A stretch of 64,000 nt of DNA from contig OZ374565.1 in NCBI GenBank assembly GCA_977862235.1, positions 620,001 to 684,000 on the forward strand. The letters are read 5' to 3'. Of the stretch, positions 1-64,000 are shown one piece after another (positions within the stretch are counted from its first letter, which is position 1; each line of letters begins with the position of its first letter). Position numbers and translations under genes: made by a program. Under the pieces are notes generated by a model. It did not search any database. It was not told the origin of the DNA and saw only the letters and a program-made list of their open reading frames with translations. The stretch comes from Dudresnaya verticillata (Eukaryota).

Positions 1-844
1 TCCCCGAGCTCCTCGACTTGACCAGGAATGAACGGGCGAGCAGGCAAGTTGCTCACGCCGAACTTGATCGCTCGGTAGATAAATTCCGAGCAACCGAGAT
101 CGCGCCATGCTTCAGCTCTCTTTTGAGTCTTTCTCCAAAGCGGGCGCGGATAACCAATGTCGACTACTGGTCCTTGGCGGCGCCACCCCTGCCTCCGGCA
201 CGCTTTTTTGCGTTGCTCGCGCTTAGGGTGGCTACCGCCTTCATCAATTGCGTAGCCATGTGAGATTCCAGTTTCTCCATTGGCTCTACAAGGTCATCCG
301 CAGCAGGCATGTCAGCTCTTGCTTCCAGGGTAGGCATGACCAGTTTGGCATATGTTGGGTCCTTGGACGCCAATTTGTAAAACTCGCACCGCAATCCGAC
401 AACTCTTAGAGAGTATCGGATGTACATGAGAGCCCACACGTGCAACTTGAGAGCCTCGTCGTCCTGCCTCTCTTGCAAAGCTTCCTGATGTAGCGCTGTT
501 GCAGCCTCGTGGAAGGACATCCAATAACCCTACGCGTTGATGTAGTTCGCTTCGTACTCGGCGACGGGGCGTAGACTATTATGCTTTTCCATATGCTTGC
601 GGATGGGCTACTCTCGGTGCTCGAAGAAGCCACCATTGAAGGCATTCACCGAGGGGCCTTGCTCATAAGGATACCGGCTCAGTCCGAAGTCCTTGTCGTC
701 ACGGCATCGGCGAGCAATCTTGGCATTGGCCGTCATCCATGTCGGGTCAATCTCGGCGTCTGCAAGGGTCATTCCAGCAGCAACCTTCTTGGCCTTCACG
801 ATCAACGCGCTGAGTGCCGCGAGACTGGTGTCAAAGATGCCCAT
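1..844 (-). pseudogene. Degenerate DIRS/Ngaro-like retrotransposon 5' part (gag-like ORF plus start of RT)
   Basis: ORFs 608-844 and 164-520 share one frame broken by stops. They are followed by FGERL/(frameshift)KRAEAWRDLGCSEFIYRAIKFGV, resembling the GxRL..W.......I...I..G start of DIRS-type RT ORFs. Runs off the window. Confidence 0.4.
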
Positions 845-1511
845 CGTGACAATATAAAGGGTTCGGGGTAGCTCGCTACCCTCTTAGCCGTCTTCGTATG
901 GCTCTCTTGAAACAAGCCTACCGCCAGAGATTCTGGGGACTCTCTTGAAAAGAGAAAGGCACACCCGGGAGACTCTGTCGACCTGGTGGGTGCACTCTCG
1001 TCTCAAGTAGAGACTCGATGCGGCGGCGGCGATGGCGAGCTGATCCATTCCGTACAGCCTGTGATCCAGACCGGATGACCCGAATCCGGATTTTAATGGA
1101 TCACAGCATCGTACGAGGCGAGACGTGGACACGCATGCACACCCTTGCTATGCATTGTCATTTCGTTTCATGCGCATAAAGAGGCTCTACACCACATGTA
1201 AAATGCGTTACGTTGCATCTTTCCATGTCGTCTCACTGTCGAAAATCACGACAACACGCCTGTATCCGTGCTTAACGGTAATGCCGCGGAGGACAACTCC
1301 CTGCGCTGTGCGCTGTGCGCAGGGAAATTCGACCTGCGAGAACGTTTCTGCTTCACATGGGCGCCTGCTCTAAATCCGGCGCGGGGTCAGCAACGATAGC
1401 CTCGGCGCAAACAGGAAGAACTGGCGGCAGAGTGGATGGCGCGCGGCATGGTGCACGAGCTGCACGCACAAATCTGGCGACGAGCGTCGGCAGGCGGCGG
1501 ACGAGCCCCGG

Positions 1512-1845
1512 ATAGGTTTTCATAGAACGGCCCGGCAGAAATGTAAAAACTAATATCAATATTGACGAATAGGTTTTCACGGCGCGCGAGATCGAATATC
1601 TGTTTAATAGGTATTTCTACACTGAATCTGGAAATACATATATAGATATTTTCCAAATCACTCTCACAAAACCTATTCTAATAGGTTTTGCTGTCGGCGC
1701 GTCAGAAATAACTTTATAGGTATTTGTCAGCACACAATCAGAATACCTATTAGAAAGGTATTTGCGTCGCCGGGTCGAGAAAACGTAAAAACCAATATCG
1801 ATATTGCCGGATAGCTGCTGGCGGCTCGCATTCGCAGAAACCTAT
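1512..1845. repeat. Interspaced inverted-repeat array A: eight ~35-bp units ATAGGTWTT-N17-AAWACCTAT
   Basis: Left arms start at 1512, 1569, 1607, 1642, 1681, 1716, 1754, 1811 (spacing 57-38-35-39-35-38-57). Cores are unique. AATATC.ATATT palindromes lie in the two long gaps. Confidence 0.85.
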
Positions 1846-2299
1846 CCGCCCATCTCGGAACCTCACCCCCCCATCGCTGCAGACACGCGGCCGCGCGGTC
1901 GGTATGCCACACATCAGAATAGCTGCTGCTGCATCCCTGCCCAAAACGTCCCCCTGCGCATCACACCCACACCCCTAGCTGCCTGTACCGCGCTGAGCAT
2001 GCTGCAGCCGCAGCGCCGCGTCGACGTCCGCCTGTTGCGGTCAAGGTCTGCCGCGTCTGCCGCCGCGCTGAACGCGCTTGGTCGCGCACAGGAGCGTAAT
2101 ACACTCCCACCGTTACTCTGCACCAAGCCGTTTGTAGGGGGTATCGCCCATGCTGCATGCCCTCGGTGCGGGCGGCGTGGCCGGTTCGAGAAGGTTTTTG
2201 TGCAGAGGGGGTGCGGGCCCACACTTTAGTAAGTTACTCAGTGCAATGGGGCACTGATCGGGAAATGAGGTAGCGCTTGTATTTGCATATGTGGTGATT

Positions 2300-3000
2300 G
2301 TTCCAACGTGGGCTGCAGGGTGGTCAGTTGTGGGAGAATGATGCTATGATGGAGATCTCCAGGAATAATCTGGTGCATTAGTGGGAGTGAAGTGGCCTGG
2401 TTGTCTTTTGCTGTCAAAATCAGCAAGTTACCCTTCAGGGAAGTACGCTGTGGCAGTGAGCAAGTAGGGGTTGGGCGCTCGGAACATGTTGCCGTTCATG
2501 GCGCTTTACATGACAACAGCTGATGAGGACTCGAAACGTATGGCAGGAGAAACTCAACACAGCGCTGAGAGAAATTGTCGCTTGTTGTGCTTCCTTCGCC
2601 GATTTGAACGAGCTGTGCATATGAGCTATGGGCATTCTGACGGGTAGCCAAAGCGTAATGAAGCAGAACCAACGCAAGTTTCCCATTAGTATAAGATATC
2701 TTATGAGCGTCCCCGTGGCCGTGCGAATGTGCAGAAATCTATTTGGCGAGGTCACGGAGCCAACCACTAGATTTGCGAGAGGCAATCCAGGCTATTCAAA
2801 CAACAGGCTCCTGATTGAGTCGTTGGGCGAGGTGGCGAAGCGAGCGCTGAAGGTGGGCTAGGCCATTTTTGAGGAGCAGCAAGCGTGTGCACATTGCTTG
2901 TTTTGGATTGGACTGGCATGACTTGCAGTAAGTCGCGGCCTGCATACTGCTCCAAGTCTAAGCAAAAGGCCGACCGATTGGAGGCTAAATCAAGCTATAA
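2300..3000 (-). pseudogene. Highly degraded Copia-like integrase fragment inserted downstream of transposase copy 1
   Basis: Residual RSLRHLAQRLNQEPVV and HSSFKSAK motifs among many stops. The array-to-gene distance is ~2.1 kb longer than in copy 2. Confidence 0.3.
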
Positions 3001-4403
3001 GCAAGCGGCCAAGCAGCGCAGCGATTCCTGAAGCGAGACGAGAGTGGACAATGAGTAAATAAGTCTTGAAACCGGGATCAGAACGGTACGGTTTTGCTCG
3101 AGGAGACTCTGTACATGCGCTTCCTTCGGTTGCTTGGGTCGTGATATTCCTGTCATTATTTGGTACACAGCATCTATCCAGCGGAAGGTACTGCAGTAGA
3201 AGAGCGAGTTGGCACATGTACTCCTTCTCTGAAGATTTTCAAGGCGCAGCTGTACAAGTGAAGAGATTGGGTGCGCCTTACAACCTTGGGGTTTTGGAAT
3301 AGGCGCCCAGACAGGAGGGTGTTGTGAGCATTGGTGTCCACATGGTTCGATCTGTACTGGACTGGCGGTATGTCTCGTGGCAATAACGTCACGCTGTCGT
3401 TTGCGCGGTTGTCGCCGATGGAGAGTTGCACCGAAGGGCTGTAACGACACGTGTCTTTCGCGCCGGTCAACGCATGGGCTCGGAAGACGCGGTCATGTGC
3501 AGCCGTGCTACGGCGCGGGGGCGTGCTCGAAACAGCAAGCCGAAACGCACAACTGCATCACTGAGTAGCTTTCACTGTTCCCCACTTCCGCTGATTGGGA
3601 CGTGTTTCTGGGGTGAACGTGCCTGCTATACCTAGTGTCATGCTTCTCGTCTCAAGATGGGCTCCTGTCGATCACGGATATATACGGCTGGCTGAAGACG
3701 AAATTGGTTGGCCGGCAACCGCACTTCACCGAATTCAACACAGGGATCGAGGGGCATTTCATAATTAGTCTCTACATGCTGCGGTTCAACCGCATCAACT
3801 TGATTACTTTTGTAACTGCGAATTGAACGGGTTCCCAGTCTGAAACCGGATGCCCAAAACTTCTATCTCGAAGGAATCGGGGCAGCTGCGAGTACTGCAA
3901 CTAAAAGGCGAGGGCACGAAGGCAGTGTGATAACATGGGAATATTGAAGGAGGAAGCTATAAACAACGGTAACGGTTTACTGGACCCCGCAGCGTTTGTC
4001 ATGACTCAAGCGTATATTACATGAATAGCTATCGCGTTCTCCAGAAAATATGAAAGCGTCCTTGAAGAATTCAGCATAAAGGTCAAGGGCCATTTCATAG
4101 TTGGACAGCGAGGCAGAATGCATACATTACGCAAGGGAGTGAGAAAAACTGGAGGCTGTCTACTTCACTCCGCTGCGTCATGCATAACTTGAGCGGATAT
4201 GCAGGGCATCCAAATCGAAAGTAGTCGTGGCAGTGTGGTAAGGTATGACAAATCAAGGACAATCAGCGTTACTTTATGGCAGCGTTAAGTTATGCCGCAT
4301 CAAGGGAATTCAGTGTAGGTATTGTGTGATTAGCATTCCGAGGTTCACAACAATTCCCTTCTCCTTAAATCCAGGGGCGTTAAGGCTTTGATGGACTATC
4401 GTG

Positions 4404-7400
4404 TTACGACTTCTGGAGGGCGTCTCGTATTTTCTTCTTAACTGCTTGGGGCAGGCATTTATTAGACAGCTTCTCAAACTCAACGAGGACAGACGCGGCA
4501 TCCACATCGTCCGTCCATGCCTTCTTGGTTCTGGCGTAGACGGAAGGGCGATATTTACCGTCCCACGTGTCCTGCCCTGAACGAACCTCATACCACCTGA
4601 TTGACAGGGTCCAGACGACACCCGCGCTATCCTTCTTCCAGCCCTGTACCTGCGCGATCCAGAAAGGCACATTATTGTCCCTAATGTTCAGTACCACGAA
4701 ACGGTTGACACCATACGTCAAGTCAGCACGCTGAGTCTCATGCTCACCGTCATCCTGCTCGTCGGCGTCTCTATCTGCATCCTCCCACAGTTCACCATCG
4801 CTTTCCACAACTTGCACCGACTTTCTATATACACCCTTCTTCTCGAATACCTTTGTCAGGTCCCAATGCAGAGGCTCCTCGCGATCCGAGAAGACCTCAT
4901 CGCGAAAATTTTGTAACTCCTTTAGCTTCGCGGAGTCATTAATTCGTAGCTCCTCTGAGCGTAAGCGCTTGCTTACTTCGTCTTTGTCTGGAGGGGAGAT
5001 TATCGCAGTGGCAGGTGTCCCTTCCAGCCCGGGTGGGAATAGCAAGAAACGATGCTGAGGTTCTTTTGCTGTCAACGCCTTCCACGAATCCTTGCAACCC
5101 ACTCGTACCTCACACTTCCTCTTATAATAAGCTGCAGTACAGCTGGAGTCCCGTTCCGATCTGGAGAATTTGAAGTAGCGAGAGTGAGAGAAAGGCTGAA
5201 CACCACCAATGCATTGTTCCTGTTTGCATAGTCCTGACCAGTTTACGATGTGCCGCATGCGCGTTACTATCGGCTCGGGTGTGTATGACTGACGCAGCTA
5301 TTCCATCAAGTCCTGCATGGTTACAACGTCGTGAACCGAAGCCTCATGCAGGTGCAACTAAATGTTTGATCGATGTCGGCATGTGTGTGCCCGATTGGCA
5401 AGAAGGACATATGCACTTCAGTGAAAACCCCCCACGATACAAGCGACTCCACGTATGCGAGTAGGAAACTGTTTTTGTTCTCCCGTGTGCAGTTGTCTCC
5501 TTGCAGAAAGAGAGTGCCCGGCACCTCCCCTCTATCCAATTTGGTTGCTAACACGCGGTGCAACGCCTCAAGGATATGGTTTACACCGGAGTCGAACTCG
5601 GCAGTCATTGTTAGTAGCGACAATAGGTCTGCAGCAGCGCCGTGGTCCAGTACTCCTATTAACTTCGCTGCCAGCTCTTGACCAGTTGTGGTTTCGACCT
5701 GACATGGAAGTGTGGCAGACCATACACCGATTGATCTGCACCATCAATAATCATTGAGCACTATCGTGTCGGCGAGCGTTTCGCCATGTCGCATTTCTTC
5801 CGGTACCGATTCTTTCCTGCCTTAACATTTCTATATGCCGCTTGCGGCACTCTATCAATCCCTCTGCTGCCGTCTGGTCCGCACCCCCCGATGTCACGCG
5901 GGCAAGTTGGTCCCTCACAGTCTCGCACTCGGCACACTTCGCGAATCGGTGAGTTTTGCGCACATTCATTCTTGCGCAATGTGCAGTCCAAACAGTGTAA
6001 AATTAGCTCTGAGAGGGCGGTGTCTTTCCTCGGTACAATTTGGAAAGCTCACGCACAAAGACCTCGTACACGGCCTGCTTTTGAAAGAAGGGGAGATGGC
6101 GCTCGTTTCTGTCCGGCATTGCGTCAGATGTAGCTTCCGCTAACCTCTCTAAGAAACGCACAGTGAGTTCAAGAGAGTCTGTGGATGCATCTCGCGAGCT
6201 CTTTCCCGGGCCAGCCCGCCATCGGGCCTGTCTTGTACTTTTCGTTGACGACTGCAAGTCTCTCGAAAATCCAAATGCCCGTTCCAGAAACATGTAACAC
6301 ACTGGCCTGGAGTTGGAGAAGTACATATTAGAGTTGGGTTCCAACAGGCTTCGTAGATATGCCCGCCGCGCTGTTCCGTTCATTCCAATCGTACGCCTTA
6401 CGCCTCGCTTCCTCCTGAACATATGTGCTTTCAATTGTCGCAGAACATTGTTATGACTGACAACATAACCACGACGAGATGTTTGTGTTCTCAAGGTCCT
6501 CGAGCAGTTTCCGGTGCTTGTGGGCCATCAAAGGTGCAGTATGGTTGCCTCTCGGCCTGTTGTGATAGACGTAGTGTCGCTTCTGCCGAGTGTTCTGTTC
6601 TCCCATGTGGACGTCCTCCTCTTCCGGTCCTGGGCTAACAGCAGCATCTGGCTCCCCAGGAGGGCTGGGCACCGCGTTTTCCGCAACTGTTCGTTCTATT
6701 TCGGCACCCTCCGGTAAGTATGCTTCGTCCCCAAATGTTTCTGATTCCGAAGAATCCTTCGTACTCCTGTGCAATGCTGTACTGTCTTGCGGCTGACCTG
6801 GCCTGAGTCTACCGGCTATATTTGAAACCTCTGGTCGAGGTCGCCATGCCGGTCTGGTTCGAGGTGTGTATTGCAGAGGTGATGCGGTTAATACTGGCGA
6901 AGGAGCTGCTTGCGGGGAATCGACAGTCAGCCTCTTTCCTCTTCGGCGGCCCTTAAGCGGTGTTTTCACATGATATTCCTACCCGGGGAGACGGGTTGCG
7001 GGGAGAGGTGTGTCTGCTGCAGTACTGGAGCGGGCGGCAGTACGTTTGTTGCGCATCTGCGCCACATCCCAAACATGCATTCCTACCTCAAGACCGCGAC
7101 GAGTAGCAGGTAGATCTTCGACGACCTTGTAGGTGTAACGGTGCGGCTTAGAAGCAAACTCTTCTTTTATCTTCACCTTGTAAATGACCACCAATGTTTG
7201 CCCTTCCTCCTCGATCTCGTGCAGATAATGCCCATGTAGTCTAGTGCAATAGCACCATATGCTGTCCGCTGCACTAGGCTCTGGCGGGGCGAGCGGCTCA
7301 GCGGTTCCGACTATCAGCCCTTTGTCGAGCAACTGGACACGCCGTCGAGTAGGGGGAGTAACAATTTCCTTCCCATCATTACATTCACGCACTGTAGCTG

Positions 7401-7413
7401 AAGATGTCGACAT
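4404..7413 (-). pseudogene. DDD transposase (DUF7869/Sola-like), copy 1, multiply frameshifted
   Basis: ORF pieces 6979-7413, 6451-6969, 6003-6494, 5751-5969, 5321-5623 and 4404-5258 are colinear with the 911-aa ORF at 19196-21931. Motifs LQGDNCTRENKN, FLPIGHTHADIDQTFS, FAKCAECE. Confidence 0.85.
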
Positions 7414-7943
7414 TTTTGGTCCAGCTTGCCTTCCGTTGTCGTCTCCGCGTCGCGGAGATCTCCTCCCAGCTAATAAAACCGCCGGCAGTTATTGTTGACG
7501 AGACGAAGACAGGTTCCGGCGATGGTGGTACGTCTGGGAGATATCGCAAGGTGGCATGGAACCACCTGATTTGCCAGTCTGATTCTAAGGGGTTCTGATA
7601 TTTTCAGAACGAGATCACGAAAATGTACATGACCAGGCGCATACGACCCGATCGGAGCAAAGATGCTTGGAGCACGTCTCCTACACCACTCAGTGACAGT
7701 CAACATATGTCTACAAACTGGGCAGGAACAGAGAATATTGTAGTCACGGGTGGGGTGAAGTGGGAGTTTGCTCACTCGTGCCTGTGATGTGTAACGAAGC
7801 CATCTTTGCAGATTCCGTTGATATTTCATGCATGAAAACTAAACCAACGGTGCGCATGCTTCCTAGTGCCAGATGGTAGTTGCTAAACACGCTATTACCC
7901 GATGCCTTTCAGTTTCAACAGAGCATGTTATGAGGCAAACCGG

Positions 7944-7985
7944 ACTGGCTTTTATGGTGGCACTGGCTTTTATGGTGGCACTGGC
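7944..7985. repeat. 18-bp tandem repeat (~2.3 copies)
   Basis: actggcttttatggtggc x2 plus actggc. Confidence 0.9.
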
Positions 7986-8662
7986 CTTAAGGTTGGAAGG
8001 CAGCGACATGAGCAGAGATTCGGCTCGTCGCACGAAGCAGAAGAAGTTAACCCGCACAAACGAAGAAATACTACCGGCGGCTATAAGGGGCCATTTAGAT
8101 ATCTGTCTCGACGGAGAAAGCCCCTAATCACAACAACCTAGAAGTTTTGCTCCGTCGAATGAGGCTCGAAGAGAGGGACATAAGAGGAAGGCTCCAGTTA
8201 TCGTTTTCCATACTCGGTTCATATTCAAAACCTATTTGCACTGCATTGACTGTACAGTTGCTTCTTGCATACCATGACAATTTTGTTTGCTGTGTACGCC
8301 ATGGTGTAGAATCTTTGCAGCTTTTACGGGCGGTACGGCAGGTTTGCCGACCGGGCATGAAAGTAGCGGAACAGCAAGAAAACAGACCTGTTTAACCTCA
8401 ATTGAGGTATGCTTAATCGTTCTCCAATGGTAAGCCTAACAACCCACAAGTTTGTTTAGAAACTACAGCATTCATGGCAGGGTTGGGTGGCGGCCTACGT
8501 GCCTTAGTTCGATTTGTGACGTTTGCCAGTATGCTCGCTGCTAGCACAACTGGACCACAGGTGCTTCCCAAGACGCAAAACAAGAGGAACAGACTCGGCC
8601 TCAAAGGGATGACTACATACAATCTACAATCGGTGGGATATTCGTGCGCTCAGGGATGAGCA

Positions 8663-8738
8663 CTATGAACGCCTAGGAGATGAATACTGCAAGAAGCAGC
8701 GCTATGAACGCCTAGGAGATGAATACTGCAAGAAGCAG
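8663..8738. repeat. 39-bp tandem duplication
   Basis: ctatgaacgcctaggagatgaatactgcaagaagcag at 8663 and 8702. Confidence 0.9.
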
Positions 8739-8919
8739 TGCCACGAGCTGGAATTCCTGTGGACACTAGGAACATCTTAGAGACCGAGAGCAGTACCAAA
8801 ACCACGCATGCCTGTCAACGAGACCACATCATGAGCTGCATTGGGCCGACGAGTAGTTCCACAATGCTGCGGCTGCCTGTACTGGGTGATGACGGGCCCA
8901 TGGATGTAGCCTAGGTTAC

Positions 8920-9149
8920 CTCAAAATCCGAATTGAAAAAGCTCAGAAATTACAGCAAAATTAATTATTTCAGACCGGCTGCCGGGTTAGCACGCAAACG
9001 GACATAACTCGCGAACTACTGCTTAGTTTTCTATTCCGTTTGCACCAGCGTGCTCAGGCGACTCTGCCGTTTTCAACGCACGTACGTTCCAAGCGTTTCT
9101 ATTTCAGTCTATTTCGGAAGTACATTCTGTAACGCAGTAAACCAGTGTT
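8920..9149. repeat. Diverged right TIR of transposon copy 1
   Basis: Shares ordered motifs with 27840-27986: cataact..gaac, ttgcacca, gcg.ctct, aagta.attctg and terminal cagtgtt. Confidence 0.7.
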
Positions 9150-9333
9150 AGTATTGGCTGGAAGACAGTCCCGCAGTGCTATCATGGCCCTCCTGCAATT
9201 GCCGGGAAGGCGACTACCCAGCTACCAAATATTAGCGACGCAAACGTTTACGAGAGGAACAAGTGAAAATTGGCAAGAGTGCCCAGCCCAGTAAATACAA
9301 AGGAAAAGCCGCTAGCTGCAAGCACAGCACACA

Positions 9334-10101
9334 AAAGAATAGCTGTTAGAATAGCTGCGCCACGTGTGCCACGCTGTGCGCATGCTGTCGGTCACTGGCG
9401 TCGAAGCCCCGATGGAGCTGTACGCAAGTGCCCTGTGGCGCCTACAAGTACGCGAGTGACACTAACACTCTTGTGAATTTTCTACGTTTACTTTCTCCGT
9501 GTACATTATAGTTTAATTTAAGCGTTGTTCGAACGTCTTACTGTCCCGCTTGCAGTTCCGCACACGCCTCGCGGACCAGCGCACTCCGACGTCGAGCCGC
9601 TGAGAGCGCGGCGGACCATTACGAAAGTGCGTGCCCCGGGTAGCCGTTACCGTACATGTCGACACGTGTCGGTGCGCGCCGGTGCAATGCCCGGGTTGGC
9701 GCCGCCGCGGACGCGTAGTTTTCTATGTATGAATAGTCTCTACTCATGGCACAGTAAAGAACAACAAGTACCGGCCTACCCTGGATCTTGCCCCTTTCTT
9801 CTTCGGGTTCGATGCCTAGTGCTTCGTCCACGGCTTACCCCTTCTCCACATCAATCTAGGCTTTCTATTTTCATTTCCCACTGTCTGCTTCGTGCTGCCC
9901 CAAGACGGGAACGCTCGGGTCTGGCCCCTACCGCCCGCGTACGGTACGCCCTGTGCGTGCTGAGGCTTCGATGCCGTCAGGTCCGGTACCGTCGACGACG
10001 CGGGCAGCCGATAACCCGCTCTACACCTAGCTTCATACCACCCATCGACTAGTTTAGAACCGGTACAGCTAGATGTCAGTTAGACCTGACTTCTATGCCA
10101 A
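9334..10101. mobile_element. LTR-family copy (inverted relative to the other four), eroded ends
   Basis: Reverse complement matches 34424-35228 and 39418-40246 (e.g. tttctacgttt...ttaagcg...tgtcccgc; terminal ctatgcca). Confidence 0.75.
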
Positions 10102-10199
10102 GACGAACAGGGCGTAAGCAAAGTGATGCTAAGAAATGCAAGATTGGGGAGGTACCGAGAGAGGTAAGAAACTAAAGCAAGGGAGCGTGTGTCTCTCGG

Positions 10200-11850
10200 G
10201 CATTGCACATGTTATTCATCCTCCAGACTAGCTCGAAGGACTTCTCCGACAACCAGAATATGTCCGTTATGGGCCCAACGCATCTCCCTAGTCCGAAGTC
10301 CGCAACACTGGCGCCTTACTTCGATTCAACAACCGACAAGTTCAATTGGAGACAGAAGGTTCGCTCTTGGCCGCGACTGATTCGAAAGAGAGCTAAAGCA
10401 GGCTGTACGAAGTCAAAAGCCCAAGTTGAAACTCTTCGGGATACTATTTAGGAATCTGCGGCGGATTCTACTCGTAAAAAACTCGATAGATCTATTGCGG
10501 GCTGCGCACTTGACCTAGAATCTGATAAAAGGGCCAATATGACTGCGGTTGGTGAAAAATAATCAAGATCATTTTGGATTATTCCCCTACCGAGCATATA
10601 CCCTGGTTGGTCAGAATGTCGAAAATGTCCGCAATTGCAAACAAGAGGACGGAGAAATATCAGCAAGCCAATTCACTCCGTTTCGAGGTCCTAGCGTCTG
10701 CGCATCTAAACCACTGCACCTCCGACGTTGTAATCCAGAACAGTCAGCTCTTTGAAATGATAATCCTCTAAATGATAGAATTTCTGACACCAATTTTGAC
10801 AACCTCATCTTATAACTCATAAATAACGCATAAATAAAGTCAACACAGTTGGCATTCGAAGTTGTTTCTGTCTCCAAGGAAAAGTTTATGGGATTCCCTA
10901 TCCACGTCGAGAAAATGTTGGAAGGCTTAGATACATGAGAAGAATAATTCTTGACTGCAGTACAAACGCATGCCGAAGATATTAAGGTGACCCCCCAGGT
11001 TTGCGCATTTTGAAACAAATTACAAGACGGGGAATAATCTCTAGCACGAATGCATTTATAGGATTCCATATTGTCCCTGAGGCATGCCAATGCCAACTTT
11101 GTGTTCGCCCATGCATCAACACCGCTCGACTCCTCCTTTATGGAGATGCGGAACGCACTGCAGCCTTCCGCTTTTACCCGAGGCAAGAGTCAGAAAACTT
11201 ATGTGCCCATTGGCCAAGGCACTAATGCTTGGAGTCGTTGCAAAGCATACAACAAATGTAGTCACTGGCTGCAACATAAGCCCGAACACGTGGCAAAATG
11301 GCCCAGCTCTAAGGATCCCTGCAAAGCACTCCACCTGCCTAGCACCCCGCATCAGCAAGCAAAAGCGGTAACACTAAAACTGTTATTTGTGCTTACAATA
11401 TTGGGAACGCAGCCCAAGGGAACACCATTATATACCCCTTGCGGAAGCTCTGGCTCGGTTTTTCGTCAGTAGGTTCATACCAGCTCCAACATGCCCCTAT
11501 CCCTATCCTTCAATCAGTAGCGCCAACCTCAAACCGCAGCATCAATAACGCGACCCATCTCCGCAAATATCTTGGCATCAGGCTCACTGCTGAGCAACTT
11601 AGATATATTTCTTCATGTGTGGGGTCAGGATTTCCTGAATGCGAAACTAATCAAATGTTCATGGACCCTGTCACCATTCCACATCAACCACCAACCGACG
11701 TCATTAAATATCTGTGACGATCCGCGCTTATAAAAAGTAAAGAGATCCGCACGGTAACGCTTCGCGAACGCAACCGCGCTCATACAGGAACAACGGCAAA
11801 ACCTCAGCGCTGCAATCGCGCGTCGCACGCCCGAGATCAGTTTATTGCCC
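10200..11850 (+). pseudogene. Degenerate Copia-like gag/protease region
   Basis: Broken ORFs (FNWRQKVRSWPRLIRKRAKAG; knuckle-like RCKAYNKCSHW) with many stops and frameshifts. Confidence 0.35.
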
Positions 11851-12759
11851 GCCACAATGGGATGGGGTTACGGACAGCCCACGGCCGTGCCACTCAGACT
11901 CGGGCATCGTGCCCCACAGTTCTTCATCTTTGGTCATGCTCCTATTCGGCGAAGCGATCTCTAGAGACCACCTTAGAAGGTAGTTGGTCTTGTTCTTTCT
12001 TTCGAGTCCAGTACTCCTCTTCTGGATGACGGTGCCGAGGTCTTCCCCTTGATCATGAGCCCGTTGCATCGCCTTCCACGCTTGTGGCGGATGGGACAGG
12101 GTGTCCCTTTCACTTTTCAGCGCTGAGCAACGGCTTAAAGTACTCGTCCGCACTGTTGACGAGGAGATGAGGTGGTAGCCGTCACAGTGCCCCACGGACC
12201 ACATTGCGACGAGGGGTGTGGTTTGGTTAAGGAAATGCCCGGCTCTGAATCGAATTGTCTCCAAGCTTGATGGAGAGTGTTTTGACCACTATGCAGCAGA
12301 CGATCAACAAATTATGCGAACGATGCTTCGCCTTTATGAAACGCACAGACCGATGCGCTGAGAAAACGTTTCCTAGTCAATGCCACCGTTTTCATGTCGC
12401 CATTACCGCTTGAAGCGCTTCATATAACTCCTCTTGAGCCCCATTCATACTAGCATCAATCCATTCCCCTCATTATGGAATTATCGGCGTAGAAATGCGA
12501 CGGATCTCTCACTGCACGCATTATTCGAACTCGAAGATATCAAATCTCGTTTTCCTCGCGTACTTTCCTCTTTCTTGTCAGCATAGTAGTCCTGGGTCCT
12601 TCCATTCTAAATATGAAAGACACTCGACCATGCCCACAGCCGCGTATACATAGTATACTAATATACCATTCATGGCGATTTCAAAGCTGCAAACGAGAGC
12701 GAGAAGATAGGAAGCGTCTGTAGCCCACCGCCCCATTATATGTCGCGCAGGCCATATGC

Positions 12760-13030
12760 AACACTGATTTTGGCCGCTTCAGAATCTACTTTTTCAAACA
12801 GAATGGAAAACGTACCCACTTTCTTACTTATATTCCCCAGGGGAGAGCGAGCTAAGAACAGTGGTGCAATCCGTTTGCTCTCAAGTCAAGCTGTGCCAAA
12901 GTTATGGCCATCCGACACCGATTATATGACCCTTGAAAAGTTTCGAATTACCCCCAAAACTTTCCGAAAATATTTTCCCATAAATTGCCGCACGCCCCAC
13001 GCACCCCGCGGGGCCGGGAAGACTTGCCCA
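12760..13030 (+). repeat. Left TIR
   Basis: aacactgattttggccgcttcagaatctactttttcaaacagaatggaaaacgtacccac...; high identity by eye to the reverse complement of 27715-27986, with patchy similarity continuing inward. Confidence 0.92.
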
Positions 13031-13669
13031 GAAATGGCATCGGCGCCCCACCAGGCCGCCGCGCAAGTGCCCCATGGCAAGCCCCATTCCATGCCCCATG
13101 TCGGCGTTTGCGCCGCGCGCGCCCAGTTTGTGATCGCAGCACTGTACCCCCTCATCACCGCCCCACTGGCACATACGTCTGTGCCGTTCCCCGTGACACC
13201 TTTACCCTCCCTTGGGCGTTGGGCCACCGCGTCATCGTGCGCGCCATCCACCCCACCATGCACCGAGCACCGAAGACCTCCGCCGCCGCGGCGCGCCTCG
13301 CACCCTCTCCACCTTGGGCCGTCTCCATATCGTTCCCTCGGCGCGTCGTTCTCGCGTCTCGTCGTGTTCGCGCCCCTCCGCACCATCACCATCTCGTATC
13401 TGCGTCGCCTCTCTCCCTCATCTCCTCGTTCTTCTCCGCATTGCGCCCTCGTGCACAGCAGGCAGCCACCTTCTTCTCTCCGTGCCACATCCCCCGATAG
13501 CCGTGTCGTTCCCCCTTCAGCGCTGCGCGCGCGTCATCGTTCCCCTACTACCGCCTCACTCCTGTGCTCCTTCTTTCCTGTAGCGCCCTACAAGTGCCGC
13601 AAAGCTCCCCCCGCAGCCCTCCCAGTCCCGCTGTCAGCCCCGCGCCATCCGGTGGGCCACCCTCCTCAA

Positions 13670-14095
13670 GACCTTGCCCCTACAGAACCTTTACCTCTCA
13701 AGCTTCCCTGAGTGTTTCTTCCTCTCACGGCGCGCCGCACGTCGCTGTTGGTTCACGCATATCGCGCATCGCCGTAACAGAATGCCGAACTCAACCATTG
13801 CAGTATCAAGACGTCATCCCTACAGAGCCTTCACCTCCCATACTTCCACGAGTGTTCCGTCCTCTTACGGCGCGCCGCGCCTCTCCCTCAGGACACACAC
13901 ATCGCCGGAACAGAATCCTCAACTCAACCAATGCAATAGCAAGACGTCACCCCTACAGAACATTTACCTCCCATAGTTACCTGAGTGTTTCATGCCCGTC
14001 GGCGTGCCGCGCGTCCCCGTCATTTAGTTCACGCATGTCGCGCATCGCCATAACAGAATCCCGACCTCAACCATGGCCATAGATTTACAGACATG
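13670..14095. repeat. Subterminal imperfect tandem repeat, ~135-140-bp unit, ~3 copies
   Basis: ccctacaga..c.tt.acctc...cggcg.gccgc...catcgcc..aacagaat...ctcaacca recurs at ~13678, 13818 and 13951. Confidence 0.8.
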
Positions 14096-14470
14096 TCTCA
14101 TGGCGCCCTGCGCATCTTTCGATACAGACCATCGCTATGGACAGGACGCGACGTTGACAGGGTGCCCAAGACTGGTTGGTAGTTCAAAAGCAAATTTATC
14201 GCCACGCTGTGGAGAGCGCTGCTTCTCCGGTTGCAACAAGTACTATCTCTCTTCCTGTGAAAGTGTGAATTATCGCCCCTCTAGGTAACACTGCATGTAC
14301 CTATTTCATCTTCTACGTCGCGAGCAGTTCCCTTCCGGAATCCTGTTAAAGACGGCTACAGACGTAGCGATTGTTTGGATGCACCTGCCATGATACGGTA
14401 TTGGCATCTATCATGCAATGTCCCCCAAAGTTCTATCCGTTCAACAAGCATCTAACAGATACCGTTTTAG

Positions 14471-17407
14471 TCATTTTTCACCTTCGGCCGGATCCGCGCT
14501 GACTTCGCGGCGTTCAGTCGATCTATCGGACGTCACGAGGGAGTTCTGGAACTTCCCATCCAAATTTCCAGTCGGGGCCCCATCTGGAAGTGGCAGCGCA
14601 GCTGCGGCTCCGCAAAGTGCACTGCCGCCCTCTTCGTCAACCCTGGTTCTTTTCTGTCTTGGCTCTTCTTCAAGAGCTGCTGCTTCACGCAGCACACGCC
14701 TTGCCTTCTCCAGTCGTTCGTTGACGACTTCATCTACACTGCTTTCCTTTTCCGTCGTCCTGCGACCCTCCGCAGCTACACTCACACCGTCGCCTCCTCC
14801 CCCGTCCTTTTCTTTCTCGTCTGCAACAGTTGCCGCTTCTGTAGTCTGCAGTTGTGTGTTGTCAGCAGAAGCTACCAGAGCACGCTTGGCTTCACTGAAT
14901 GTTTGCGAGGATCTTGTGTGCAAGAAATCGTTCTTGGCGAGACGCAGGAGCCGTTCATGTGCAAGTCGGAATATATCGGGATTCTGTTCGATGCAGGTAC
15001 ATAAACGACCAGTCCACAATGCTGTAATGGCTGTTGTCATCGTTCCACCGTACGTGTCGAGAACTGAACCTCCCTCAAGGAAAAAGGTCTGCGACAACTC
15101 CCCAATGAGAGCCGGGTTCCTCTCTTCGACGAGTACAGGCGATCTCGTGTTTGGTCTTTTCAATTTATCTCTTGGTACTCGTACGCGTGACACAGCAGCG
15201 AATCGCCGCTTCTCCGGTGCTTGCAGATCATTGTAGTTGCTTGCTAGGTCTGGTTGAAATCCTTTCGGGTGGACGCCTGGAGCTCCCGCGAAGACTGTAA
15301 TCTCCGCGGCATTCTGGGGTACGGTTTGGCCACGGTGTGCCTGCATTGTCGAAGTGTCCTTCATAATCACGTGGGGTAAGCGGGACATTTGAACTGGTAC
15401 TTCACAAATGCCTCGCGGAATTCCGGGAACAAAAGGAATGACGTAATGACAACTACCCATCCAACCGGGGATAACAACTCTTCTTGCGAAATCCACTAGG
15501 GACCTAATCTCCTCCCCATTCATGAAGTTGTCGTAACTTTCACCTGCCCCAGCGTGAGACTTCTTTGTGCCGTACGGTGGGTCCGTCAGCAGAATGTCAA
15601 ACAGTTTGCTCCCTTCCTTGCGCACGGTAGTATCGAACTTCTGCCAACGCATCTGGAAGCACTCCAGTTTCATTTCTTTCATATAGTCTATGTGATGCGT
15701 CGCATCGTTGTTATCAGATTGCAAACCTTTGGCAGTTTTTAGCCGTTCCGATTGCACTGTGGATTCGGACATGGCTGCAATGGCACTACCAGGATTCTGG
15801 GCGTCTTCATCCCCTCTTGCACCTGTCCCGGCTGCTTCTGGATCTTCTCCATGACCCGCTTCCTGCGTCATATTTTTCTCTTGTGCATCCGATATTAACC
15901 CGCCTGATACAGGCCGTCCCACTTTTCCAGAATTCCCATTCACTGGTAACGTCGCTGCTTCGGGTTCCTTTGGGGAACCCGCGGCGGCCTCGACATTGCA
16001 TTCACCTGGAACAAAATCTTGTTCCATATCACCGGAAGTAGTACCCTGTGCTGTGGGTACTGTCTGGCCTTCATTAGGCTTCCTTTTGTATTGAGCTTCT
16101 CGGGCAGTGAGAATGACGTGCTCGCGAAACGTTTTTAGTTTGAAAGGGGCTTCTTGAGGGCATGAATCCTTGTACAGCGACAGGATCGACTTCAGCAGGT
16201 CATGGTCGTTGCCCCTGTTCATGGTTATCTCCAAATCCAGCTTCGTACTTGACAACAGGTTCTCGCGTAATGTAATCATAGCTTGCGGCCATTCCTTCCG
16301 TTCCCCGACGAGTTCGAATTTATGGACCTCTCTCATCGCGGCTTTTGCCTTTTCGAATTGTTCTGTTGTGAATCGATGTGGCATCGGCTTGAATTTATGA
16401 TTCCGTGACAACTCCCGAAGCCTGTAGAGTGTTGCTACCTCCGTCTCCACGGCGTTATACGAAAACCCGGCATTCATAAAAGCCCTTGATGATCGTAATG
16501 TAGATATGTGAGCAAACTTCCGATACACACGAAAGTCCATTGCCTGCATCGCGGTTGGCCTATCCATCGCTCTTCCTGACGTTTTGAAGGCCTGATAGGA
16601 GGCTAACTCTGGGAATTCCTCATTCATGATGACACCGACCGCTTGAATCTTCTCCCTGGGTAATCGAAGAACGATTCCTCCGGTCTGTTTTATGGTGTTA
16701 TCCGTCAGGTGTCTGCAGCCGTCGTATGCTCGCGCAACAGCAACAGCAGTTGGTGTCTTCCCATTGTTTTCAGCAGTAAATCGGTCAGCTTCAGCTCTTA
16801 GTCCACTGAGCACATCGTAGAATGTATTTTCTATGTAGAACGAAGAATCGTGCTTGCTGTTTTGGTGCCTTGCCAGTTTCCGGAGTACTTGAACATCGTG
16901 ACCGCCCTTCAATACTGTCACAGGGAGGCCAAAAGCCTTCCACCTGTCGTAGTCCTTCTGATTTAGTTCTAATATGGCAGCAACCCTGTGTTGCCCATCC
17001 ACAACTCCATACCAGTCCGAACGTGACTCATGCAGTTTCTTTATATGCTCCTCACAAAAGGGAGATCCGTCAGGATTCCGTTTGGATGTAAGGTACTTGG
17101 TCACGTATCGACGCAAAGTGCCGGTCAGCTTCACCACTATTGGGGCATCGGACCGTGCCACGAATCCGGAGTTGGAGTGGCCGGAGTTAGGATTCGGAGC
17201 ACCGCGGAAGATCAGCTTTCACCTCTCCACGCCAGACCGCACAATGGGCCGAATTTCAGACAACGGTACGCATGCCTTCGGATCAATCCGGCAATTCACG
17301 GACCCTTCCATTACCTCCGCAAATAACGCTGTTGCAGCATCTGAAGCGTTCCTGGAGGCAGCAGCATCTTGAGGTACTCCTTTGCTCCTTCTCCTGCTGC
17401 CACCCAT
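14471..17407 (-). pseudogene. ParB/Srx-like (DGQHR) domain fused to a beta-class N6/N4 DNA methyltransferase (DPPY), lightly disrupted
   Basis: ATG at 17407 is in frame with the 896-aa ORF via one TGA at 17219-17221. ParB-like motifs IRPIVRSGVER and WYGVVDGQHRVAAILEL. MTase motif IV FDILLTDPPY precedes motif I GGSVLDTYGGTMTT...GRLCTCIEQNP...AHERL. Confidence 0.85.
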
Positions 17408-18171
17408 TTTGGCAGGTTGAGATAGAAGATGTGACTTTCTTGGATTACAAAGCCTTTCCTTGGGTTTAGAACTGGAAACGTTTCCAGGGTATACACGGTG
17501 AACAAGACTTTAAAAATAGGCGGGAAACTTGCTGAGGTCTGTTTGAACGTACCGCATCCACCGGCGGTGTTGGGATCTGAAAGCAGATCCGAAACCCTAA
17601 GTTCGTTCTGAAGTCAGGATTCTGATCTGATTCCGTTCATAAATTGCGGTCACGGTATCGAAACATGCCGTACAGGCAGTTTCTACTCTGCAGTTCTCGG
17701 TGAACAGAATATCGCTCGTGACCGCATAAGGCCAGGCCATGCGAAATGCCTGCCCTTCGCGTCGGGAGGCAAGCTGTGCAGTCTCTTCGGTGCGCGCGGT
17801 GCACGCGGGTCGCACGGTTCTCCACAGGGGACGGCGGCGCGCGGGTGGGGTCGTGTGGGGGGTACCTGAACTTAACGGCATAGTGAAACCATACAGTAAT
17901 ACCAAGCGTCGCAAAGTCTCACGGACTTCAATGCACGGAATACAGTAAGCTCCGCGGAGCGGGAGGCTGAGCAGCAGGACGTTCAAGTCCCGTTAATCGG
18001 TCCTGCAGCGGCATATTTCGTATTGTACAGTCGGTTCCCACGGACCGTTACGGTGGACCGTGGATCCATGGTAGGAAAACGTTTGTACAGTCGGTACGAT
18101 ACCACCTTCCAATAATGTGCTGGTATCACGCCCCACACGCGCGTGTGGCTTGTACCGAAACGTGTTATCGG

Positions 18172-18501
18172 ATAGGTTTTGAGATTGGTGGCGGTTAATA
18201 ACTATTGGAGCAATACCAGTATTGCATGAAAGCTTTTCATCTAATCACCAAATCAATATCTGTTTAATTGCAAATGAGATTGCGTCAGCCGAAAAGCTTG
18301 ATAGATATTATCCAACGGCAATTACACGAGCTTTCAAATAGCTATCAATTCGGGCCACACACCAAAAGCTAAATAGCTTTTTGCCACCCGCATTTCTCAT
18401 TGCTTCCAGATAGCTTTCTGTCCGGTGCCGCGGCCGAGAACCATTTGAACAATACTAGTATTACTCAATAGATTTTCAGATCGCGTACGCTCAATACCTA
18501 T
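18172..18501. repeat. Interspaced inverted-repeat array B: eight 34-35-bp units ATAGNTWTT-N16/17-AAWANCTAT
   Basis: Left arms at 18172, 18229, 18267, 18301, 18338, 18373, 18410, 18468 (57-38-34-37-35-37-58). CAATAC.AGTATT palindromes lie in the long gaps. Colinear with array A; some arms are degenerate. Confidence 0.8.
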
Positions 18502-18947
18502 ATCTTGCCCGGGCTCATGCGCCCCCTCTCAGACGCATTGTAGTACACGCCTCGCCCCCAATTGCACGCCACCCGTCCCTCACCCTCTCCGCATCGACAC
18601 CCCCTCGTTCTCGCGTCTCAGAGATGCCAACAGTACTGTGTTACGCGGCAGCACGTCCTCCCGCAGCGGCATCAGTAGCAGCAGCAGTCAGCAGATGCGT
18701 CAGGAAGCGGCGCCATGGCGGGTGCACCTGCTCAAGTGCGCCGCGCACCGTTCCCTCATCAGCACCAAGCACGTACTACTCTCTCGCGTCGGTCTTTCAA
18801 GGAAGACCCAGCGCCCGCGTGCCTATACTGGTACACCAGACGATGTCTATACTCTGAAGTGTTCCACAACAGGATTCTGTTTACTAAGTTCGTACACCGC
18901 ACAAGCTGTAAAAGATGGTATGTCCCGGCTACGCCGTGAGCAGCTCG

Positions 18948-21900
18948 TCACGACATCTGCAGTGATTCCCTTATCTTCTTCCTAGCCGCGACAGATATAG
19001 TAGCCTTGCTGAGGGCCGGGAACTCCACCAGCACTGTGTCGACGGAGATTGCTTCTTTGCACGGTCTGCTGACCAGAAAGCAGGGTTTGTATCTTCCCGT
19101 CCATGCCCCGTCGTTCGGACGAACCTCGTACCAGTGAACACGCAGCCTCGACAAGACATTAGTATCGAAGGTTCCGAGAAGGTCCGTGACCTGCGCTATC
19201 CAAACGGGGTGTTTGGCGTGTCTGTCAAGTCCCGGGGATCAGGGCTCAGTGCTACGAAACTGTTCTTCGTGTAGGTAGGGTCTGCAGTAGGCTCGGCGGC
19301 AGGCATTTCGATACCTTCCCCGTCGACCACCTCCTCTTCTACAACCCCATCTGCAGCCTTATAGGTCCCGTTAAGCTCGAAAGCTTCATCCAGATTCCAA
19401 TGAAATGACTCCTCCCTGTCCCTGTACACATGATCTCGAAGCTCGTGTAGCGACCTCATCTTCGCAGTGCTATTGATGCGCGGCTCTTCTGTCCTCAAGC
19501 GGTCGCTGAACTCTTTAACATCCGGGGGAGTACGAGCAGGAGTGTCGGGGGTTCTCTTCAAATCCAGCGCGAACAGAATGAATCCGGCTTGATTGCTGTT
19601 CGTCTTCAGCGGGACGAACTCATCACTGCAACCAATCTTGACCTGGCAGCCTGTCTTGAATGTCGTATTTGCGATGGGCACTCCGACCACTCGGTGGAAC
19701 TTGAAGAATCGGTAATGCGTGAAAGACTCGATCTTGCCAATGCACTTCTCAGCCTTGCAAAGTCCAGAGAAGTTTTCTATGTGCAATAGTCGGTTTGTAA
19801 TGGGCTGGGGGGTGTAGGATTTCGTCAACTCCTGCAACAAATCATCCATAGTGACTGCATCGTTGGCATTCAGTCTTCTAGATGTGCAGCTGAATGCCTG
19901 GTCAATGTCTGCGTGCGTGTGACCGACGGGCAGGAACGACACATGGACCTCCTTAAAGACTCCCCAGGCAACCAAACATTCACAGTACGACATCAGGAAT
20001 GTATTCTTGTTTTCCCGTGAGCAATTGTCGACCTGCAAGTAGAGTGTCCCCCTAAGTTCCACCCTGTCCTTCTTGATCATGAACACTCTGTGGAGAGCTT
20101 CTATTACATTGTTGGCCCCGGTTTCGAGCTCTGCAGTCATTGTGTATAGATAGAGCTGCTTGGTCGCTCCATGCTCCAAAAGCCCCACTAGTTTGGCCTT
20201 AATTGCATGACCAGTCGTGCTCTTCACATTAACAGGGAACTGTGGAAGCCCAAAGGCGGACTGGTCCGCTCCATCAATTATAAGAGAACAGAATTCTGTC
20301 GGATAAAGTGCATCCATCTCCGTCTCCTTCCTGTACTCGCGCCCCTCCTTCCATACAATAGCAATATGCTTGCTGCGGCGTGCACGAAGTTCCTCTGTGG
20401 CACTCAAATTGGTCCTTGCTTTCGCTAACAAGTCCCCGACTTGCTCACATTCTGTGCACTTTGTGAACCTGTGCACTTTCCGCGCTTTGATATGACTGCA
20501 GTGCTTTTGCCAAACGTCATAGAAGTAGCTTATCACTGCAGGGCTACGATCCGTGTAGAGTTTGCGATGCTCTGCGACATAAATGTCGTAGACAGCTTTC
20601 TTTTTGAAGAAAGTAAGGTGTACCTCCTCACTGTCTGGCATGCAGTCCGCCAATGCCTCTGCAAGTCGCTCCAGAAAAGTAACAACGATATCACGTTGGT
20701 CGGCAGCAACATCCGGTGATCCTCCCTGCACGCAGTCCAGCCTACGGCTTTGCGGTGTTTCCTTCACGGACGCCTGCAAGTCTCGTGAGAATGCAAATAC
20801 CTCGTGGAGGAAGGCATAGCACACGGAAACGCCGGAGAAGGAAAACTTGTTCGTGTTTCCTTGCAGTAATGTCTGCAAGTAAGAACGTCGATCCTCTGCA
20901 CCCATGAGCAGGACGCGTCTCGCCTCCGCCCTAACAAATACCGGCTCCATACTAGAGAAGCATTTGCGGGTACAGCACTTCATCCGCTTCACATCTCCGT
21001 TCTCCAACTTACGCAAACGTTTCTTCCTCCGGGTCAGCAGCAAGCCTTTAACCTTCGCCTTTTCCGTCCTACTGCGGTAGGTGTACTTGCGCTTCCCACG
21101 GGTATTTGTAGCGGAGTGACCTCCGGAAGGTCTTCCAGGATTCCGTTCGACGTTGTCCACATTGTCATCGGCATCCTGTGCACCTCGAGACAAGCTACGA
21201 TCGCCCTGTTCACCACCTGCATCCGACGGCGGGCCATCCTTCCCATTCCCCTTCCTTCTCCTGCGCAAGGAACCCCTTTCAACTTCTTCGCCCGAGTCCT
21301 CGCTCTCCGATGTAGCATGGGAGGGCGTTTCATATTCTGATGCCGACTCCGAGTGCGAATGTGACTCGGAGCCGTCTGCAGACACCCTCCGGCTGACCGT
21401 GGGATGCTTTCTCTTCGACCCCGACGGCGCCCTTGGCGACAGGGAACGTTTATTCCCTGGCCCAGACTGGCCGCTCCTGCTTCGGAAGCGGAATCCGCTA
21501 GCATCAATTGTCGCGGCCGTGGGCAACACCGGGCGCGAAGCTGGCTTTTTGGGGCGGGGCCGCATCTTGGGTCGCTGCTCCGGGGTGTGGACTAGAAGCT
21601 CACTGGATCCAATTCCGTCCTCCTCGACATCACCATCTGCCGACACGGCCTTTCTGGACGCCGAATACGCTCGCGGCGTTGGACGACTTGGAACGGCGCG
21701 CTCAGAACTAGCCTCCGCCCCACGCGGGGTACGCCGCTCTCCCATACTGTGCAAATACCAGGCGTGGAAACCACCGGCAAACTCGTTAAGTCTGTCTGGA
21801 ACGGTATCCAGGCTTTTGTAGGTGTATGGATACTTGCGGGCGGCGTATTCCTTCTCGATTTCAACGTTACGAACAACAACCAGGAACTGCCCCTTCTTCT

Positions 21901-22063
21901 GCTGTTTGCAGAGTTCGTGGTTGTGCAGCACAACACAGTACTTCCCACTCTTGTCCGCCCTTCAGGGTATCATCGGCTTGATAATTCTTGCACTCGCACA
22001 CCCCACCTTCGTGCCTTTCAAGAAAAGAGTTACCTTCCCATCCCCATCCTCACCGATCACCAT
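18948..22063 (-). pseudogene. DDD transposase (DUF7869/Sola-like), copy 2, near-intact (~1030 codons)
   Basis: Candidate triad LIIDGADQ / LQVDNCSRENKN / GHTHADIDQAFS; Cys motifs CCTRKC and KCTECE. ATG 22063, one in-frame TGA at 21962-21964, and a 1-nt frameshift near 19200 (PFG* should read PFWIAQV as in copy 1) continuing to 18948. Confidence 0.88.
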
Positions 22064-22571
22064 GATGTGCGCGTGAGCACCACCACTAGACGGGCGCAAC
22101 GAAAGCGCGTATCGGCACGTTCAGAGGAATGCAGATAAACGGAAAGGGAGTACTCCCTTTCCGAAAGATAACGTTATCTGCAAAGATTAGGTGCGGTGTG
22201 CGACAATGGCGCTGGGACAGCTGCACAGGATGGTGGTTACCCAAATGCAATGGCACACGGCTCGGAGTCGCACAACACCATGTGGTGGCGGTTTATACCG
22301 TTTGTGGTTGAGGTGAACCAGGGTTTGGCGAGGGAGTTACTGGTAATGGGCTTTCCACCACACATTCGCGATACAATCACACCAGCGGGCGGTTTGATTG
22401 GCCGCATAATTCTGTTTGGCGCAACCAGGATTCTGAACTGTGCCGTCGTTTTCCGATAAGACAGCTCAGAAGATCACTTGCAAACAACCCGACTACCATC
22501 GCTCTCAAAGCGTTTGACCACGTCCTCGCTCCACAAACTCAGCAAAAAATCACGCGAGTTTGCTGGAGAAA

Positions 22572-22997
22572 ATGACTTCTCGCGAAGCTGCTGAAAGGCC
22601 TGAAGGAGTTCAAACTGCTCCTGAACCGCGGTCATCCGCGGATGTGAATGGTAACGAGAAGAAGGCGTTGCGCGTGTCATTTCCTCGCCAGGTGGTAACG
22701 GGAAAGCAAGATTCTGCATATGACAAAGATTTCATAAGCAGTCTTTTCACTGATCAAGACATTCTTGGGTCTAAGAATACGGAACAGAAAGCAGCGTTAC
22801 AGGAGCGAAGCCAACTACTCTCTAGAGGGGCAGTTTTTGCGTTGCTTTCTGTGCTCAGAAGCGAAGTGTCGTGCAGGAAGAGCAAGATTGAAGGGACCCA
22901 GTCGATGTTCCCGACCGTTCCGTACACACGATCCATAATGAACCAAATAGCTAGAATGTTGGAAAGCGAGCAACAGCCGACCATGGATGAGGAATGA
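22572..22997 (+). CDS. Hypothetical protein divergent from the transposase
   Basis: ~141-aa ORF with protein-like composition inside the TIR element; no recognised motif. Confidence 0.35.
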   Translation: MTSREAAERPEGVQTAPEPRSSADVNGNEKKALRVSFPRQVVTGKQDSAYDKDFISSLFTDQDILGSKNTEQKAALQERSQLLSRGAVFALLSVLRSEVSCRKSKIEGTQSMFPTVPYTRSIMNQIARMLESEQQPTMDEE

Positions 22998-25900
22998 GAG
23001 ATGAACAAACAAGCACAATGTTTTGATTCTGGCAGAGTTGTCGTTACCATGCTATGTTAACAGAGATCTGGAACGAGATGACCAATATTCTCATGAAACG
23101 TTGCTGATACTGTGCCTGCACGTCCTTGGGCACTCACGCGGCTGCTTCCTTTAACAACAGAGCAAGTCCGTGCCGCGCTCTGTCATGGTCGCCCTCATCA
23201 ATCGCTCGCTCGTGCAAGGCGACGGCTTGCAAAGGTAGAACATGCCCTCCATCTCACGCGTCCCAGTATACTGTGTATACAGAGTATACACAAAACAAAG
23301 TGCAACCATGTCATGGACGTCGGCATTGTCGACGATAGATTTGCAAAGGGTGCGGCGTTGCGGTATGGCATTCATGTCAACAGGAGCGGGTGTTCAAGCG
23401 GCTGGAGACGGTTGCAGATGGGATGATTGGGGTGTGTGTCGGGAGCGAGTGCGCCAAGTGCAGCGCGGCTCGGTGAAAAGTTGCAAGTGGGGCGGCGGGA
23501 GGTGTTGCAGCGTATACGGTGGACCCGGAGAGTCCAGAAGGCGACTTGCTGGCGGGTTTAGAGGACGAGACGCATTGTGGCGTTAAAGACAATTGTCGCG
23601 GGGTGCAGCGTGTGCGGCTGTGCAACTAGGCCCTTGGTCGACTTCGATAATGTTTTGGAAGTAGTGGTGCTCTTCAATGGATGGTTGTAGCATGTGTTGG
23701 CGGTGGTATGTGGTCGGCAGCAACGACCGGGGAGAACGTTTCTGGCTTGGCGATCGACATTGTTGGTCAGCGAGGAAAGATACCCACGCAACACAATTGT
23801 ATTGCTGTTAACAGGAGAACACACTATGCGACGTCATCGCTACAGCCGTTACAATTGCAACTCTGATAATAGAGTCGCGAGCCATCCTTCAGCGTAGCGC
23901 GGTGCACGAGTATTAGGAGCCTTGGTGGATTGGCGCTCCGCGAGATCTTTGGACCACACGCAAACATCGTCATCGTACCGTTGCAGTCTCGTGGTCCGCT
24001 CCTCCACACAGCTGTGGAATCCCATCTATCATCCACCGCCAGCATTTTTGCCCACAAAATCACCTCTTGTTGCGGTCAACTCTGGACGGCTTGCGCAGTC
24101 TCGCCGTCACACCCGCAGCGCGCTGCTGCGACAGACATCCCGACCACTCCTACCACCGCTCCACTTGATGCAACCCCCCGGCGAACGGCCCCGCTCGCTC
24201 CCATTGTGCGCTCATCTGCCCTGTTGTCTGTTTTCCTTGGCATCTTTTATACTTGGCAACTTGTGCACTACGCTAGAGATCTGCAGTGCGTTGGGAATGT
24301 CCTCGCACAATCGCGGGATGGGCCAGAAGAGCTTTGCGTCGGCCTTCTGGGCAAGCCAGCTGGCTAGACCTGAAGTGCAAAATAGAACAGAATTCTTTTC
24401 TGAGCAAATTCGACTTGGCTTAAGCCAAGTCGACAAGGGCCCACAGTCGCCAGTTGCAACTGGATTCAATTCGGTCTCTACAGAAGACCATCGTTGCAAG
24501 ATCTCGTGTCATGTGTTTGACTCGCACATATTCGCAGGCACGCGTGCCAGGACAAAAGGCCAGACGAAGCGACCTCTTCAGAACAGGTCGCTGAATTCTA
24601 CATGCGACAGTCATCCGTGTCGAACACTTCCTAGAAGGTCCTCCGGGCAATGCTTTGTACCAACGGCAACACGTCTGCTCACGACATCCGTAACCGCCGC
24701 AACGTTGTCGGAGTCAAATCCTTCTCATGAATCCCTGTTTGGACCGATACGCCCTTACTCAGACCCGTCAGGCTTCAAGCCTTCCTCCCGCGACACGTGG
24801 GAATATATTTCCATGTCTTGTCAAAGACTAAGCGTGATATGGCAGATCTGAAGACTAACGGCACTACTGGAGTTGAAAAGGGGCGTGCATATGCACTCGA
24901 CAATTTGGAGTTTGAAGCGCATCGACAGTCGTTGCTTCCGCATGTCAACCTGTTCAATCTTACGGGGGTAGGAGATACAGATGGGTTAGTCATGTGCAAG
25001 CTGTGGGCAAGTGTTGTACGATTACAGAATTCTGTATGCGCTCCTTAAGGAGAGCATACATGCGAGCCCCGTGCTTGGTCAGAATGCCATTCGGCTCTGC
25101 GTAACTGCAGCCGTCGGCTGCATGAAGATTGCCCTTTCCCATAGAACCTACCATTGCAACCCGAGCTGTCCTTACAACTGAAATGAGGGAGACCGGGCAG
25201 ACATTTGGAATACAGACAGGACGTGGGCGTTGCATCATGACCGGTTCACTGGCGGTACTGGGCTCGCGCTTTCACGGATGATATTTTCGACGACAATCAT
25301 CAGTCATGTCACCAAAAGGTCTCCAGTATTTTTCTAGTAATGCATCACCTTGCATCACCTCTGAAGAGGATCAGCGTGCGTTGCCAACTCGTCGGCTACA
25401 AGGTACGAAAAAAACGCTGCGTTGCGGGGTGACGGCACCGCTACCAAAGACGCGGCATACAATGTACAGAACTCTGGCAGTCATACTCTGGCAGCCATGC
25501 AGGGTTTTGTAGACTAAGCGCACAAACTCAGTTGCTCCTATTATTTGACGCGTTCAAAGTGAGCGGTTTACAGGACTACGAAACTTCAGCGCTTCGAGAA
25601 GTTGCAAGGACATTGCTTGAAGTGACCCATATTGTAATCTACGACAACTTATCAGAACGACAATCCAAGTTGGAACCGTTGCCAAGATCTCCGGTCTTCA
25701 CATCTTGTTCATCCTCTCGATTTTCGAGTATGGGCGGCATTATGGCATTAAGATCCTCCTTTGAGTTCTCATTTTCTTGCAGTCATACGAATCATTAGCC
25801 ACGTCGTCGAAAAGATGGTGATGATCAGCGCAGGATACTTCGTTCAGCGATTGCTCTGTCGTGCGCGCTCGCCACGTCTGGCGTGCGAACGACGTCTCAG

Positions 25901-27404
25901 GCACCAACTCTCTGAATATCTTTGATTACGCACAAAGAGCCTTTTCAGAATCCGTCTGCAGATGAGCAAGCGAAGCATTTCATTGTGCCGGTAAAGGTAC
26001 CATCTAATTCTGTTCCCACAACCGCAAATGGTGGGCCTCCACACCAGGCCACCGAGCAAGGAAAATCGAGAAGCTCTGGCGGCAGCACATTGATTTGGAA
26101 ATTCCCCAGCATTCAATGCTATCTGCAGTTTGGACATATTGAAGATTTGCCCGCGGGCTGTGGTCGCTCTCGTTTGTAGCCATCGGGTGGCTATGGATAC
26201 GGGGGCGTTGCGCTTTTCGGCAACTTTTCAGCTCGGTATCCCTGGTGTCAGTCGAGAAGGTCTTCCCAGGATCGCTTCATTGCGGCCTCGTAAAAGCGCG
26301 TTGCATATGCCGGAGCTATTGTAACAGGGGCAGTGGACACTTTCGATATAGCTGTCACTAGTGATATATGTAGGAGTCCAAGATGCGATCATTTCGAAGT
26401 ACAACGTGTTTCACAGAAGGGTGTCGCGAAGTTCTTGTCTCATTGTATCCATAATTCTGGCATAGATGCTCCGCATCGAGCGATTGATCCTTTGATAGAA
26501 GAAGGCAGGTTGTGCGGTACAAGGGCTTTCTAAGCAACAGGAATTCGCAAGCATGCCACTTACATACAGAAGAACCTAACCGCAAGCAAAGTCTTAAATC
26601 TTAATGAAGGGAACGGAATTCCGTTCCTTCCTCACTACTCGTGGTAGATACTAACGTGAACGACGCAAACCTGCAAGCGCTTTCTTGTTGACTCCTATGC
26701 TTACATTACACACTACCGCGCTACCCCAGCTTCCAGTTGCGATAGTACCCCAGCTTCCAGTTGCGATAGTTGTTCATGACGAGCAGGAGCTCGTGTGTCC
26801 CATTAAGTTACCCTGCCTTTGCGCGCCCACGGAACCAATCCAGCATTTCCTTTGACGTGCGCAATCTGAGTTCATATAAGGTTCGTGACGTAGCAGTTGC
26901 TTACTTCAATGTTGCAAAACGGTGATCCTCTTTCCTTCTTACGGCTTACTCTGATACACAAGTAGCCCTCAATTCCTCTCATCGTAGCACTGTTATCGTT
27001 AGTGAGCTTAAAAGGATGAGACACAGCCATCGAAAGGGTGTGGTGAGTGCGAGTGCTGTTGCAGGGTCGCTCGGCGGTTCTACTCAGATCTGAAAGTGGC
27101 AAACCGGGGACCCAGTGCGCGACGTTTTTGTCGGGCACAGTAGCTTGCTGCTGCGCGCGAGCATGACGAGGTTAAGAAGTGTGGGGGCGAGGGCGAGACG
27201 AGGCTAGAGCACGACATGGAGCGACCAGGACGCTGTACGTGAGCGACGTGGCGATGGAGCGACACGGGGCGGGAGCGAGATGGACAGGCTTCACTGGACG
27301 CGGTACGGGAGTAAGGTGCGCCTCGCAATGGCGAGGGCGCTATGTGGCACAGTATGAAAGCGAGGTGGTGGACCATGAGGTCATCTCATGAGGTGCACCC
27401 TCAT

Positions 27405-27590
27405 GAGGGCGCGATACAACGCGGGAACGAGACGGCGAGGGCGCTAGGTGCTGCAGTATGGAAGCGAGTTGGTGAGGGCGTGACACAACACGGGAGCGAG
27501 ATGGAGAGGGCGCTAGGTGCTGCAGTATGGAAGCGAGTTGGTGATGGCGCGACACAACACGGGAGCGAGATTGCGAGGGCGCTAGGTGGC
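27405..27590. repeat. 69-bp subterminal tandem repeat (~2.7 copies)
   Basis: gagggcgctaggtgctgcagtatggaagcgagttggtga...cacaacacgggagcgagat repeated; gives 23-aa repeats in the overlapping ORFs. Confidence 0.85.
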
Positions 27591-27714
27591 GCGAGCGCGA
27601 CACGGGTCGAGCAAGACGCGGTACCGGAACGAGGTGGCGGAGGTGGTCGGGGCTCGGTGGGGGTGGGGCCCCATACAATATGCGCATGCGCCGGTGGGGT
27701 GAGGGGGTACAGCG

Positions 27715-27986
27715 CTGCGCAAGTCTTTCCGGCCCCGCGGGGCGCGCGGGCGTGGGGCAATTTCTGGGAAAATATTTTCGGAAAGTTTCGGGGGTAATTC
27801 GAACCTTTTCAAGGGTCATATAATGGGTGTGCGGATGGCCATAACTTTGGAACGGCTTGACTTTAGGGCAAACGGATTGCACCAATGTTTTTAGCGCGCT
27901 CTCCCCTTGCGTATACAAATAGGAAAGTGGGTACGTTTTCCATTCTGTTTGAAAAAGTAGATTCTGAAGAGGCCGAAATCAGTGTT
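27715..27986 (-). repeat. Right TIR
   Basis: Ends ...aaaaagtagattctgaagaggccgaaatcagtgtt followed by atgc. Confidence 0.92.
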
Positions 27987-27990
27987 ATGC

Positions 27991-29090
27991 TTCGGTAGAG
28001 CATTTCTGAAGTAAGGAACGCAAATATCCCCAATAAAACCCACCGATATTTTCTGCCGCTTAGTCGTCCTCCATGCATATTCTTCGACCAGGTGCTGTCC
28101 CTTCTTCGCAACTGCGAAGAAAGCATTTGCAGAGAAATTTTCTATAGCAGACAGAAACCAGCCCAGCTCCATCTTCTCTAAACCAAAAGTAGTAGGTGAG
28201 CGACCACCAGAATCTTCGGGTCACGCGCGCGCAATGCCTGCGGGGGGTCACTCCGACCTACCAACAGGATCGGTCGCGGCTCAATGGATGTGAATATCGT
28301 TGCTCCAACCAACCATGTCCCTATCGTTCTTCGAAACAGCGACAACATGTTTCGGGAGACGTCTTGCTTGAACAGGTAGAAGCGAGCGTAGCTCCAGCGC
28401 CTTCCGACAGCGTATTCCTTCGTGGCCAACAGGGTTTTCTTCGGGTCCCGCGTGCTGAACACCTGCAGCTGGCCATACTGACCTATCCGCCAGGTTCCGC
28501 AGCACCACAATGGTCGCGAGCAATATTGCTTCCAACATCCAGTGTCCCAACCCGTGTTCCCAACTACGAAAGAATATTCAGCAGAATGCGAGCATTTCTC
28601 CTCCAGCAATTATGCAGATCGACAACTGCCTACTGATAACCCTCGTCACCAGATACGGCATGAAAGGAGCATGAAAGGAGCACGAAATAGAGGTGCAAGG
28701 CGTCCTTCGCGCACGGCGAGATTGGAGCGCTGATGCGCCGCCAGCAACCATCCTTCGCTGCAACCTTCTCTCCCAAGCATGTCGCTCCGCTATGGAGGTG
28801 CCTTGTAGAACGATGGTACATCCTGTACCATTGCTTGCCACCGGTATTCCAGCGCAGTGGTGGAGGCTTTTTTTGAAGAACGCGAGCGATATAGCATTCC
28901 GCAGTTCTTGAAGACAGACATATGTTACAATGTCGAAGTTGATCACGGCCTTGTAGAGGCCTTGTGCGTGAAACACCTGCAGTTAGATGATTATGCTTAC
29001 CAGGGCATCAGCAGCACACAAGAGGCGAGCACCCATGCTTCCAGGATATTGCGCCCCCGTGCAATGTAATGTCCCCTGCCGATTTAATGC
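27991..29090 (+). pseudogene. Degenerate MULE-type transposase
   Basis: ISEVRNANIPNKTHRYFLPL is in register with the MULE EV...D.TYKTNRY.LPL motif. PKVV/VSD and a possible eroded SWIM (C....C....VPCRTM) follow. Confidence 0.45.
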
Positions 29091-29093
29091 ACC

Positions 29094-29858
29094 TGTAGTA
29101 TAGGCGTCGGGTCGATCCGACGTCTGATACTCGCTGGTCCGAAGCCTTCAAACATACCCGTCGATGGGTAGCTGTTGTGTGGTAGAGCGGTGTCGGCCAC
29201 GTTCGCCCCGCAGGTGCGGATCGACGGCGTCGATGCTGGAGCACGCACGGGGCGTACCGTACGCGGGTAGGCAGCGGCCGGATACCAGCGTCCCTGTCGA
29301 AGGGCTGCACGAAGCCGACGGAAAGGAAAAGGAAAAGCCTAGCGAGGCAAGGGGGAAAGGAGAACCGCCCACTGGCGTAGAGGAAAAGGGATCGAACCCA
29401 AAGAGGATGGGGGCAAGCTTTAGCGCCAGCTGTTGCTTGCCGAGATTACTGAGCCGTCGATGGCAGACGGCCTTAAATACCCTACACTATGTACACTACG
29501 TTTACTCTACAGTGGGTACGCCCTGCAGCACCAACGCGGGAGGTGTGCGTGCGAGAGCCCATAAACGTGTCGACACGTTCGGGTAACGGCTACCCGTGGG
29601 CGCGCGCGAGGCGTATCGGGCAGTGGCCCTCTCAACGGCTCGATGCCGGAGAGCGCCACTGGGGCGCGCCGTGTGCGCCACGGCGCGCAGCCGCTGCTGA
29701 CAGTAAGGCGATCGACCGCCTCTAAAATCAACGAAAGAACTAAAGGCACGCTGCCCAACCACGACTTGCCAGCTGGGCGTCGTCGGGTGCACAATTACAG
29801 TGCGTAGCTGCGCACCCCTTACAGCCGCTGCTGATGGGGTGCTGACAGCTATACTACA
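29094..29858. mobile_element. Solo LTR
   Basis: tgtagtatag...ctatactaca 10-bp terminal IR; perfect 5-bp TSD GCACC. Confidence 0.9.
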
Positions 29859-30399
29859 GCACCGAAATGGGGTCGTGCATAGCGTAGTCGACAGCTCATC
29901 ACGTTTTAGTGTCGGGTCAGCTCAAGGCGGTTTGCAGTAATGCGCGCCCTCAGCACAGCAATCCTGTCCAAAGCACCGCACTCGAGGTAAAAGTAGCGAA
30001 ACCTTAGTGCTATCCAGTATAATGCAACAAACACGAAAGCGCAAGCATACTATATGGAAATTTCTACATTTTTACTTGGTTGAAGGCGATTCGCCACTCT
30101 TTGGTCTTGGTCTTGACTGCAAACAGAACTCGAACATCATGAAATTGCAGACGCCAACCCCCGTCAATTTCCAACGCCCGACATTAAAGCGATCTAGAAA
30201 CTTCCATACATACTTTTCAGGTCTTCAAAAGGAGATCTACGGCTGAGACTAGATATTGTATCTCATCCCAAATCTTCATAGACCGTTGATGGCAAAATAT
30301 TGTTTAGAATCTGGCGAAGAAAGTTCATCGTTTCACTCATGCTATCCCCATTGAAATAAATCTATCATTCACCACGCTGGCAAACTCATTGAGCCGCTT

Positions 30400-33000
30400 T
30401 CAGACGCGTTGGAAGTCGTTTACGAATCATATGGCATCTGCGCTACCAATCGAAAACCCAAGTACGCGAAGAAGAGCTCTATCACCAGGTCTGACACAGC
30501 ACTCGACGCGGAGACACAAACCGACTTCGTGTGGAGCGAAAGCAAAGAGGATAAGTATGTTTTAATAAACATCGCCGACATGTACCCGAAGTATGGCATG
30601 CGAGAAAACGCACCGGGTCGAAATGTTGCCACAATTCGCTTATTGCTGGAATGCGAATGGATATATCAGCAAATAGCTCTTAAGAGCTCTAGTGCAGACC
30701 CTGACTTTGTGCACACCTGCTATGTAAACTTTCCTTTTCCTGCCCAACATATCCCCACATATTCGACCTGTCCAAAAGAGTAACAAAGCCGGCGTCGTGG
30801 AACGCAGCAAAAGATTGATCAAAACACCTTTGCAGCAAATCAACCTCTGGAACACCTACCACCCCCTGTCGGCCGAGCCCCTTTAGTAACTAACATGTTT
30901 AGAGGCTCAAAACCCTTAAGCGCCTTTGAGATCTATCGATTTTACTCCTCTTCTATCCTCTTCATTCCAAAAGTCATATTATCTAAAGCCTGCTGAAAGC
31001 ATACCTGGCACAAACGGCACCTCGTGCCTTGCAAGAACTACTATGCTAATACACTCCTCATGCAGTCCCCTCTCCTTTTGCAACCGAGAAACCCCGCTCT
31101 TGTGTACTTCAATAGCGCCAAGTAGACTGAACGCGGTAGATGGATCAAACTCACGGTCGTAGACGCTAAGCCGCACCTCGTTTTATGCTGACGCTCCATC
31201 CTTGGCCCACCCCTATTGGTCGCATATGAATACGTCATTCTGGCGCCTAATGAAGAGCTTCTGCTTCCCCAAGAACTAACAGCTTGCACCCTCGAACAAG
31301 AGCTTGATAAGATTTCAGCCACTGATCCTCCAGCACAGCAACAGCCTCCGATCGTAACACCAACTGATCCATTCTCACACGCCCAGCTACTCTCCGATGA
31401 CCCCACCATCTCCTTGACATGCTAAATGAGCGCCAGATGCACAATACACTCAGATACCCAGAATAGTATCCCCGAACGCCGTTCTGCGCATGAACCTTGG
31501 CGTCTCGCCACCCTAAGCCCCAGCACGGTCCTCCCTGTTATCATTTCATTTCTCAAGGCTGCTCAGAGAGCGATATCGGTGTCACTAGGGCCTCAGAAGC
31601 CCTCTCTCCGGCCCTCAGTTCCAATCGTACTTCCCATGCAGAGCATGTACAAGCGCAAATTTACAATACCATCCGCTCCTTAACAGACGCAAGAAGAAAA
31701 CTGCAATTTGCCCCTACGTGGGTACTTGACAATGCTTTAATCGCTGAACACAGCTCTAACTGGATTGATGTCTACACAGAAGTAAGTACATATTAGGTCC
31801 TTTCACGCACAAGCATCATCAAAGCCCACATCCTTTACAAGGTGAAAATGGACGAAGCAGGCAAGCGGGCATTCAAAGAGCAGAATAGTCCCATATAGGA
31901 ATCGCGATGACCACAAGGCTGAACTCTGCAAATATTTTTGGACGGCACAATTCGATGTCATTTGGCTGCTACGTTCTCCAGTTACGATGTTCTCCTTCCG
32001 CGCTGGCATCGTCAACATCCAAGGCGCACACTTGCAAAGTGGTCCAATTCAGTGGGACCTATATATTCGTCCACCACGCGAATGGAATCGACCTTGTGTC
32101 CAAGTATCGAAGTTAAAAAAGCTTCCTTATGGAATCGTTAAAGCCGGCAGACAAGTGGAAAAAGCTATCGAGGCATGGGTGATCGTTGGGGCTCAACTAG
32201 AATTCGTCTTTGGATTGCGTGTGCTTTCCGCAAACGAGACTCAGTGGGACGCACCATTCTCCTAATAGCCAGGGTTATCGACGATTTTATTCTAGCAGGC
32301 TCTGTTGTTTCCATGGAATGTTTTCTATCCCAATTACAGAAGCGCTTCACGAAAAGCAAATAGATTGTCGATGGATGATTCATGTTAAATTGCTCACGAA
32401 TATGGCAGAAGGAACCAGGTGCCATCTGCATGAACATCGCTGACAGTATGTCACGCATCGACCCCATCTCTCTCTAGAACGTGCCGCAAAGAACGCAACT
32501 CCCTCGCCTCAGAAGCAGAACCGAATGCCTACGGATCCCTTGTTGGTGGACTGGTTTGGCTCGGTAGTGGTGTCCTCCCGCAAACAGCCTATTTCGCTTT
32601 GTTAATGCAACAAAAGCTTGCCTACCTCCAAATGCAACATCTATGGGACGTGAACAATATCTTAAATGAATGAAGACCCCACAACCCTACATCTCGTTTC
32701 CATACTCTTAAGCTCCCTTTACCTCAACGGATAATATACGTTCTCGGATGCATCATTGAACATCGGCTCAGATCAACAATATGGACAAACTGACGAGATC
32801 ACAGGCATATGCTGTGACACCGCAACACAGCGCCATGTATACCAATTCATTGATTGCTCGAGTCATAAGCAGCGTCTTTTCAGCTAGTCATGCTATGGAG
32901 CTGATGTCTTCGGAAGGCCAGTGTGCATTTCAACTTGACGTGGATTGTAGCAGTCCAAATGTTGACTGATCAGCCCTCCGATTCTGACTGAGAAAAAGCT
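30400..33000 (+). pseudogene. Degenerate Copia pol (integrase-RT-RNase H)
   Basis: KAGVVERSKRLIK; VNIQGAHLQSGPIQWDLYIRPPREW; LKKLPYGIVKAGRQ; RVIDDFILAG; FSDAS, in Copia order with many disruptions. Confidence 0.75.
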
Positions 33001-34423
33001 CTTAGGATACGTCGAAGTCATATCACACTTTTGCGGTATTCCGTTCGCCCCTGTATGACCATTTCCACATCCCGTGTCCGACGCTCGCGAAGTGCTTTGG
33101 CTCCTGGCAGATCCGTTCCCGCTTTTGCGAGCAGATCAAATATCAAATATCTGCTCACAATCAGAACATTTCGCAAACCGGTGAGTGCGTCAGGCCTTAA
33201 TCTGCGGACAGCTTTGTGATGTGTACTGCCTGAACCACCACTCTCGACAGACGGTCCACCGAGCTGGTGGTTGCTCCACTCATTCTCTTTCGAACATTTT
33301 CCACTCGCATTCTTAGCGCATCTACCTCCCCTCGAAGAGCCCGCATCTCCGGGAGAAGTGCTTCCGTATCCATATATTTTCCCGTGGCAGTCTCCTGTGG
33401 AAGGTTTTGTGGTGATTCCATAGGTATGTATATGGAAATGAGATCTGCCGGTGGAATGGAGCGCACTCTCGGCTGGAGAAAATGTGAGACTATTACGTAA
33501 CCAAGTGCAGGTGTTTCACGAAGTCTCCGACTCTGATTGGAAAGGTTCCATCTCGTTAAGACCCCATGCAAATAATGAACTTAAATTTTTAAGCAGGGAC
33601 GGTTGTTCTTACGGGCCCTTGAGTGTGTGTTTGTATGGCTGTTAGCAACTGCTTCGTATACATTGAATGAAAACACTGCTACGAGGTTTTCGCCTGGTTT
33701 GCTGAGCTGCTACACCTCGTGACCGTGTATTTTCTCCTTAACCCCAGTTCACTCGTCATTCGGCTGAATTGTTGCCTCATCAAGTATATATTTGTCCTCA
33801 TTCGAGCTGCCTCTGTCGCCACCTTTCAGGTTTTGCTCGGTACACATGAAGGAATAATCATGTGACAATAATTTCTCTTTCACTGCTATTGAGTCTCCCC
33901 AAACGTTTCTGACATCATTCCCCGCTTCTCTGACATCGTTATTCAGCTAACCTTACTCCACACTTAGCTGGTCGCGCCTTATTAGATGTTCTCTGTGCCT
34001 CCAAAACATCGGTTGAACGCTGATGTGGAAGTAAATCTCCAGGTCCGCACTTATGTCTCTCGTTGGCGAGTCGTTGCAGCAAAACGGGTCCAGATCAGGA
34101 AAACAGAACATAATAAGGACAACTGTCTGGATCTGGTGCTTAAGGGTAGCTCGGCGGTGTGGTAGAGGCTTAAAGAATGGCACTAGCACGCACATGGAAA
34201 AGGGGACAGAAAGGGAGGACGCGACTCAGTAGTCCGCAGGGAACTTGTCTTATGATGATGAGCCTGTAGTGGGTGTCCGTAAAGGGGAACGGGAAGAGCC
34301 CTGAACCATAAAGCGGTCAAGACCGAGAAACGCATTGTAGTGCCCATCCAGGGGTGCCCTGCTACTCAGGGGACCAATAAATAGGGGTTGTGCAAGTTCT
34401 AGTACTAGCTACTACTTTGTACT

Positions 34424-35228
34424 TGTGGCATAGATGTCAGGTCGAACTCCAGGTCTATGGTGGCTGGTTTCGTGGTCGCACGCAGACCCGTCGACGGGTG
34501 CTGGTAGCTGTGTTGGTAGAGCGGTGCTGTCGGCCGCGCGCGCCGTGGACGGTCGCGGATCTACGCCGTCGAAGCCTAAGCGCGCACGGGGAGGACCGTA
34601 CGCGGACAGCAGCAGCCGGATCCCAGCGTCCCCGTCATGGGGCGGCGCGAAGCCGACAGTTGGAAAGGAACTGGGGAGCCTAAAAGGGTAATGGAGAGGG
34701 AAAAGCCGTAGGGCGAAAGACTGGGAAAGAAACCCAAAAGAATGAGGCAAGCACGAGCGTAGACAGGTTGCTTATTGTGTTTACTTAGCCATGCCTGTCG
34801 AAACTAGCATTAAATAGACTAGCTACAGTACGGGGCGATACCAACGCGGGAGGTGCGCCGGGGTTTCGACACTTACGGGTAACCGCTACCCGGGGGCACG
34901 CGCGAACATAACGGTCCGCCGCGCACTCACCGGCTCGATACCGGAGTGGCTCGTGCGTCGTGCGCCGATTGCGGGACGGCGCGCAGGACAGCAAGCTGTT
35001 TGACCGCTGCTTAATTTAGACTACACTGTATACGCAAAAATAGACGTAGAAGTTACACGGGAGTGTCAGTGTCACATGCCTACGTGCGGGCGCCACAGCA
35101 CACTTCCTTACAGTTCAGCGGGGATCCGGCGCCACCGGCTGACAGCTTGCGCACAGCGGTGTACACGTGACGCAGCTGATCTTACAGCTGCGCGGGTGTG
35201 GAATAGCTGGTCTGACAGCTATACCACA
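34424..35228. mobile_element. Solo LTR
   Basis: tgtggcatag...ctataccaca; perfect 5-bp TSD GTACT. Confidence 0.9.
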
Positions 35229-37279
35229 GTACTGTATTATAATTACAGAAAGCAATGGTTAGCGGATACACGCCTCTATGGCACCGTATTATCGGGAAGT
35301 ACCCCCGTTGCAGCATCGATAAGCGTGCGCTCGAAGAGAGCTGCAGGCGCAAATGAATCTGCGTCGGGCGTCAATCAAGTACTCCATCCTGGAATCGTCC
35401 AGCGAGGTTAGCGACTTACAGGGCATATGCCCGTTAACGCTTACAGCGTATCATGCCAATCTGTCGCAAATCGCCGTTGTGCCACAGCCCAGCAGGGAGT
35501 GGCGTCAAAGGACGGTAGCGATGGAGCTAAATTGCGAGTAGGGTCCTGATTCCTTGCATCCGGATGCGCTCGAAACTGGACTCTGGTGCTCCATAGACTG
35601 TATGGAGCCGAAGGCAAAATATGCGCGAAAATACCACATTGCTGGCCGCTCAGCGCGCTGAGATATTTAATTCGCCAATAGTGCGAAGCCATCTCAACTC
35701 CTGCGTCCGTCCTTACAGACGTCGCGTGTCCACACGTATACTTAAAGTGCAAGATTGTGGATCCTTATGACGAAGTCGATACATTGGTGACCACGACAAC
35801 TCCGAACGAATCGCGATGCGCTGCCCGCGGTACAACGTGGTTGACCGCTTACACACACCCATACATAGAAAACACAAATATGTATGCAAACTAACAAAGT
35901 GTATAACTCGTTGATTTTGAGGGGTGTGCATGAATTGATTCGTTGTTGGAAACTGTGTAAGGGTGGAATACTGCTTTCGAAAGAGCGTGCGAGAGGGTGC
36001 AAGTTTTGTTATGTAAAGAGGGTCGTAACATGACAATCTTGCAGGAGTATGAGGGTGAAATTTTCGGGACTGCTAATATGTACTTGACTGAACTTGGTTG
36101 GGATGCAAAAGTTGTTCTGTCCCAGTTGTCCCAGTTGGGTATCCTAACTGAGATACCCTGTCCCTCTGTCATTTAGGAACTCCAAGTGGAATAACCAAAT
36201 GGGATAGCTATCATATAGCTCTAAGAGCTCTAGCCCGGGGTACGACTGGCGCCATGTTCAAGAGACATTTCTGCCCACAAGTTCCAGTGTGGAGTGTGGT
36301 CTATCTGAATTACAGTCTCGGTATGACGATCCTATCGGAATTGGAATAACATATTATGTAAGATATAGATAGGTACTAGGTCGTTGGGTGGTCTACTTTG
36401 TCTCTATGGGATACCTAGGTAGACTTCAGCTGAATTCATCATCACTCTAGGACGGCATGTTACAATTGTGGAGTTTAAGCCAGTCTAGACTGATCAGTTT
36501 GAGCTGGAGCTCAGTTGTCTTCTTAAGGATGTTTCTGTCACAGTTCTAATTCCGAATAGATTTCACAAGAACAGTTATTCAAATTCCTATACAGCTCGCA
36601 GGAGGTTGGATCTAAGTTCAATTTGATCTGCTTATGCACATGTGCATAAACATGTCAGGTGCGGCGGGAGCGAGGAATAGCATTTCTCGGTCGATGCGGA
36701 ACATCTTATATTGGAAACATCTCATATGCAAGATGGCTTTGACGTATGACATTTAAAGCGGATAGATACGGACGTCCGGATTGTACAATCACCTATTTCA
36801 TACATCATCAAACGGCACAAAATCCTCGCCCCGGTCATATCCATCTCACGGCAGCTCCTCCTGAAAACCTACTATGTGCAACCTTGGCTTGCTGTGGCCT
36901 TAAGAACCAAGGGAAACATGAGATAGTTTCGGCATTTCCCTACAGAGCGTTGCAACTGAATACCACGCCTGGACCTCGGTCTTCCGCTCGGCGATGATCA
37001 ATATCGCCTCTCGCACAACACGCAAAGGCTCTTCGGATTTTTGTATATACTTCCTGCAAGATACTCTGTGCCCATTGCACAAAACATTGTCAGATAGATA
37101 GGACTCTATTTAAATTTCGATACTAGGGAAACATATTAGACTTCCCTCAAGCTGTAGTGCTTGTGATATAAGCTAGAAAAATCGCTTTCAGTGATAATAC
37201 TCCTTCGAGGGCCACACAAACCCCCTCAACTCCACTTTCAGGGTCCGGACCAGGGTTCACCTCGCCTCCAAGGATGTAC

Positions 37280-38450
37280 AGGAGCACTGAAACGGTTGAA
37301 ACAGGGGTAGCTGAAGTTTCAAAATTCTTGTTTGATTCCCTGAGTACCTTGGCTAAGCAGAAGTACAACCAGAGGTTAAAGCTGGTAAAAACGGCTGCGA
37401 ATTTTCAACACGGCGATCCGGCACTTGCTAAACCAATTCATCGCAGTTTTCTGTCCATATTTTATTGCAATAAAGTATCATGACACCCGCGGCTACAGAG
37501 ACTGAAATTAGGAAGGAGGATGACTTGCGGGAATAATCTCAGGGCTCCGTTGGGTGTGCGAATTGTAAGGCCATAAGGGCCCTTGGACCCTCATTGCAAA
37601 GGGAAACGCACCATGAAGTGCCTCAGGAAACCCCTTCGTGAACAAAAGGGATATAGACGAGCTCAAGCATGCCCACCGCAGAAGATTTTCAGAGATGGGG
37701 CTACTACTTTGTATTCCCCCGTTTTACAATTTCACAATGTAGTGGAAAGCAACAAGTCATTATGGCTACCAGATCATGTTTTCGATCGACGTGATTCCGC
37801 TTTGCATGCACTTTTACTCATCGGAGTAAATTGCGGACTTCGTTTCGACGAAAATACGGAAGACGAAGCTTGATGAGCTCTCTTGTAGCCCACATGGGAT
37901 AAATTTTGTCATCCGAGAGAGAGCAAAAAACTCGTTAAGTTGCCAGGAATATGTCTTGGACGAGTGGCCAGGTAGTTATTTCAGAGGCGTCTTGCTCGTT
38001 GATACGTTCTCCGCGGTGTGTTCGTGGCTAGAAATAAGAGGTGATGTAGAAAGTTATTTTCTTCTGGGACATTAACCGCGAGGGAGAGTCCCAGCGGATG
38101 CGTCATGCGCACCCTTGTCCATGGAAGGATTTCTCTATCTTCTTGCGGAGACGTCTTGTGAACTTGGGCATGGCTCTAGCAATTGTAAGGTTATTTACAG
38201 GCCACAGCCTGAAACAAACTTGTGTTGTACTCCAGAGGACCCTGGCTGTTCTGGTTATTGAAATCATGAACAGGATAAAGATGGAAGGAGTGCGAGCATA
38301 CCTACGCTATAGAGAAGTTTTCAGCGGCAGTCACGTGAGTAAAGGGCCTGGTTCTAATAGTATCGAAGGAGCAGCTGACAATTCTGAAGCAGCCATTTCT
38401 TCTAGAGATGTTTTCGAGGATCCCGAGTTTCGGAACCTTGTATAGAACTG
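37280..38450 (+). pseudogene. Degenerate tyrosine recombinase (Crypton-like)
   Basis: LLLIGVNCGLRFDE (catalytic R), FTGHSLKQ (HxxR box eroded), AYLRY (Tyr); several frameshifts; no adjacent RT. Confidence 0.65.
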
Positions 38451-39417
38451 AGAGAATAACATTCTGCTTGAATATATATTTAGTTCTGCTTCTTGCTTTA
38501 CCGGGAGGGACTTGGGGTTAGTTCCGGGTAACATAACTAAATCTGGGGAAGACCTCCAACAGATGTCAGGGGCAAAGGTCGTTCAGAACCTTCGTTTCGC
38601 TTGTATCCCTTAGAGCTTTGATATTTCTGCTATTTGGCCTCACTCGGCCCGTTCCCATGCTCGACTATCGGTGCTCTGCCTATTTCAGCTGGACGAGCTC
38701 TTGAGTGGCATGCCACTTTCTGCAGAAGCATACGCACCATTTTCGAGTTATTCCCAAATTAGGCATGCTGCCTTATCCCTTGGTTGTTGATATTTTTGGT
38801 CGTCTTGGACTCCGGGGTCTATAGGCCAAGTCTATTGACTTCTGAGGTGAATTTGATGTTCAAAAATATGGCCAAATGCTTCGCTGTCTATATAGGCACC
38901 GCTGTTTCTCAAAAAGATGGAATGCGAAGGGTGTTTCCATCGACGGTGAGCACTGCCTCCCAAGGGTTTATTGTCGCCTCCGTCGTAATACTGAATTCCC
39001 TCGAGGCGCCTCGAGTGGATTGTCCAGAACACGCACAGTGGTGAGCACTACTCTGTCTGTTCTGGGAATCTTCTGCAATGCGGGAGCTTGCAAACCGGTC
39101 GAACTACTGTCTTGTATGTGTAAGCATGGGTGTGGAGTTCTAGCCATGACTGTTGATCTTTGACGAGTTGGCGATGGAGTTGAACTTGGCGGGCAGCGCA
39201 ATACAAACTTTACTTTCGTCGCCAAGAAGGGAACCTCTGCTGCGACTGAAAAGCTTGCCCTTTTTCGTCTGGCTTACAAACATTTCCATCTTTAGTTCCT
39301 CAATGCGTATACGCTATGGCGCTTAGTGTTAACGGTCGCAATCCGACTCGAAGGTATTCCCTCCTGGGCAATCCTGTTTGACCACCTTCTGGGCTTTCTG
39401 TTTGAAATTGTGTACAT

Positions 39418-40246
39418 TGTGGCATAGACGTCAGGTCGAAATGACGTCTAGCTGCGCTGGTCGATCAGTCGCACCCAGACCCGTCGAAGGGTGGTAGCTG
39501 TGGTGGTAGAGCGGCGGTGTCGGCCGCGCGCGCCGTCGACGGTCGCGGATCAACGGCGTCGAAGCCTGAGCGCGCACGGGGCGTACCGTACGCGGGCGGC
39601 AGCGGCCGGATCCCTGCGTCCCCGTCGTGGGGCGGCACGAAGCCGACGGTAGGGAAAGGAAAAGGAAAGCCTAGACGGCTAGGGAAAGAGGGAAGCTGTA
39701 GGGCGAAGGACTGGGAAAGAAACCCAAAGCAGAAAGGGCAAGCCTGGCGTAGGCTGGCTTGCCTGGTTTACTGAAGCCCAGAGGGGCGACTACTAGATAT
39801 ACTACAGGGCCTGCGGCGGCAACCACCCGGGAGGTGCGCCGGCGCGCCCCAACACGCGTCGACGCGTACGGGTAACGGTAACCCGGGGGCGCGCGTAGGC
39901 GGAACGGTCCACACGTACTCAACGGCTCGACGCCGGAGTGCGCGCGCGCGTGTCACGCACTCAACGGCTCTGCGCCGGAGTGCGTGCGCACAGCGCGCAG
40001 GACAGCAGGGCGTTCGACCGCCGCTTACACTAGACGGTGCTGTACACTTACAAAACAATAAACGTAGAAATTACATGGGAGTTTCACTGTCACACGCGAA
40101 TGCGTGCACACGTGGGCGCCACTGCGCACTCCCTTACAGTTCAGCGGGGCTTCGGCGCCACCGGCTGACAGCGTGCGCACAGCAGTGCACACGTGGCGCA
40201 GCTGGTCTTACAGCTGCGCGTGCGCTGGTCTTACAGCTATGCCACA
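39418..40246. mobile_element. LTR-family copy
   Basis: Perfect 10-bp terminal IR tgtggcatag/ctatgccaca; flanks tacat/taaag give no clean TSD. Confidence 0.85.
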
Positions 40247-40481
40247 TAAAGATTCGCGTCACCTGCTTGAATCTCAGCATAGAATCCTGACACTGCAGTG
40301 GACTGCAGTTCACGAAAAGATGGAGCCCAGTCAAGAAGGTACCTGCTGCGGAACTCTTCGCAGTATTTGAGGGTATTGAAAAAGACGAGTTCAAGAGCAT
40401 ATTAGGCGCTTCTTAATATGGATATCAAGCTGTGTCTTGCTGTCGACTCTAAGGGTCTTTTCACCTCTCTTTCCACCCTGA

Positions 40482-41229
40482 TGTGGCATAGAAGCCAGAT
40501 CGAACTGCATTTTATCCGGACTGGTTGATTAGTCGCACCCAGACCCGTCGAAGAGTGGTAGAGGGTAGCTTTGGTGGAGCGGTGATGTCGGTTGCGCGCG
40601 CAGTCGATGGTCGCAGATCTGAAGCTGTCGAAGCCTCAGCGCGCACGGGGCGTACCGTAGACGGGCGGTAGCGGCCGGATTACATCTTCCCCGTTGTGGA
40701 CGGTACAAATCTGACGGTCGGAAAAAGTAAAGGGAAGAACCTAGATGGCCAAGGGAAAAGGGAGTTGTAGGGCGCAGGAAATAGGGAACGAGACCGAAGA
40801 GAAATCTTCAAACAACAGCGCAGGACAGTTGCGTGTTGTCTGTACTTAGGCAAGATATGTGTCGACACGTATGGGTAACGGCTATCCGGAGGCATATGCG
40901 GGTGCAATGGTCCGCCGCGCCCTCAACGGCTCCATCCCGGAGTGCGCGCGCGCCGTGCGCCGTGGGAGACACGTCGCGCATGACAGCAAGTTGTTTGACC
41001 GCCGCTTAATTTAGACTACACTACACGAAAAGAATAAAAGTAGAAATTACACGGGAGTTTCAGTGTCACACGCGTACGCGCGTACGCGTGAGCGCCGCAG
41101 CGCACTTCCTTACAACTTCACCGGGCTTTAACGCCACCGGGTGACAGCGTCCACACAGAGTGGCACACGTGGGGCAACTGGGCTTACAGGTGCGCATGCG
41201 TGCCACAGCTGGTCTTACAGCAATACCAC
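40482..41229. mobile_element. LTR-family copy abutting a Copia RNase H remnant
   Basis: tgtggcatag...caataccac, colinear with the other copies; preceded by VDSKGLFTSLST. Confidence 0.8.
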
Positions 41230-41499
41230 GTCAACACATCTCAAGAACGCCTAGGTCTCCATCGTTACAGCACACGCTCAGAGGTGGCCAAGACGGCGCG
41301 CGTGATTGGCCAGTGGGGTTCTCGCTTCTTGCCCGGGACAGGCGTCGACGCCCATCGAGAGGCCCGCGCTGAGCTGCCGAGGTTATTTTTAGGGAGCCGC
41401 TTCTGCGGCTCCAGAAGCGGCGGCTGGTCATCGCTCACCACAACCGCCCCGCGTCCTGTTCCCTGTCTACCAGTGCTGAACGCCCCAAGCTTCGACGAT

Positions 41500-44241
41500 C
41501 TCAATCTCCTCCTTCCTGCACCATACCCACCGTCGACGCTTCGATGGAGTCACGCGAGCCTATCGCGAGCGGCGCCCCCGGTGAGGGGGCGCCGGGCATC
41601 CACACCACCACGTCGACTGAGTAAGTTGCGGTGGCGGTGCCCGCCGATTCGATTCCTAAGGCCTCCGTGAGCGGCGAGGCGCGGCCTTTAACGGCCGCGG
41701 TAGCTGGAAAGAGACCTTCGACGGTCGCTTCGGACGAAGTGCAGCTTTGACGCTTGATTGAAAAGAGGCGCGACATTCAACGGTTGCGGTAACGGATGTG
41801 GGTCGCCAGCCCCCGCAGCCGGAGACTGCTGCGCGGGGGCCCAAACAGGGTAATGACGCTCCCGCTGTTGCCATGCAGCCCGCATTGACTCCCGCCGCGC
41901 CCAGATCCAGTAAAGAGGAGATGTTTGGGCCGTGTGAAGTTGACGCCCAACTGACTCTAATACCCGCCGCTGACGTCTAGTCAGAGGCGTGACTCTCGCT
42001 GATGCGCAAGGGAAGAGGGTAAAGAACCCGAGTGGGGCGGCCTCCGCCCCTCGTCCTGCTGTAGCGGCTCGGACCTTCCAGCCGACTGATCCATCCTGCG
42101 CACGACGTGCTGGAGCCCGGGTGAGCATCCCACCGGCGTCGACGCGAATAAGGGCATTCGCGGAGCAGCTTTCGCGCTCCGCGACGCCATGGAGAGGGGG
42201 CTTGACCTAAGCCGTTCAGGGTCGCAGATGCCCTCCGGTTCGGGGCAGGTCCACGCAACGGCAGCACTCTTTGTGTTGCGCGACTCGACAAGAGTGAGGC
42301 CTTCAACGGCCCCGACACTATCCGCTGCGGCCGGTGCCAACGCGGATGAGGATGCCATGACTGGCGGCAACTTCACTGCCGCGCCCGTCGTGCCCGTAGA
42401 GGGGTGTCCGAATCAGTCGGACCGCCCCGGACGGGCCATGTGCCTCCTGGGCAGCACGCGCTCCCGACCGAGACGGTCTTTGCCTGAGGGTCACCGCGGC
42501 ACCGGATCTCTCTGTACCAGTGGCGCGGTTTGCAGCAGCCGCGGGCAGACTTCCGGCGGCAGCTGATGTTGGCCAACCCCTGGGGTTCGCTGGCCGAGCG
42601 CTGTCGGAGGGGCGGAAACCTATGCCGCCTTCCTCCCGACAGACGGCATAGTCTGGCTTACGCCATTGGGGTTGCTAGGCGAAATGTTTTATGTCGTTTT
42701 TCTCCAAGAGCTCCGGCTTATGGAAAGGGCAGCACATTCCCTCTTCCTAATAACAGCCGATGAATGGCCAACGACTTTGCCCGACACCATCCCCGAGATT
42801 TGCACGGTGCCTGTCGACGAGCACGTGTATTTCGCGCACAGTCTGGCCGATCCGGCCTCTGCGCACCACCGCTTCGGATTGTATACGGGGAGCGGGACTG
42901 AGATGTATGAAAGGCCCCGGGTGAAGGTCGCCCGTCAATGGGGTGCAAGTTGCACTCAGCGCTCGATGTGTCTTGGTTTACGCCGGTGGAGTGCTAGTCC
43001 CACCGTGACACGCCATCGGGACTCACTGTCCTGTGGAGGACCGTCGACCGGTACTTTCACTACGCGACTACTGGTCGCGTAGCCGCTCGTCATGAGCTCC
43101 GGGTTAGGCCCTCAGATGAAAAAGCCTGGGAGGTGGGCCGCCGATATTGCAGCGAGCTACGAGCTAAGGGGAAAGACTGGGTCTTCGACGATCACCTGCT
43201 TAATTCCCTCGCGACCGGCTGGGCTAGCGTGAGACCCTGTTTCCCGGACTTGATATGTCCGTCGGATGGCAAGTAAGTTGGATTCGATGAGCGGCTTGGC
43301 GTAGCCCACCGTGTTGCAGATACAACAGAGATGTACAATCGGAGGTGTCACTTCGCCTCACGCGTTGATGCGTTTGTGTTTGGCTTCTGGTCAGAGACAG
43401 GCTACCCAATCCTCGTAATCGGGGTGCAAGCGACCGACAGGAGCGCGCCAAGACCTTCGGGTTCGCCTCAATGGATGAAATGTCGAGGGCTGAACTCCCC
43501 GGCCCCCGTCATAGTGGCTAAGGAACTAATCCCGGTGCGGCTGCGGCAGTAATGACGGCGGAGACGGAATCTTAAGTCCCGCCGCCGCCGAGAAGAGCTT
43601 CGCGTCGTGCGTCCGCCGCCTCTGCGGAATAGATAGGGTTTCGTCAGGCCCTTCCTGAGTCTGTTGCTGGCGCAGGGTGCATCAAACACCACCAGGCCGT
43701 CTGCATAGCCGTCGATGGCTTATGTTCTGCCCCTTCTGAGGTGGACCCGCTGGACGAGGTGGTAGGTGGGGCAGTCCGGGCCGAACAGACTGTCCGCAGC
43801 GCTGCCTCCTCGGCAAGCGTTGGGCAAGGCGTGTCGATACACGCGCTCCTGCAGGCCCTGGCGTCTAGCACAATGGCGCTGCACGAGTATCTCAATGCCT
43901 CGAACGCAATCGCGGTTAGCTTCCGCAGAGAGCGGGACGGATTTGCCCGGGAGGTGCAGAGGCTCCAGAGGGAGGTTCAGTGCCTGTCTCATGCCCCGTT
44001 CCGCAAGAGTCTGCGAGAGCAGTACCAGCCTCCCCTAATGGGGTATGCGTTGATGCAATCCATGCCATCGTATACCCCACGGCATTCTTGCCCTGGTGCC
44101 CCTTGTCAGGATGCGGGAAAGCTAGTCTATCCAGTTCGCTCTTGCGGCGCAGTCGTGCCGCCCGCAGCTGCACGCGCCGCGCCACAGCAAGGGGCTGTGC
44201 TGCGGCAAGCGGTAATTACACCAATGAGGGTCCGTAGATAG
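41500..44241 (+). pseudogene. Broken long GC-rich ORF of unknown function, possibly a retroelement accessory ORF
   Basis: Protein-like pieces 42666-43082, 43331-43552 and 43741-44241 (coiled-coil RRERDGFAREVQRLQREV) separated by frameshifts. Confidence 0.35.
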
Positions 44242-47200
44242 GTCTTTACCGTCCCGCCGGACCCATTACTGGTTCCGCAGTGGCGTAGGGGGGCTCGGCG
44301 CCCCCCTTTTCGTTGCGAGTGCTGCTCCTGCACCAGCTGCAACCACGCCTTCGGTTGAGGGCTATGTGAGCGCGATGACTGGGGCGACGAGCTCTGCACC
44401 CACTTTTCCCGGCGTATATTCTGGGGGCAAGGACCCCCAGTAGGTATGCCATAGAGGCACGTGGTGTAGAAGCATCCTAGTTGGGGGGCGGTCGCCGCGC
44501 TAGGGTTAAGACCACCGTTGCGTGTCTGGCTCAATAAAGGGAAAGGAGTGGGAAAATACTTCGGCCCGCTTCGACGCGTTTTCAAAAGCTGTACCTTCGA
44601 TCGAGCGGTTTTGTGCGAGCTAGGCTCGTTTGGTGCGGTGGTGCGGCTTTGGTGCCCCACTACACTAGGGGTGCCATCTTGCCCAACCCGCTCCGCAGCG
44701 GGTGGCGAACCTTCCAACTGGCGTCGACGCCATATTTTGGGGCTTGCCTGTGCGACTAGCAGACAGGTAGCGTCGCGTCGACGCGGGAAATACTGCAGGT
44801 TCTCCTAGCAGTACGCGCTGTGGCACGTCGATCGCCCTTGTTCACCTGACATTTCCCGCCGTCGCCGCTGTCGTGGGGGTGCTCACGTCGACGCGGCCCC
44901 CATGACGTAACTCGGGTCGTGGCAGCAGTTCGCGTAGGAGTGGTCGCTTCGGCGCTTACCTACCCCTCGCGACGTGGTGGCCTAAGTATGGCATCTGGCA
45001 CTGCATTGGTGCCAAACTCGTCAATGAGTTGAGTGGGAAGCTAGTTTCATGGTTTAGTGCCCAGCCGCGAACGGACTCAGTGGTTAGGTCCAGTAAGCGC
45101 GTCGGGTAGCGGTTGGAATAGCCAACCCCATCTTGGGAGCTCCAGCGCTCCCCGATAATTGGGCGTAGGCCCGGGGCTGTCTGACGGCCATTGGGTAATT
45201 CAAATTCTTAATATTTTGTCTGCAGTAGACACTGTACCCAAAACAAAAACCTGCGCCTCTGCGCTTTGGGCACACTCCTCCCATATTTTGTAAGTGAACG
45301 TGCGCCCATGGGATTAAATTTCTTGGGGACCAGGTTTCTGCCGTGGGCTCCCCCTGCCTTCCCACCGTCGAGGTGGTTTTGTCGTTCACGCGTCAAAACG
45401 CTACGGTTCAAACCGGCGAGCGCCAGCCTTCTTGGGTTTGGCGTCCCCCGTCGGTTTGGGGGCTAGCGCATTGGCGCCCCACCTGCTTAGACGACGAGAG
45501 TGGTGGATACGGTCGCCGTGCGCGACCACGGTGAACTGCCTACTGGCAAGGGGATGTCGACGCCTGCCCCTGCGCGCGTGCGCCACTGCAATGGTCGCAG
45601 GTCGTCGGGCACGAAGTGCGCTCCGGGGCCCGGTTCGAGTGGCGTCACAATCGATCCTCCCGAGGGGTGCGCCTTACACGAGTTGATCCGTTTTCGCACC
45701 CGAGTGCCGCCGTTCGTGCCATTAGAGGCGAAGTTGGTCCGTTTCTACGTGTTCCCCGCTCCGTATTTCCGGTGTCTTCGCCACTGTTGATTCCGCAGTC
45801 AACTCTTGGCACCGGGCCGTTGCTTTGGCGCCGAGCGCTTCGGATTATCCGGTCTCGAGTCCCGAGATGCTCTTTTTGTCCCACGAAGCTTCTTGCTCTC
45901 GAGTGCGTGAGCGATAAGTGTCGCGAGGCAGGCATCTCCCCCGATGGGACAATTCGGCAGCTACTGGACGATCTCGGCGGCAGTTTCCTTCGCGAGGTCG
46001 CGGAGGTGCGTCGCCTTCGTAGGCAGCTTTGGAATCGGGATGCGGAGATAGCGGCGCTTCTTATCCCCTTCTGGGTCTCTAGTTTGGCGGAAAGCGTCAG
46101 CGTGAAGATTACGGTTACCCGAGTTACGATGCATCGCGTTACGGGTCCATCTCCGGGGAACCTTCGGGCTTCAGACCCAGCGGTGGCGAAGACTACGATG
46201 GTCACCGTGGACAATCGCAGACATCGGATCCATAAGCGCCGAACCTTCTTCGCGTGACTCGTGACGAAAACGGAAACGGCCCTTTTGATAACCCGCCTTA
46301 CCACTGCGCGAATCCGTATGGTCGCTCGTATTTATACGTAGTTTAGCATCGTGGATTCTTCTTTTATCTTCATAGCTGCTCAGTTCCTCGTTTTCGATAT
46401 CGCGCTTCTTGGACTTGGAGCTCACGGTGGTGGGGTGTCGGTGTCCTGGTATCGTTTCGAATAAAAAGTTCTCTTCCTCTATTCTTCTTTTGCCTCATAG
46501 CAGTAGTCACGTAGTTCTTACCATCGTAGCTTTAGCATCGTAGATTCTCATAAACGGTCTTCGTGCTCCGACTTTGTGGATTTTAGACTTTTTACTGGAG
46601 CGACTTCGTCTTTCGTGAAGCGTGTGGCACTAATTTCGAATTAAATTACACGTATTACCTTCGAAGGTGGCGTCATCGAGACTTCGCAATTCCACGTGCA
46701 CGGCCCCGTTCTCAAGACGACGGCGTCCGCGCCGATGTTATTCGTAGTGATACGGGGATGTGGGCTGCTTGGAAAGCCTCGCAGGGATCTCGAGGGCGGC
46801 GTCAAGCAAGTCGTGGGAGCTCCGAGGCTTTCGATTTCAAGTTGTGGTGGGTGCGCACGGGCGCGGGGGGAACGAATTACAACGCGAAATTGAGTACGGA
46901 GGCGCCGAGGCCAAGCGAGGGAATGGCGCGCCTCGAACTAAAGAGGACTCCGTGATCTTTTCGAAGGCGCGGCGTGCGTTGTAAAAAGGGATAAGCTCCG
47001 TGGCTCAAACGTGGGGATCAGTCGACTCCTGCGCTGCTCCGAGGCAATCGATCGAGCGACGATGGCGTGATGCGCGGGGTTCCACCGCGAATTGCGCTTT
47101 ACGGGTGGCATCGGCCTCAAAGTATGACGTCAATCGGGTATGACAAGTGACCTAGAGTGCACCGTGTCCGTCCGGGGGCCTCTGTGTGAGCGCCTGTAAT

Positions 47201-47850
47201 GCGAGTGCCACGGTGAAACCGGGTGCGCGCGTGTGGGAACTGCGACTGTTACGAAGCCTGCGGCGTGGTGGTGGATATCGCAAGATGTCGTGGTGTGAAA
47301 CTCCGTTGGGGCTTCGTCACGAGCGAATGCGTTGATGCGTAGTGGGCTTCATGTTGCCTCCGAGGGCTGCGATTTCGTGCCTCGCGCACACAGACGACGC
47401 GTTGCAAGTTACAAAGTTGCGCAAAGAGAGACGTGTGTTGGAGCGATGAACCCTTCGGTCCGAGGCCAACGTTTGCGGAGGGGCAGTTGATGTACGCGAA
47501 GAAGGCACGTGGCGAATACGGAGACGAGATGGGACCCACGAAGTGGTGCAACGGGAAACGCGTGGCAGCACTGTACAACCGTATGCGCCGGGGAAATCGG
47601 AATGAGTAGCTTCGTAGTCGGTACGGGATTCAAAAACGTACTATAGAACCGGGGCATTTGGTGTGTGGATCATCGGGGCGGCGCGCAACTCGAGTGTAAG
47701 AAGGCGTTAGTCGCGCTGCAGATTGCGGGTCGCGAAGTCTGGGCCGCAGTACCAATCGGGGTTCTATTCCGAGAGCCATTATTAGGCGATTAACACGGGA
47801 TAACGCGGTTCTGCTTGGCTTCCAAGCCTTTCGAAGTAGGGTGAAACGAG

Positions 47851-50800
47851 TTATTCGGGCACGTGCGAACGCGTTTCCCACGTAGGCGTCGAATAGGCTT
47901 CCCATTTGATACAACATTCTAATTTCCCGTGTTCGTTGGTCGAGTGATCGAGGATGCGATCGACGACATACTCGGGGCGTTCGGTGACCTTCTCCGCGAT
48001 ATCCTCGGGTCGCGTAATATACAGTCTTGAATTCGATGGCGGGGGAACGTAGATACAGCGGTCCGCGGAGACATGTTCAACGAGACCATCCCGGTTGATC
48101 ACGAGTGTGCGCATAACGTTGAAAAGAACCTTATACGGCCCCTATGCGGGGCTCTCAGCTTTGGGTGCTTCATTTTCCCATCGCGTGTATCGAGGAACTC
48201 GTAGTCTCCAGGTTTCACGCGGCTCTTCGTTCTTCGGATGCGCTTAACGAAGTCGTGTTTGTACCGATTTTGAACGCGTTGTATCGAAGTGCGTGAGGCG
48301 ATTACGATATCGAGTCGCTAATGAATTCTTCACGAATGTCCCCCGTGGGTTTCGGTCGGTGCTTCCGGGAGCGATGCTTGACGGTTATTTCGGGGGTCGG
48401 ACGCGATAAAACGAGACTGAACGGAGTTATATTCGTATAGCAATGAACGTAGAAGTTGTACGAATACGTTAACGCGGAGACATACCGGTCCCAATCGTTT
48501 TGATGGTCGTTGAAGTAGTTACGAAGCATCGAGGGGATAGTCCAGTTGTAGCGATCGGTTGGTCCATTCGTCTCCGGATGATACGGGGAAGTGAACACGT
48601 TCGATAACCCGAGTAGTCGGCAGACGCCCTGAAAGAACTTCAAAGTTAACTGTTTTCCGTTATCCGCCAGCACCGAGTCTGGCGGACTGTACTTGAATAT
48701 CCAAACTTCGCAAAACACGACTGCGACGTGATACGCGGATATAACTCACAGTGTGCCCACCTGGGTAAATTTCGTAAATCGATCCGTAATCACGAGGAAG
48801 AACCGACGCCCGGAATTATTTCTCGGTAACGGGCCTAGGATGTCGATGGTGACCGATTAGGGAGGGCGGGTAGCAGGAAAGAGCTGCAATCGATGAAAAT
48901 TCCTTCGTGAACGAATTCGGTTGCTCGCGCAGTGCTTGCAATTTCGAACAGTGGATGTGATATCGGCGGCCATCTAAGGCCAGTACTACGTGACACGAAG
49001 TGAGCAGAACATGAGATTCTGCCCCTGGTGTCCAACGAGTAATAATTGATGCACCAGAGTAAGTAACCGGGGTCGTGCCGTTTCGGGCAATACGATTTGC
49101 GTTCAATTCGGAAAGGTCGGACTCGTTCATCGCAGGAGATCATCTCCATCTTCGTGAAAGAGACTATCCTTCGTTTTCGATTACCGTGCTTGCAACGTTT
49201 GGTAGAACGCGTTAATGCGGTAATCGATGCGGGGAGGTCTACGGGTTTGAAGATGGTTAGATCACTCAGTTATTCGTTAGGATCAATTCGATAAATTTCA
49301 AACCGGTCATCGTCATCGATATCGTCCCACAAATCGCAGTCATCGTAGATGACGGTTTGACCTTCGTAGGTCCCACGTGGTTCTTCTTCGTGTTCGTGTT
49401 GGCAGCCTTTTTGGCAAGTATGGTGTTGGCTTTCGAAACCCTTCGAGAACTCCGTGGGTTTCTTCGCAGTTGCTGCGTGCTTGACCCGTTTAGCGTGCGT
49501 ATTCGTCCGCGTTGACTCTTTGAGAACTGCAGTGACCTTCGATTTCCGCTTGCGGGCTTTTCTTGCTCCTGTAGCCACACGCATCCGATTTGATACGAAG
49601 CCGAGTCGGTAGTCGCAGAATCGGTGGCAACAATAGCTTCGGTTTGAGCGTTTCGAATGGAGTGATATGGTCCTCCGTGGGATTCCATTATTCAGGATCC
49701 GCGTCCTTTCGTGCCATGTTGGTCAACGGTCGCGCAAGTTTTACGAAGTCTTTCAAGAATCTTAGATATACGTTACAAGCACCGAGGAACGAACGGACCT
49801 GATTGAGTGGCCTCGGTAACTTCGCGTCGCGGAATGCCTCGGAACTCTTCTCGGCCATACTCAGCTTCCCCGGGAAAATTACGTGTCCTAGATGATCCTG
49901 TCATTTTTGGAAGAGGAAACACTTCTTCCTCTTCAGCCAAACCGCGGAGTTACGAAGCAGCTTGAGAACATGATCGAGATGCTCGATGTGTTCACGAATA
50001 TTCGCGGAAAAAACGATCACTTCATCGAGGTAAAAGAGGCAACATTGCCAACGAACTGCGGATAAAATGATATAGAGTGCGCGTTGAAACGTAGCGGGCG
50101 CGTTCTTCAAACCAAAGGGCACACGTAAATAACTATATGTTCGGAGAATCGAAGCAAAGTTAATCTTGTTGCAGTCTTCGGGGACAACCTGAATCTGCCA
50201 ATATCCGCTGTTGCAAGCGAGAGTCTAGAAAATCGAAGCTCCGAGGGCATCGATACAGTCTTCCATCCGAGGAAGCCGGTACGCATCTGATACTGTCTAC
50301 GTGTTGAGTCTCTGGTAATCCACGTAAAACGAATCACTCCGTCTTTCTTCGCTGCGAGTACGGCCGGAGACGCTCACTCCGAGGTGACGGGTTCGATTAC
50401 TCCGGCTTCTAACATACTATTGATTTCGTTTCGACAGCGTTCTCGTATAGCGGGCCCTTGACGGTAGGGCATTTAACGAATAGGTAGATTTTCGGGTTGT
50501 AGATCGATGCGGTGCTTCGTGGCTGCGATCTTTCCGAGGCCTCCGTTCCACATCGGTTCGTGTCTTCATAACATCTCAAGGACCTCGTTTCGCGTAGTCT
50601 CATCGGCTATATTCGAAAGGTCTACACGTTCTTCCAAATCGCGGGAACTCGAATGGGCTTCGGGAACCTCCGTCGCGGTGCCTTTCCTGATAGACTTTTC
50701 GTTCGTGAATACGGATTCTTCTGGTGACTTCGAGTCACCGTGTTCGTGTAACGTAGAGATTTTGCACCTTCGCAAACGAATCTGCGACTTCGCGATCCGT

Positions 50801-53800
50801 CGCCAAGATCGCGAGCGGGTTTCGGGCTGCGTATGCGATGAGGGGTTCCCTTCGGTAAGGCTCGAGGCTTATCCGTGAAGTTCGCTATCAACACCGAAAA
50901 CTCACGATTCGGACTGACATTGTGTATCCCGTTCGTTAATTGTACTCCGTGTCGATGTTATAACGAATGTTTCGGTTTGATATGAATTAGTCCGAGTGCT
51001 TCCGAGGTCACGGTGACTGCCTTCTGCGAATAACTCGGGATGGCAACTCGATGGTTCAAACGAATGATGCGTGTGTCTCGGTCCCAATCGTGTAATTCGC
51101 GTTGGCATTGCTTCGAAAGCGGTCTCTCGAATTTCGATTTCGGATTTTCAGATGGCGGATTCTGTCCAGCATGCGACTGATAATCGGGATCGCGTTTCAA
51201 CGCTTCGTGAGAATCCTCCATGGGCTGAGGTCAATGCTTCTTAACTCCACATCCATCCACGAAGTTACAAGGAGAGCATCGACTGCGCGTTTCCGCAACC
51301 AAGAAGGGTAAGCGGTATAAAATGTTCCCGAGGCGGACTGTCAGGTAAACGATACCATCGAGCTGCAACGGGGTGCGGTCATCGCACGCGAGTCTCGGAG
51401 CTGATTCCATCGGGCACGCGTTCGCCTCCCAACCGACGGGTAACGCAGCCCTGGTTATGAGATTGTAACTGGAACACATTTATCGATGGCAATAGTATGC
51501 GGCGTCACTACGGAGGCATCGAGACGTACGGATCCGGTCACGAGGGAGGTTTCCGAGGTCATCAAGCAAATGTATCCCCCGGTAGTCACTGCCGGTTCCA
51601 TCTTCAGAATCTGTGTCTGTTTCGAAAAGTTTCGAACGAAGCGGCTTTCGCGAGGACTCGACGTCCCTCGGTCTCGTCGTCTCGTATCGCGCTTCCTTCA
51701 AATCGCAGTGGCTTTCGGAATCGGAATACGCGGAGTGTATATGGGAGCGGAATTAGACGGAGAACATGACACAACGGGCTTCTTCGCCTTTACTTGTTTT
51801 CCTAACTCGAGCTATAATCCGTGGTACGTAGATCCGCGTCCAAATGTAATGTCGATCCAGCACCTCTTCCGTTATTCACGGAGTCTTCATAAGCCTCCGA
51901 GCGCAGGTTGGGATGACTCGGTTCAATCGCGGCATCGCCTTCACGGACTGCGAGAACGGTTGACGGCCCGGGGCCTGCCCGTGTGTCGGGTAGCGGAGGA
52001 AGATCGGCGGTCCTCGACGATTGAAGCTGACTTGACGCTGCACTCGGTCCCTCGGGTAGCGTGTATCGCCTTGACGAAGGTCTCGAGATACGCGATCGTT
52101 ACGCGATCCACAGAAGTCCTGTCCACGGTTGTCAATGGACGTGGAAAACTTCCCTCTTGCGGAACCTTCATTCACGGAGTTATTACTATTACGCGGTCTC
52201 ATCTCGAGGGGATAGATATCGTTCTGGTACGCGCAGTAGAGTTGTTGCTCCTTCGTGACATACGGACACTAATACATCAGATGACCGATTTCGCGGCAGA
52301 ACCAACACGGTTACGCATCCTGATTCTTCTGTATCATCGAACGTGCCATCTAGATTTGCTCCGGGGTCATCGGGGGTCACGCGTGTTCAAAGAGCTCGAT
52401 GAGACTCGTGAGATCCACTGCAGCTTCCACGGAGACCTTTGTCAAGATAGTTGGTGTAGCGGACGCGGAACCGGGTCCGGGGCGAATCATCATCACGGTC
52501 ATCTGCAGGTCTTGTCAATCGGGTACTCGAAACCACTTCCGGACGTATCGGGAGCCTCGATAAGCATCGTTCGCCGTGCGCTTGAAGAATATTCGGGTAC
52601 GCGGTAGACAATCGGTGCTTCGAATCACGCGACTGTCGGGGTGTGGCGTCACGCAACTAAACAGCTCGGAACGTAGTACCTTCGGTTTTCGCGAGTCGTT
52701 GCACGCTCATCAAGCTCTTATTCTCGGACAGCGGTAGGTTTCCAACCTGGTTGGACACGATGGGATACTTAGTTGGGTGTAGTCCACGAATAAATTCATG
52801 TGTTAACGAAGAGTCATCGCAGACACTCGAGCCGACATCCGCGTAGCCTTGTAGACGGGTCGCGAATTCCATTTCGGTTTCATCAGACTTTAGCTTCGCG
52901 GTAATCATGTGGTCGTGTGTGTCAGCTATTACGTATTCCGTGCGAACGCGTTGCAGAAATACGTTCACGATAGCGGACCCGCAAACCGGGTTGCCAGTAT
53001 GAAAGCCTCCGAATGCATATTGTTGATACTCCTTGAGCGCGGTCTCATCGAGGAACCACGAAATCGTACGAACTGCTGCTCCATCGGTAAGCCCAACTCC
53101 ATTCAACGCTTTTCGCATATCACGAAGAAATGTGAGAATCTTAATCGGATCGCTTCCCGTGAATGTCTCGAGTCTTTACATCATTGAACGCATAGTGAAA
53201 CGGTTTTCGACGTGTTACCTCGGAAAACTTCGTGTTGGTTACCCCGAGGGGACCAATCCGTGAGTCAATACGATCGATAGCTTACGGCCCGCGCGAATTC
53301 GGGAATGAGCGTCGGTATCGGTTCGACGCCCGGCTCGAGCGGTCCCCAGTACCAGAACGATGACACGGGTCCCACGAGCAATAACAGATTTTCGATTAAG
53401 GGTCCTCCGGGGGACATAGGTGGTTGAAGTGAATCTCGGAAGACTGCGGGGTTGATACGGGGGTTGTCGGAGGCATCGGTTGCCTGATGCGATGAGGGGT
53501 GCGGAAACTGATTCGGATACATGTTTTCCGGTAACGTAGATTGGGCACCCGGGCCTTGCACCGGTTGAACTAGCAGCGAATTGCGGGGGTCAGGACGGGC
53601 ATCGGGACGATCTTCGCGACTTCGAGTCTTTTCCTTCGGTAACCCGGCGGACAAGATGTCATGAATAGCGTTCAACTGTTTCCCCGAAAACGCGTGCGAG
53701 CTTCCAGCGGGAAGAGAGTGACTACCCTTGTCCACGGGGGCGGTTGCGCTGCACTCGAGCACGAGGAAACGGGTTCTGAATCCCGAGATGAGATCCCAGA

Positions 53801-55062
53801 GACTCTCGAGTGAGTCTTCGATGCTAGGGACCTTGCCAGCACGGAGATTGTCTAACTCTGCGTGAACTCGATTATGCGTATTACGAATTGAAAGCTGCGT
53901 GATACGGTACGCAGTGGAAAGCGCGTCGATGACCTCTTCGTAGAGTAAACGTAGCTCGGCACCGGATACTTCCTTCATCGAGAAGAGTCGATCGACGGTA
54001 TCCGAGGGAACGATTTCCAACGGAGAGTACGTATACGAAAGGTCGGGCTGGCTACCGTGAGCCTGCAAACGCGAGTCTGCGTGAAGATCGGGTTCCGTCA
54101 TACGTGAAGCGCGAGCGGGAGAAAACGGTTCTCGGTCACTCGTGTTTGATTCGAACAACGAGAGCTCTGGAATCGGTACGTCATCGGGTTTCAGTACCGG
54201 CGAATAGGGAAGACTCGAAGTGTGACACATCGTGTCTCGGATAACAACGAATTACTACTAAATGCGAAACTTCGGAACCACGTTCTAGGCCGGGAGACCA
54301 GTGTGGTATAACGAATGTCCACGGAGACGCGGGGAAGTGTCGCACTGTAAGGAATGGCCTCGGAGCCTAACGTGTGGCCTGGTAGCCTAACGGAAAACGG
54401 AGAAAGGAAAAGGGGTGGTAGCGTAGTAGAGTGGAGCGACCAACACGAAGGACCACGGTGTCAACGTATTCGTGCGCGTAAGGGAGAACTCGAGCGATCG
54501 ATCGCCGGGTATGAATCCGGGTGCGAGGGGCTATCGAGAGCGAGGCTCGACCGTATCTGCGGTCGCGAAGACGAAGACACCGAACTCGAAGAAACAGGCG
54601 TTTACCGAAGACTCCGAGGTCTGGGCGCTAGTCGCTTACCGGAAACCCTCGCAGGTCGTGCCAGACGACTGGCTAAGTACTACTACGTGAACACGAATAC
54701 ACGTCAACGCGGGAGACGGTTCGTACTCGAATGATTCGTAACGGCCTCGGTGCCAACGAATGGTCGTCTCACGTATGGTGGCGGTTACGAAGTGCGCAAG
54801 CGATGCATACGGAGCTGCACGGGCGTCGTGGGCCTCGGAGCCGTTAAGCGCAGGAAACAACGGGAATACCACGAAGGTGTCAGCGATTTCGTATCGGATG
54901 CACACTGTAATGCGAATGCCATCGTGGCGCGCGCACGGTATGCGCACTGTAATGCGTTTGCCATCGTGGCGTGCGCATTCATGGAGTCACTTCGAAATTC
55001 GTATTTCTCGATAATGTTCACGTAGACCACGGAGTCGTTTTGCGCACAGCCTCTATACTACA
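47851..55062 (-). mobile_element. Degenerate Ty3/Gypsy element with chromodomain (gag-PR-RT-RH-INT-CHD); 3' LTR not found
   Basis: RT MPFGLKNAPATFQR..FYLDEVIVFS; INT VLADNGKQ..SPYHPETNG; CHD YVVDRILDH...IKWEAYSTPTWE; gag-like ORFs 53265-54230 and 52657-53118. Confidence 0.9.
54302..55062 (-). repeat. 5' LTR of the Gypsy element, with adjacent PBS-like TGGTCTCCCG
   Basis: tgtggtata...tatactaca termini; the minus strand reads ...taccaca c TGGTCTCCCG (54291-54300). Confidence 0.75.
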
Positions 55063-55779
55063 GAGATCCGTAAGGCTCGGTATGTCGTGTAAGGACATAA
55101 GGATGTAGGCAAGAACTCAGTCGGTCATGATTCCCCAACCTTGCGACAGAGCTCCACTCGACTGATTGTAGCTATTGGCGCTATTTTGGGTTTCCGTATC
55201 TGGAGTCATGATGCTCGCCAGGCCTACCTACAATCAGCGCAGAACCTGATGCGGAAAGTATATTAGAAGCCATCTAAGGAATTCGAGGCAGCCCCCAATC
55301 AACGCCTAGAGCTACTGAAGCCTCTATATGGACTTTCAGATTCCGGAGGCTACTGACATCCCAGCATGGTGGATCACTTAACCAACGACTTACGAATGAA
55401 GAGCATTGTGGGCGACGCCTCTCTGTTCTTCAAACACATCGACTCTCAGCTACCTATAATGACTGGCAGCTATAGATGATTCTCTACATTGCGGTAATAA
55501 GGAAACTTACGGACCAGTCACTACAGAAATTTGAATCTCGCGACAGAGAACTGGATAACACTACCTCTGCTGGTGTTTGATCAAAACAAAACAAAATGGG
55601 TTTGAACTCTCTAACGGACACTATGCCAAAAGGATCAAACTTCTCCCTAACGATCGCTCCTTCAAAGCCTTTCACTCAACAAGAACACAACTCGCATGTT
55701 TATCACATACTAGGCCTGATATCTGTTATCCTATCAATATGTCTGCTCCAGTGACTGAGCAAGACTTTGATGTGGACAG
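55063..55779 (+). pseudogene. Copia RT fragment
   Basis: KARYVV*GHKD..HDSPTLRQSSTRL..SHDARQAYLQS..LLKPLYGLSDSG..TRPDICY. Confidence 0.85.
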
Positions 55780-56551
55780 TGTGGTGCAAAGGGGGACCGG
55801 GCTCTTGTTCGCTCTGAGGGGGTTATAACAACAGCGTCAACCGACGGATATTGCCAGTGGCGCGCTCACCCGCCGTCGGGGCGAACACGTAGTAGACGTA
55901 TGAACGGCTTACGCGCGTACGGAGTCATCGCGTTCAGCGGCTCACGCGCGCACAGCGCTACTGTACGGCGGTACACGTGGACCCCGGGGCGCCGTATGCC
56001 AGCCATGACGCGATCCGGATGGACATCGGTATTAATGATGGTGTAAGGCTACGGGCCTGTAAGGATGGACCGGATATAGATTGGATCCAGTTCGGGGATC
56101 GAGATCAAGCATAGGAATTTATGCAGAAGTAATGCGTGCATCTGTAGTGCCAGCACACTCGTGCTCGTGACGCGGATCGGGATCAGGATCGGGATCACAT
56201 TCGCTGCCACGCGCCCGCGCATGTGGGGGCCGTGTGGCCGCGTCTATGTGTCAGCACGTGTATAGGAAGTGTGGGACAAGTCCGTCAGACGCTTTGATGC
56301 ACCGCGCGGCGAACCTGTGAGACGCAGTACAGCGCAACGCGTCTCCTACGTTCCCGCGCGGCGCCCCCGGCGCCTGCGTTGGTAATAATACATAGATAAC
56401 CGGTCTAGGACGTTGGAGCAATAAAAACTACACGTCTCAACTTGCATACATTGTCCTTCTAACGTACGACACAATCAGATGCAACATTTTACAGTACTAT
56501 AACCGCAATATGTAGCCGTGTGACACGTTCTATGTTCTGTTCTCAGAGGAG

Positions 56552-57236
56552 TGTGGTGTAGTGAAAGGCACACCTGTAAGGACAGCTGATCAGGCAATCC
56601 CAATAAGGAGTGATCTCACACGGCACCGGGGTGGTAGAGCTTAGTTCGTAGACCGAAGGGAGTATCATGAGCTGCAACATCTGTAAGGAGTAAAGGGACG
56701 CAACAGACAAGGGGGACGGTAAAGTGCTAGAACAGCTACACCGGGACGGAGGTAAGAGGAATCCGTGCACGGGGCTGGCGAGGGGGAACCCTGAAGGTGT
56801 ATGAGGGTAAGGCTTAGGGTAAGTCACTTTGCCCAGGGTTGCGTACCCGTTTTCTGTAGGGCTCGAGGTGGCCACCCATTAATATACTGGGAGATACGCC
56901 CCGCGGTCCGGTCCGTGTGGGCGAGACCCCAATGGGTCTGGTCCACCAGGTGGGTCCGGCCCTACTGGTCCCGGTCACCGTTGTGGACATGCTCGGCATT
57001 CTCATTGGCCGGCTTACACTACGTACTGTACAGCATCCTTATAAATACCTAATTGAAATTAAGTCAACTACTTGGTTCCTATTGGTGGTGAGCTCAGACT
57101 CCAGCAGGGTATACAGTGCTACGGAGTCACTGCACTCCGCTGTGGTTTTTGGCGCGCTCTTGTCAGAGCGCGGGTTCTCGACGGTCCCGCGTTGGCTTGC
57201 CCGTCGTCCGCACTCTGAAACAGTCACTTCACCACA
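56552..57236. mobile_element. Probable solo LTR of another family
   Basis: tgtggtgtagtga...tcacttcaccaca (12/13 terminal IR, TG..CA); no clear TSD. Confidence 0.55.
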
Positions 57237-57292
57237 GCGGTCAGAGAAGCATATCAGAAAGAAGAAATATCAGATGTTGGATTTGTTAGAAC

Positions 57293-58020
57293 CAGGGCTA
57301 TGCAGCAAAAGATTTCTATTGTAATATATTGCAATATACAATAGCAATAGCTGATTTCACCGTAGATAGCAAATTCCAATACTGATTGCACTGCAGAGGA
57401 AGAAATGCAATACCTATTGCACTACAGATGACATATTGCAATATCTATTGTACTTCAGATGACATATTGCAATATTATTGCAGTAGCAGTGCATATTGGA
57501 AGGCCTATTGCGATATGCAGTATACGATACGCATATGTTCGGTTCTGTTAGAGAGCGGCCTCCGTGCCATTCTAGCTGTAAACCGAGAACAAATCATTTG
57601 CTAGACCCCATACAGTATGTCACAGAATGGACCATACAGTACTGGACATTATGTATTGCCAAATCCTCGTTCGCAGGTCTGGTTTCAGTGCCAACCGGTA
57701 CATCATCGTTACCCCCATTTAGGGGTAACGATGATGTTACACATCCACTTAGGGGGTAACGCTTTGGTCTGCATAAAGGCCCTCTCTCTCGATGACCTGT
57801 AAATTACAGGTCATCAATGATGTACAGTCTGCAATACCGTCATTGCGCAAGTACAACTCACCGTCGATGAAGCATCGATGACCTGTACATTTATGTTCGT
57901 CAGCGCAGATACAGGTATTCGATGACCTCAAATACGCAGTATTACTGGCTGTAGTGTTCATGACGGGAAGCGCTATAGCGCATCTACAGGTCATCGCCGA
58001 TGATGACTCGTCTGTGATGA
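57293..58020. repeat. Subterminal repeat-rich region upstream of the hAT transposase
   Basis: Starts cagggctatg; many (t)attgca(ata) motifs at 57315-57520; gatgacct/aggtcatc motifs at 57790-58010; 16-bp hairpin at 57700-57737. Confidence 0.55.
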
Positions 58021-58179
58021 TTAAGTGATGAACAATCACCCGCACATGCCAGCATGTTTCGCTTGGGAGTCTAGGTGTAGACTCTATTTTAGTTTATAAA
58101 CAGAGGCAGAAATATTAGGAGCAATCCCGACCCCGTTTTGGCAACCTCCCCGGCCTATGTCTTTTCATCTACCCGAAAG

Positions 58180-59990
58180 AAAGGCAAGATGACATCGAAC
58201 CCTCGCAGTGTGCCCACGCGGAAAGAAATAGCAATCGCATTGATATCTTACGTTGGAAAAGAGAGAAGACGCGTTCGAGACAATCTGCATTTCTCCTGTC
58301 GTTTCGTTTCAGGATAAGACAGAATTCAACAATCCTTACATGCATCTTAGATCCAGCTTTGGAAAGGGCCCTAGCGCCACGAAACAAGAAGAGCTCCTCA
58401 TCCAGCTTTTTACCGATGCGAGAGAGAAGATGCAGCGGAAGGGAGGAACTGTTCTATCTCATTTTGAGGTCCAAAAGCTTTCCGAATACGAGAGAACAAT
58501 ACACGGGTATCTTTGGTTGATCATTCTCAAAAGTCTTCCTCTGTAATACATTGGCGATCCGGAGTTACGCCGACTCTCGCAGTTCAATGCTGACGTGACA
58601 AAGCATACGTTAGTTGGAGTCATTCTAAAGTTGGTGGAGCTGGTCGAAAAATGCATTGCAGCCGAGCTAGACGGCACAAAGGGCGCTGTCTTGTTTGATG
58701 GTTGGGCATGTAATTCGACATTTTATCGCTGTCATCGCTTCTTATTGCACCCAAGACATGCCGACGGGGGCATTTAGTGCGCACGAGAAGTGGATACCCA
58801 GACTCACATTGCTCGCGCTGTCTCCTATGGGCCACGTACCAGATGAGAAAGGCTGTAATGAACAACTGGACGAGACCGCCACTTTCAATTCTGCAAGCCA
58901 CGTTCAGTTCTTCAATGAGATATTTCCCCTTTTTGGTCAAGACTTCACAAAGCGGTGTGTCTGCCCAATTGGTGATAATTGTAACACGAACCTGAAGGCA
59001 GCATCTTTGTGTAATAAGAAATATGTTGGCTGTAACAGCCACAAGCTCAACTTAGAAGTGAATGTGATGGTGGAGTGTCACGGTCAGTTGAAAAGGACAA
59101 TCGACAGCGTCCATGGGACGATGAAGGCGGCAAGAATGCTCTAGAATGCGGCGCTTCTACGGAATTTGACATACTTCAGTCCTGTCGTCCATAACGCCAC
59201 TCGTTGGTCCGGAAAGCTCCATATGCTGCGCCGGTTCACTCGTATCCGGGACGAGCTAATCGAAGTGCGTAATGCACCTGAAGGAGATATGCACATAGAC
59301 AGTAGCCCTTCTCTACTGTCTAGAACGATTCAATTTGTCAACATGCTTTCAGAAATCTACGTGGTCACAAAGTCGCTCCAAACAAGTGGGCACTCACTGG
59401 CGCAATGCCATGAAGACATCGATATTTTGCTCGAGACAGTAGAAGAAAAACGGGAACAGCTCGGGGCGCCACTGTACCAGTGTAAACTCGACCGCAAATA
59501 TGTTGACGGAAATGCTCCAATTGTGCGCAATCCTCACTTTGAGACAGGCATCGTCAAACTCCAGAGGGGAATGGAAAACCAGCTCACGGATGCAGAGAAG
59601 GTGTCGTTAATGTGTTTGAGGAAGGAGCGGGAGCTTCCAACGACGGTTGAAGATTTATCCACTTCATCAATAGGAAGTTCTCTTGGAATGGCTGGGCGTT
59701 TAGCCAAGAAGCGAAACGTTCTCCGCAATTCAGACCCTCTTTTTATCACCTGTGACTTTATTCTTGGCTCCGTTGCCGGGGTTGAATGTCACTGGAGCAT
59801 TGCAAAGCACGTTCTTACCGACAATCGCAAATCGATGACACCTCAAATGTTTGAAGCTGTCCTATTTCTCAAACAGAATAACCGGTTTTGGGACGCCAAT
59901 CTAGTTTCGGAAGCCCTACATGCTGCTCTCTCTGCCCTTGTTGCAGCCAGACTTCAACAGCGTCTTTTCCAAGAAGAACTTGGCAATTGA
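58180..59990 (+). pseudogene. hAT-superfamily transposase, disrupted
   Basis: VLFDGW; IGDNCNTN; VGCNSHKLNL; NATRWS; C-terminal ECHWSIAKHVLTDNRKSMTPQMFEAVLFLKQNNRFW; stops and frameshifts. Confidence 0.9.
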
Positions 59991-60017
59991 ATCTTTCATA
60001 GACCCGTAAATCATTAT

Positions 60018-61568
60018 GTAGTGGCACAAGGGAGGCGCGCCTTCGGCGCGGCCGGCGCTGCGCGCCGCGTTCGTTCTGTATGTAAAGGGGTCCGGTTTGT
60101 GATTGTCGACAGATGTCGATGTAATTTAGTATGCAATTTGTTTGATTTTGTCTTGAAGGGGAAAGGGGGGAAGCAAAAAAGAAATACGAATGGATTAAAA
60201 AACAACACATTTATTTAATCTAACTTAATACTACAGTTCTAAAGTTCCTTCGACGAACTGTACCGCCTGTTTAAGTATCGGGTTCGACACAGCAACAGGC
60301 ATGGCATGTACCTGACGTGCTCCAGGGGGTGTGACCTCCTCCTTGTGGAGGAGAACCACATCTCTCGCCTTACGAACCCTAGATAGAGCTACATAAAGCT
60401 GTCCAGCAGCAAAGAAGTTGACTCGAAGGAAAACCACCAGTTTTTACAGCGTAGTTCCCTGAGCCTTGTGGACCGTTGCAGCAAACGCAAGTCGCACAGG
60501 GAACTGCCGCCTCATGACCTTGACATCTGCCATCTCGAACTGGAAGTCAATTCGATGAATGATGTACGTCTCAGTCTGAGGACCCTCTTGTGGCGATGTA
60601 GCTAGATACAGTAGTCTACGTGTGAAGCGCTTCACTACATACATCTTTCCATTCACCAAGTGCGGATGCAGTACGTTTCGTATGATCATGACCGGCACGC
60701 CAAGCTTCAGCTCTAACAGGTGCGGTGGCACACCTGTAGGAGCATAGTTGTACGTCATCTCCGGCGAGATCAAGCCTGGCATCGCATCAGAGCCTTCCCG
60801 ACGAATGGGCTCAATCTTCGTTGCCGAGTGGAAGCTAAACGTTCGTCCCGGAAACATGTCAAGAGCCCGCCGGTTGTGTTCATCGACTAAGGCGTTGGTT
60901 GAAGCCACCAACATCCGATCGAGAGCGACGTCCTGTTTCGACTTCGTCACTGGCCACGTCCACAGATAGCGATATGCAAAGTCGATGTCGGCCGTGGATG
61001 CCAGCTGAAGAGGTGCGTCCTCTGCTATCCGCCCCTTAGCGACTTGCATCAGCAAACTACCGAAGTTCGGGTCTTCGGCCTGTCGAATCTGCTGCGTCAT
61101 CCGAAAGATCTTGGCACGTTGAAAGAGCGGAGAACGCCAAGGAAGCTCGTCGAGCAGTGTTACCTGCACCAACCTCGTCCCACCTCCAGGTGTCTCTACA
61201 GTACGCCTCGTGTTTGTGATCACCGGCAGGAGTTGCAGGTAATCGCAGGCACAGACAACAGTGAGACCTCCGAAGTATGGCAGAGATTCCAGCGCTTCAA
61301 TACGTTCCTGCTCGTTTTCAGTAGCTTCTGTAGCCGGAATGAGGCACCGAAAGTCTTTCAGAATGATCTCCACATGCTCAATCAGAAGCCTTTGCATCAT
61401 GGAAACTTCATCGATGATGAGGAGGGACAGCGATCGTATGAGCGTCGCCCTTTGAGAGCGAGGACCATACTTGGAAAGCCTAGCATGACGTTCCGAAGCG
61501 TCCTTATCCTCTACACCGATTCCGAGCAGACTATGCAAAGTGCGCCCACCCCGATACAGAGAGGATGC
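60018..61568 (-). mobile_element. Helitron 3' portion: PIF1-like helicase C-terminal half plus terminal hairpin
   Basis: GGRTLHSLL, IIDEVSM, FGG...DYLQLLPV, RRQFPVRLAFAATVHKAQG*..GQLYVALSR (60231-61568, one stop). GC hairpin cgcgcc-ttc-ggcgcg at 60036-60050, ~14 nt before a CTAC end (canonical CTRR). Confidence 0.85.
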
Positions 61569-61813
61569 TGTTGAAGTCTGACTGCAACTTACGAGCTGGA
61601 CCCTGCAATTTGAGCAAATGGCGCACTTCTAATTGTAGGCACTGGCGCAAGTCTAATTGCTAGCGTTGGTGTAGTTCTAATTGTAAGAGCAGTAGGTTCT
61701 CGGAATTACCAGTAGGGTAGAAGACACATAAAGGACAAGCTGCGACTGCTTACTGGGAATAGCCCAGGTAAGTAAGTGCAACAAGTTGAACAGCTCCCGT
61801 ACACCTTTCAACA
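61569..61813 (+). repeat. 5' LTR (245 bp) of the Copia element
   Basis: tgttgaa...ttcaaca terminal IR. Confidence 0.9.
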
Positions 61814-61827
61814 GGTTATGGGCCCAG
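61814..61827 (+). promoter_or_regulatory. Primer-binding site GGTTATGGGCCCAG (internal initiator-Met tRNA type)
   Basis: Immediately follows the LTR; matches the PBS type of Drosophila copia-like elements. Confidence 0.85.
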
Positions 61828-61955
61828 AGCAGCGTCACTAAGTCTGCGTAATCAAGTACTTTGAAACCGCTACAACTTGGTTTGAGCCGTCGTTGAAGCG
61901 CGCCGCCTCTAGGCGAGCGTTGCTGTGTCAACCAAGAAAACCAGGTCAGTTCAAC

Positions 61956-64000
61956 ATGGACAGAGAAGATGATACGGTTGAGACATCCAGATTCCGTATC
62001 GAGAAACTCAATGCCAGCAACTACTACATTTGGTCAAGGAAGATCGAAGTGGTGCTGAGAGGAAAAGGGCTATGGGGTGTGGTCTCAGGAGAAGAAGACC
62101 AACCGGAAGACTCAGATAGAGAAGAGCTCAAGAAGTTCAGCAGAAGAAAAGACCAAGCACTTAGCTATATACTTTTATCCATAGATGACACTGTATGTGC
62201 TACAGTGATCGACCTGAAGGATCCCAAGGAGATTTGGGGAAAGCTCAAGAAAATGTTTGAAGCAGTATCAGAAGCCTCTATAGACGCCTATCTTACAGAG
62301 TACCAAGGCCTTAAGATGAAGCATGGTGAGAAACTAATGGCATACATCAGTCGGTTGAGTGCTGTAGAAAGCAAACTCACGTCTGTAGGCCATGTTCTTA
62401 AGGACGCGGAGAAAATGCGTGCCTTGCTGCGAGGGCTTACGGATGACTTCCAAATTACTCGAGAAGTCATTAGGATCACTGAACTATCATACTCACAGGC
62501 CTTGTCTCAGTTAATACTGAGAGAGGCAACCAAGAAGGAAGAAGATGGTGAGGATAATGATGAAGAGACATCCACCAAGGCACTAGCCAGTTACTGGAAA
62601 AAACATTAAATGCCACTACTGCGGTAAGAAAGGGCATAAGAAGTCTGAGTGCTTTTGTAATCCAGAGAGCAAGAACTACCACCCTAGAAATGGGAACAGA
62701 AACGGGAAGTTCAAAGGACAGAAGAAACAAGAGAAGGATGGTAATCGGGGAGAACAAGGGAATTCTAACCCTAACCCAGGATCAGGATACATCACATTTG
62801 TTTCAAGGTGCATGAGCACTAATGCCAAAGGGCCTCAAAGTTTTAAGAACAAGTGGCTAATAGACTCAGGTGCAACTTCTAATATGTGTAACCAGCAGAA
62901 CATGTTCAAAGAGATCAATGAGGACTCGAAATCAGTTTCTGTGGGAAATGGTGCAAAAGCCGAAGTGAAAGGAATTGGATACATCAGTGGTACTGTTAAT
63001 GTAGAGGGAAAAACGACTAACATCAGGATGAAGGACGTTTTATTTGTCCCTAATCTCATGTGCAACCTAATATCGGTAAGCAAACTGAGACAAGCTGGCC
63101 TACTCGTTTCCTTCGACACCGACGAGAATGGGAGAGGAGTCTGTTTGGTGACAAATAAGCGAGACAAGGGTATTATTCTGAAGGGAATTGAAACTGAAGG
63201 GCTATATGAGGTCAACTTCGAACCTGACCCGAAGACTACTTACAAGTCAGTAACTGCACGATCCAATATGTCCACTGCTGAAAAACAAGTGTTGTGGCAC
63301 GAAAGACTTGGCCATGTTGGGAAGGAGACAGTACAGAAGAGCATACCAATTGTATCAGGTATTGATATCAAAGACGCTCACTCAATAGGCACATGCGAAA
63401 AATGCGCGAAAGCGAAGTCCAAGCGCAGTGTCAGACCAGCTATGAAAGAGGAAGACAGAAATAATACGAAGCTACTGGACCTGGCTCATGTGGATATCGT
63501 TGGACCTGTTGAGACAACATCACTCAATGGTTCCAGGTACTTCATAACTCTATATGAAGACTCTTGTGCTTTGTCGTTGATAAGATTTTTTGACACAAGA
63601 AAGGCGGCCGGAAAACATCTCAAGGACATGATAACTGAACTTGAAACCGTAGCTAGGATCAAAATTCAACGAGTTATCATTCGCAGGCTATTACCAAATC
63701 AAGAAAAACTACCCCTTGAAAAATTGAAGCGACTTCGTTCTGACAATACGAAGGAGTTCATCTCAAACAACTTTACAAAGTGGCTTTCTGACCGAGGTAC
63801 AGTCCAAGAGCTCTCCTCCCCATATTCACCGGAATCCAATGGAAAAGCAGAGAGGCTTAATAGGACCCTGATGGACATGGCCAGGAGCATGTTAACCAAC
63901 ATTTATGGTGAAATTGGACACAAGAAACTGTGGGCAGAAGCAGTAAACACTGCGAACTATCTTCGTAATAGAATGTTCACGAGAGCTTGCAACCAAGAAA
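61956..64000 (+). CDS. Copia gag-pol polyprotein (one frameshift near 62590; truncated by window end)
   Basis: gag KLNASNYYIWSRKIEVVLRGKGLW; CCHC CHYCGKKGHKKSEC; protease WLIDSGATS; LWHERLGH..CEKC; integrase HVDIVGP, RSDNTKEF, PESNGKAERLNRTL. Confidence 0.92.

Follow-up and report, generated by a model that had tools for sequence, protein, structure and literature searches.

Mirror-symmetric inverted-repeat arrays inside DUF7869 transposons, candidate parS-like protein scaffolds

Transposons, cargo and arrays in the window

The stretch of DNA analysed here (64 kb, hereafter the window) carries two transposons whose transposases match DUF7869 as their only Pfam family (Table 1). Element 2 is flanked by the target duplication ATGC (12756-12759 and 27987-27990). 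The hallmarks of Sola1, TIRs and a 4-bp target duplication, are both present (273-bp TIR, 90% identity), and element 2 is likened to Sola1 through its termini, TIRs and duplication, its transposase being known only as DUF7869. An affiliation with Sola2 was rejected: where this group has a motif of the FFATSHGK-x-x-x-DG type before the third catalytic Asp, the window has FLPVGHTHADID, as a visual comparison with the first of the two parts of the alignment in the supplement of PMC3627910 shows. Array B is internal because it lies within the TIR- and duplication-bounded element 2, 37% along it and 5.6 and 9.6 kb from its ends. In the same way, array A is internal to element 1, since the right end of this element stops at 9149, 7.5 kb from the array, and its left end lies outside the window.

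Table 1. Coordinates of the arrays, the genes and the transposon ends in the window
Feature	Positions	Strand	Description
ORF beyond array A	167..844	-	broken; not ParB-like; no Pfam family; 115 homologues
Array A	1512..1845	.	16 half-sites ATAG-N-TWTT as eight 9-N17-9 units; internal to element 1
Linker palindrome 1 of array A	1552..1563	.	AATAYNNRTATT
Linker palindrome 2 of array A	1794..1805	.	242 bp (23.05 turns) from palindrome 1
Transposase 1	4407..7488	-	DUF7869; split into several frames
Right end of element 1	9040..9149	.	24/32 identical to element 2 TIR start
Element 2	12760..27986	.	complete Sola1-like transposon, 15,227 bp; termini AACAC...GTGTT
Left TIR of element 2	12760..13031	+	90% to right TIR over 273 nt
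ParB-HTH-methyltransferase gene	14474..17407	-	ParB/Srx fold, HTH and beta-class amino-methyltransferase, folds predicted on homologues; DGQHR and DPPY motifs; in-frame stop
Array B	18172..18501	.	1+6+1 layout as in A; gaps 23,3,0,3,0,3,22; cores 16-18 nt
Linker palindromes of array B	18212-18223 and 18451-18462	.	239 bp apart
Transposase 2	18951..21961	-	DUF7869; frameshift near 3' end
Right TIR of element 2	27715..27986	-	pairs with left TIR

Each array lies 3' of a broken minus-strand DUF7869 gene. In element 2, transposase 2, array B and the ParB-methylase gene follow one another in tandem. Relatives of this cargo protein number 144 among cluster representatives (E≤1e-30), and the N-terminus of the protein is predicted from the homologues P0147 and P0213 to adopt a ParB/Srx fold followed by an HTH. 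The fold matches, of moderate Z, are to PadC (Z 9.7, rmsd 2.6, 98 aligned), KorB (Z 8.0, rmsd 4.9, 133 aligned) and pNOB8 ParB (Z 7.9). The methylase fold, also predicted on a homologue, would be beta-class and closest to CcrM (Z 23.9, rmsd 2.9, 222 aligned). The canonical GxxR-type motif of ParB is partly conserved in the cargo family. No ParA family or partition ATPase was found among the ORFs scanned, and the element, integrated with a target duplication, is no segregating replicon. A small beta-rich domain belonging to no Pfam family is common to the transposase N-terminus (21827-22036, 7141-7431) and to the C-terminus of some ParB-methylase homologues (P0147 851-942).

The ORF beyond array A may be an accessory gene or a nested insertion. 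The one named sequence among its homologues comes from Chondrus crispus and is the only named pointer to a red-algal host of the transposon, which seems likely.

Other repeats and gene remnants surround these features. Tandem repeats of 140 bp and 69 bp lie just inside the TIRs of element 2 (13666-14082 and 27404-27588), and two unrelated perfect 24-bp palindromes lie upstream of its transposase (22140-22163 and 24410-24433). The remnant of a third DUF7869 transposase (32974-33800, minus strand) has no array that could be found. A non-coding dispersed repeat of about 800 bp is present in five diverged copies at 67-78% (9341-10100, 29094-29730, 34418-35228, 39411-40246 and 40482-41229), the first of which is inverted and begins some 190 bp past the right end of element 1. 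The window further contains a Helitron-like PIF1 helicase fragment (60447-61628, minus strand) and a Copia-type gag-pol (61842-64000, plus strand).

Geometry of the arrays and fate of arms and cores

Array A is a real, conserved feature. Its units start at 1512, 1569, 1607, 1642, 1681, 1716, 1754 and 1811 around a mirror centre at 1678.5, and gaps of 22-3-0-4-0-3-22 give a start spacing of 57-38-35-39-35-38-57. These coordinates bear out what the initial annotation had described, namely eight units in a 1+6+1 layout with 17-nt cores (found in 8/8 units), a spacing that is itself palindromic and a palindrome in each of the two 22-bp gaps. The cores, said there to be all different, indeed show no relation to each other, to their mirror partners or to the cores of array B, while the arms depart from ATAGGTWTT by 0-4 mismatches per unit. 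The ungapped self-mirror identity of the array is 0.56, against at most 0.40 in 300 shuffles. The linkers with their flanks match as direct repeats at 20/24 positions versus 12/24 as inverted repeats. Array A is also enclosed in an 11-bp inverted repeat, next to which CCC stands on either side, as would suit a MITE or a repeat in the subterminal part of the transposon. This reading is hardly credible: array B has neither that right end nor the duplication, and the mapped element ends lie 5.6-9.6 kb away from the arrays.

The reading of these units had been staked on the contrast between arms and cores recurring in further copies, and array B retains it, with the same layout around unrelated cores of 16-18 nt. 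Between A and B, arms and spacing are thus kept while the cores drift. The 32 halves of both arrays give the half-site consensus ATAG-N-T-W-TT and the cores show no conservation; position by position, the arms of A and B are no more identical than expected by chance (p 0.48). With a matrix derived from A only, B reaches 118.6 bits (next window site -24, best of 30 block-shuffled windows -1.9) and, with one derived from B only, A reaches 149.0 bits against a best of 10.4 in shuffled windows, the independence of these cross-tests being incomplete since the gap template was drawn from both arrays. Exact matches to ATAGNTWTT number 21 in the window versus 2.3 expected (8 in A, 7 in B, 6 elsewhere) and the four occurrences of the linker pattern AATAYNNRTATT all lie within A and B, counts that express confinement and are no independent test, both patterns having been taken from the arrays. 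None of the 21 matches falls in the TIRs. In gapped-motif scans of the kind that had been proposed, A and B each recover the other, and none of 92 transposase loci carries the 16-half-site chain, the best of them reaching 34.8 bits. A candidate third array at 36556-36872 was dropped at a score of -37 bits, and a de novo 8-mer scan was too insensitive, as it missed even array B.

Unique cores of constant length, together with tail-to-tail arms that can make short palindromes (the central one of the array being perfect), recall a guide array of the CRISPR or TIGR type, in which the palindromes would be the repeats and the 17-nt cores the spacers. TIGR and Tn3 res are the comparison systems for the guide-array and the res-like readings. 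However, the arms show no excess of tail-to-tail pairing (p=0.21 for A and 0.66 for B), and the gaps between repeats vary from 0 to 23 nt, so that there are neither near-identical repeats of constant length nor a covarying structure. The best matches of the 16 cores in the 64-kb window have 2-5 mismatches, similar to shuffled cores, and no core target beyond chance emerges from the window and 391 kb of loci (93 loci), where one core has a 1-mismatch match in the transposase region of L040. Rfam returned one weak match under the gathering score and no family reached it, and no RNA-guided effector was found among the nearby ORFs of the window. Within units, arm complementarity is below the permutation mean (51 vs 52.9 in A; 42 vs 45.5 in B). 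For the 10/16 units whose 17-nt cores are in register, 75.6% of cells are paired versus 77.7% when shuffled, 444 of 500 shuffles being as high, and none of the covariation measures exceeds its control. The processed small-RNA or guide array suggested initially thus finds no footing in unit pairing or covariation nor, within the 64 kb of host genome and the loci covered, in core targets, and is very improbable. The guide-RNA, MITE and subterminal readings all fail because there is no hairpin covariation, no core target in the searched sequence and no motif in the TIRs.

Array A is nevertheless predicted to fold as one single long hairpin (z -6.9 and -4.3; -2.5 and -4.9 for array B), and its arms pair with their mirror partners better than in permutations (p=0.008; three kinds of pairing were tested). 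Joined to the presence of all four gene orientations around the site, this could suggest an extruded hairpin or cruciform, or a recombination hinge inverting two gene modules. The strongly negative z-scores are due to the mirror layout itself. The mirror pairing of B falls short of significance (p=0.19), in neither array do cores pair with their mirror partners, and the whole-turn spacing described below is a property of duplex DNA. Furthermore, scans of 22 ORFs of the window and 43 ORFs of the loci, together with six-frame scans, found no serine or tyrosine recombinase gene, which also leaves the res-like site put forward at first without a recombinase. The hairpin or hinge is thus quite improbable. 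A conserved consensus with conserved spacing is what would be expected for protein sites on duplex DNA.

Paired palindromes at distant transposase loci

The 92 transposase loci comprise 80 of 529 confirmed metagenome stretches and 12/12 genome_contigs matches; the latter are mostly short MAG contigs and probably mis-binned eukaryotic DNA. Two similar palindromes lie 130-340 bp apart in non-coding DNA at 14 of these loci, against 0, 0 and 0 in three shuffled sets. Arrays A and B are so degenerate that they fall under the thresholds of this automatic scan, and the case for homology with the distant sites is made by their position, layout and spacing, and not by sequence. Four of the 14 picks are tandem-type repeats (L043, L085, L086 and L091) and the L050 pick is not the main pair of its locus, which spans 232 bp with its second copy cut by the contig end. 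The three assemblies whose transposases are closest contribute 19 loci, many of them short contigs, and one of these loci has an automatic pair; a different cluster of palindromes lies between the genes of L005.

The transposases at paired-palindrome loci are 21-35% identical to transposase 2, and the palindrome sequence differs by lineage, each having its own. The asymmetric centres of the palindromes point in the same direction in L019, L023, L049, L054 and L086, and the first four of these loci combine direct centres with inverted flanks, the same mix as in array A. Taken over the whole site, mirror identity is higher than in any of 300 shuffles for A, B, L015, L019, L023, L027, L049, L054 and L065; L062 and L076 are borderline cases, and L016 and L034 show no such symmetry.

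Several loci carry other repeats or genes. At L086:4504-4825, seven copies of a 25-bp palindrome with a period of about 50 bp, unique spacers and flipping centres lie upstream of the DUF7869 gene, and further copies are scattered up to 5300. Elsewhere the palindrome or repeat of the lineage comes back between consecutive genes, on both sides of the cargo, at L065:1060-1191 and 3040-3371, at L077:1270-1384 and 4805-4862, and in L043. A contig end at L019:10340-10358, CAGTGTT, is the terminal heptamer of the window elements, and a short ORF right after the transposase at L008:2975-3500 looks SET domain-like by eye. Viral contigs hold no relatives of the transposase or of the ParB-methylase. Their sole motif match, L081 (1567-1730), was set aside as an unrelated perfect 39-bp tandem repeat with identical cores; this repeat has a palindromic head and lies at a gene end, on a contig that looks like a giant virus.

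The distances between paired palindromes (168, 180, 192, 199, 220.5, 229, 231, 232, 239 three times, 242, 273 and 335 bp) correspond to 16.0 to 31.9 turns and all lie within 0.3 of a whole turn. With the period preset to 10.5 bp, all 14 unfiltered picks, the L043, L085, L086, L091 and L050 picks included, give a mean cosine of 0.40 (p=0.016). Hand-curated sets of nine spacings give p 0.00009-0.012, sets that are post hoc, with close relatives collapsed, two by-eye sites added and those five picks dropped. Out of 36 periods from 9.0 to 12.5, the best one on 13 spacings is 10.5. A 10-11-bp periodicity of AA/TT between the palindromes reaches p≤0.05 in 4/13 sites and is absent from A and B (p 0.25 and 0.75), which is why no intrinsic bending is claimed.

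The visible partner genes at paired-palindrome loci carry a ParB, methylase, SET or OTU domain, and where such a partner is visible the site lies between it and the transposase gene. The two genes are in tandem in element 2 and L027, divergent in L019 and L034/L036, and convergent in L023 and L054. The array could be only an operator or promoter region for the autoregulation of the adjoining genes, as the divergent loci and the position of array B, 765 bp upstream of the ParB-methylase start, would allow. However, the site lies between two 3' ends in L023 and L054 and 3' of the methylase gene in L027. The convergent loci argue against a plain operator, a reading that appears decidedly unlikely.

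An inverted-repeat array adjoins a ParB-domain accessory gene in B, L019, L023, L027, L034/L036 and L077; array A does not, within the window. Across the 20 loci of 5 kb or more, six have both site and ParB, two ParB only, five the site only and seven neither; the association is weak and six seed sequences were drawn from these same loci.

In phage Mu, the internal activating sequence or the central gyrase site helps to picture a transposase-bound enhancer. By analogy, the transposase would bind the array as a synapsis site or transpositional enhancer, which would organise the pairing of ends 15 kb apart. The site is indeed internal and near the middle third (37% along element 2; 44-63% along in L019, L023, L027 and L054), independent of gene orientation, helically phased and always adjoining the DUF7869 gene, and no ParB neighbour is seen in element 1. 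However, the TIRs lack the motif, the constant transposase neighbour is a product of fetching the loci by their transposase, and similar arrays accompany ParB cargo on a different transposase superfamily. Binding by the transposase is possible but unlikely. The ParB protein is favoured over it because the ends lack the motif and because of these arrays on another superfamily.

A candidate docking site for ParB cargo and its relation to known systems

With moderate confidence, the array can be read as a helically phased, parS-like scaffold of double-stranded DNA, likely for the ParB protein of the element. A phased multi-site protein scaffold, parS-like or res-like, had been among the first suggestions; the parS-like branch gains from the kept arms and spacing, the free cores, the ParB neighbour in element 2 and the whole-turn spacing, and the res-like branch lacks a recombinase. 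Array A would thus be an internal cis element of the DUF7869 (Sola1-like) transposon working as duplex DNA, a docking scaffold for the ParB-HTH-methyltransferase of the family. HTH dimers could sit on the two direct-repeat palindromes, about 23 helical turns apart and on one face of the helix, and the palindrome-bound dimers would then close a loop of about 240 bp. The 16 half-sites may seat further protomers or a second protein. From the array, the ParB protein could spread along the element or bridge it, and its methylase domain (in relatives a SET or OTU domain) would mark the element itself and not the host. Several observations count against this reading: the gene beyond array A is not ParB-like, which leaves A without a ParB neighbour in the window, the canonical GxxR-type motif is partly conserved, and L034 and L016 are not mirror-symmetric.

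A broader proposal is more tentative. A widespread family of eukaryotic transposons might have kept a working bacterial-style ParB/parS module, in which a CTP-type clamp carrying DNA- and histone-modifying domains would load at a single helically phased, looped site midway along the element. Sliding outwards from there, it would mark 10-15 kb in cis or join the ends; the lineage-specific palindrome would then be a self-recognition code. The arrays provide exact candidate sites and about a dozen natural variants, several of them beside a ParB-type gene, as well as a rule for their geometry: within a mirror-symmetric frame, the two palindromes are directly repeated at a distance of whole helical turns. 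With these sites, self-binding and self-modification can be put to a direct test, in binding assays and by mapping methylation. Should the protein prove to be a sliding clamp, eukaryotes would have an epigenetic writer that is addressed by sequence and restricted to cis.

Bacterial ParB on parS and KorB are operator clamps acting on palindromic sites. They share with the present system the palindromic sites and the ParB/Srx fold with an HTH (predicted here). The present system differs from them in its chromosomal location, in the fusion of its protein to a methylase and in having no ParA among the ORFs scanned.

In Arabidopsis, the anti-silencing protein VANC of VANDAL transposons binds clustered short motifs in the non-coding DNA of its own element (PMC5735166). 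As described in the text available to us, these motifs form same-orientation tandem clusters of no fixed geometry, unlike arrays A and B. The VANC motif YAGTATTAY matches both linkers of array B, which is taken as chance.

Two papers of 2025 propose that ParB-domain cargo lets algal transposons bind and modify their own DNA, the parts available to us defining neither a site nor a geometry (bioRxiv 10.1101/2025.02.11.637652; PMC12477816). One of them describes Sola1-1_Ec32 from Ectocarpus, with AACCG-CGGTT termini, a 282-bp imperfect TIR, a 4-bp TSD and an accessory gene that is ParB-like with an N4/N6-methylase (PMC12477816). Compared by description, it resembles element 2 in its ParB-methylase gene, its termini starting with AAC, its TIR of about 280 bp and its 4-bp TSD, and differs in its length of 21.5 kb and in its accessory gene on the opposite strand; the text of that paper, as far as available, mentions no array or palindrome. 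No paper on DUF7869 was found in the accessible literature, nor any description of the mirror layout or the phasing (sources including PMC4738411, PMC8885841, PMC5751038, PMC3985635, PMC3627910 and bioRxiv 2021.09.26.461848, some available in part; most subscription journals and the Repbase reports are outside this scope, and the Bostrychia supplements may show geometry).

The closest relatives in the literature are the Plavaka elements of Bostrychia moritziana, where tandem inverted-repeat arrays lie beside PAG3, a ParB-2OG oxygenase gene (bioRxiv 10.1101/2025.02.11.637652). The initial statement that no described eukaryotic TE feature resembles array A was thus too strong. Both cases involve a red-algal giant DNA transposon, a ParB-domain accessory gene, adjacent inverted-repeat arrays and a proposal of self-binding and self-modification. 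The Bostrychia elements differ in their transposase superfamily (EnSpm/Plavaka) and in the protein fusion, and their arrays are tandem, the portion of the source at hand mentioning no mirror layout, direct-repeat palindromes or phasing. Arrays beside ParB cargo have therefore already been briefly reported; within the literature accessible to us, the mirror layout and the helical phasing are new.
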